Virus record (IMG/VR): IMGVR_UViG_3300048576_000441
Coordinates: 1 to 37,537 of that record
DNA from: a virus
Taxonomy: Duplodnaviria > Caudoviricetes
Direction: 5' to 3' (one strand)
DNA length: 37,537 bases
The number at the start of each line of letters is the position of its first letter. Position 1 is the stretch's first letter. Below, in pieces: positions 1 through 37,537 of this stretch. Position numbers and translations under genes: made by a program. The notes below the pieces were generated by a model. That model did no database searches and was not told the origin of the DNA. It worked only from the letters and a program-made list of their open reading frames with translations.

Positions 1-705
1 CTATAGAGGCGCGGCCTGGAGACCGAGTTTGCTGGCGACGATGGTGCCAATGTTGAGCGTCGGCGAATAGGTGGCGTCGCCGACGGCGCGCAGGGTGGAC
101 CACGTGCCGCTCATGGTCGTCACGCCGCCTACGCAGACTTTCTGCCCGATGGGAATATCGTCCCAGCCCCACGGGATAGAGTCAGACTGCTTCCAACCGA
201 AATGCAGTACGCCGCCCTTGAGCCATGCCCCCGCCCAAATACTGTCGGCGGTGTTGGGTATGACGCTGGGCGTGGAGATCGCCCCGAAAGGGGTGTAGAG
301 GTCATAGGCTCCAGCCAGGGACGCGGCCTGTGGCCACAACGCCCCCGTCGTGCCGGCCATAAGATTCCACAGCATGTTGTTGAGCGCTGGGGTGTGCCCT
401 TGGAATTCGACGAAGTAGGAGAACTCCGCGAGGTTAAAGAAATTGGCAGCAAAGGCGGCCGTGCATGTGAAATACTTGCCGGATCCCAAGGCGCGATGTC
501 CGCTGGATACTCCAGGGATGCCTCCATTTTGCGTGAACACGAGGTTGGCTCCGGACAGGCCGCCCCCGGCCCCGCTCTCGTTGGCGTTGGCCGCGCCAGC
601 GACGTTGAGGACGAAACTGTTGCCGTCCGCCTTGGCCTGGAGAATGGGGAGATACACTGGGAGGCCGCGCGCGGCAGCACCAGATCCCATTGCGATCATG
701 CTCAT
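1..705 (-). CDS. Tail fibre-associated or putative receptor-binding protein (beta-rich, possibly LamG/ConA-like fold)
   Basis: Complete ORF (ATG 705, TAG at 1-3) with GGAGG RBS at 713-717. Lies directly after the tail fibre gene. Gly/aromatic-rich sequence; the fold is a guess. Confidence 0.5.
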   Translation of the reverse strand: MSMIAMGSGAAARGLPVYLPILQAKADGNSFVLNVAGAANANESGAGGGLSGANLVFTQNGGIPGVSSGHRALGSGKYFTCTAAFAANFFNLAEFSYFVEFQGHTPALNNMLWNLMAGTTGALWPQAASLAGAYDLYTPFGAISTPSVIPNTADSIWAGAWLKGGVLHFGWKQSDSIPWGWDDIPIGQKVCVGGVTTMSGTWSTLRAVGDATYSPTLNIGTIVASKLGLQAAPL

Positions 706-717
706 ATGTTGCCCTCC

Positions 718-1656
718 CTACCAGGCCGAGACGTTGCCGGTGATGCCGTATTGGATCTTCACGCCCAGCAGCTGCGCCGCCACGCTCATGGCCGGGGAGC
801 CGTAGTTGTAGATGCGGGTCAGGACCAGCCGCAGGTAGTCGCCCGCGGCCGGGGTGTTGGCCAGGGTCATGGCGGCGCTAGCCGGACCGATATGCACGTC
901 ACCAGCCGCGATCACGGCGTCATCCACGGTCACGGCCGACCCCAGAGCCTGATCCAGCGCCTCGCCGTCGCTCACGGCCAGACCCGCTAAGGAAAAGCGC
1001 ACATTGTCGCCCACGCTGGCACCAGCAGCGGGGGCCCACACGGGCTTGAACTTGAGCGGCCCGTGGTCCCAATTGCTCGGGAGCTGGAAGTTAATCTCGG
1101 CCGAGGTGTTGGCTGTGCTGCCCTGAAAGGACATCACGTTGCGCGTCAGGTGGTTCGTGGCGTCCTCGACCACGGCCAGGGACGCGCCGCCCGTGATCGC
1201 CGGGGTCATGGCCCCGGCGTCGATGTACAGTTCGTCCACGGCGGAACCGCCGGCGGCGATGGCCGCCTTGACGCCCGCCGGGGTCACGGCGCGCTCCGTG
1301 TCGGTTCCGGTGACGGCTTCCGCATTGGTGGCCAGCTCCACCACGCCCTGGGCCGTCGTGGTGGCCTGGGCCGGGGCGGGAGCGACCGCCGCGATGGCCG
1401 CCGCCATTCCGGCGACGATCTTGGCCTCGTCGCCATCGTTGACCACGCCGGCCGGGTAGTTCGTGGCGATGAACGCCGCCACGCCCTTGCAGAACCGGCT
1501 CAAATTGCGCAGCACGGCGTTTTCGAGCGCCTGGCTGGCCAGGCCGGGGACATGGCCGGTGAGGCGGTCCGCGGCGGCCGTGTAGGCGCTCTGGTCGAGC
1601 ATGTTGCCGCTGTCCGCGTTGGCCGCGAACTCAAGGATCTCGTTGATGATGGCCAC
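718..1656 (-). CDS. Tail fibre protein
   Basis: Likely GTG start at 1656 with AGGAGG at 1661-1666 (the track ORF is over-extended). N-terminus resembles baseplate-attachment domains of this tail type. Contains the fibre repeat ATTTAQGVVELATNAEAVTGTDTERAVTP. Follows the baseplate wedge genes. Confidence 0.8.
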   Translation of the reverse strand: MAIINEILEFAANADSGNMLDQSAYTAAADRLTGHVPGLASQALENAVLRNLSRFCKGVAAFIATNYPAGVVNDGDEAKIVAGMAAAIAAVAPAPAQATTTAQGVVELATNAEAVTGTDTERAVTPAGVKAAIAAGGSAVDELYIDAGAMTPAITGGASLAVVEDATNHLTRNVMSFQGSTANTSAEINFQLPSNWDHGPLKFKPVWAPAAGASVGDNVRFSLAGLAVSDGEALDQALGSAVTVDDAVIAAGDVHIGPASAAMTLANTPAAGDYLRLVLTRIYNYGSPAMSVAAQLLGVKIQYGITGNVSAW

Positions 1657-1666
1657 GTGTCCTCCT

Positions 1667-2347
1667 TTATGTTGCGGGGATGATGCGTTCCGGCCAGCTG
1701 GCCGCGCCCCAGCCGCCGAGGGCCTCGGACGAGACGCCCCAGGCGAAGAGCTTGCCGCCCGCCGGCGGTACTGCGTAGTAGCGGATCCGCACTCCACCGG
1801 GCTTGAGCGGGATGAGGCCGTTGACGAGCAAAGCCTTGGTCACGGCGTCCGGCCGCTTGCCGGCGACGCCGACGACCATGGTCATGTCCTGGTTGTCCTG
1901 GATCACGATGATGGAGCCCGTGCCGGCGAAGAGCGTCGCCCACACCTCATAGGCTCCGGGGATGGTGCCGTCCCAGGCGTTGGCCGCGATCTTGGCGCGC
2001 AGCAGCGTGCGGTACGCGTCGTCGGGCAGGGCCACCATGCCCGTGGCCGGATCATACTTGCCCTTCCAGGAGCCCTGGCCCCAGCCCAGGCCCTCGACGC
2101 CCCAGGAGAAGTAGACACCGGCCAGGGGCACATCGAGGACGCGCGAGCGGCCAACCCACTCGCCGACCTGGTCGAGCTGCACGCCCACGGCCGAGTCCAA
2201 ATCGAAGCCGTCGCGCATGGCGCGCAACAGGGCCTGGGCGTCGACCAGCGGGCCGACAAGGGCCGAGCACAGGGCCATGAAGCGCGGCTTGCCGCGATAC
2301 ATCGTGGTGGCCAGGCCCAGGTAGTCGTCGAGGGTGTTCGCGCTCAT
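1667..2347 (-). CDS. Baseplate wedge protein (DUF2612-like)
   Basis: Motif FDLDSAVGVQLDQVGEWVG. Lies between the baseplate J gene and the tail fibre; TGATG coupling at 2345-2349. Confidence 0.85.
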   Translation of the reverse strand: MSANTLDDYLGLATTMYRGKPRFMALCSALVGPLVDAQALLRAMRDGFDLDSAVGVQLDQVGEWVGRSRVLDVPLAGVYFSWGVEGLGWGQGSWKGKYDPATGMVALPDDAYRTLLRAKIAANAWDGTIPGAYEVWATLFAGTGSIIVIQDNQDMTMVVGVAGKRPDAVTKALLVNGLIPLKPGGVRIRYYAVPPAGGKLFAWGVSSEALGGWGAASWPERIIPAT

Positions 2348-3522
2348 CAGCTCACCGTCAGGATGACATTGTTCACCGCGCCCACGGCCACCTCGTTGAA
2401 AGCCAACGCCAGGTTGGCCGCGGCTGCCGTCGCCTCCGTGCGGCCGATGGCCAGGGAGAGCACCTCGAAGGTCTTCTTGGCGGCGACGGGCTCGGCGGCG
2501 TTGATGGGCGTGTAGAGCTTGGAGAGGAGCACGTCCTCACCGATGCCCAGCGCATTCTGGTACGCAGCCAGGTTCGCCTGGATGGCCACGCCGGTGGTGG
2601 AGACGTAGCCGGCCAACGCCTTGAGGCCCACGAGGATATAGGGGGCCACGGGCGCGGCGCGGTAGAATCGCATGGTGCCTGGCACGCCATATTCATCGGC
2701 CACGGCCACGGCGGTGGTGCCGTTGGTCCGCACGCCAGGGGCCTTCTTGAGGCGGATGGCCTCGGCGATGGCCGCATCGTCGCCGCCCTCGACCACGAGC
2801 GTGATGGAGTGCGCAGGCAGGCCATTGGCGTCGACGGCGTCCGTGTCGTTCTCGTAGGGCTGGCAGCGGGTGACGCCGGAAAGGTTGGCCACGGCGCCCG
2901 CGATGCCTTCCAGCACGGTCTTGCTCGGCAAGGCCGTGGAGACGCCCTGGCGCTTGCGCAATACCGCGTCGCTCTCCACGGCCGCGCCGGGCGTTGCCGC
3001 GGCGGCGTTGGTCACGGAGAGCCAGCCGCGCGTGGGCGTGGCGATGGTCGCGATCTCGCCGGCGGCGGCCTGGATGTCGCCCTCGTCCTGGGCCGTGGCC
3101 GTGACCGTGATGGAGCCACCGGAGGGGATGGTGACGCTCGCGGGCAGATCCCACTTGCGGCCGGCCACGTCCGCCACCACGCCGGCGGTGATGCTCGTGC
3201 CCACCGTGCCCACGAGATGCACCTCGGCAGTGGAGTGGCTCGCCGTCAGGCGTGTGAGGCCGTTGATCTTGACCATGCGCGATAGGCCCGCGCCCTGGGC
3301 GGTCTGCGGTGAAAAGGCGTTGTACACGGCCACCGCGAGCTGGTTGGCGTCGTGCTCGGCCTGGGCGAACATCGCCAGCATCTGCCCTTCCTGGCTGTCG
3401 GCCTCAAGATAGAGATCCGCGCCGAAGATGGCCCGGAAGTCCGCCTGCCTCTTGGCCAGGATGTCCGGGTATGTCGGCGTGTGGATGCCGGCCGCGTCGA
3501 TGTAGGGGACGATGTATGCCAC
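2347..3522 (-). CDS. Baseplate J/gp47-like wedge protein
   Basis: GTG start at 3522 overlaps the upstream TAG. Motifs ESDAVLRKRQ, YENDT and HSITLVVEGGDD are typical of baseplate J-like proteins. Confidence 0.88.
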   Translation of the reverse strand: MAYIVPYIDAAGIHTPTYPDILAKRQADFRAIFGADLYLEADSQEGQMLAMFAQAEHDANQLAVAVYNAFSPQTAQGAGLSRMVKINGLTRLTASHSTAEVHLVGTVGTSITAGVVADVAGRKWDLPASVTIPSGGSITVTATAQDEGDIQAAAGEIATIATPTRGWLSVTNAAAATPGAAVESDAVLRKRQGVSTALPSKTVLEGIAGAVANLSGVTRCQPYENDTDAVDANGLPAHSITLVVEGGDDAAIAEAIRLKKAPGVRTNGTTAVAVADEYGVPGTMRFYRAAPVAPYILVGLKALAGYVSTTGVAIQANLAAYQNALGIGEDVLLSKLYTPINAAEPVAAKKTFEVLSLAIGRTEATAAAANLALAFNEVAVGAVNNVILTVS

Positions 3523-3875
3523 TAGAGCACCTCCTGGATGATCGCCTGGCCGTAGATGGTGGTGATGGTGGCGGCGACGGACAGCGCGCGCGCGTCGCGG
3601 TCGAGACTGGAGCTGTAGCTGTCCAGGCTCAGGACGCCCTCGGTCTCCAGGATGCGCGTCCGGATCACCGGGTCGTAGCCGCCCTCGGTGTACTTGCCCA
3701 GGACGCCGCCCACGTAGGGCGTGCCCTCGGCCGTGTCCAAATACCACTCGCCGGTCATGAGCCGCAGGCGCTGGGCCACGGCCTGGGCCACGCCTTCGGC
3801 CGCGTCTCTCCAGTAGTCGGCCTGGCCATGCCCGAAGCGGATGTCGCCGTCGCTATCCCACTTGCGCAGCCTCAT
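3522..3875 (-). CDS. Baseplate gp25/gpW/gp46-like protein (sheath initiator)
   Basis: ATG 3875 (MRLRKWDSDGDIRFG...VAQAVAQRLRLMTGEWYLDTAEGTPY). Lies between the spike and J genes, with an ATGA overlap. Confidence 0.8.
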   Translation of the reverse strand: MRLRKWDSDGDIRFGHGQADYWRDAAEGVAQAVAQRLRLMTGEWYLDTAEGTPYVGGVLGKYTEGGYDPVIRTRILETEGVLSLDSYSSSLDRDARALSVAATITTIYGQAIIQEVL

Positions 3876-4510
3876 GCCGGGCCTCCCGTGTTGCCGCCGC
3901 CCGGCTCGACGCCGCCGTGTACGTGCGACATCAGGCTGATGCCGCCGGCCACCATGTCGCCCGTGGAGGTGATGCCGCCCTGCACGTGCAGGCCGCCCGG
4001 CACGGCCATGGTGATCGCGCCGGTGGTCGGGTTGAAGCTCATCACCAGCGTGCCGGCGTCGTTGCGGATCTGGGCCTCGCTGGCGCTCACGTCGGCCAGC
4101 TTGCGCGCCTGGCTGCGCGGGCCAACGATGGCGATGGCGTCGGAGAGGTCGTGCATGCGCGCGGATAGCGGCTCCTGCACGCCGCCGGACTGCCACCAGG
4201 CGTCGATGCAGCGCGACGCGAAGACCACCAGACACTCGTCGCCGGCGGCGACCGGGAAGGTGAAGGTCATACCGCCGCCGGACGGGAAGACCACCGGCAC
4301 GTCCACCAGAAGCGGCAAGTCGACGCTGGCCACCGTGCCGTCCGGGCTCTCGACGCGGCCCTTGATGGCCGGCTGCACCGCACACGTCTGCCGGGCGGCG
4401 TCGTAGCTCTCGATGATGCCGGGCATGGCCGTCTGGATCTGCGCCTGCCTGCCGTCCTGCGCGGCCTGCACGGCCTCCACCGGGTCGTCGATGCGCTCCC
4501 GGTAGTCCAT
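3872..4510 (-). CDS. Baseplate central spike (gpV/gp138-like)
   Basis: ATG 4510. OB-fold-type N-terminus (TAMPGIIESYD...DVPVVFP...GDECLVVF) and C-terminal iron-binding HxH motif (SHVHGGVEPGGGNTGGP). Confidence 0.88.
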   Translation of the reverse strand: MDYRERIDDPVEAVQAAQDGRQAQIQTAMPGIIESYDAARQTCAVQPAIKGRVESPDGTVASVDLPLLVDVPVVFPSGGGMTFTFPVAAGDECLVVFASRCIDAWWQSGGVQEPLSARMHDLSDAIAIVGPRSQARKLADVSASEAQIRNDAGTLVMSFNPTTGAITMAVPGGLHVQGGITSTGDMVAGGISLMSHVHGGVEPGGGNTGGPA

Positions 4511-5448
4511 CAGCGGCCTCCATTGCTGACCACGATCTTGGACAGCAGCGGCGCGGAGTCGTCGATGCCCACGCAGGTCAGGTCGGCGTACCAGTCGTTG
4601 CCGCGCGTATCGCCGCGCCACTCGATGGCCAGGATGCGGTAGAAGCCGTCCTTGTTGATGCGCGGGGCCTTCTGGAACGCGCCGATCTTGAGGCTTTGCT
4701 TGAAGCGGATGATGCTCCGGTTGTCGAGCTTGATCCGGCCGCCCACGCGCAGCTTGGGGTTGATGAGGCAGCGCACCATGATGCCCTGCTCGGTCTGCTC
4801 CGGCATGCCGATGAGGCCCGTCTCGGCCGTAAGCTTGACGGCCTCGCCGGGCAGGTAGCCGCGCTTGGGCACCAGCTGCACCTTGCCGTCCTGGATGCTC
4901 CAGCTCGTGTCCGTGCTGTGCGCAACGTCGCGCAGGTAGTCGCGGGCCATGCCGTACATGACCTGGCCGCGCGGCAACGCCTGGCCGCCAAGGTCCGGAA
5001 TGTAGCCCTGGGTGACGCCGTGCTCGGCCATGGCGCCCGCCGCCGTCTTCGCCACATCCTTCTGCGTGGCCCCGGCGGCCAGCGTGGCGCGGACCACCGC
5101 GTAGTTGTAGGCCCGGTCGCCGTCCGAGGCCAAGAAGTCGGCATAGGTGTCCACGCCGTTCTCGCGGCCGAAGCGGACCTGCCGGATGGTGCCGCCGAAG
5201 ATCAGCCCGCAGTTGCCCTCGTAGCCGGCCTGCAGGACGATGCGCGTGAACTCCTTGGTCCCGAGCCGTGCGCAGGTGGCCTCGGCCAGGTTGTAGACGC
5301 GGATGTCCGCGTGGTTCGGCGTTTCGAAGTCGACCTTGTGCGTGGCGAAGACCACGCGCAGCGCCCCCAGCTCCAGCCCCTTGCCGCCCGCGCCGCCGAC
5401 CACGAGGCTGCACTGGCGCAGATACTGGCGATCCGCCGGCGCGCTCAT
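4510..5448 (-). CDS. Baseplate hub protein (gp27/gpD-like)
   Basis: Motifs ADIRVYNL, LQAGY, WSIQDG and ETGLIGMP. Immediately upstream of the spike gene. Confidence 0.8.
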   Translation of the reverse strand: MSAPADRQYLRQCSLVVGGAGGKGLELGALRVVFATHKVDFETPNHADIRVYNLAEATCARLGTKEFTRIVLQAGYEGNCGLIFGGTIRQVRFGRENGVDTYADFLASDGDRAYNYAVVRATLAAGATQKDVAKTAAGAMAEHGVTQGYIPDLGGQALPRGQVMYGMARDYLRDVAHSTDTSWSIQDGKVQLVPKRGYLPGEAVKLTAETGLIGMPEQTEQGIMVRCLINPKLRVGGRIKLDNRSIIRFKQSLKIGAFQKAPRINKDGFYRILAIEWRGDTRGNDWYADLTCVGIDDSAPLLSKIVVSNGGR

Positions 5449-5765
5449 GCCGCCTCCGAGGTCAGGAAGACCAGGTCGCAGCCGTCACCCAGGTTGTCCA
5501 CCGTGGGCGGCAAGTCGTTGTCGTCGGCCCAGGCCACCAGGCCGCCGCCGATGCCGAGGTAGTCATACGGCGCAAGCAGGTCCACGCCGGTGACGAGCGG
5601 GATGCCGGCCAAGAGCACGTCGCCGCCATCGGGGTAGGCGACGTCCAGGACCCAGCCGCCCTCGTCCGCGTCGAGCCAGCGCACGGTGAGCTGATACTCG
5701 ACGCCGGCGAGCGAGACGGTGAGCGTCTGATCCTCTGCGGTGAGCGGGATGGTGTAGTCGGCCAT
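5445..5765 (-). CDS. Small baseplate protein (plug-like)
   Basis: ATG 5765 (MADYTIPLTAEDQTLTVSL...GIPLVTGVDLL). Conserved position before the hub gene in this tail type. Confidence 0.7.
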   Translation of the reverse strand: MADYTIPLTAEDQTLTVSLAGVEYQLTVRWLDADEGGWVLDVAYPDGGDVLLAGIPLVTGVDLLAPYDYLGIGGGLVAWADDNDLPPTVDNLGDGCDLVFLTSEAA

Positions 5766-5767
5766 GG

Positions 5768-6346
5768 CTAGGACGACCTCCGACCAAACATCTGCGACAG
5801 ATCCTCCTTGGCCCCCTTCATAACCGAGGGGCGCTTGGTCACCTGCTCCTTGCCCTTCTCCTTGGTCGCGTTGGTGCTCCGCTTCATCTGCCGCGCGCGC
5901 GGCACGGCGACCACGCTCACGTTCACGATGATGATCTGTTGCAGCTCCATGGAAAGCATGAGCACGTTTTCGGTCGCCGCGTCCGTCACGACCCCGAGGG
6001 ATTTGATCAGCATGTTGCCGTACACGCGCTTGCCCGTAACGACGTCGAAGGGTTCGCGCGTGGCCTGGAGCTTGCGCAGCGCCTCGTACATGGCCACCGT
6101 GAGGCGGTCGCCGTTGACGTTGTTGTCCGCGCGCGCATCGGTCACTCCGGCCTTGATGGTCAGCTTGGCCGGCTTGAGGTAGGCGTGGTCCGTGACGGCC
6201 GCGCCCTTCTCCACAGGGTGCTCGGTGATCTCCAACTCGTCGGTGTGGGCCTCCTCGATGGTCACGTCCATGTACAGTCCGCCGATGGAGCGGGCCGGGC
6301 GCAGGAACACCAGCTCGGTATTGGAGGAGAGTGTGTTGGCGCTCAT
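5768..6346 (-). CDS. Tail tube initiator / Dit-like baseplate protein
   Basis: ATG 6346 overlaps the tape-measure stop. Motif EEAHTDELEITEHPVEKGAAVTDHA...YGNMLI. Confidence 0.75.
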   Translation of the reverse strand: MSANTLSSNTELVFLRPARSIGGLYMDVTIEEAHTDELEITEHPVEKGAAVTDHAYLKPAKLTIKAGVTDARADNNVNGDRLTVAMYEALRKLQATREPFDVVTGKRVYGNMLIKSLGVVTDAATENVLMLSMELQQIIIVNVSVVAVPRARQMKRSTNATKEKGKEQVTKRPSVMKGAKEDLSQMFGRRSS

Positions 6347-7932
6347 CTGGCGGCTCCGCGCGCGTGGCGCACGAGATCGGCATTTACCTTCTGCTGGCCG
6401 CCAAGCACGGTGCGGCCCACGGCCTCGGGATCGCCCGCGCCGTCGATGTTGAAGTTGTTCACGGCGGACAATTCCACCTTCGCGCCCCCGGCCGGGCCGG
6501 CAGTGGCGGCGGCCAGGGCCGGGGAGGGGCCAAGGGCGGGAGCCGTCTGGGTCTCTCCGCCGCCACCGAAAATTCTGGCGATGCCCTTGGCTGCGCTCAA
6601 AAGGCCGCTCAGCTTGAGTATCCCTTTCAGGATGTCCCAAAGACCTTTCGCCAAATTGATCGCGGATTGCCAAGCGGCGGCCCAATCGCCATTCAGCAGG
6701 CTGGTGACATAGGTGATCAAGGATAGTGCGACGGTGAGGATACCCGCAAGTGTCTCGATAGCTCCGGAGCCGAGCTCGCCGAAGGCGTCGAGCAGCGGCC
6801 CCTTGAGAACGCCCCACAAGCTCCCGAGCACATCCATAAGCTTACCCAACTCCCCAAGAATCGAGTCAATTTGCGTCGCCCAGGGTCCCCAATCAATGAG
6901 GCTGTCCCCGTCATCTTTCCAAGTCTGATAGTCGTCGATGAGCGCGAGTAGGGCGATAAGCGCGACAATGACCAGGCCGAGCGGCGTGGCCAGGAATGAA
7001 AGATTGAGGTACTTCCAGGCGGCTGCGAGTCCCAGAATGGACACGATGAGTGCCTGCGTCGAGCCGTCGAGCATTTGGAACCTGTCGACGATGGCCCCGA
7101 TCAGCTTGAAGGCGCGCAAGGTCAACCCGAGGAAGAAGCCGGCGAGCATAAGGACGAAGCCGATGACGACCTTGATGACCCGAACGACCGGCCCGAAGTT
7201 TTGGAGCAGTGTCTGCCGAAACGACTTTACGTCCTTCTCTGCCTTGCCGATGAGCGAAAGGCTCACCGTCTCCGCAAGGAGCTTGAACACCTCCTTGAGG
7301 AACTTCACCTCCTTGACGAAACTGCGCGACTTCTCGGCGGCCTGCTGGGCGTCCATGCCCGTGGCCGCGTACATCTCGCGATAGGCGTTCGTGAGGCCGC
7401 TCACGTCCTGGGTCAGCATCTTGTACAGGCTCTTGTCGATGCCCAGCTGGCCCATGAACATCTCCGCCCTGGCCCTCGGCATGGTCTTGATGCGCTTGCC
7501 CACCTGGTCAAGCACTTCGGACGCGTCGCGCAGCTGGCCGTTTGCGCCGCGGATGCTCACGCCCAGCCGCGCGAAGGCGACCAGGCCGCCCTGGCCGATG
7601 GTGGCTCCGGCCATCTGCCCCTGCAGGCTGCGCAGAGATGATTGCAGGGCCTCGGCCGAGCTGCCCGTCAGGTTGGCCACGAAATTCATTTCGCGGAGCT
7701 TGCCCACGCCGATGCCCAGGCTTTCGGCCGTGTTCAATAGTTCGGCGTTGCTCGCGGCCACCTTGTAGACCCCGGCGTACACGGACCCGGCCGCGGCCAT
7801 GACCCCGCCGCCGAACGCCATGACGCGCTTGGTGGCGGTGCCGATCCAGGCGTCCCACTTCTGCTTCCCGGTCTCATCGATCTCGAACCCGAGCCGAGCA
7901 AGGAAGTCGTATAGGACGTCACCCGCGGGCAT
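6343..7932 (-). CDS. Tail tape measure protein (529 aa)
   Basis: Position after the tail chaperones. N-terminus FLARLGFEID, helical Ala/Leu-rich body, hydrophobic segments and a DDY..W..G.SLIDW motif. Confidence 0.85.
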   Translation of the reverse strand: MPAGDVLYDFLARLGFEIDETGKQKWDAWIGTATKRVMAFGGGVMAAAGSVYAGVYKVAASNAELLNTAESLGIGVGKLREMNFVANLTGSSAEALQSSLRSLQGQMAGATIGQGGLVAFARLGVSIRGANGQLRDASEVLDQVGKRIKTMPRARAEMFMGQLGIDKSLYKMLTQDVSGLTNAYREMYAATGMDAQQAAEKSRSFVKEVKFLKEVFKLLAETVSLSLIGKAEKDVKSFRQTLLQNFGPVVRVIKVVIGFVLMLAGFFLGLTLRAFKLIGAIVDRFQMLDGSTQALIVSILGLAAAWKYLNLSFLATPLGLVIVALIALLALIDDYQTWKDDGDSLIDWGPWATQIDSILGELGKLMDVLGSLWGVLKGPLLDAFGELGSGAIETLAGILTVALSLITYVTSLLNGDWAAAWQSAINLAKGLWDILKGILKLSGLLSAAKGIARIFGGGGETQTAPALGPSPALAAATAGPAGGAKVELSAVNNFNIDGAGDPEAVGRTVLGGQQKVNADLVRHARGAAR

Positions 7933-8167
7933 CTTCTGTCTCCTTCGCCTTGATGTAGCGGCGCTCGTTCTCGGCCTGGACGTCCAGGGCGTCGTTCATG
8001 AGCGCCACGTCCTCCAACCCCAGGGTCCCATCAAGCAGACTCTCGTACTTGCAGCATCCGGCCAGCACGGGCCTGAGCAACCAGTCCTCGCCGTCCGACA
8101 GGCTGACCCACTCGACGTCTACGTCAGGGGCGCTCCGCCGGAAATCGGGGACCCTTCGCCGAAAAAA
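7919..8167 (-). CDS. Tail assembly chaperone 'T' part (C-terminal frame, probably reached by -1 frameshift)
   Basis: Open -1 frame from the slippery site at 8161-8167 to the stop at 7919, encoding EDWLLRPVLAGCCKYESLLDGTLGLEDVALMNDALDV. No convincing independent start. Confidence 0.7.
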   Translation of the reverse strand, partial: FFRRRVPDFRRSAPDVDVEWVSLSDGEDWLLRPVLAGCCKYESLLDGTLGLEDVALMNDALDVQAENERRYIKAKETEDARG

Positions 8168-8589
8168 CCGGACAGGTTGAGCCGGAGCACTTCCCACACG
8201 ATCTTCAGCATGGCCGGCATGTCGAGATCCTGGAACTGGAGCAGGTCGCCGGTCATGAGCCGTGCCCAGCCGCCGGAGTCCTGGCGGCGCTCCGTGACGG
8301 CAAGGCAGGCGTCGATGATGTAATCCACGTCGGGCTCGGGCAAGCTGGCCAGGTTGGCCAGCACGCCACCGAGCATCCCGCCGAGGTCCTTATCCGTGAG
8401 GTTGTCGAGCAGCTTGCCCGGCTCGGCCTCCGCGCCCTTGGCGGCCTCCCGCCTGAGGTTGGCCAGGACGCCGGAGTCGATGAGCCCCACGAGCAGCGGC
8501 GACAGCCGGCGCGTCACATGAAACTGCTTCTTTGCGGCGAGCTTGTTGGCCCTGTAGGTGTGGCCGCCGACCTCGAATTCGATGCTCAT
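8119..8589 (-). CDS. Tail assembly chaperone (gpG-like)
   Basis: Between the tail tube and tape measure genes. Sequence YRANKLAAKKQFHVTRRL...NLSGFF; AGGAGG RBS. Confidence 0.82.
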   Translation of the reverse strand: MSIEFEVGGHTYRANKLAAKKQFHVTRRLSPLLVGLIDSGVLANLRREAAKGAEAEPGKLLDNLTDKDLGGMLGGVLANLASLPEPDVDYIIDACLAVTERRQDSGGWARLMTGDLLQFQDLDMPAMLKIVWEVLRLNLSGFFGEGSPISGGAPLT

Positions 8590-8601
8590 GCCCGCCCCCT
8601 C

Positions 8602-9054
8602 CTAGGAGAAGATGTCGAAGATGTCGGCGCCGCCCAGCTCGGGATCCCACACGCCGCCGTCGATCTGCCACTCCACCGTGCCGCCTTCCTTGGCGTAGGT
8701 GATGGCGGGCATCTTCTTGAACGCGGCCTCGGTGATGGTGTGCAGGTCGTTGCGGGCGCTGTCGCGCACCACGAGGGTGTTCTGACCATGGCGCGCGCTC
8801 GATGCGGTCTGGAAGTTGAACATGGACACGAGCAGCGCGTTGGTCGGGCTGGTCTTGAGCAGCGTGATGGTCACGGTGCAGGCCTTGGAGACCGCAAGCG
8901 AGTGCATCACCGAGCCGTCCGCGCCGGGGGTCATGGTGTTCTTGTCGCCCACGGGCTCGATCTTGATGCCCTCGTCGGCGTTGCCGCCGATGACGAACAT
9001 GCCTCCCGGCCCCTCAAAACTGCACGAGACGTCTGCAAAGCTGTAAGCGGGCAT
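8602..9054 (-). CDS. Tail tube protein (DUF3277-like)
   Basis: 150 aa, directly after the sheath. Motifs YSFADV, MTPGADG and LLKTSPTN. Confidence 0.85.
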   Translation of the reverse strand: MPAYSFADVSCSFEGPGGMFVIGGNADEGIKIEPVGDKNTMTPGADGSVMHSLAVSKACTVTITLLKTSPTNALLVSMFNFQTASSARHGQNTLVVRDSARNDLHTITEAAFKKMPAITYAKEGGTVEWQIDGGVWDPELGGADIFDIFS

Positions 9055-9069
9055 GGTGTCCCTCCCTGC

Positions 9070-10545
9070 CTAGCGGTTGACGTTGACCGTGATGTCCACG
9101 GAGTGGATGGCCCCGGCCAGCTTGATGGCCACCTGGATGGGCGGGGCCTTGCGCGCCTCGCGATCGGCCTGGGCCTGGTCCACGATGGGTTGCGAGTAGA
9201 GGTAGTAGCCCTTGGGCAGGTAGTCGCCCTGCTGCAGGGTGCCGAAGCCGTCGCTGAACCAGGTGCCGGGCGCGATGAGGCCGTTGGCCACGCCCTGCTT
9301 CATGGCCTGGGTGATGCCGCCCATGATTTGCGTCACGCCGGCTTCGGTCTGCGGGATCTTGGTCTGGCTCTGATAGAGCACGTTGTAGCAGTTGGTCTGG
9401 ATGGCGTTCTGCAGCCAGTCGGTGCCGTGGACCTCGTCGAAGTAGGCCCCGCTGGCCACCACGCCCTGCTCGATGATGGTCGTGTCGTTGTCGTAGGTCA
9501 CAAAGACGTTGCAGTTTTTGGCCTCCAGCGCGTTGGCCTGGCTCTCGCCCAGGGCCTCCGCCGTGACCCCCGGCTCCTGCTTGAACTTGAGCGTGATGGT
9601 GGTCTTGTTGCCGTTGTAGTCCACGGAGAAGGCGCGGCCGAGAAGCGAGGCCACGGCGTAGGGGCTGGAGGAGCTGTACTGCGTGACGCTGCGCGTGTAG
9701 CTCTTGGCCTTGAGCTTGGAGGGCAGGTCGTCGGTGTAGCTGGAGGACAGCACGCGCACGTCCTGCGTGGTGAAGCCCGCCACGCGGCTCCGGCTCGTGG
9801 CCTCGATGAAGGCGGCCACATCCTCAGCCTGGCTGTCGGTGGGCATGGTGGAGGCGGCGAAGGTCAGACCGTACCACTCGGCCGATTTGTCGGCCAAAAC
9901 GGCGGCGCAGGCGGCCGGGGTTTCGGCGTCCATGCCTGCGGCGGGCGCCTCGGCCAGGGCCTGCGTCAGCCCGGCCATGGCGCTGATGTCGGCGCCGCTG
10001 GTCGGAGCCTGCGCATAGCCCAGAGTGGCGGCGGCTCCGGTGGCCGTGCTCTTGATCACGAAGCGGGTGCCGTCCCAGGTGCAGCCCGCGCCATTGGTCG
10101 CCAGCTTGGCGTCGATGACCGCGGCCACGCCGGTCATGGCCGTGACCGAGCTGAAATCCATGCTGCTGATGCTCTTGGTCACGCCGCCCACATCGAGCTT
10201 CATGGCCCCGGTGGTGACGGCCTGCCAGGCGGCGAGGTCATCCTCGGCCGTGCCGCCATGCAGGATGGCCGGAGCGGCCGTGCGGATCCAGCGGGCGATC
10301 ATGACCACCTTCGGCCGGGGCGACTGCCCGAAATAGAGATCGGCCGCCAGGTACTCGGGGGCGACCAGGCCGAACTCCGCCGCGACGGCGTCCAGGCCGG
10401 TGTAGGACCGGATGCGCTCCACGCCGTCGATGACGTCGCTGTCGCCGGCGATGCAGAGGATGCCGAACGACCTCCGGCCGGCGGCCTTGGGCGAAAGGTT
10501 GACGGTGACATTGACCGCCCGCGAAACGGAAAGAGCCTTTGCCAT
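9070..10545 (-). CDS. Contractile tail sheath protein (DUF3383-like)
   Basis: Motifs PEYLAADLYFGQSPRP, TLKFKQEPG, DEVHGTDWL and C-terminal AGAIHSVDITVNVNR. Confidence 0.9.
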   Translation of the reverse strand: MAKALSVSRAVNVTVNLSPKAAGRRSFGILCIAGDSDVIDGVERIRSYTGLDAVAAEFGLVAPEYLAADLYFGQSPRPKVVMIARWIRTAAPAILHGGTAEDDLAAWQAVTTGAMKLDVGGVTKSISSMDFSSVTAMTGVAAVIDAKLATNGAGCTWDGTRFVIKSTATGAAATLGYAQAPTSGADISAMAGLTQALAEAPAAGMDAETPAACAAVLADKSAEWYGLTFAASTMPTDSQAEDVAAFIEATSRSRVAGFTTQDVRVLSSSYTDDLPSKLKAKSYTRSVTQYSSSSPYAVASLLGRAFSVDYNGNKTTITLKFKQEPGVTAEALGESQANALEAKNCNVFVTYDNDTTIIEQGVVASGAYFDEVHGTDWLQNAIQTNCYNVLYQSQTKIPQTEAGVTQIMGGITQAMKQGVANGLIAPGTWFSDGFGTLQQGDYLPKGYYLYSQPIVDQAQADREARKAPPIQVAIKLAGAIHSVDITVNVNR

Positions 10546-10557
10546 GTTGGTCCCCTC

Positions 10558-11139
10558 CTACGTCATGGGGGTGGTTTGGACGATGAGGCCGGTGTCGGTC
10601 TCGATCGTGACGGATCCGCACTTGATGTTCCGCACGGCGTAGACGCGCCGCGCCTCGTTCCGCAGTTCGATGGGCAGGTCGACGCGCTTGACCCAGTAGC
10701 CGTTGACCAGTTCGGCCAGGCGCACCCGCCGGCCGATGCCGCCGAGAGCCAGCCCGGCCTGGCGCAGGGGCGCCCGATTTTGTTCGACCATGAGCCCGGC
10801 GCGCAGCCGTTTGGCCAGGTCGCCGGAGTTGGGACCGTAGAAGCTGGCCAGCACGTTCAACGTCTCCCAGGTGACGACCGTGTCCGCGCCGTCGCCATCG
10901 CCGCTATGGGTCACGGCCGGCCAGGAGTCGTCGTCTTCGTCCGGGACGCCCACCGCGCACCAGTCCACGGTGTGCTCCGGCTGCTTCGGCGGCTTGGGCT
11001 GCCAGCGCGGCCGGACCATCTTGCCCGGCAGGCCGGTGATGCCCGCCACCATGGCCGTGAGCACGTCCTCGAGCTGCTCCTCGGTGAGCGGCGCGGACGT
11101 GGGGGCCAGGTAGCCGGCGTGCGTGCTGTCGGTGGTCAT
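10558..11139 (-). CDS. Neck / tail terminator protein
   Basis: ATG 11139 (MTTDSTHAGYLAP...GITGLPGKMVRPRWQPKPP...DWCAVGV). Immediately upstream of the sheath. Confidence 0.75.
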   Translation of the reverse strand: MTTDSTHAGYLAPTSAPLTEEQLEDVLTAMVAGITGLPGKMVRPRWQPKPPKQPEHTVDWCAVGVPDEDDDSWPAVTHSGDGDGADTVVTWETLNVLASFYGPNSGDLAKRLRAGLMVEQNRAPLRQAGLALGGIGRRVRLAELVNGYWVKRVDLPIELRNEARRVYAVRNIKCGSVTIETDTGLIVQTTPMT

Positions 11140-11363
11140 TGCCCTGCCCTCGGGTAGGTGCAGCCCGGCCAGTCCTCGGTCTCGTCGGCGAGGCGCTTGT
11201 TCAGCTCGAACGGGCCGTAGAAATGCAGGGGCTCGGTGCACGCCGCGTCGGCCGCTTCCGGCGTGTCGAACACGCCGAGCACTTCCCACGGGCCGTTCTG
11301 GCGCCAGACGCCGGCGACGTAGACGGTCTTGACCACTTCGGCGGGAGCTTCGCTTTTGCTCAT
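11136..11363 (-). CDS. Hypothetical 75-aa protein within the neck gene cluster
   Basis: ATG 11363 with AAGGA RBS and ATGA overlaps on both sides; fills the gap exactly. Confidence 0.65.
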   Translation of the reverse strand: MSKSEAPAEVVKTVYVAGVWRQNGPWEVLGVFDTPEAADAACTEPLHFYGPFELNKRLADETEDWPGCTYPRAGQ

Positions 11364-11731
11364 ACTGCAACGTCCTTTCCCTGCATGGTGTCGCTCTGTG
11401 CGAGCACTTCGAAGAATCCGTAGTCCGACCAGTCCCACACGCCCTTGACCTGGTAGGTGCCGCCCTTCCAGGCCAGCACGTCCGGGCCGTGCGTGTCGTC
11501 GCCGGCGGTGAGCCGGGTGCCCGTGTAGACCGCGATGGTCTCGTTGGAGCGGTCGCCCTCGGGCAGACGCTGGAGCTGCTCGTCCGTGGCCGGGGCGACG
11601 ACGCCGGCGACGCTCAAAGCCGCGACGGTCTCGGTCGCGCGGCCGGTATCGCCCACGCCGACCACGGCGCGGCTGACGGTGAGCGTCTGCATCAGGTCGG
11701 GATCCCGGAGCACGTCGGACACGTCGAGCAT
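11360..11731 (-). CDS. Head closure / head-tail joining protein
   Basis: Motif LQRLPEGDR...D.L.WKG..YQV; position in the neck cluster. Confidence 0.75.
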   Translation of the reverse strand: MLDVSDVLRDPDLMQTLTVSRAVVGVGDTGRATETVAALSVAGVVAPATDEQLQRLPEGDRSNETIAVYTGTRLTAGDDTHGPDVLAWKGGTYQVKGVWDWSDYGFFEVLAQSDTMQGKDVAV

Positions 11732-12288
11732 CAGCTTGACCTCTTGCGCACCACGTAGGTGACGGCCTTGCGCAGCTGGCCGGACAGGATGAGCGGGTTG
11801 ATGGCTCCGCTCTCGCGCCGAGTCTTGCCGCGTTTCAGGATCTTGCCGTTTTCGCCGCGGACGACGCCATGCCGCTTGTTGAGCGTGGACTCGGCCAGCG
11901 GGGCCAGGTCGCCGTCCACGAACTGCGCGCGCACGCTGTTCTGGGCGATGATGCCGGCCTTCTCCAGGCAGCCGCCCACGCCGCCGACGTTGCCGGACAG
12001 CGCCGCCTCGCCCGCGGCGCGCAGCTGCTCCACGATGGGGCCGCTGGCCTTGCGGATTCCCGGCCGCAGGAACGGTCGCGCCGGGATGTTGTGCGCCGGG
12101 CTGCCGTTCTCGTGGATGAAACCGAGCTGGGCATTGGTGACGGATCCCTCTTCGCCCAGCTCGGGCGCGGCCTGGCGCTGGGCCTTATCCGCCGGGATGC
12201 CCACGAGCACCTCCTGCGAGGTGAGCGCCTTGAGCGCGGCCTCCAGCTGGCGGCTCTTGTCCACCTTCAGCTCCACGCCGGACTTCAT
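11731..12288 (-). CDS. Neck / tail completion protein (HK97 gp10-like)
   Basis: ATG 12288. Motifs VLVGIP, IHENGSPAHNIPARPFLRPG and PLILSGQLR. Confidence 0.78.
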   Translation of the reverse strand: MKSGVELKVDKSRQLEAALKALTSQEVLVGIPADKAQRQAAPELGEEGSVTNAQLGFIHENGSPAHNIPARPFLRPGIRKASGPIVEQLRAAGEAALSGNVGGVGGCLEKAGIIAQNSVRAQFVDGDLAPLAESTLNKRHGVVRGENGKILKRGKTRRESGAINPLILSGQLRKAVTYVVRKRSS

Positions 12289-12677
12289 ACGCACACCCCG
12301 CCGACGCCCACGAGCTGCATCAGGTCGAACAGCTGCTGGCCGTAGATGGTGGCGTTCCACTGCCGGCCGTTGGGGTCGGCCGTGGTGGCCTGGCTGTAAC
12401 TCTTGGACTTGCTGACGGGGCCCACGGTCTTGCTTTCGGCCGTCACCGGCCCGGCCGCGGCGCTCATGCCGCCGGTTCCGCTGGCGTCCAGGCCGGCGGC
12501 GCGCTCCAGCGTCAGGTTGTGCGCCGCAAACAAGCAGACGGCCTGATCGTACAGGGCGGCGAAGCGATCGGCCGAAAGGCGCTTGGCCCCGAGCGCGAGC
12601 CAGAAGGTCACGCGCGCGTCGGGGAAAAGCGCCTCGGTGAAGGCCGGGAAGGCCGAGCGGAAACCGGCGGCGTCCAT
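12285..12677 (-). CDS. Head-tail adaptor (DUF4054-like)
   Basis: ATG 12677. Motifs FRSAFPAF, LFAAHNL and WNATIYGQQ. Confidence 0.82.
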   Translation of the reverse strand: MDAAGFRSAFPAFTEALFPDARVTFWLALGAKRLSADRFAALYDQAVCLFAAHNLTLERAAGLDASGTGGMSAAAGPVTAESKTVGPVSKSKSYSQATTADPNGRQWNATIYGQQLFDLMQLVGVGGVCV

Positions 12678-12678
12678 G

Positions 12679-12930
12679 CTACTTACCCTTGCCCTTGGTC
12701 TTGTCCTTGGCATCCGCCGCGGGCGTATCCTTCACGGTCTCGGCTTCGTCAGCCGTGGCCTCCACGTCGGGCAGCAGCTCGGCGCGGCCATCGGCGATGC
12801 AGGCCTGGACAAACCAGTCCTCAAGCTCCGCCTGGGTCAGCGTGTGCTCGCCAACGGCGAAGTCCCTTTTCCCCGCACTCGTGCGGTCGAACCGCGCCTT
12901 AAAGGGCTTGGTGACCAGGATCCTCGGCAT
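12679..12930 (-). CDS. Small phage protein downstream of the capsid gene (STY1053-like)
   Basis: 83 aa with AAGGAG RBS. Pattern VTKPF...FAVGEH...WFVQA and a low-complexity tail. Confidence 0.65.
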   Translation of the reverse strand: MPRILVTKPFKARFDRTSAGKRDFAVGEHTLTQAELEDWFVQACIADGRAELLPDVEATADEAETVKDTPAADAKDKTKGKGK

Positions 12931-12946
12931 GTCATTCTCCTTGAAA

Positions 12947-12968
12947 GGCGGCCCCCGCAGGGGCCGCC
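12947..12968 (-). terminator. GC-rich hairpin after the major capsid gene (weak terminator or mRNA stabiliser)
   Basis: GGCGGCCCC-CGCA-GGGGCCGCC, a perfect 9-bp stem, followed on the minus strand by only TTT. Confidence 0.55.
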
Positions 12969-12987
12969 GGTTGGTTGTCGCTTGTGG

Positions 12988-13935
12988 CTAGAGGCCGTCG
13001 GCGTAGCCCACGGTCTCGGGGTAGACGAACTCCACCTCGCCCAGGCTGCCGTAGTACACGCACAGCTGGCTGATGCCGCGGTACTCCAGCGGGGTGCGCT
13101 GCAGCGGGACCATCGGGTAGCGCACGTACTGCTTATCCTTGGTGTACGCCGCCATGCGGTCCTTGCCGTTCGTGCCGCGGCCGGTCAGCCACTTGAGCGG
13201 CTGGATGTCCAGAGGTCGGCCATTGATGCGGTTGGAGAGGGAGGACTCGGCCACATACTCCAGGATGGACTTGCTGCCGGCGGTGGTAACGGGCTTGGTC
13301 AGCAGCGCGAACTTGGCCGGAGGCAGCCGCAGGTGCGTGGGGCAGGCCGCGTAGGCGGCGTTCTTCCAGGTGTCCTCAAGCAGGCCATTGATGTCATCGA
13401 GGATCATGGCCGGCGTGGTGGCCGTGTCGTCCCACTCCGAGCTGATGGGCAGGGGCGTGATGGCGGCATTGTTGACCAGGCCGGTGGCGCCCATGTCCGT
13501 GTCGCCGACGTACACCTGCTCGTCGATGTCCATGTTGTGCTTGATGCGGATGGCCTCCAGCTTCTGGGCGTCGATGGGCCTGCCCACCTGCTGCGCCTTG
13601 CTCAGCTCGATAATGGTGTAGCCCAGCTCCATGCCCCAGAGGCGCATGGGCAGCACGGTCTTGTTGATGCCGAGGGCGGGACCGGCGATGACATTGGCCT
13701 TCGGTCCGATCCAGTTCTTGCCGGTGGACTTCGCGCCGCCGGCCGCGGCCAGGAGCGTGTTGGTGAACGAGGACGATTCGTCGCTGATGCTCACGTCCTC
13801 ACGCAGCTCGATGTCGCGGTTCCAGGTGACCGAAAAGAGCGGCATGTGCAGAGTGGGATCAAGCCTTTCCAGCTCCCCCACCAGGAACGCGCCGGTGCTC
13901 GAAATCGTTTCGGCGTCGTAGGTTCTGAAAGCCAT
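12988..13935 (-). CDS. Major capsid protein (DUF2184-like, HK97 fold)
   Basis: N-terminal GAFLVGELERLDP and C-terminal GEVEFVYPETVGYADGL; AGGAG RBS. Confidence 0.9.
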   Translation of the reverse strand: MAFRTYDAETISSTGAFLVGELERLDPTLHMPLFSVTWNRDIELREDVSISDESSSFTNTLLAAAGGAKSTGKNWIGPKANVIAGPALGINKTVLPMRLWGMELGYTIIELSKAQQVGRPIDAQKLEAIRIKHNMDIDEQVYVGDTDMGATGLVNNAAITPLPISSEWDDTATTPAMILDDINGLLEDTWKNAAYAACPTHLRLPPAKFALLTKPVTTAGSKSILEYVAESSLSNRINGRPLDIQPLKWLTGRGTNGKDRMAAYTKDKQYVRYPMVPLQRTPLEYRGISQLCVYYGSLGEVEFVYPETVGYADGL

Positions 13936-13945
13936 GTCGGTGCTC

Positions 13946-14686
13946 CTAGATGTTGTAGGCCAGCTCGACGTTGCCGTCGGAGTCGGCCGGGCCGGTGAAG
14001 GTGGCGGGCAGTGCGACGTTGCCGTCGGCGGCCTTGGTCACGGTGACGGTGAAGCTGTCGCCGGCGACCATGGGGGTGCCGCCGGCGGTGATGGTGAAGG
14101 TGACGCCGCCGGCGCTGAAGGCCGTGCCGGCCGCGCCGGTGCCCATGACCAGGCCATCCGGATCCTTCACGCTGAAAGCCGTGGCGGCGGTCATGATGAC
14201 GCTGTGCGCGCCGAGCTTGGCCTTGCTGGTGACGGCGAGGGTGCCGATGGTGCCGTTGCCGGCATTGCCCGCGGTCGCGGCCCCGGCGATGGACAGCGCG
14301 CCCACGTCGGCGGCGGCCTCCAGGTCGCCCACGGCCTTGCCGGTGGCGGCGGTGATGCGCAGGTAGGCCGGCGCGCCCTTGGCCGCGGCGCCACGAGCCA
14401 GCACGGCGGAGATGTAGCCGCGGCGCAGCACGTCGCAGGCGGAGCCGCTGGGCAGCTTGCCGGCGGCGGTCAGCCCAGTGGGGCCGCCCTGGGTCGGGTA
14501 GGACCGCACCAGGAAACCGTAGAGGGTCCCGCCGGCGTAGGGGATGATCTTGCCGGCGGACATTTCCACGGCCGCGCCGAACGCACAGTCCGCGCCCAGA
14601 ATGTTGGGTTCGATGGTGCCGTCGGCCTTGCGGGTCACGTCGCCGGCGAATCCGGCCGGCATGCGGTACAGGATGGCGTTGCTCAT
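13946..14686 (-). CDS. Capsid cement / decoration protein with an inserted domain
   Basis: Between protease and capsid genes. Sequence YRMPAGFAGD...GFLVRSYP...DVLRRGY...ADSDGNVELAYNI. Confidence 0.78.
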   Translation of the reverse strand: MSNAILYRMPAGFAGDVTRKADGTIEPNILGADCAFGAAVEMSAGKIIPYAGGTLYGFLVRSYPTQGGPTGLTAAGKLPSGSACDVLRRGYISAVLARGAAAKGAPAYLRITAATGKAVGDLEAAADVGALSIAGAATAGNAGNGTIGTLAVTSKAKLGAHSVIMTAATAFSVKDPDGLVMGTGAAGTAFSAGGVTFTITAGGTPMVAGDSFTVTVTKAADGNVALPATFTGPADSDGNVELAYNI

Positions 14687-15976
14687 CTACTTGCCCCCTC
14701 TCTTGGCGTAGGCCTCGGCGTTGGCCTTGTTGATGTCCGCCGGCGTCACGGTCGCGCCGAAGTCCTTGACCGTGGCCTTGCGCAGGCCGTCGGCGGTACT
14801 CTTGTCGTTGCGGATCTTGGCCACCTCGGACGCCGCGATGAACGCCGCGTCCAGGGTGACGCAGTCGCAAGAGTCCAGGGTGGAGCCGCGCAGCGTGGCC
14901 TTAACCACGCCGGTCATGGCCTTGTCGCCCATGGCCTGGCGCAGGGCGGCGCGCTGCACGGCGCAACGCCTGTCGCCGTCCATGACGCGCAGCTTCGGGT
15001 GCAGCAGCTTGGCGCGGTCGCGCGTGTCCGTGTCCACGGTGCGCGCCGCGTCACGGGCTTTGGCCCTGGCCGCGCGGTCGCCGATCTTGGCCGGCTTTTC
15101 CTCTTCCCCGTCCGTGGCGGTCTCGGGCTCATCGTCCCCGCCGGGTCCGGCCTCAACCTCCTCATCGTCGGCTGCGGCCTGTTCGGTCTCCTCGGACTTG
15201 GCGAGCTGCCGGAGGCTGATCTTGATCTCCTCCATGCCGGCCTCCAGCGCGGCCAGGCGCTCCTCGGTGGCGTCGTCGGCCGCGGCGGCCTCGCCGCCCT
15301 CGGGCTTCTTTTCCGACTTCTTCTCCGGCTTTTCCTCGCCGGACTCGGCCAAGGCCTCGTCCAGGGCGCGGCGCGTCTTCGGGGAGCCAAGCGCGGCCAC
15401 AAGCCGGTCCAGGATGCTCTTCTTCTTGGGAGTGCTCATGTCGTCTCCGTTGTTGTCGGTGATCATGCAACGCGGGCCACAGCGGCCCCTCCGCACCAGC
15501 GCAATGTGATTGCCGCGGATGTTCCGCTGCATCCACACCCCGTCTGCCCCCCGCTCATAGTCCGCGTCATACCCGCACGAGATCTCGCGCAGGCCCCCGC
15601 GGACAAGGCCGATGGCCTCCTGATCGGTGATGAGCAGATCGGCGAGCAGCAGATCGGACTGGACTCCCGCCCCGCGCCGGACGTTCTGGGCATGGCCGAC
15701 GGCCAGCTCACGCCAGGTCACGGGGGTCACGTCCTCGTCCGGATGGTCCACGGTCGCGGGCTTGCCCTCGAACGACGCAATGGTCAGCTCGGCAAACACC
15801 TCTTCCTCGGGCCGCTCGATGATCACCGGGCCGTCGCCGTCGACCTCGAAGGGCACCTCGTCCGGGGCGTACTTTTGTGCGCCGGTGCGGGCGATGGGCA
15901 CGTCAAGGCACAGCAAATAGCCCTCGGGCGTTTCCGCCATATGCTCGGAGAGTCGGGATGCGATCTGGTAGCGCAT
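14687..15976 (-). CDS. Prohead protease-scaffold fusion (DUF2213-like)
   Basis: Motifs TPEGYLLCLDVPIARTG, SFEGKPATVDHP, EISCGYDADY and NHIALVRRGRCG, followed by an acidic scaffold-like tail. Confidence 0.9.
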   Translation of the reverse strand: MRYQIASRLSEHMAETPEGYLLCLDVPIARTGAQKYAPDEVPFEVDGDGPVIIERPEEEVFAELTIASFEGKPATVDHPDEDVTPVTWRELAVGHAQNVRRGAGVQSDLLLADLLITDQEAIGLVRGGLREISCGYDADYERGADGVWMQRNIRGNHIALVRRGRCGPRCMITDNNGDDMSTPKKKSILDRLVAALGSPKTRRALDEALAESGEEKPEKKSEKKPEGGEAAAADDATEERLAALEAGMEEIKISLRQLAKSEETEQAAADDEEVEAGPGGDDEPETATDGEEEKPAKIGDRAARAKARDAARTVDTDTRDRAKLLHPKLRVMDGDRRCAVQRAALRQAMGDKAMTGVVKATLRGSTLDSCDCVTLDAAFIAASEVAKIRNDKSTADGLRKATVKDFGATVTPADINKANAEAYAKRGGK

Positions 15977-15983
15977 GGCCCCT

Positions 15984-16030
15984 GTCGTACAGGGACCGGG
16001 GGGATGGGTCTTTTAGCGTGGGCTAAAAAT
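15984..16030 (-). promoter_or_regulatory. Putative Mor/C-activated late promoter for the head genes (analogous to Mu PI)
   Basis: Minus strand reads TTTTAGCCCACGCTAAAAGAC-18 nt-TACGAC. Near-identical dyad and spacing at 23919-23965. Confidence 0.7.
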
Positions 16031-16186
16031 GCGTGCCGTCCGGCGGGTTGGTTTCGCCGGCGCGGATGGCGTGGAGAGGGAGGAGGGAGAGGACGCTGGA
16101 GGGCGTTTAAAAACGTTCAAAAACGCCTTTTGCCGCACCGGGGTGGGGCCCAGGCTGCAGCACCCGTTGCCGGGCATCTGGCGCGT

Positions 16187-16444
16187 CTAGGAGACAGATC
16201 CGATCGCGGAAGCGACCTGGCGCAGGTCGAAGTAGCCCAGCTCGAACTTGCCGTAGTCGAGCACCTCGCCGGACGGGCCGAAAGCGGGCTCGCGCAGGGT
16301 GAACTCCACGGCGAGTCCCTTGCCGCCGCCATGCACGTCCACCACCCGGCCAACCGTGCCGGCCGGGAGCCATTCGCCGGGCGTGTCGCCGTAGCTGTAG
16401 GCGGCCAGCAGCCGGACGCTCTCTCCCTCGTGTATCGCGCTCAT
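16187..16444 (-). CDS. Putative immunity protein (DUF4926-like, SH3-like)
   Basis: 85 aa, ATGA-coupled to the MuF stop. Motif V.LL.......LPAGTVGRVVDVHGGG...VEF resembles DUF4926. Confidence 0.7.
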   Translation of the reverse strand: MSAIHEGESVRLLAAYSYGDTPGEWLPAGTVGRVVDVHGGGKGLAVEFTLREPAFGPSGEVLDYGKFELGYFDLRQVASAIGSVS

Positions 16445-17709
16445 ATGTCCACCCAGGCGGAGACGAGCCGCGGTCGCGTGCTTCTGACTCCGTTGTCCGT
16501 GTCATATATCCAGTTGGACTTCACTGGCAAGACCTGGCCGTTGAGTCCCTTGACGGGCATGACCACGCTGAACGTCTCGCCATGCTCGTTGGCCGGAACT
16601 TTCGTATGCCGCGCCGCCGGAGTTGTCGGCAGCTGATCAAGGAGCTGCCGCGCCAGATAGTCCGCGTCGGGGCCTTTGATGCCGAGCGCCGAATTCATGA
16701 CCCGCGCCTTGGGCCCACCCTTTTCATGAGCCGGGTTGAGCACGTAGGTCTCCAGCTTGCCCTTCGGGATCCAGGCGCGATCCGCATTGGGCAGCGGCTC
16801 CCGCACCAGATGCGGCACAACCTGATTGCCGGCCTGCCGTTCCCACTGGCTGCGCAGCTTGTGCTCGCCGCCGGCCTCCTCCTCCTTGCGCGTGGGCATG
16901 GGGCTGGCCACGGCCTCGCCGTCGGGCGCGGAGATCACAGGCTCGCAGTAGCAGCGGCAGTTGGGAAACTCGCCGGCGTGGCCGGTCATGCCGTCCAGAG
17001 TCGGCGGGTCGTCCCATCTGACAAACTTGCCCTCCATGGCCGCGTGGCTGGGCCTGGTATTGCCGTCGCGCGCGGTGCGCCAGATGTAGCCCTCGCTGCC
17101 CACGGCCTGTGCCCGCGCCTGCGTCAGCGCCGTGCCGGCCTTGCTCACCTCGGTGGCCGCAATGGTCTTGGCCCGGCTGGCGGTCACGCCGCCCTGCTCC
17201 TGAATTTTCGCGGCCAAGGTTTCGGCCCGCATGCCGCTGCTCAGCGCCTGCTCGGACAGCTCGCCCACGCGGGCGGCGGCGTCTGCCGGCAGGGACTTGA
17301 TGAGCGTGACGTTGGCCTCAATGCGCGCCTGCATGGCTTCGGTCACGTCAGCGTCGAGCATGCCGCGCAGGTCGATGCCCCAGCTCTCGGCCGCCTCGCG
17401 CCAGGAAACGTCGTTCTTGATAGCCACGCGGCGGACCATGTTCGCGGCGGCTTGGCGCGCCCAGGGATCCAGGGCCTCGGCATACGCCTGGAGCTGGCGC
17501 TGCGCGTGCTCCGGGGTCTTGGCGCGGGCCAGCGCCGTGGACACTTTACGGGCCACGTCCGCGAGCTGCTCAGCATACATCCGTTCGGCCGCGCGGCTGG
17601 GGCGAAAGCGCTGCCGCTGCTGTTTGACTGCGCTCACGTCCGCCCAGGCCCAGGGCCGCCGCCAGGGTTTGGCCGTCGGCTTCGGCTGCGGTGCCGGCTG
17701 CTCGTTCAC
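16441..17709 (-). CDS. MuF/SPP1 gp7-type head morphogenesis protein with a C-terminal toxin-like (DUF6883-like) domain
   Basis: GTG 17709 overlaps the portal TGA. MuF motif YIWRTARDGNTRPSH...GHAGEFPNCRC, then about 117 extra residues starting LPNADRAWIPKGKLETYVLNPAH. Confidence 0.85.
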   Translation of the reverse strand: MNEQPAPQPKPTAKPWRRPWAWADVSAVKQQRQRFRPSRAAERMYAEQLADVARKVSTALARAKTPEHAQRQLQAYAEALDPWARQAAANMVRRVAIKNDVSWREAAESWGIDLRGMLDADVTEAMQARIEANVTLIKSLPADAAARVGELSEQALSSGMRAETLAAKIQEQGGVTASRAKTIAATEVSKAGTALTQARAQAVGSEGYIWRTARDGNTRPSHAAMEGKFVRWDDPPTLDGMTGHAGEFPNCRCYCEPVISAPDGEAVASPMPTRKEEEAGGEHKLRSQWERQAGNQVVPHLVREPLPNADRAWIPKGKLETYVLNPAHEKGGPKARVMNSALGIKGPDADYLARQLLDQLPTTPAARHTKVPANEHGETFSVVMPVKGLNGQVLPVKSNWIYDTDNGVRSTRPRLVSAWVDI

Positions 17710-19313
17710 GCCGTGGCCTCGTCGGCCGGCACGGCCGGAATGAACCCGCGCCCCACGCTGCCCATGATCTGCTCGGCCTGCGCCAGGCTCACGGGGAAAG
17801 CCGCGCGCAACATCTGAATGCCGGACTCGCGCGGGAGCTGTCCGGAGGCGACCTGCGTCACGATCTCGACCATGGACGTCACCTGCGCGCCATTGAGCGA
17901 GATCTCCTGCGGCGTCGGCCCATCGCCGCCCGCCTCGCCGGGCTGCGTCCCGCCTTCGCCCAGCTCGGGCAATGTCGGCGCGGACGCCTCCGCATGGGCA
18001 CGATTGATATCCCCATCCGTGATGCCGCTCCACCGGCCCGTGATGCGGCTGGCGTCGCGCAGCTCGCCCAGGGCCTGGGCCAGGGTGATGATCCCGGCGC
18101 TGTGCAACCCGGCCACGGACTGCGCGTCTGCCGTGGCGATGGTCGACTTGTCCGTCTCCGAGGGCTGCCAAAGCGACCGGAACTCAAAACTCCAGCCCTC
18201 GGGCAGCGGCTTGCCCCAGCGGCTGCGGGCGATGATCGGCAGAAGCTTCTCGAAAACCGGCCGCAGGTCGTCGTCCTGCTGCGTAGCGATGGTGTCGTAG
18301 TATGTGCGCAAATCGGTATCGCCGGTGGAGAAGCCCTTTGGGCTTTGCCCCATCAAGCGCACCAGCGGAATGCCGGTGGCGCCGGCGATCTGCTCCGCGA
18401 AAGCCTGTATTCCATCATAGGCTCCGGCGAAGGTCCAGGAGTTGGTTTGGAACTCGTCTTCTGAGTCGAGAAGCGTGATGCCCTCGTTGGTTTGCATGAG
18501 CCTGATCATCGCGAACATTTTAAGTAGGGCCTGCTCGGGCGCACCGCCGGCGGCCAGGATCTCGCGCAGGCGTTTCACCCGGATGGTGCGCAGGTAACTG
18601 CGAAACATGAGATTGGCCGTGCCATGCGTGGCGCTGTCGAGCGCCAAAATACGGTCGTAGGCGCGCTCCACCACGGAGGCCCCCCACTGCAGCTCGGTGA
18701 TGCGCTGGTAGTACGGCAGCTCCACGCCGATCAAGCGGACGCAGCGACTGTGGTGCACGCGCAGACCGACCTCGTCGTTGCCGGTGTTAACGTCGTAGCT
18801 CACCGGATAGCCGAGCATGGGCCCCAACTCGTCAATCGTTTCGGACGACGGCACCACCTGCCAGCGGTCGAGCACATGCAAACCGCGGAAGCTGTCCCGG
18901 CGCACGTCCTCCACGTCAAGCGGCTGCGACACGTCGTCGCCCTGGATGAGGATGACGGCCAGCGCGCCGCCGTACAGCCTGGCCCACTTCACCGCGTCGC
19001 ACAGCCGGCCGTAGACGCCCATCCGGCGGATATAGCGGTGCAGCTCATCGATGTCGCCGGGCGGCAGCTGCGCCTGGATGTCGATGCCGCCGCGCAGCAT
19101 GTCCTCGGCCACCACGTCCACCATGCGGCCCACGACCCAGGAGTCGCGGTAGGCGGCCTCCAGCAGCGAGCGTTGCCGAGTGATCTGGCTGCCGATCGTG
19201 TAGCTGCCCTTGGCGAGTTGGTTGTTCTGGCCCAGGCCGAGTCCGGCCAGGAAGTTCTCGAAGCCGTCTGTCATCCGCGCGTCAGTGGTGCGGTGATTTC
19301 TGCGTCTACCCAT
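17706..19313 (-). CDS. Portal protein (DUF1073-like)
   Basis: Follows TerL. Motifs YRDSWVVGRMVDVVAEDM, WARLYGG, GIPLVRLMGQSPKGFSTG and YYDTI. Confidence 0.88.
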   Translation of the reverse strand: MGRRRNHRTTDARMTDGFENFLAGLGLGQNNQLAKGSYTIGSQITRQRSLLEAAYRDSWVVGRMVDVVAEDMLRGGIDIQAQLPPGDIDELHRYIRRMGVYGRLCDAVKWARLYGGALAVILIQGDDVSQPLDVEDVRRDSFRGLHVLDRWQVVPSSETIDELGPMLGYPVSYDVNTGNDEVGLRVHHSRCVRLIGVELPYYQRITELQWGASVVERAYDRILALDSATHGTANLMFRSYLRTIRVKRLREILAAGGAPEQALLKMFAMIRLMQTNEGITLLDSEDEFQTNSWTFAGAYDGIQAFAEQIAGATGIPLVRLMGQSPKGFSTGDTDLRTYYDTIATQQDDDLRPVFEKLLPIIARSRWGKPLPEGWSFEFRSLWQPSETDKSTIATADAQSVAGLHSAGIITLAQALGELRDASRITGRWSGITDGDINRAHAEASAPTLPELGEGGTQPGEAGGDGPTPQEISLNGAQVTSMVEIVTQVASGQLPRESGIQMLRAAFPVSLAQAEQIMGSVGRGFIPAVPADEATA

Positions 19314-20763
19314 TGGCCAGAGCCTCCCAAATGCTCAGGCCGTGCGCCTTCAGATAGCGCAGGCCCTGTGTCATGGCGTCGACCTGATCGTCGTGGCCGC
19401 TCGCGGGGAAGCTCAGCAGCTCCTCCACGAAGTCACGGGCCCAGGTGCATTCCTCTTCGTCGGGGATGAACACGTTGCCCGCGGCCCAGAGCGCCGTCAC
19501 GGCGTGCGCGCGCGAGACCTTGGAGCCGTCGGGCAGTATCGGCGTGAGGCCCGGCACGTCCTCGCGCAGGGCGTCCAGTACGGCCGGACCGTTGGCCTTG
19601 TCCTCGATGAGCACGGCCGTGGCCGCCGGAAACATGTTGGTCAGCAGCTGCACGGAATCCTTGGACGCAGTGAAGCCCATGCGCGCGCGCACCTGGTGCA
19701 ACAGGTAGTAGCGCACGCCGGCGCGGCCCCAGATCTGCCCGACCACGAAATCCGTGCCGTCGGTGCCCTTGAAGGTCATGTCCCAGCTCTGGATGATCTC
19801 GTTGAAGAACTCGGGCAGGGTGGAGCGCCGCCAGCGCTTGATCCAGGCGGCCTGAAAAATGTTGCCGCCCTCCTGCACCGGGGACTGCTGGTACAGGGCG
19901 CTCCATTTGGCCGGGTTCATGGCCGCGCGGATCTCCAGGAGCTGCTCCAGCGGGTGCAGCTCCGGGACGAGGGCCAGGCCGTTTTCGTCGATGGCCTTGA
20001 ACTTCAGGACGCGGGCGCGCGAGTTGGTCTTGGCGATGGTCCCGGCCAGGTCGTCCACGGCCCAGGACGTGGCCATGATAATCTGCCCGGACTTCTTGGA
20101 CAGGCGGGTGAGGAAGACCGTCTCGTACCAGTTGAGGATGGCCGCCTTGACCGTGGCCGAGCGCGCCTCCTCCTCGTTTTTAATGGGGTCGTCGATGAGC
20201 CCCACGTCCAGGCTCTTGCCCGTGAGCGGGCCGCCCACGCCGGCGCAGACGTAGTAGCCGCGATGGTGGAGGATGTCGAAGCGGTCGCTGTTGCGCAGCG
20301 CCTGCCCCTCCATGGTGACGACCCGCTTCGGGTTCAAAGCCGAATCCGGGTAGGCGGCGCGGTACTGCTCGTCCATCATGATGCGTTGGACATCGCGGTT
20401 CATTTGCTGGGCCAGGTCCGCGCCGTAGCTGCATGCGCCGATGCGCAGCTCGGGATGGCGGCCGAAGAGATAGGGCGGGAAACGGCGCGACACCAGTTCG
20501 GACTTGCCGTGCTGCGGCGGGGCCTGGAGGATGAGCACCGGCCGCTTGCCGGCGATGACGTCGGCCAGGAACTGATCCAGCTCACGGCAGACTTCAAGGG
20601 AAAATGGGTTGTGGCAATAGTCCGGCTTGGTGAACGAGACGAAGGCCGCCATGCTCCGCCGGGCGCGTTCGGCCTGCAGGACGCGCAGCTCCTTTTCGGC
20701 AAGCAGGCTGTCCAGTTCGGTGCGGGCGGCCGGCGGGTCGGCTTTGGCGGCCTTGCGGGACAT
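19306..20763 (-). CDS. terL: Terminase large subunit
   Basis: Walker A PPQHGKS, Walker B LIDDP, nuclease acidic motifs SWD, IEDKANG and HDDQVDA. Confidence 0.93.
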   Translation of the reverse strand: MSRKAAKADPPAARTELDSLLAEKELRVLQAERARRSMAAFVSFTKPDYCHNPFSLEVCRELDQFLADVIAGKRPVLILQAPPQHGKSELVSRRFPPYLFGRHPELRIGACSYGADLAQQMNRDVQRIMMDEQYRAAYPDSALNPKRVVTMEGQALRNSDRFDILHHRGYYVCAGVGGPLTGKSLDVGLIDDPIKNEEEARSATVKAAILNWYETVFLTRLSKKSGQIIMATSWAVDDLAGTIAKTNSRARVLKFKAIDENGLALVPELHPLEQLLEIRAAMNPAKWSALYQQSPVQEGGNIFQAAWIKRWRRSTLPEFFNEIIQSWDMTFKGTDGTDFVVGQIWGRAGVRYYLLHQVRARMGFTASKDSVQLLTNMFPAATAVLIEDKANGPAVLDALREDVPGLTPILPDGSKVSRAHAVTALWAAGNVFIPDEEECTWARDFVEELLSFPASGHDDQVDAMTQGLRYLKAHGLSIWEALANG

Positions 20764-20765
20764 GA

Positions 20766-21308
20766 TTAAGCCTCGACCGCCAGCGCGGCGATGCGTGCCT
20801 CAAGCTCCTCGTCGCTCAAGGCCTTCAAGTCCTGCGCGCTGCCCAGGCTTTCGATCTTGGCGTTCATCTCCTCACGCAGCTCGCGCCTGGCCGCCTCGCG
20901 CGCCTCGGCCGCAAACCGCTTCTGCGTCACGGCCGCGCGCGCAAGGTCCGCGATGGATTTGGTGATCTTGTCGAGGTGTAAAGTCTCGACTTTCACGTCG
21001 AGATCCACGAGCACGCCGAACAACTTTTCCTGCACCAGCCGCATGAGCGCCTCGTTGGTCGCCCCCTCGCGGTCCGGCGAGGCCTCCACCACGGCTCTGG
21101 CCTGCTCCGTGGCCAGCTTGAGCGAGGCTAGGCGCGTCTCGAACGCCGCCCCATATCGCTGGATGGAGGACTTGGAGATGTTATAGCCGCGCGCGCGCAG
21201 CTCCTCCTCAAGCAGCCGGTAGCGCTGGAAGCCGCCTTCGGCCAGAGCCTTGTCGAGCCACGCCTTGACGTCGCGCGGCAGCGACTGCACCGCGGATCTC
21301 TTGGTCAT
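20766..21308 (-). CDS. Mu gp27-like (DUF3486) small terminase
   Basis: Motif KRSAVQSLP...WL...ISKSSIQRYG. Located between a gp26-like gene and TerL. Confidence 0.8.
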   Translation of the reverse strand: MTKRSAVQSLPRDVKAWLDKALAEGGFQRYRLLEEELRARGYNISKSSIQRYGAAFETRLASLKLATEQARAVVEASPDREGATNEALMRLVQEKLFGVLVDLDVKVETLHLDKITKSIADLARAAVTQKRFAAEAREAARRELREEMNAKIESLGSAQDLKALSDEELEARIAALAVEA

Positions 21309-21310
21309 GG

Positions 21311-21622
21311 CTAGCTCCAGTACTTGGCCGGCCGGGCGATGCCGGGTTCACACTCCACCGTGTATTCAGCCAGGTCGACGCCGTGGCGGTTAAGCTCGCC
21401 GAACCACCGCCCGTCGGGCTGCTTCTGCAGGGCGACCAGCTCGCGATCGGCGAGGTAGTCCAGCTCGCGGCGCACCTCCAGCTGGGTGGCGTCCGGATAG
21501 ACCCCCTGCACCGTGGCCAGGATCACCTCCTCGTAACAGCCCACGGGGCGTGCGTTCTGCAGCGTGAGGATGAGGATCCACCGCATGTGCTCGCGCCGCA
21601 CTTTCGCCGGGTCAACTGACAT
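21311..21622 (-). CDS. Mu gp26-like winged-helix protein
   Basis: ATG 21622. Sequence RREHMRWILILTL...VRRELDYLADRELV...PGIARP. Confidence 0.75.
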   Translation of the reverse strand: MSVDPAKVRREHMRWILILTLQNARPVGCYEEVILATVQGVYPDATQLEVRRELDYLADRELVALQKQPDGRWFGELNRHGVDLAEYTVECEPGIARPAKYWS

Positions 21623-21959
21623 TGCGCGCCTCCTTGATGTTCTCGAGCTTGCTGGCCAGGCCGTCCAGTTTGGCCTCGATGACGGTCTGGTTGCGGATCC
21701 AGTCCTCGCGGCGGACATAGTCCAAAGGCAACTGCGCCCGCAGGCGCAGGAGTTCCTTTTCAGCTTCATTGACGCGGGCCGCCACCGCCTCCGCTGCGGC
21801 CTTGGCCTGATCCGCGGCTTCCTTGGCCGCCTTGATCTCGCGGCTCTGCATCCAGCTCACGAGCTTCCAGACGCCGACGACGAACCCAAGGAACGCCAAG
21901 ACAATCGTGACGATGGGCCCGACCAGGGGCAGCAGGGGAAACGCTGTCTCCGGCGTCAT
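21612..21959 (-). CDS. Mu gp25-like membrane-anchored coiled-coil protein
   Basis: ATG 21959. N-terminal TM helix, coiled coil and LPLDYVRREDW motif; between the spanin and gp26-like genes. Confidence 0.7.
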   Translation of the reverse strand: MTPETAFPLLPLVGPIVTIVLAFLGFVVGVWKLVSWMQSREIKAAKEAADQAKAAAEAVAARVNEAEKELLRLRAQLPLDYVRREDWIRNQTVIEAKLDGLASKLENIKEARNVS

Positions 21960-22552
21960 TGCGAAAGCTCCTTCGCCAGGTCCTGTAGCTTGTCGCGCTG
22001 GACCACGACGCCCTCGCACCACTTCACGTAGTCCACGTGGTTGGCGATGGCGTCGGCTACGGTTGCGTTTTGCTGTAACCCGGCGTCAGCAGCGGCGGCG
22101 GCGGCTGCCTGTCCATCAACTCGGCCGGCGGCGCCGGATGCGGGCACACCGGGGGCGGACACGCGCCGGGCCTCGTTCCACAGCTGCACAGCGTCAGCAG
22201 GCAGCACACAAGCAGCAGGTATCTCACGGGTGACATAGACAATCCTCCCGCGCAGGCTCGCGCGCTGCGCTTCGATGTCGCGCTTGGCGGTGATGAGGTC
22301 GGCGGCCAGGGCATTGGCGTAAACCTGCTGGGCCGCCTGCTTGGTCATGGCCTCGCGCGTGGCGTCGGCCAGGTTGCGCTGATACTCGGCCATCAGCTCG
22401 TTGCGCGCGCTGGCGCTGCCATGCGACCAGCCCCACCAGCCCCCGCCGAGAGTGCCGGCAAGGGCCAGCACGAGCAGCAGCCAGGTGAGCACGGATCCGC
22501 CGGTGAGCCAGGACCAGGCCGTGCCGCCAAAGGATTTGATGAGAGCCCACAT
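21956..22552 (-). CDS. Inner-membrane spanin (Rz-like)
   Basis: N-terminal TM helix and periplasmic coiled coil; lies downstream of the endolysin and contains an embedded lipoprotein gene. Confidence 0.8.
   Translation of the reverse strand: MWALIKSFGGTAWSWLTGGSVLTWLLLVLALAGTLGGGWWGWSHGSASARNELMAEYQRNLADATREAMTKQAAQQVYANALAADLITAKRDIEAQRASLRGRIVYVTREIPAACVLPADAVQLWNEARRVSAPGVPASGAAGRVDGQAAAAAAADAGLQQNATVADAIANHVDYVKWCEGVVVQRDKLQDLAKELSQ
22057..22236 (-). CDS. Outer-membrane spanin lipoprotein (Rz1-like), fully embedded in Rz
   Basis: GGAGG RBS 7 nt before ATG 22236. MSPVRYLLLVCCLLTLCSC signal/lipobox, then a Pro-rich mature part; 59 aa. Confidence 0.82.
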   Translation of the reverse strand: MSPVRYLLLVCCLLTLCSCGTRPGACPPPVCPHPAPPAELMDRQPPPPLLTPGYSKTQP

Positions 22553-22776
22553 CAGCGCACCTCCGGGGGAAGGGCTTCGAGGTAGTACTTGATGCCGAAC
22601 CGGAGGATGTACTCCACGACATGGTCGCCATAGAGTCCGCCCAAGCCGGTTTTGAGCACGGACTTGACGGTCTCCGCCGGATCGGCCTCATCCATGAGTG
22701 GGTAGGACTTGGTCAGGCGCAGACGGCGCAGCTTCTTGGCCGCGGAGGCAAGGGCATCCTTGTTGATTTGGCTCAC
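22552..22776 (-). CDS. Hypothetical 74-aa protein between endolysin and spanin
   Basis: GTG 22776 overlaps the endolysin TGA; GGAGG RBS; TGATG coupling to Rz. Confidence 0.6.
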   Translation of the reverse strand: MSQINKDALASAAKKLRRLRLTKSYPLMDEADPAETVKSVLKTGLGGLYGDHVVEYILRFGIKYYLEALPPEVR

Positions 22777-23432
22777 CGCGTCCCCTCCATGTTCACGTCC
22801 GGGCCCCAACCGGTGTACAGGCGTTGGTGCCGCTTCATGATCGCCTCCGGGTAGCCCCGGTTCTCACGCCAGAAGGCTATGCCCCGTCCGGCATTGACCG
22901 TCTCCACCTGGCCCCACCAGCGCTCCGGATCGAGTCCCCGGCGCTTGGCCAGGGCGCGATCCTTGATGGTCCAGCCCGCGCCGCCGTTGTAGCCGCTGAG
23001 CGCGAAGGCCCAGCGGTCGGCCTCGCTGGCCGCCTGCGAAAACATCCCATACAGCTGGCGGTCATACAGGCAGAGCGCGAGCAGCGCCCAGCGGGGGTCA
23101 AGTGGATTTGCCGTGCGCAGGAGGCCCGGATACTGCCGCGCCATGGTCTGCGCGGTGGCCGGCGTGAACTGCGCCAGGCCGCTCGCATAGGCCGAGCGGG
23201 CGCGGGGATCCCAGCGGCTCTCCTGGTGCACCTGCGCCGCCAGGAGCGCGATGGGGGAGTTCAGGCCGAAGGCGTAGTTGGCCGAGCGGACGAGGTCGTT
23301 GCGGTAGACCTCGGCCGCCGCCGGCGGCCCATCGGCGCGGGCGGGCGTGCTTCCGAGCAGCGCCCCGCACAAGACCAGCCACACCAGCCACGACGCCAGG
23401 GTGATGATCGCGAGCAGGCGGCGAGTATCCAC
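22773..23432 (-). CDS. Endolysin, SLT lytic transglycosylase with N-terminal signal/SAR segment
   Basis: GTG 23432 with AGGAGG RBS. Catalytic motif HQES plus GLAQF and YNGG; hydrophobic N-terminus ending ARA-D. Confidence 0.88.
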   Translation of the reverse strand: MDTRRLLAIITLASWLVWLVLCGALLGSTPARADGPPAAAEVYRNDLVRSANYAFGLNSPIALLAAQVHQESRWDPRARSAYASGLAQFTPATAQTMARQYPGLLRTANPLDPRWALLALCLYDRQLYGMFSQAASEADRWAFALSGYNGGAGWTIKDRALAKRRGLDPERWWGQVETVNAGRGIAFWRENRGYPEAIMKRHQRLYTGWGPDVNMEGTR

Positions 23433-23440
23433 GCCCCCTC

Positions 23441-23830
23441 CTACATCGTCAGGCCGACGATGGCTGCGGCGACGAGCGACCCGCCGCCCTGGAGGATGAC
23501 GCCGATGTAGTAGCGCACCTCGCACCCGGCCCTGATGGCCCGGTAGCCGTTAGCGTCAGGCGGCTCCAGCATAAGGCTGGGCCGGTTGTGGGCCAGCAGT
23601 TCGCGCGAGAGGTAGTACCAGGCCAAGGCCGCAGCGCCCATGCTCAGCAGCTTGTAGCCGAGCAAGTCGACGCGCCACGGGGCGCGGGCCAGGATGTAGC
23701 CGCCGAGGAAATACAGGGCCACGTTGGTCCAGGTCATGCGCGGCGTGCGCGCCTGCACCCAGGCCGCCACCACGGCGAGGGGGGCGAAGCGAGTGCAAAG
23801 CCAGCGGAGCAGAGCGACGATGCGGGACAT
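23441..23830 (-). CDS. Putative holin (Mu-like prophage type)
   Basis: First gene of the lysis operon, with several TM segments and a PR...YKL.......Y...R.....RP pattern; AGGAGG RBS at 23835-23840. Confidence 0.72.
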   Translation of the reverse strand: MSRIVALLRWLCTRFAPLAVVAAWVQARTPRMTWTNVALYFLGGYILARAPWRVDLLGYKLLSMGAAALAWYYLSRELLAHNRPSLMLEPPDANGYRAIRAGCEVRYYIGVILQGGGSLVAAAIVGLTM

Positions 23831-23918
23831 GATGCCTCCTGCCGCCCCCTCTTACCCGACGGTCCACCGGGACAACCCCGATGGACCGCCGGGCCCGAAG
23901 GAGAGACGGTATGGCGCG

Positions 23919-23965
23919 ACCCTATGGCCGGCGGCAGGTTGCGTCTTTTAGCGCGCGCTAAAATC
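23919..23965 (-). promoter_or_regulatory. Putative Mor/C-activated late promoter for the lysis and packaging operon (analogous to Mu Plys)
   Basis: Minus strand reads TTTTAGCGCGCGCTAAAAGAC-18 nt-TAGGGT. Perfect dyad TTTTAGCGCGCGCTAAAA and no -35 consensus. Confidence 0.72.
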
Positions 23966-23993
23966 GCGCAGGAGGATGATTGGATAGAACGGC

Positions 23994-24019
23994 ACGGGCC
24001 GCCCAGGAGGGCGGCCCGT
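23994..24019 (-). terminator. Hairpin ending the repressor/PLD transcript upstream of the lysis promoter
   Basis: ACGGGCCGCCC-AGGA-GGGCGGCCCGT, a perfect 11-bp stem 27 nt after the PLD stop; poor U-tract. Confidence 0.55.
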
Positions 24020-24046
24020 TACGCCTTGCAACGCGGAAATACCGTA

Positions 24047-24568
24047 CTACCAGGGCTCGGCATGAGCCCGATGCCGCTCCCAGTCTTCGCTGTAAAGGCG
24101 GGCCAGGTCGGGCGAATCAATAATCACCAAGTTCTCGGCGTTACTGTTCTCGGCGGCGGCGGTGAAATTGAAGCTCCCCGTTGACACAGTCCGGCCATCA
24201 AAAACCATGATCTTGTTGTGCGCGATGGCGTGGCGTGCGTCGATGTAGACCGTGCCGCCGCAGCTCGCCAGCGTCTGCCCCTGGCCTCCACGTGCTGCCC
24301 GCTGCGAGCGGTCCAGGACTGCCTCGACATGCACGCCGCGCGCCACGGCCCGGCATAGTGCTTCAACCACGGGGCGGGATGTGAAGCTGTAGGCCAGGAC
24401 GGCTATATCTCGACGGGCTGCGTCAATGCGTCGCACCAGAGATTCCGTCGCCCCGCCATGCGGCGAAAAGTAGACCTCCACCGGCGCGTCATGCAGAATG
24501 AGGTCCGCAGATAACGCTTGGCACGGCAGGCATAGGACCAGAAGAATAAAAAAACAATGCGCTCGCAT
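24047..24568 (-). CDS. Secreted phospholipase D-family (Nuc-like) endonuclease
   Basis: Single HKD motif HNKIMVFD followed by GSFNFT and NAENL; signal peptide MRAHCFFILLVLCLPCQALSA. Confidence 0.88.
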   Translation of the reverse strand: MRAHCFFILLVLCLPCQALSADLILHDAPVEVYFSPHGGATESLVRRIDAARRDIAVLAYSFTSRPVVEALCRAVARGVHVEAVLDRSQRAARGGQGQTLASCGGTVYIDARHAIAHNKIMVFDGRTVSTGSFNFTAAAENSNAENLVIIDSPDLARLYSEDWERHRAHAEPW

Positions 24569-25243
24569 CTACTTCTCGTCCGGCACAATGATGCACTGGT
24601 CAAGCTGTGGGAATGTCAAACTGGCCCCCGCGCCGAGGCACATAACCCCGACCTCCCGTCCGGGCTGCAGATCCCCGGCGATTTCCTCCACCGAGGCGGC
24701 TGAAAAGCTCTCGCGCTTAAGACTGCGAGGTTGGACCTCAAAAAGGTGCGCCTGCACCTGGGCGATGCCGTAACCGTCGGCGGCAAGCGTCAAGTAGGGC
24801 TTGTCGGTGATGCCCTTGGCCACCGAGGCCAGCTTGCCACTGACGCCGACCCACTTGCCTTTGTACTTGGCGTCTGCGCGCACCTCATTGGTTTTGTACT
24901 CCCGGTAGAGCTGCACGGCCGTGCACTCGGCGTCCAGGCCGTTGGCCTTGGCTTCCTTCCACTGCCGCTCTAGGCGAACGCGAAGCTTTTCCTTCTGGCT
25001 TGCAGCCTGTCGATCTGCTTTGTCCTGGGCGACCTGCGCCTCCGTCTTGCCCGGCTGATTGCCGCCGCGGGAGCCAAGCGCGCCGAGGACGACAAGCACG
25101 GCCACGGCGATGAGCACCCACTGCACCTTGGTCAACTTCTTTTTCGGCGGCTTGGCGTCCGGCATGGGCTTGCCGCACTTGGGACAGGACGGCGCGGCGT
25201 CTGACACTTGGGATTTACAGTCTGGGCACTCACGCAAAGCCAT
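24569..25243 (-). CDS. Zinc-ribbon + TM + OB-fold (tRNA_anti-like) membrane protein
   Basis: ATG 25243 with AAGGAGG RBS. CPDC...CPKC ribbon, one TM helix, and LYREYKTNEVRADAKYKGKWVGVSG. Confidence 0.75.
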   Translation of the reverse strand: MALRECPDCKSQVSDAAPSCPKCGKPMPDAKPPKKKLTKVQWVLIAVAVLVVLGALGSRGGNQPGKTEAQVAQDKADRQAASQKEKLRVRLERQWKEAKANGLDAECTAVQLYREYKTNEVRADAKYKGKWVGVSGKLASVAKGITDKPYLTLAADGYGIAQVQAHLFEVQPRSLKRESFSAASVEEIAGDLQPGREVGVMCLGAGASLTFPQLDQCIIVPDEK

Positions 25244-25295
25244 ACGTCCTCCTTGTGTCTTCGCGCCTCGCGGCACAACCAGTTGACCTAACAGC

Positions 25296-25625
25296 TCACT
25301 TCTTATTCACACCCGACTGCGCGAGCAAATCAGCTACATCCAGCACAGAGTTTTGAGCCCTTTGTGGGCATCTTCTAAACCGATCGAGCAGTATCTCCTC
25401 ACGCGCCGTTAGCTTCGAGGGGACGGCCCGAACGCCTGTCAGAATATAGGTGACGTCAGCGCCAGCGGCGGCAAACAGGGCCAACACGTCACTCCCCATA
25501 GCGGCTTTGTCATTCTCATACCGACCCCACATGGCGCGCGTTATACCGCAAAGGTCGGCAGCGGCGGCCTGCGTCAAGCCGAGTCGTTCACGCTCGGAAA
25601 TCAGGCGCGCAGAAATTTCGTACAA
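25296..25625 (-). CDS. Prophage repressor (XRE/CI-like HTH)
   Basis: Sequence RLISERERLGLTQ...RYEN...GADVTYILTG. TTG start with GGTGA RBS; divergent from the Ner-like gene. Confidence 0.88.
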   Translation of the reverse strand: MYEISARLISERERLGLTQAAAADLCGITRAMWGRYENDKAAMGSDVLALFAAAGADVTYILTGVRAVPSKLTAREEILLDRFRRCPQRAQNSVLDVADLLAQSGVNKK

Positions 25626-25669
25626 AACTACTCACCGCCGTTGACATGAGTACAATAGTATTCTAGACG
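25618..25669 (+). promoter_or_regulatory. Early promoter with two putative operators
   Basis: TTGACA (25641-46), 17 nt spacer, TAGACG (25664-69). Imperfect palindromes TCGTAC-AAAA-CTACTC (25618-33) and GAGTAC-AATA-GTATTC (25648-63). Confidence 0.65.
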
Positions 25670-25728
25670 TGAACCAACACACACATGGCACACGCCCACA
25701 CAAAAGCTAGCCACAGAGGAATAAGCCT

Positions 25729-25956
25729 ATGATGTTGCGGACCTCCAGGGATGTTCGAGATGAGTTCCAGCGCAAGGGCGTTTCGGTCGCCGCTTGGGCC
25801 AGGGCCAACGGGTTCGAGACCAACTTGGTCTTCGAAGTCCTCTCCGGTCGCAAGAAGGGGGTGCGCGGCCAGAGCCACAAGATCGCCGTCAAGCTGGGCC
25901 TCAAGGCGGGCGAAATCGTCGAGGATTGCGACATCGCCACAGCCATCAACCAATAG
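25729..25956 (+). CDS. Ner/Cro-like DNA-binding protein (BcepMu gp16 family-like)
   Basis: Motif GVSVAAWARANGF...RGQSHKIAVKLGLK; first early gene. Confidence 0.85.
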   Translation: MMLRTSRDVRDEFQRKGVSVAAWARANGFETNLVFEVLSGRKKGVRGQSHKIAVKLGLKAGEIVEDCDIATAINQ

Positions 25957-26013
25957 GCCCGGTCATGCGGTCTTGTGTTGAACATCCTTTAACCCAGCCT
26001 GCGGGGGCCTGCA

Positions 26014-26463
26014 ATGTCTAAGCGTGGGCCGATTCTTGTCCAGGGGATGGTGCAACTGACCCTTCCTTTGTCAAGCCTGCCTTCGCAACAGGCGAAAACC
26101 GGCTCCCTGCGTACATCCGAGACCGTCAAGGAAGCGCTGCGCAACGCCCTTCGCGGCTGCGGCCTCTCTCGCGAGGTGGTAGCGGACGAGCTGACCCGCC
26201 TCACCGGCGAACAAATTTCCGTCCACCAGATCAACAACTGGGCCGCGCCCGGAAAAGGCGATCGGTCCATCCCCCTTGAGCAGTTAGCTGCGCTCACGGC
26301 CGTAACCGGAGACGCCGGACTTGCCCGCGCCGCACTGGAGTGCGCCGGGTGGGCCGTGCTGCGTCCGGACGAAGTGCCATTCTACGAGTTGGGCCGCCTG
26401 ACGGCGGAGGATCGCGCGCGAACCCGCAAGCGGCGTGAAATTTTGGATCGCATCAAGACGTAG
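26014..26463 (+). CDS. Putative HTH regulatory protein (CII-like)
   Basis: Sequence SREVVADELTRLTGEQISVHQINNWAAP; position in the early operon. Confidence 0.6.
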   Translation: MSKRGPILVQGMVQLTLPLSSLPSQQAKTGSLRTSETVKEALRNALRGCGLSREVVADELTRLTGEQISVHQINNWAAPGKGDRSIPLEQLAALTAVTGDAGLARAALECAGWAVLRPDEVPFYELGRLTAEDRARTRKRREILDRIKT

Positions 26464-26472
26464 GAGTTGAAC

Positions 26473-26778
26473 ATGGCCAAGAATTCCACCACCTCCGCCC
26501 GGCGCGCGTTGCGCGTGCTCAAGGCGCTCCGGGGCCACAGCCTCACCGGACTGTCCAACAAGGAGCTGGCCGAGGGGCTGCGCGAGAGCCCGCCGAACGT
26601 CACCCGCGCCCTCCAGGACCTGGAGGCCGAGGGGCTGGCCACCAAGCTGGACACGGGCCGCTGGGCCCTCAGCGTGGCCATGCTCCAGCTCGCCCACGCC
26701 TACACCGCCGAGGTGGACGCGATGCAGGGCCGCATTGTCGAGATGTCCCGCCGCGTCGCCGCAGGGGCGATGCGCTAA
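26473..26778 (+). CDS. IclR-type HTH DNA-binding protein
   Basis: AGGAG RBS. RALRVLKALRGHSLTGLSNKELA...VTRAL is typical of B3-like early operons. Confidence 0.78.
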   Translation: MAKNSTTSARRALRVLKALRGHSLTGLSNKELAEGLRESPPNVTRALQDLEAEGLATKLDTGRWALSVAMLQLAHAYTAEVDAMQGRIVEMSRRVAAGAMR

Positions 26779-26794
26779 CCCCAAGGAGAGACTC

Positions 26795-27745
26795 ATGGCA
26801 CAGGACAAGACGCAAGACGGCGTCACCGATGCTCGCGCAGCCGAGCTGATGGACATGCAAAACGCGGGCGCGGTGGCCGATACGGCCGTGCTCGCATATG
26901 GCGACACCTTCAAAGCTCTGGGGCGCATCGAGGGCATGGATTTTCTTCGACGCGTCGGAGATATTGCCATCGCCCAAACCTTCATCGGAGTGCGCGAATC
27001 TAAGAAGTACAAGGGGTTGCCGTACAAGGACGCTGACGGGAATCTTCGACACGTCGAAGATTTTGATGAGTTCTGCCGGGAGTTCTTCGGCAAGTCGTAT
27101 ACGCGCTGCTACGAGCTGTCGAAAAACCTCCATCTTCTGGGCCCCGAGCTGTACGAAAGCGCCGAGCGCATCGGCTTCAAGGCCCGCGACTACGCCGCCC
27201 TCAAGGCCCTGCCCGAGGCCGAGCAGGAGATCGTCAAGACCGCGCTTGCGGCGGACGACAAGGCCCAGGTCGTGGAGATCCTGCAGGACCTGGCCGCCCG
27301 CCACCAGTCCGAGCGCGCCGCCGCCAAGAAGGAGGCGGACGACATGCGGGCCGACCTGGACGCGCGCGACAAGCTGCTCGCCGACAAGGGCGACAAGCTC
27401 GACAAGACCCAGATGGAGCTGGAGAAGCTCAAGAGCCTGCCGCCGAACAAGGCGGAGGTGTTGCGCCTGGAGCGCGAGGAGGAGGCCGCCAAGGTCCTGA
27501 CCCTCGCCGTGGTCGAAGCGCAGGCCGCCGTCAACGGCCTGCTCGGCAAGCTGGCCGCGATCAAGGCCGCCGAGGTCAGCGTCTACACCAAGCAGCACGC
27601 CGACCAGGTCGCCTCCTGGTTTTGCCAGCAGGTGCAGCTCTCCCTGCAGGAGAGCGGCATCCAGGCGGACATGGCGGAGATCGTCCTGCCGGAGTGGATG
27701 CGCGACGTGGCCAAGGCCTCCCCGGTCGATCTGGAGGGTAAGTAG
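26795..27745 (+). CDS. Conserved early protein preceding the transposase (DUF3102-like, coiled coil)
   Basis: ATG 26795 with AAGGAG RBS. Sequence KKYKGL...FDEFC...LG.ELYE.AERIG. Confidence 0.7.
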   Translation: MAQDKTQDGVTDARAAELMDMQNAGAVADTAVLAYGDTFKALGRIEGMDFLRRVGDIAIAQTFIGVRESKKYKGLPYKDADGNLRHVEDFDEFCREFFGKSYTRCYELSKNLHLLGPELYESAERIGFKARDYAALKALPEAEQEIVKTALAADDKAQVVEILQDLAARHQSERAAAKKEADDMRADLDARDKLLADKGDKLDKTQMELEKLKSLPPNKAEVLRLEREEEAAKVLTLAVVEAQAAVNGLLGKLAAIKAAEVSVYTKQHADQVASWFCQQVQLSLQESGIQADMAEIVLPEWMRDVAKASPVDLEGK

Positions 27746-28054
27746 ATGCAAACCGGAGCCGAACTCATCGCGGAAGAGCGGGCACGTCAGATCATCGACA
27801 AGGGCTACACGCCCGAGCACGACGAGCAGCACAAGGATGGCGAGCTTGCTGCGGCGGCCATCAGCTACACGGCGGAGGCCTTGGGGCTCAAACAACACGG
27901 CGTCAGCCAGCCCTTGCTCTGGCCTTGGGACCCTAAAGACTGGAAGCCCGAGGACAGCCAGCTTGAGAACCTAATCAAGGCGGGCGCATTCCTCGCGGCC
28001 GAAATCGATCGCATCCAGGCCGACGTCATGAGACGCATGGAGGTCGTGAAGTGA
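27746..28054 (+). CDS. Hypothetical phage protein
   Basis: GGAGG RBS and coupled on both sides. Motif ERARQI..GYTPEHD...ELAAAA..Y...WPW...WKP...LIKAGA...AEIDR, which I recognise from other phage accessory genes. Confidence 0.7.
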   Translation: MQTGAELIAEERARQIIDKGYTPEHDEQHKDGELAAAAISYTAEALGLKQHGVSQPLLWPWDPKDWKPEDSQLENLIKAGAFLAAEIDRIQADVMRRMEVVK

Positions 28055-29808
28055 TCACGACGGCCGGCGAGACGACCTACCTGCTCGAATTGCGCGAGCG
28101 CCTGCAGGCTGCGCCGCATGGCGGCAAGGCCGCCATCGTGGCCAGCGCCGCCCAGCTGCTCGCCTGCTCGGCGCAGGAGGTCTACCGCCGGCTGAAGGCC
28201 GTGGGCTACGACACCGGGCGCAAGCGCCGCTCGGACCGTGGCCGCAGCCTGGTCACCAAGGACGTGGCCCTGGAGGCCGCGGCCCTGATCCAGGGCGCCC
28301 GCCGCAAGACGGGCAAGAAGACCATGCCCCTGACCGAGGCCCTGGAGATCCTGCGTGACAACGGCCACGGCTCCGTGGATCCCGCCACCGGCGAGGTCGC
28401 GCTGCCCACCTCCGCCGTCACGCTCTCCCGCAAGATGCGCCAGTTCGGCTGCCATCCGGCCATGCTGGAGCAGGGCAAGCCCCACGTCCAGATGCGCAGC
28501 CTGCACCCCAACCACGTCTGGCAGGTTGATGCCTCCCTGTGCGTGCTCTTCTACCTGCCGAAGGCCGGCCTCCAGGTGATGGAGGAGGGCGTCTACTACA
28601 AGAACAAAATCAAGAACCTGGAGAAGGTCTCCAAGGAGCGCGTCTGGCGCTACGTCATCACGGACCACTACTCCGGCGCGCTCTATGTCCGCTACGTCCT
28701 GGCCGCCGGCGAGACCGCCGAGAACCTGGCGGAAACCTTCCTGCAGGCCATCCAGCCGCGCGGGGATGACGACCCGATCCACGGCGTGCCGCTTGCCCTG
28801 ATGATGGACATCGGTTCGGCCAACACCTCCCACCTGTTCCTCAATCTGCTGGCCAACCTGCGGGTCGAGGTCATGGTCCACAAGCCGGGCAACTCTCGCG
28901 CCAAGGGTCAGGTCGAGCAAGGCCAACACCTTGTCGAGCAGCAGTTCGAGGGCCGGCTGGCGTACATGTCGGTCCAAAGCATTGAGCAGCTCCAGGCAGC
29001 GGCCGACCGCTGGCGCAAGCACTACAACGCCTGGGCGGTCCACACCCGCCACCACCGGACCCGCAACGCCCTGTGGCTCCGCATCACCGAGGACCAGCTG
29101 CGCATCGCCCCGAGCATGGAGCTGTGCCGGGAGCTGGTCACCTCCAAGCCCACCGAGGTCACGGTGAGCGAAGGCATGACCATCACCCACTCGGTCAAGG
29201 GCTTTGGCCGGCAGACCTACGATCTGCGCGGGCTCCAGGGCGTGGTGCCGAAGATGAAGGTCTCGGTGATGGTCAACCCGTACCGGGCCCCGGCCGCGGA
29301 CGTGGCTGTGACGGACGAACGCGGCGACGAAACCGTGTGGACCGTGGAGCCGGTGCAGAGGGACGAGGCGGGCTTCCGCGTGGACTCGCCCGTTTGGGGC
29401 AAGGAATACAAGACCCTGCCGGATACCGTGGCCGATCAGCGCAACAAGGAGATCGAGGCCGCCGGCGTCGTGGCCGGGCGCAAGACGGGCGTGGCCCCCT
29501 TCGGCCTGGACATCGAGGCGGACATCGCCGCCGCCCCGTCCCCGGCCTACCTGCCGCGCCGCGGCCGGGACCTGGGCCTCGACGCCGCCCGCCGCGAGAT
29601 CCCGCCCCTGTCCCACGTGGAGGCCGCCAAGGCCCTCAAGGCCCAGCTGGGCCCGGACTGGACCACCGAGCGCTACGCCTGGCTGGTGCAGCGCTATCCC
29701 AATGGAGTCCCCGCTGATCAGATTGACGAAATCGCAGCGCGCCTTGCCACGCCGGCCACCCCGGCCGGGGCCGTGCTCAAGGTCGTTGCCGGAGGTGCAG
29801 CGTGCTGA
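28051..29808 (+). CDS. DDE transposase (MuA functional equivalent, rve-type)
   Basis: Candidate catalytic triad WQVD, MMD and AKGQVE; N-terminal RKRRSDRG motif. Confidence 0.92.
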   Translation: MITTAGETTYLLELRERLQAAPHGGKAAIVASAAQLLACSAQEVYRRLKAVGYDTGRKRRSDRGRSLVTKDVALEAAALIQGARRKTGKKTMPLTEALEILRDNGHGSVDPATGEVALPTSAVTLSRKMRQFGCHPAMLEQGKPHVQMRSLHPNHVWQVDASLCVLFYLPKAGLQVMEEGVYYKNKIKNLEKVSKERVWRYVITDHYSGALYVRYVLAAGETAENLAETFLQAIQPRGDDDPIHGVPLALMMDIGSANTSHLFLNLLANLRVEVMVHKPGNSRAKGQVEQGQHLVEQQFEGRLAYMSVQSIEQLQAAADRWRKHYNAWAVHTRHHRTRNALWLRITEDQLRIAPSMELCRELVTSKPTEVTVSEGMTITHSVKGFGRQTYDLRGLQGVVPKMKVSVMVNPYRAPAADVAVTDERGDETVWTVEPVQRDEAGFRVDSPVWGKEYKTLPDTVADQRNKEIEAAGVVAGRKTGVAPFGLDIEADIAAAPSPAYLPRRGRDLGLDAARREIPPLSHVEAAKALKAQLGPDWTTERYAWLVQRYPNGVPADQIDEIAARLATPATPAGAVLKVVAGGAAC

Positions 29809-31013
29809 ATTTGAAGACGATCATCGACGGCCTGCCCGAGCTGTCCCAGCGCATGGTGGCCGACGCGGCCGGCATGAGCCCGGCCGCATTCTGCCAGCTC
29901 GTCAACCGCGACGCGTGGCCCAAGCGCGTGGGCATGGGCGAGATCCGCCAGCGCATCGAGGACTGCCTGCTGCAGCACGGCGTCAGCCGCGAGCAGCTGC
30001 GCGACGCCTTTGTGCGGGCCGGCGTGCGCAAGCACGAGACCAACTACACGCACCAGTCCAAGGCAAATCTTACGGCCGCCACGGCCGAACCCGAACAGGA
30101 GGGCAACATCATGCTTTTGCGGAGACAGGGGCTTTTCCCCGAGACCAAGCGGCATTTCAAATTGGTTCGCAACCCCTTCCAGAACGACGTCCAGGATCCC
30201 GCCGACGTCTTCCTGTCGGCGGACATCCGCTACGTGCGCGAGGCCATGTACGCCACCGCGCGCCACGGCGGGCTCATGGCCGTGGCCGGCGAGAGCGGCA
30301 GCGGCAAGACCATCCTGCGCCGCGACCTGCTCGACCGGCTGGCGCGCGACGGCAAGCCCGTGCTGGTTGTTGAGCCCTACGTGCTGGGCATGGAGGACAC
30401 GGAGCGCCTGGGCAAGACCTTGCGCAGCACGCACATCGCCGAGGCCATCCTGCGCACGGTGGCTCCGCTGGCGACCGTGGCCAGCAGCCCGGAGGCGCGC
30501 TTCCGCCAGGTCCACCGCGTGCTCACGGAGAGCAAGCGCGCGGGCAACACGCACGTGCTGATCATCGAGGAGGCGCACGATCTCTCCATCCAGCTGCTCA
30601 AGCACCTCAAGCGCTACCTTGAGCTGACGGACGGCCTGACTCCGCTCATCGGGATCCTGCTCATCGGCCAGACCGAGCTCAAGTCCAAGCTCTCCGAAAG
30701 CAACTACCAGGTGCGCGAGGTGGTCCAGCGCTGCGAGCTGGTGGAGCTGCCGCCCCTGCGCGGCGGCGACCTGTCGGCCTACCTGGCGTTCAAGTTCGCG
30801 CGGGTGGGCATCAACGACCTCAGCCAGATCATCACCGAGGACGGCGTGGAGGCCCTGCGCGAGCGGCTGACCGGACAGTCCGGCCAGCGCGGCCGGGACG
30901 GCGTGAGCCTCTGCTACCCGCTCGCCGTGGGCAACTTCACGACCGCCGCGCTCAACACCGCCGCCGAGATCGGCGCGCCCGTGGTCACGGCCGACGTGGT
31001 CCGCAACGTGTAG
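29802..31013 (+). CDS. Transposition AAA+ ATPase (MuB equivalent, ExeA-like) with N-terminal HTH
   Basis: Walker A GESGSGKT, Walker B LIIEEAH and REVVQRCE; overlaps the end of the transposase gene. Confidence 0.9.
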   Translation: MLNLKTIIDGLPELSQRMVADAAGMSPAAFCQLVNRDAWPKRVGMGEIRQRIEDCLLQHGVSREQLRDAFVRAGVRKHETNYTHQSKANLTAATAEPEQEGNIMLLRRQGLFPETKRHFKLVRNPFQNDVQDPADVFLSADIRYVREAMYATARHGGLMAVAGESGSGKTILRRDLLDRLARDGKPVLVVEPYVLGMEDTERLGKTLRSTHIAEAILRTVAPLATVASSPEARFRQVHRVLTESKRAGNTHVLIIEEAHDLSIQLLKHLKRYLELTDGLTPLIGILLIGQTELKSKLSESNYQVREVVQRCELVELPPLRGGDLSAYLAFKFARVGINDLSQIITEDGVEALRERLTGQSGQRGRDGVSLCYPLAVGNFTTAALNTAAEIGAPVVTADVVRNV

Positions 31014-31032
31014 CCCCGCAAAGGAGATCGCC

Positions 31033-31221
31033 ATGATCCAGCAGAAGATCAACAGCGTGGCCAACCGGCTGCGCGAGCTGGGCGGCCAGGTCAGCCCCGA
31101 GCACTACGAGGTCATCCGCGCCGCCTGCGCCGAGCTGCTCGACGCATCCGAAAGCGCGCGCCGCCTGGAGGCGGCCACGCTGGCCATCACCATATCCGCC
31201 ATCAACATCACCATCCAGTAA
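31033..31221 (+). CDS. Hypothetical 62-aa protein
   Basis: AAGGAG RBS; fills the gap between the ATPase and DUF3164 genes. Confidence 0.65.
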   Translation: MIQQKINSVANRLRELGGQVSPEHYEVIRAACAELLDASESARRLEAATLAITISAINITIQ

Positions 31222-31232
31222 GGAGGCCCAAC

Positions 31233-31829
31233 GTGGAAGGCTACATGGAGAACGCCCAGGGGCACCAGGTGCCGCTGGACCAAGTCAAAGAGATCGACAA
31301 GCTCCGGCACGAGCTGGTCATGGAGGCCGTGGGCAAGGTCAAGCTGATGCGCACCGCGCTCGCCGACCTCAAGGGCGCGCTGATGTCCGACGTGGGCGCA
31401 TTCGTGCAGCTCAGCGGCGAGAAGTACGACGTCAAGGTCGGCGGCAACAAGGGCAACGTGACGCTGCTCTCCTACGACGGCAAATACAAGATCATCCGCC
31501 AGATGGCCGAGGACATCACCTTCGGCGAACAGCTCCAGGCCGCCAAGGCGCTCATCGACGAGTGTCTGCGCGACTGGACCGAGGGCGCCCGCAGCGAGCT
31601 GCGCGCGCTGGTGGACCAGGCCTTCCAAGTGGACAAGGAAGGCAACATCTCGACCACGCGCATCCTGGGCCTGCGCCGCCTGGAAATCAGCGACGGCCGC
31701 TGGCTGCGCGCCATGCAGGCCATCGGCGACAGCATCCAGGTCACGGGCACCAAGCCCTACATCCGCATCTACGAGCGCAACGAGTCCGGCGCGTATGTCG
31801 CCATCCCGTTGGACATCGCGGCGCTCTAA
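31233..31829 (+). CDS. DUF3164-family Mu-like early protein
   Basis: Motifs GGNKGNVTLLSYDG, LQAAKALIDECL and AFQVDKEG; AAGGAGG RBS. Confidence 0.88.
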   Translation: MEGYMENAQGHQVPLDQVKEIDKLRHELVMEAVGKVKLMRTALADLKGALMSDVGAFVQLSGEKYDVKVGGNKGNVTLLSYDGKYKIIRQMAEDITFGEQLQAAKALIDECLRDWTEGARSELRALVDQAFQVDKEGNISTTRILGLRRLEISDGRWLRAMQAIGDSIQVTGTKPYIRIYERNESGAYVAIPLDIAAL

Positions 31830-31859
31830 ACCGGGAACCCGAAACGCAGGAGAGCAACC

Positions 31860-32441
31860 ATGGAAAAGGACGACGGCCAGCTCTACGGGTACGTCGATTC
31901 ATGGAAGGGGCGTCCGGTTCGAAAGTTCCGACTGCACGCATGGCTGGACATAGAAAAGCGCAAGGCCCTGTACGGGGTCCAGGTTCTTGAAGTTGGCACA
32001 AATGGCTATGCGCACGTGATCACCGAAAACGGGCAGCCCGTCCTTTTTGAAAAGGAAGCGGACGCACTTGAATATGGGATGAACTTCCTCGCCAACCATG
32101 CAGCCACCAGCGTGGCGGCGCCGGCCCATAAAACGACGGAGGGCAACATGACTCAGCAGGATCTGATCAACCGCGTCAACCAGCGTATCAGCCCCATTTA
32201 CGGATCCAACGCTGCCCGCGTGTCGGCCACCATGGCGGCCCTGGGCGAGGTCGCTGCCGAGACGCTCAAGGACGGCGGCGAGGTCACGTTTCCCGGCGGC
32301 CTCCTTGGCAAGCTGGTGGTGGTGGCGACCGCGGCGCGCACGCGCCGCAACCCGCGCACCGGAGCCCCGGTGCAGGTTCCGGCCGGGCGGGCGGCGCGGT
32401 TCAAGGCGGCCGCGAAGCTCAAGGCCGCGTTGAAGGACTAG
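31860..32441 (+). CDS. HU-like DNA-binding protein (from ATG 32148) fused in frame to a 96-aa unknown N-terminal domain
   Basis: C-terminal HU signature ARTRRNPRTG...VPA...RFK. RBSs precede both ATG 31860 (AGGAG) and ATG 32148 (GGAGG). Confidence 0.8.
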   Translation: MEKDDGQLYGYVDSWKGRPVRKFRLHAWLDIEKRKALYGVQVLEVGTNGYAHVITENGQPVLFEKEADALEYGMNFLANHAATSVAAPAHKTTEGNMTQQDLINRVNQRISPIYGSNAARVSATMAALGEVAAETLKDGGEVTFPGGLLGKLVVVATAARTRRNPRTGAPVQVPAGRAARFKAAAKLKAALKD

Positions 32442-32450
32442 GGGGCGGAC

Positions 32451-33008
32451 ATGGATTACCAGCGCTACATCGGCGAGGGGCCGGAAGCGACGGCGCTCAT
32501 CGACGAGTGCCATGCCCGCAAGAAGGCCATAAACGACGCCATCCTCGCATTCCAACAGCGGCATGGGTTCCAAAACTCCTGGAAAACTTTTGACGAGTTG
32601 TTCGGTGGGCCCATCACAGAGAAAGAAATGAGCAAGGATGAAGCCCGCGCTCGCGGGCTCAAGCTGCACTGCCGCATTGATGTGGCCGCCTACGCCTATG
32701 AGCCCCACCTTGGATGCGCCGCCGGCAAGCAGCTGCAGGCGGAGATCAAGGAGATCAACAAGATCGCATTCGATGCGAGCAAGCACATCCTTAAGGCCAC
32801 GGGCATGTCGCACACGGTCATCGGGCCGCACGCAGAATCCCGGAGCGGGCAATGCATTGCGCACTCCACCGCAGGGTACGCATCCGGAAAGATTGTGGTC
32901 CAGGTCCCCATCGGTCGTCAGATGCGGGACTCTTACCCTATGCCCACTCCGCCGCCCTGGCTGCGCGAAGCCAAGGAATCCGAGGTCTTGGCCTTATACG
33001 GCAAGTAG
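32451..33008 (+). CDS. Hypothetical protein (185 aa)
   Basis: Open frame tiling the early operon. Confidence 0.65.
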   Translation: MDYQRYIGEGPEATALIDECHARKKAINDAILAFQQRHGFQNSWKTFDELFGGPITEKEMSKDEARARGLKLHCRIDVAAYAYEPHLGCAAGKQLQAEIKEINKIAFDASKHILKATGMSHTVIGPHAESRSGQCIAHSTAGYASGKIVVQVPIGRQMRDSYPMPTPPPWLREAKESEVLALYGK

Positions 33009-33009
33009 C

Positions 33010-33073
33010 GCGAAACCGCCCCAACGCGGGGCGGTCGGCCGGACGTGGTGGTCCAGCCCTGATGAGCAGCCAC
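33010..33073 (+). ncRNA. Hammerhead ribozyme, type II
   Basis: GAAA at 33012-15; stem III 33015-22/33028-35; GUC cleavage triplet 33034-36; stem I 33037-44/33051-58; CUGAUGA 33059-65; 2-bp stem II; loop I GUGGU can pair with GCCAC at 33069-73. Confidence 0.9.
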
Positions 33074-33093
33074 CAACCGACAGGGAGGCGAAC

Positions 33094-33801
33094 ATGGGAC
33101 ACGAGCGCATCATAGAGAGGATTCGCAAGCTGTTGTCGCTGGCAAAGTCCGACAACGAACACGAAGCGGCGAACGCAGCGGCGAAGGCGCAGGAGCTGTT
33201 GTCCCAATACAACCTCTCCATGTCGGACATTCCCGCCGGTGATGACGGCAAGGTCCATGCGGACACGGCCAGGGCAAAGACGCGGGTGCGCCTCGAAAGG
33301 TGGGCGAAGGCCCTGGCCTGCCGCACTGGTAAGGCATTCGACTGCGCCTACTACCATTCGCTTGGCGGGCACACCTGCTTTGTCGGTGTCGGTGCGGATC
33401 AGCAAGTCTGCGCCTGGACGTACGGCTATCTCTACAAAACGCTGCTGCGCATGGGGTCAAAGTACATGCAGACGCCTCGGTGCCGCCGGTTGCGCAGCAG
33501 CCGCAGCAAGTCCCTGGCCCGCGAGTCTTATCTCCTCGGGGCTGTATGGTCCATCTCTGACAGGCTGGAGGCCCAGCGCGAGCGCACTCCCGTTACTCAA
33601 GCGGCCCTTGTTCCAGTCAAAGAGGATGCCATCCGGGCTGCGATGCCGGATGGATTACGGTCCCGCAATCTGGACTTCAAAGGCATTCGCGACGCCGACC
33701 TGGAGGCCGGGTTCACTGATGGTTTGGGCGTGCCGCTCTCAACTCCACTGATTGCGGACCACCAGGATCCTTTGGTGGGCGCGACGGAGGTGCGGCAATG
33801 A
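33094..33801 (+). CDS. DUF2786-domain protein
   Basis: ATG 33094 with GGAGG RBS. Motif RIRKLLSLAKSDNEHEAANAAAKAQELL. Confidence 0.85.
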   Translation: MGHERIIERIRKLLSLAKSDNEHEAANAAAKAQELLSQYNLSMSDIPAGDDGKVHADTARAKTRVRLERWAKALACRTGKAFDCAYYHSLGGHTCFVGVGADQQVCAWTYGYLYKTLLRMGSKYMQTPRCRRLRSSRSKSLARESYLLGAVWSISDRLEAQRERTPVTQAALVPVKEDAIRAAMPDGLRSRNLDFKGIRDADLEAGFTDGLGVPLSTPLIADHQDPLVGATEVRQ

Positions 33802-33977
33802 TCTGGGGTCAGCTTTTCGCCGGCGTTCTTGTGTTTATGTTTGTCCTCAACTTCTGGTGCTTTTACAGCATGAAAGGCATGTTCACCGGATTCCTCCTCA
33901 TGGGCGTGGCAAGCATCCTTGGAGCCGCCAGCGGTTGGCTGGCGCGGTTCATCCTCGACATACTGAAAGGAGTCTAG
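33798..33977 (+). CDS. Small two-TM membrane protein (59 aa, absent from the ORF track)
   Basis: GGAGG RBS and ATGA overlap. Translation: MIWGQLFAGVLVFMFVLNFWCFYSMKGMFTGFLLMGVASILGAASGWLARFILDILKGV. Confidence 0.7.
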   Translation: MIWGQLFAGVLVFMFVLNFWCFYSMKGMFTGFLLMGVASILGAASGWLARFILDILKGV

Positions 33978-33979
33978 GC

Positions 33980-34195
33980 ATGCTGCGAATCACCCCCGAC
34001 ATGTACATCGCCATGGTCTCGGACATCCTGGACCACAGCCAAAAGCATCTCAACGAGTGCCGCGCGCTGCTCCGGGAGATCGGCAATCCGGACCTGTCGG
34101 CCCGCGAAAAGCTGGCCTACATCAACAGTCTCAAGATGCATCTTGGTGTCATCGAGGGCGACGCCAAGCGCTCGATCATCACCATCGGGGAGTAG
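33980..34195 (+). CDS. Hypothetical 71-aa protein
   Basis: AAGGAG RBS; ATG 33980 (MLRITPDMY...). Confidence 0.65.
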   Translation: MLRITPDMYIAMVSDILDHSQKHLNECRALLREIGNPDLSAREKLAYINSLKMHLGVIEGDAKRSIITIGE

Positions 34196-34198
34196 ACC

Positions 34199-34414
34199 AT
34201 GAGCGACCGCTTCACCCTCGTCCGCGGCGCGTTCGGCACGCCGGCCGTGTACGACACGCAGCGCAAGCGCGTCCTGGTGGTCATGCCCTTCGACATGGAT
34301 CTGCCGGAGCCCCTGCGCAACGAGGCGGCCACGCGCATCGCCGAGCTGTGCCTGTGGGCCGTCAACCGCGCGCGCAACGACGTCCTGGCCAAGCTGGACG
34401 GGAGGACATCATGA
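34199..34414 (+). CDS. Hypothetical 71-aa protein
   Basis: GGAG RBS; ATGA-coupled to the ASCH gene. Confidence 0.65.
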   Translation: MSDRFTLVRGAFGTPAVYDTQRKRVLVVMPFDMDLPEPLRNEAATRIAELCLWAVNRARNDVLAKLDGRTS

Positions 34415-34776
34415 TCGCCATCTCCATACGGCAGCCCTGGGCCTATCTCATCACGTGCAGAGGCAAGGACATCGAAAACCGGAGCTGGGCCTTGCCCACC
34501 AAGTACATCGGCAAGACCGTGCTCATCCACGCGAGCAGCACGGAGCAGAGCGGCTGCACCATCTATCAGTGCTTGGATCTGGCGCGCGGCGGCATTGTCG
34601 GCATCATGCAGCTCGTCGGCTGCACGCGGGACTCGCTTTCCGATTGGGCCGAACCGACCATGTACCACTGGCAGATCGCCAACGCCCGGCCGCTGCCGTT
34701 CTTCCCTTGCGCCGGCCGGCTTGGCTTTTTCAACGTGGACTACCCGCAGCACATGATCGAGGCACCTTATGCCTGA
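34411..34776 (+). CDS. ASCH domain protein
   Basis: ATG 34411. Motif SIRQPWA.LI...GKDIENRSW...LIHAS and G.LGFF. Confidence 0.88.
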   Translation: MIAISIRQPWAYLITCRGKDIENRSWALPTKYIGKTVLIHASSTEQSGCTIYQCLDLARGGIVGIMQLVGCTRDSLSDWAEPTMYHWQIANARPLPFFPCAGRLGFFNVDYPQHMIEAPYA

Positions 34777-34945
34777 CAGAATCCCCGCCGAACCCCAGAG
34801 CCAGCCCGAGCCGCGCGAGTGCAACACGTGCCGCTACGAGGGCCAGCCAATCGATGAGTGGCCCTGTCGCACGTCCCTTTCTGCGGCCGGGCTCATGTGC
34901 TGGGAATCCAAGGCCAACGAGGAGGGTACTCATGAGCCGCTTTGA
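34769..34945 (+). CDS. Small Cys-rich protein (58 aa, absent from the ORF track)
   Basis: Translation: MPDRIPAEPQSQPEPRECNTCRYEGQPIDEWPCRTSLSAAGLMCWESKANEEGTHEPL. Overlaps both neighbours. Confidence 0.55.
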   Translation: MPDRIPAEPQSQPEPRECNTCRYEGQPIDEWPCRTSLSAAGLMCWESKANEEGTHEPL

Positions 34946-35360
34946 AAACATCTGGAATCCGTTCCAAGATGAGGGCTTGATTTACGTTCTACTCCCGCAC
35001 CCGACTTGCACGGCAGACGCGTACATACGTCATTTGGCTATGAAGCTGGGCCGTGCTGTGCCCACCGAAGAGCGGCCCAAGGGAAAAATCCGGTGTCTTT
35101 ATGCGGAGCCCTTCAAGTCCGGCGGCTGGGCGGATACCAAGCGTGGGGAGCGGAATCCTGATGAGGCGATGAAGGCCGCCGCCCCCTGCTACGAGGTGCC
35201 CGCATGGATGATGGGCCTTGAAGGCGCATTTAACAATGCGATGCAATCCGAACGCGACGCTTACTACAGAAGTGGTGTCCAAGCCGGCAAGAGTTTCGTC
35301 TGCGCCCTGGCCGAAGGCAGAATGTCCGTTGATGAGTTTGCGCAGAAGGAATGGAGGTGA
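34932..35360 (+). CDS. Hypothetical 142-aa protein
   Basis: GGAGG RBS; ATG 34932 (MSRFENIWNPF...). Confidence 0.65.
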   Translation: MSRFENIWNPFQDEGLIYVLLPHPTCTADAYIRHLAMKLGRAVPTEERPKGKIRCLYAEPFKSGGWADTKRGERNPDEAMKAAAPCYEVPAWMMGLEGAFNNAMQSERDAYYRSGVQAGKSFVCALAEGRMSVDEFAQKEWR

Positions 35361-35363
35361 ACC

Positions 35364-35813
35364 ATGGCCATTCCCGCCCGTAACCTCGCGCCCTACAAGG
35401 GCTCGCTCATCAAAATCATCCACGTGGCAAAGACCCAGTTGGACATGGACGACGAGACCTACCGCACCATGCTGCGCCGCCTCACCGGCCGGGATTCCTG
35501 CTCGGCCCTGGGTATGAGCCAGCTGGAGGCCGTGGTGGACCACCTGCGCGGCCTCGGTTTCGAGGAGACCACGGCGCGCAGGGCCAAGGTCAAGGCCAAT
35601 CCCAAGCCGGCCGACGATCCGCAGTCCCGCAAGATCCGCAGCCTCTGGCTGACCTTGCGCGACATGGGCGCGATCACGGACAGCAGCGAGGCCGCCCTGG
35701 CCAGCTTCGTCAAGCGGCAGACGCGCGTGGAGCGGCTGGAGTGGCTCAACACCTACCAGGCCGAACGCGTCATCGAGGGCATCAAGATGTGGATCAAGCG
35801 ACTGGGAGGATAG
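35364..35813 (+). CDS. gemA: GemA / Mu gp16 (DUF1018) regulatory protein
   Basis: Motifs IHVAKTQLDMDDETYR, KIRSLW and VIEGIKMW. Confidence 0.9.
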   Translation: MAIPARNLAPYKGSLIKIIHVAKTQLDMDDETYRTMLRRLTGRDSCSALGMSQLEAVVDHLRGLGFEETTARRAKVKANPKPADDPQSRKIRSLWLTLRDMGAITDSSEAALASFVKRQTRVERLEWLNTYQAERVIEGIKMWIKRLGG

Positions 35814-35815
35814 TT

Positions 35816-36187
35816 ATGGACGCGCCCCCACCGAAGTCGACACCGCGGCAGATTGGAGCCGCCCTTCTCCAGGATCTTGCCGACAAGATTGCTGCACAAT
35901 TGCAGTCGCGGTTTGGCGTGGACGGCCCCGCGGCCCGCGCGGCTGCCACTGCGGTCGCGGTGGGTGTGGCTGACGACTGGGGCGGCCAACTTGTCTACAT
36001 CCCCCAGGACATGGCGGGCAGACTGGCCCAGCGCAATAAGACCATCTGGCGCGAGTTCCACGGCGACAATCACGCCGAGCTGGCCTCCAAGTATGGCCTC
36101 TGCGTCCAGACGGTCTACAGTATCATCGCCGAACAGCGCGAACTTCACACTCCAAAGCAGCTCTCGCTTCCCGTCGACCGCGCGTAA
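35816..36187 (+). CDS. mor: Mor/C-family transcription activator
   Basis: ATG 35816. Motif WGGQLVYIP...RN..IWREFHGDNHAELASKYGL....VYSII. Confidence 0.9.
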   Translation: MDAPPPKSTPRQIGAALLQDLADKIAAQLQSRFGVDGPAARAAATAVAVGVADDWGGQLVYIPQDMAGRLAQRNKTIWREFHGDNHAELASKYGLCVQTVYSIIAEQRELHTPKQLSLPVDRA

Positions 36188-36227
36188 TTTTTGTTGCACA
36201 TACTGCAACGCGGTTTCACTCGCGGCC

Positions 36228-36274
36228 GTCCCACATCATCCCGACTCGTCCCGGATAGTCCCGATTATCACGAC
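36228..36274 (+). repeat. 10-bp-period RTCCC array at the prophage end (putative transposase-binding sites)
   Basis: GTCCCACATC, ATCCCGACTC, GTCCCGGATA and GTCCCGATTA start at 36228, 36238, 36248 and 36258; a degenerate ATCACGAC follows at 36267. Confidence 0.7.
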
Positions 36275-36328
36275 CGCCTGTCTCAAGTATAACGACGTGG
36301 ATCACCCGGCGTCTCCCCCGGCCCCCCA

Positions 36329-37537
36329 TCAACACGAGCACTCGTGCCGGGGGTCGAGGGGGTCGGCTTCGCCGCGCTTGTAGGGCGAGATCTTGCGCAG
36401 GGTTTCGATGAGCTGCGGCATGTGCCGCACCACGTAGTCCACGTCGTCCTCGGTGTTGTAGCGCGAGAGCGAGAAGCGGATGGAGCCGTGGGCGAAGGTG
36501 AAGGGCACGCCCATGGCCCGCAGCACGTGGGAGGGCTCCAGGGAGCCCGAGGTGCAGGCCGAGCCCGACGAGGCCGCGATGCCCAGCTGGTCGAGCAGGA
36601 GCAGGATGGCCTCGCCCTCGACGTACTTGAAGCTGATGTTGGCGGTGTTGGGCAGGCGCTGGGTCTTGTGGCCGTTGAGCCGGCTGTCCGGGACGGCGGC
36701 CAGGAGGCTGTCCTCCAGGCGGTCGCGCAGGCCGCGCACGAAGGTGTTCTCGTGGTCGAGGTTCTGCATGGCCAAGCGGGCGGCCGCGCCCAGGGCGATG
36801 ATGCCGGTGGTGTTCTCGGTGCCGGCGCGGCGGCCGCGCTCCTGGTGGCCGCCGATGAGGAACGGCCGGTAGGGCAGCTTGCGCCGCAGGAAGAGCGCGC
36901 CCACGCCCTTGGGGGCGTGGAGCTTGTGGCCGGAGAGCGAGAGCATGTCCACGTCGAGGGTCTTCAGGTCGATGGGCACCTTGCCCACGGCCTGCACCGC
37001 GTCGGTGTGCATGAAGATGCCGCGGCTCTTCACGAGGTGGGCGATCTCCGGAATGGGGTTGATCACGCCAGTCTCGTTGTTGGCCCACATGATCGACACG
37101 ATGGCCGTGTCGTCGGTGAGGGCGTCGGCCAGTTCCCGCATGTCCAGGCGGCCCTCGGAATCGACGCCGAGGTAGGTCACGCGGTAGCCCTGGCTGCGCT
37201 CCAGGAACTTGCACAGGGAAAGCACGGCCGGGTGCTCCACGCGCGTGGTCACGATGTGGCGCTTGTCCGGCTGGGCGGTCAGGGCCGAGCGGATGGCGGT
37301 GTTGTCGGACTCCGACCCGCAGGAGGTGAAGACGATCTCGTCGGGCTCCGCGCCGAGCAGTTCGGCCATGGATTCGCGGGCCTCGCGGATCTCCTTGCCC
37401 ACGGCGCCGCCGAAGCTGTGCATGGAGGACGGGTTGCCGTAGCGCTCGGAAAAGAACGGCAGCATGGCCTGAAGCACTTCCGGGGCCACGCGGGTGGTGG
37501 CGTTGTTGTCCATGTAGACGACGCGCTGTTCAGCCAT
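36329..37537 (-). CDS. nifS: Cysteine desulfurase NifS/IscS (host gene)
   Basis: Motifs YMDNNATT, HTDAVQ, PLP lysine SLSGHK and catalytic SSGSACTS. Confidence 0.95.
   Translation of the reverse strand: MAEQRVVYMDNNATTRVAPEVLQAMLPFFSERYGNPSSMHSFGGAVGKEIREARESMAELLGAEPDEIVFTSCGSESDNTAIRSALTAQPDKRHIVTTRVEHPAVLSLCKFLERSQGYRVTYLGVDSEGRLDMRELADALTDDTAIVSIMWANNETGVINPIPEIAHLVKSRGIFMHTDAVQAVGKVPIDLKTLDVDMLSLSGHKLHAPKGVGALFLRRKLPYRPFLIGGHQERGRRAGTENTTGIIALGAAARLAMQNLDHENTFVRGLRDRLEDSLLAAVPDSRLNGHKTQRLPNTANISFKYVEGEAILLLLDQLGIAASSGSACTSGSLEPSHVLRAMGVPFTFAHGSIRFSLSRYNTEDDVDYVVRHMPQLIETLRKISPYKRGEADPLDPRHECSC

What the first reader, a model, noticed from the sequence alone, without database searches (positions are those of the whole stretch)
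16187..17709. Candidate virion-borne polymorphic toxin-immunity system: MuF fused to a DUF6883-like domain plus a DUF4926-like gene
Seen: after the complete MuF motif (NCRCYCEPV) and a linker comes a ~117-aa domain (16441-16794: LPNADRAWIPKGKLETYVLNPAHEKGGPKARV...EHGETF...GLNG......WIYD......PRLVSAWV) in visibly less GC-rich DNA. An 85-aa gene is ATGA-coupled to it, and the pair sits just before the head promoter. Established: MuF proteins of temperate phages can carry variable C-terminal toxins with a downstream immunity gene. From memory, this domain pattern (KL..Y.LNP.H..G..KA) also occurs at the tip of haemagglutinin/Rhs-type proteins and next to DUF4926 genes. Inference: an uncharacterised, probably nuclease-type toxin packaged in the head and injected with the DNA, with its cognate antidote. 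I know of no characterised example in a transposable phage.
Basis: partly seen in the sequence, partly recalled or inferred. Interest (0 to 1): 0.85.

Follow-up and report, generated by a model that had tools for sequence, protein, structure and literature searches.

The report
Phage head protein carrying tRNase toxin
A transposable prophage encodes a head protein (MuF) fused to a predicted tRNA-cutting toxin domain and followed by a small gene that likely encodes its antidote; this gene arrangement was already described in a 2026 preprint, but near-identical related phages are seen here to swap the toxin-antidote cassette while keeping the old antidote gene, which would suit phage-against-phage rivalry.

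Summary
Observation confirmed. 16441-17709(-) encodes a 422-aa MuF protein with a C-terminal DUF6883 (58 bits, cut-off 27); 16187-16444(-) is an ATGA-coupled 85-aa DUF4926-like gene (below cut-off). The prophage has Mu-type transposition genes. The architecture is in print: Pham et al. 2026 (bioRxiv) class DUF6883 as BECR-Tox3, a colicin-like RNase fused to MuF and followed by DUF4926, with no experiment on it in the text I read. Added here: the tip model matches the CDI tRNase CdiA-CT Kp342 (Z 10.4, rmsd 2.5), and its Lys-Tyr-Arg-Ser residues appear in register with that active site. The co-fold scored 0.64 against a best control of 0.00 and covers that site. The small gene occurs in 40 of 41 tip-bearing loci and 0 of 125 others. 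Gut phages about 98% identical carry different tip+partner cassettes, one keeping the other's partner as an orphan. Most close MuFs keep DUF6883, so variation is mainly allelic. Toxicity, substrate and packaging are untested. The scan index held no DUF6883 finding. New member of a known kind.

The parts
16930..17709 (-). MuF1 (SPP1 gp7 / Mu gpF type) minor head protein, residues 1-260 of the 422-aa ORF; predicted portal-associated carrier
   Evidence: PF04233 77.5 bits; TIGR01641 58.8 bits above cut-off 39.65; PHROG 324; directly after the portal gene 17706-19313
16807..16929 (-). About 41-aa linker conserved in the clade; the swap point lies at its C-terminal end
   Evidence: shared by both gut alleles (83% identical) and partly by a papain-tip protein P0124
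16441..16806 (-). DUF6883 / BECR-Tox3 tip (residues 302-422), colicin-D-like BECR fold; predicted active site K318, Y322, K334, R414, S417
   Evidence: PF21814 58.4 bits; model pLDDT 94; VIA Z 10.4 to 6CP9_A; conservation
16187..16444 (-). 85-aa acidic SH3/KOW-like beta-barrel, DUF4926-like, translationally coupled; likely cognate immunity protein
   Evidence: leave-out profile 48.9 bits; co-fold 0.64 vs best control 0.00
15977..16186 (-). Non-coding spacer before the DUF2213 head protease gene with two dyads (about 16102-16127 and 16011-16028) that recur in relatives; possible late promoter, untested

Best explanation
The gene encodes a MuF head protein fused to a DUF6883 (BECR-Tox3) domain that is predicted to be a tRNA-cutting RNase, and the coupled 85-aa gene likely encodes the immunity protein that plugs its active site. 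Steps: (1) shown: both genes lie in the packaging operon, translationally coupled; (2) inferred: the acidic barrel binds the basic active-site face as the fusion is made during lytic growth, sparing the producing cell; (3) inferred from SPP1 gp7 and 80alpha gp44: a few MuF copies ride at the portal and enter the next cell with the DNA; (4) inferred from CdiA-CT Kp342/EC3006: the tip, freed of its partner, cuts a host tRNA (acceptor stem in those enzymes) and slows translation in a cell that lacks the matching antidote; (5) shown in relatives: tip+partner cassettes are exchanged on an unchanged MuF and an older partner gene can be kept. Likely purpose: to handicap non-immune cells and rival kin phages. 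Confidence: about 0.85 for RNase plus cognate inhibitor, about 0.6 for tRNA as substrate, about 0.55 for delivery by the virion.
For: Family: DUF6883 above cut-off; placed in the colicin-like BECR RNases by Pham et al.. Same domain is the extreme C-terminus of 139 of 140 fully matched representatives and sits on Rhs (6), PT-TG (3), eCIS-core (2), LXG, DUF637 haemagglutinin and Hcp carriers among 71 proteins scanned. Fold: best solved matches are CDI tRNases Kp342 (Z 10.4, rmsd 2.5, 103 aligned) and EC3006 (Z 8.0, rmsd 3.5, 95 aligned), next unrelated row Z 6.5. End registers put K318 on K157/K204, Y322 on Y208, R414 on R252 and S417 on T255/T330, the published active-site residues (PMC9086364). 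K318 117/121 and 148/149, Y322 121/121 and 148/149, K334 120/121 and 148/149, position 417 T/S/N 121/121 and 147/149. Partner family in 40 of 41 tip loci and 0 of 125 tip-less loci. Tip basic and partner acidic in 19 of 19. Co-fold score 0.64, best of 3 controls 0.00; mark reached by 116 of 157 solved complexes and 2 of 215 mismatched pairs (counts hold only roughly with own alignments); runs agree in at least 85% of contacts, partner pLDDT at least 79; interface includes Y322, K334, S417. Cassette swap with orphan partner. Characterised MuF toxins Apk2 and Bxa are toxic in E. coli and blocked by downstream proteins.
Against: No toxicity, binding or substrate data. Foldseek gave no match at E <= 0.001 (best 3.6e-3) and identity to the tRNases is 12-21%, so the substrate cannot be read off. 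The residue mapping rests on the first and last aligned residues only, assuming no gaps near the ends. His328 is variable (62 of 121) and R414 is often Glu outside the clade (R 68, E 49 of 149). The small protein is below the DUF4926 cut-off. No internal sigma-70 promoter for the partner was found, so a lysogen may not be immune, and a potent tRNase would hinder the incoming phage, which must translate its transposase (own knowledge of Mu). Presence in virions is inferred from other phages only. The tip is DUF6883 in 106 of the 120 best MuF-core hits, less variable than a classical polymorphic toxin.
Confidence: 0.6

Rival explanations
1. The tip is an injected, low-dose anti-defence or take-over RNase (target crRNA, another defence RNA or mRNA, or a transient translation pause that steers lysis versus lysogeny); the small protein only keeps it off during virion assembly.
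For: Iyer et al. propose mRNA or CRISPR RNA targets for MuF-fused PBECR domains because phages need host tRNA; Jamet et al. propose a lysogeny-decision role for weak MuF toxins. Near-fixation of one domain family in the clade (106 of 120) suits a standing phage function.
Against: The same domain serves on Rhs, LXG, Hcp and haemagglutinin antibacterial carriers; its nearest solved folds are tRNases; allele swapping with a retained orphan partner fits conflict between carriers of different alleles.
Confidence: 0.22
2. The pair acts inside the lysogen or producer only (addiction, abortive infection against other phages, or a toxin released at lysis); the tip is removed or stays inhibited in the particle.
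For: Bxa, a MuF fusion, acts as a lysogen fitness factor. A conserved linker could be a cleavage point. No virion data.
Against: Genes are coupled to the portal gene inside the packaging operon, no internal promoter seen; fusion to MuF is kept in the whole clade.
Confidence: 0.13
3. The tip is a non-toxic nucleic-acid-binding extension like the predicted inactive PBECR domain of Mu gp30, and the SH3/KOW-like protein is a structural or assembly partner.
For: Mu gp30 precedent; partner fold resembles NusG-KOW and other SH3 barrels with no immunity protein among the 50 rows listed; a co-fold pass fits any binding partner.
Against: Predicted catalytic Lys/Tyr/Ser-Thr are kept; partner covers them; tip and partner diverge to 41% and 29% on a 100% identical MuF core.
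Confidence: 0.05

Closest known systems
BECR-Tox3 / DUF6883 with DUF4926 (Pham et al., bioRxiv 10.64898/2026.08.28.747851; section 10 read whole, abstract and passages)
   Same: Same domain, same downstream partner family, same MuF fusion, same toxin-immunity proposal.
   Different: The text I read gives no experiment, substrate, complex model or allele-swap data for BECR-Tox3 and does not mention transposable phages there; its supplement (Table S1 of active-site residues) could not be seen and may already list these residues.
MuF polymorphic toxins (Jamet et al. 2017, PMC5576092, Results part 1 and Discussion read; Apk2 PMC12226406 and Bxa PMC11699363, passages)
   Same: MuF1 after the portal gene, C-terminal toxin domain, small downstream ORF, temperate phage.
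   Different: Characterised members are (p)ppApp synthetases and an ADP-ribosyltransferase; named toxins were enriched in Firmicutes; here a predicted RNase in a transposable phage whose named relatives are mostly Desulfovibrionaceae.
CdiA-CT Kp342 (6CP9) and EC3006 (6CP8), tRNA-Ile(GAU) tRNases (review PMC9086364, passages)
   Same: BECR fold (Z 10.4 and 8.0) and apparent Lys-Tyr-Thr/Ser plus Arg active site.
   Different: 12-21% identity; delivered by CDI; their immunity proteins were not among the fold matches of the 85-aa protein; catalytic His not clearly matched.
Phage Mu gp30 with MuF-C / PBECR domain (Iyer et al. 2017, PMC5512222, passages)
   Same: MuF plus C-terminal BECR domain in a transposable phage.
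   Different: Mu's domain is described as inactive and PBECR active sites use a His in the first helix; here DUF6883 with Lys/Tyr and a coupled partner gene; head and tail genes are E217/Pam3-like, not Mu-like.

Membership tests
MuF polymorphic toxin | N-terminal MuF domain encoded right after the portal gene | tested here: met
   PF04233 and TIGR01641 above cut-off; portal 17706-19313 overlaps its start
MuF polymorphic toxin | C-terminal domain shared with other polymorphic toxin carriers | tested here: met
   Rhs, LXG, PT-TG, DUF637, Hcp, eCIS-core carriers among 71 proteins
MuF polymorphic toxin | Small downstream ORF under 150 aa tied to the tip | tested here: met
   39 of 41 tip loci vs 8 of 115 short MuF loci have a coupled 60-110 aa ORF; family profile 40 of 41 vs 0 of 125
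MuF polymorphic toxin | Variable tip on a conserved carrier | tested here: met
   Allele swap between phages about 98% identical; 2 of 120 best core hits carry a papain-fold Gln_amidase tip and 6 are short MuFs; mostly allelic
MuF polymorphic toxin | Temperate phage | tested here: met
   Repressor-like HTH, Mu-type transposase; host nifS at the right edge; protein recorded on a 225-kb contig
MuF polymorphic toxin | Toxicity neutralised by the partner; presence in virions | not testable with these tools
   Only a co-fold prediction
DUF6883 / BECR-Tox3 | Profile match above the curated cut-off | tested here: met
   PF21814 58.4 bits vs 27; the BECR-Tox3 profile itself was not available
Colicin-like BECR RNase | Pre-alpha helix plus BECR core with active-site residues on the pre-helix and last strand | tested here: met
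   Helices 17-22, 31-41, 45-61 then four strands; K318/Y322 on first helix, S417 on last strand; Z 10.4 to 6CP9
Colicin-like BECR RNase | Conserved catalytic histidine (frequent, not universal) | tested here: inconclusive
   H328 present here but only 62 of 121 in the clade and 128 of 149 in representatives
Colicin-like BECR RNase | tRNA cleavage | not testable with these tools
   Inferred from structural neighbours
DUF4926 | Profile match above the curated cut-off | tested here: not met
   19.1 vs 29.1 bits. Of 8 positional orthologues scanned, 6 hit the profile and 1 passes the cut-off, so it is a DUF4926-like relative rather than a formal member

The most novel reading that the evidence does not exclude
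A clade of transposable prophages of sulfate-reducing bacteria, gut ones included, loads an allele-specific tRNase into its virions and uses it for kin discrimination: particles poison cells or co-infecting relatives that lack the matching antidote, and phages collect orphan antidote genes from displaced alleles, as CDI and T6SS loci do. The allele pair L096/L099 would make the open question of what MuF toxins are for directly testable.
Probability: 0.3. Interest if true: 0.7.

Novelty: new member of a known kind. Interest (0 to 1): 0.38.

Why it matters
The biological role of MuF toxins is still stated as unknown (PMC11699363) and their delivery by virions is a hypothesis (PMC5576092). This locus gives a concrete RNase candidate with named residues and a partner predicted to cover the active site, for a family (about 3,900 clusters at 50% identity) with no solved structure found by sequence. 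The natural pair of near-identical phages with different cassettes and an orphan partner allows a clean specificity and competition test. The class and the architecture themselves are already published, which limits the surprise.

Tried and rejected
Sequence searches of the PDB with the tip, the tip profile and the partner profile gave nothing significant. Foldseek gave no E <= 0.001 match for either model. The partner's fold matches are generic SH3/KOW barrels, best Z 8.6 (rmsd 1.2, 55 aligned) to the N-terminal domain of Hpy99I; no immunity protein was listed, which excludes nothing. PHROGs had no family for tip or partner, NCBIfam none for the partner. tblastn of two tips against 50,697 GenBank phage records found no match; the nearest MuFs there are at most about 45% identical. 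No sequencing run was listed, so expression is open. No sigma-70 promoter or terminator in 15900-17000. His328 rejected as the key residue. Low GC rejected as strong evidence of recent transfer in this copy, although tip GC3 is below core GC3 in 19 of 21 relatives. L105 has breaks in both tip and partner in a low-coverage contig and was treated as likely assembly error. Similarity test: partner tracks tip after removing the core (partial r 0.58, p 0.0002) but also tracks the core (0.49, p 0.0014), 19 loci with L086 and L162 left out; kinship confounds it, so it is not counted as proof of co-evolution. Selection on the orphan could not be judged: 7 synonymous and 6 non-synonymous differences over three copies. 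Paper searches: 'DUF6883' 1 paper, 'DUF4926' 3; MuF + transposable phage terms found no paper on a MuF toxin in such a phage in the listing; 'orphan immunity' + 'MuF' gave 3 papers, one checked was a false hit on a software name and two were seen as listings only.

Full report
Observation. On the minus strand a 422-aa ORF runs 17709-16441 from a GTG that overlaps the portal stop. Pfam finds Phage_Mu_F at 149-254 (77.5 bits) and DUF6883 at 306-420 (58.4 bits, cut-off 27). An 85-aa ORF, 16444-16187, overlaps its stop as ATGA and touches DUF4926 at 19.1 bits, under the 29.1 cut-off. The GC dip is modest: 62.4% against 70.8%, with 5.8% of equal windows in the late region as low; the small gene is not GC-poor.

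Context. The element is a transposable prophage: transposase and transposition ATPase, GemA, Mor, HU and a Mu gp27-type small terminase, a host nifS gene at the right edge. Its head and tail genes are of the DUF1073-portal, DUF2213-protease, E217/Pam3 type rather than Mu's. Four of six related virus records tested carry a Mu-type transposase; the two without are 29-31% complete (the profile also rings in 6 of 14 control genomes, but the hits here are near full length at E <= 5e-85). Named homologues are mostly Desulfovibrionaceae, so that host group is likely.

What the tip is. A profile of 21 clade tips finds 3,922 clusters at E <= 0.001. Of the 150 listed, I scanned 71 of the 72 that are 300 aa or longer: all pass the DUF6883 cut-off, and carriers include Rhs (6), MuF (4), PT-TG (3), eCIS-core (2), DUF6861 (2), LXG, DUF637 haemagglutinin and Hcp. 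The domain ends within 15 residues of the C-terminus in 139 of 140 full matches. The AlphaFold2 model (pLDDT 94) has as best solved matches the CDI tRNases Kp342 (Z 10.4, rmsd 2.5, 103 aligned) and EC3006 (Z 8.0, rmsd 3.5, 95 aligned); the next unrelated row is 6.5 and many further rows are BECR toxins. Foldseek ranks the same two entries first but only at E 3.6e-3. The aligned ranges (model 10-121 on 150-260; 8-121 on 195-335) place K318 on K157/K204, Y322 on Y208, R414 on R252 and S417 on T255/T330 if the ends are ungapped; these are the active-site residues listed in PMC9086364 (passages). K318, Y322, K334 and W400 are almost invariant in 121 clade tips and 149 representatives; position 417 is Thr, Ser or Asn; H328 is His in only 62 of 121, and R414 is often Glu outside the clade. 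All are intact in the window's copy. So an RNase is likely, a tRNase is the best guess, and the isoacceptor cannot be predicted.

What the small gene is. Among 166 loci fetched (redundant; one is this locus itself; 25 distinct tip ends), 41 have the tip. 39 of these have a coupled 60-110 aa ORF, against 8 of 115 short MuFs. A profile from 20 partners hits 40 of 41 tip loci and 0 of 125 others; the positives are partly circular, but a profile without the window and its nearest relative still scores the window's protein at 48.9 bits. The exception, L162, has an unrelated 111-aa gene with no Pfam or NCBIfam match. Six of 8 orthologues scanned hit DUF4926 and one passes the cut-off. The model is an SH3/KOW-like barrel. 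Tips are basic and partners acidic in 19 of 19 loci. The co-fold scored 0.64 against a best control of 0.00; that mark was reached by 116 of 157 solved complexes and 2 of 215 mismatched pairs, roughly applicable here; runs agree in at least 85% of contacts and partner pLDDT is at least 79. The interface includes Y322, K334 and S417. No like complex was found in the PDB by sequence, so the pass is less likely to be from memory, but it does not show binding.

Is it polymorphic? A search scored on the MuF part alone gave DUF6883 in 106 of the 120 best hits (the query included), a papain-fold glutamine-amidase tip in 2, short MuFs in 6, and partial or frameshifted forms in 6. Replacement by another family is therefore rare. 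Allelic change is fast: MuF cores 74-83% identical to ours carry tips 39-45% identical (L003, L004, L086). The clearest case is a human-gut phage pair. L093/L096/L098/L008 and L094/L099/L100 are 97-99% identical on both flanks and differ only by the tip and partner, which are 41% and 29% identical. The second type keeps the first type's partner gene intact, with a ribosome-binding-like motif upstream, behind its own, in 3 of 3 copies. Cassette exchange with an orphan immunity gene is the hallmark of polymorphic toxin loci; a neutral left-over of recombination is not excluded.

Mechanism. Most likely the fusion is made late, held inactive by the coupled barrel, packaged at the portal in a few copies as SPP1 gp7 is (PMC5576092 Discussion) and ejected as 80alpha gp44 is (PMC7290940, abstract), then cuts a host tRNA. 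The weak step is purpose: a Mu-type phage must translate its transposase after entry (own knowledge), and no internal promoter for the partner was found, so a strong tRNase would hurt the incoming phage. A mild or transient effect, an anti-defence target (PMC5512222) or action in the lysogen remain real rivals.

What is known. Pham et al. (bioRxiv 10.64898/2026.08.28.747851; abstract, section 10 whole, passages) state that DUF6883 is BECR-Tox3 of the colicin-like group, is commonly followed by DUF4926 and is frequently fused to Phage_Mu_F. In what I read only BECR-Tox2 was tested. Their supplement was not visible and may hold the active-site residues. MuF toxins as a class were defined by Jamet et al. 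(Results part 1 and Discussion read); Apk2 and Bxa are characterised members (passages). Mu gp30 itself has a C-terminal PBECR domain described as inactive. I found no paper on an active MuF toxin in a transposable phage, or on orphan immunity genes shown at MuF loci, in searches, although PMC11699363 speculates that such extra genes exist. The scan's own index had no finding with DUF6883.

Verdict. Real and correctly read, but a new member of a described kind. The additions are the tRNase-like active-site mapping, the complex model and the allele swap with an orphan partner. Interest 0.38.

Noticed in passing
L094 3907-4719 (also L099, L100) against L093/L096/L098/L008: Near-identical gut phages differ by the tip+partner cassette; the second type retains the first type's partner gene as an intact orphan.
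   Followed up: yes
L162 892-1227: A DUF6883 tip followed by an unrelated 111-aa acidic protein with no Pfam or NCBIfam match: a possible second immunity family for this toxin.
   Followed up: partly
proteins P0124, P0133: Same MuF clade with a papain-fold glutamine-amidase (PF15644) tip; P0124 keeps the clade linker up to the swap point.
   Followed up: partly
window 15977-16186: Spacer before the head protease gene holds two dyads that recur at similar spacing in most related loci; candidate Mor-activated late promoter.
   Followed up: partly
window 1667-21308 and 25729-36187: Hybrid genome: Mu-type transposition and regulation genes joined to an E217/Pam3-like contractile-tail head and tail module; at least four related records share a Mu-type transposase.
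   Followed up: partly
window 24047-25276 (-): Two accessory genes beside the repressor: a PLD-family nuclease (NucT/DrmC-like, below cut-offs) and a zinc-ribbon plus tRNA_anti-like protein; possible lysogen-expressed morons.
   Followed up: no
window 36329-37537 (-): Host cysteine desulfurase nifS included at the right edge; short repeats at about 36230-36270 may mark the prophage end.
   Followed up: no
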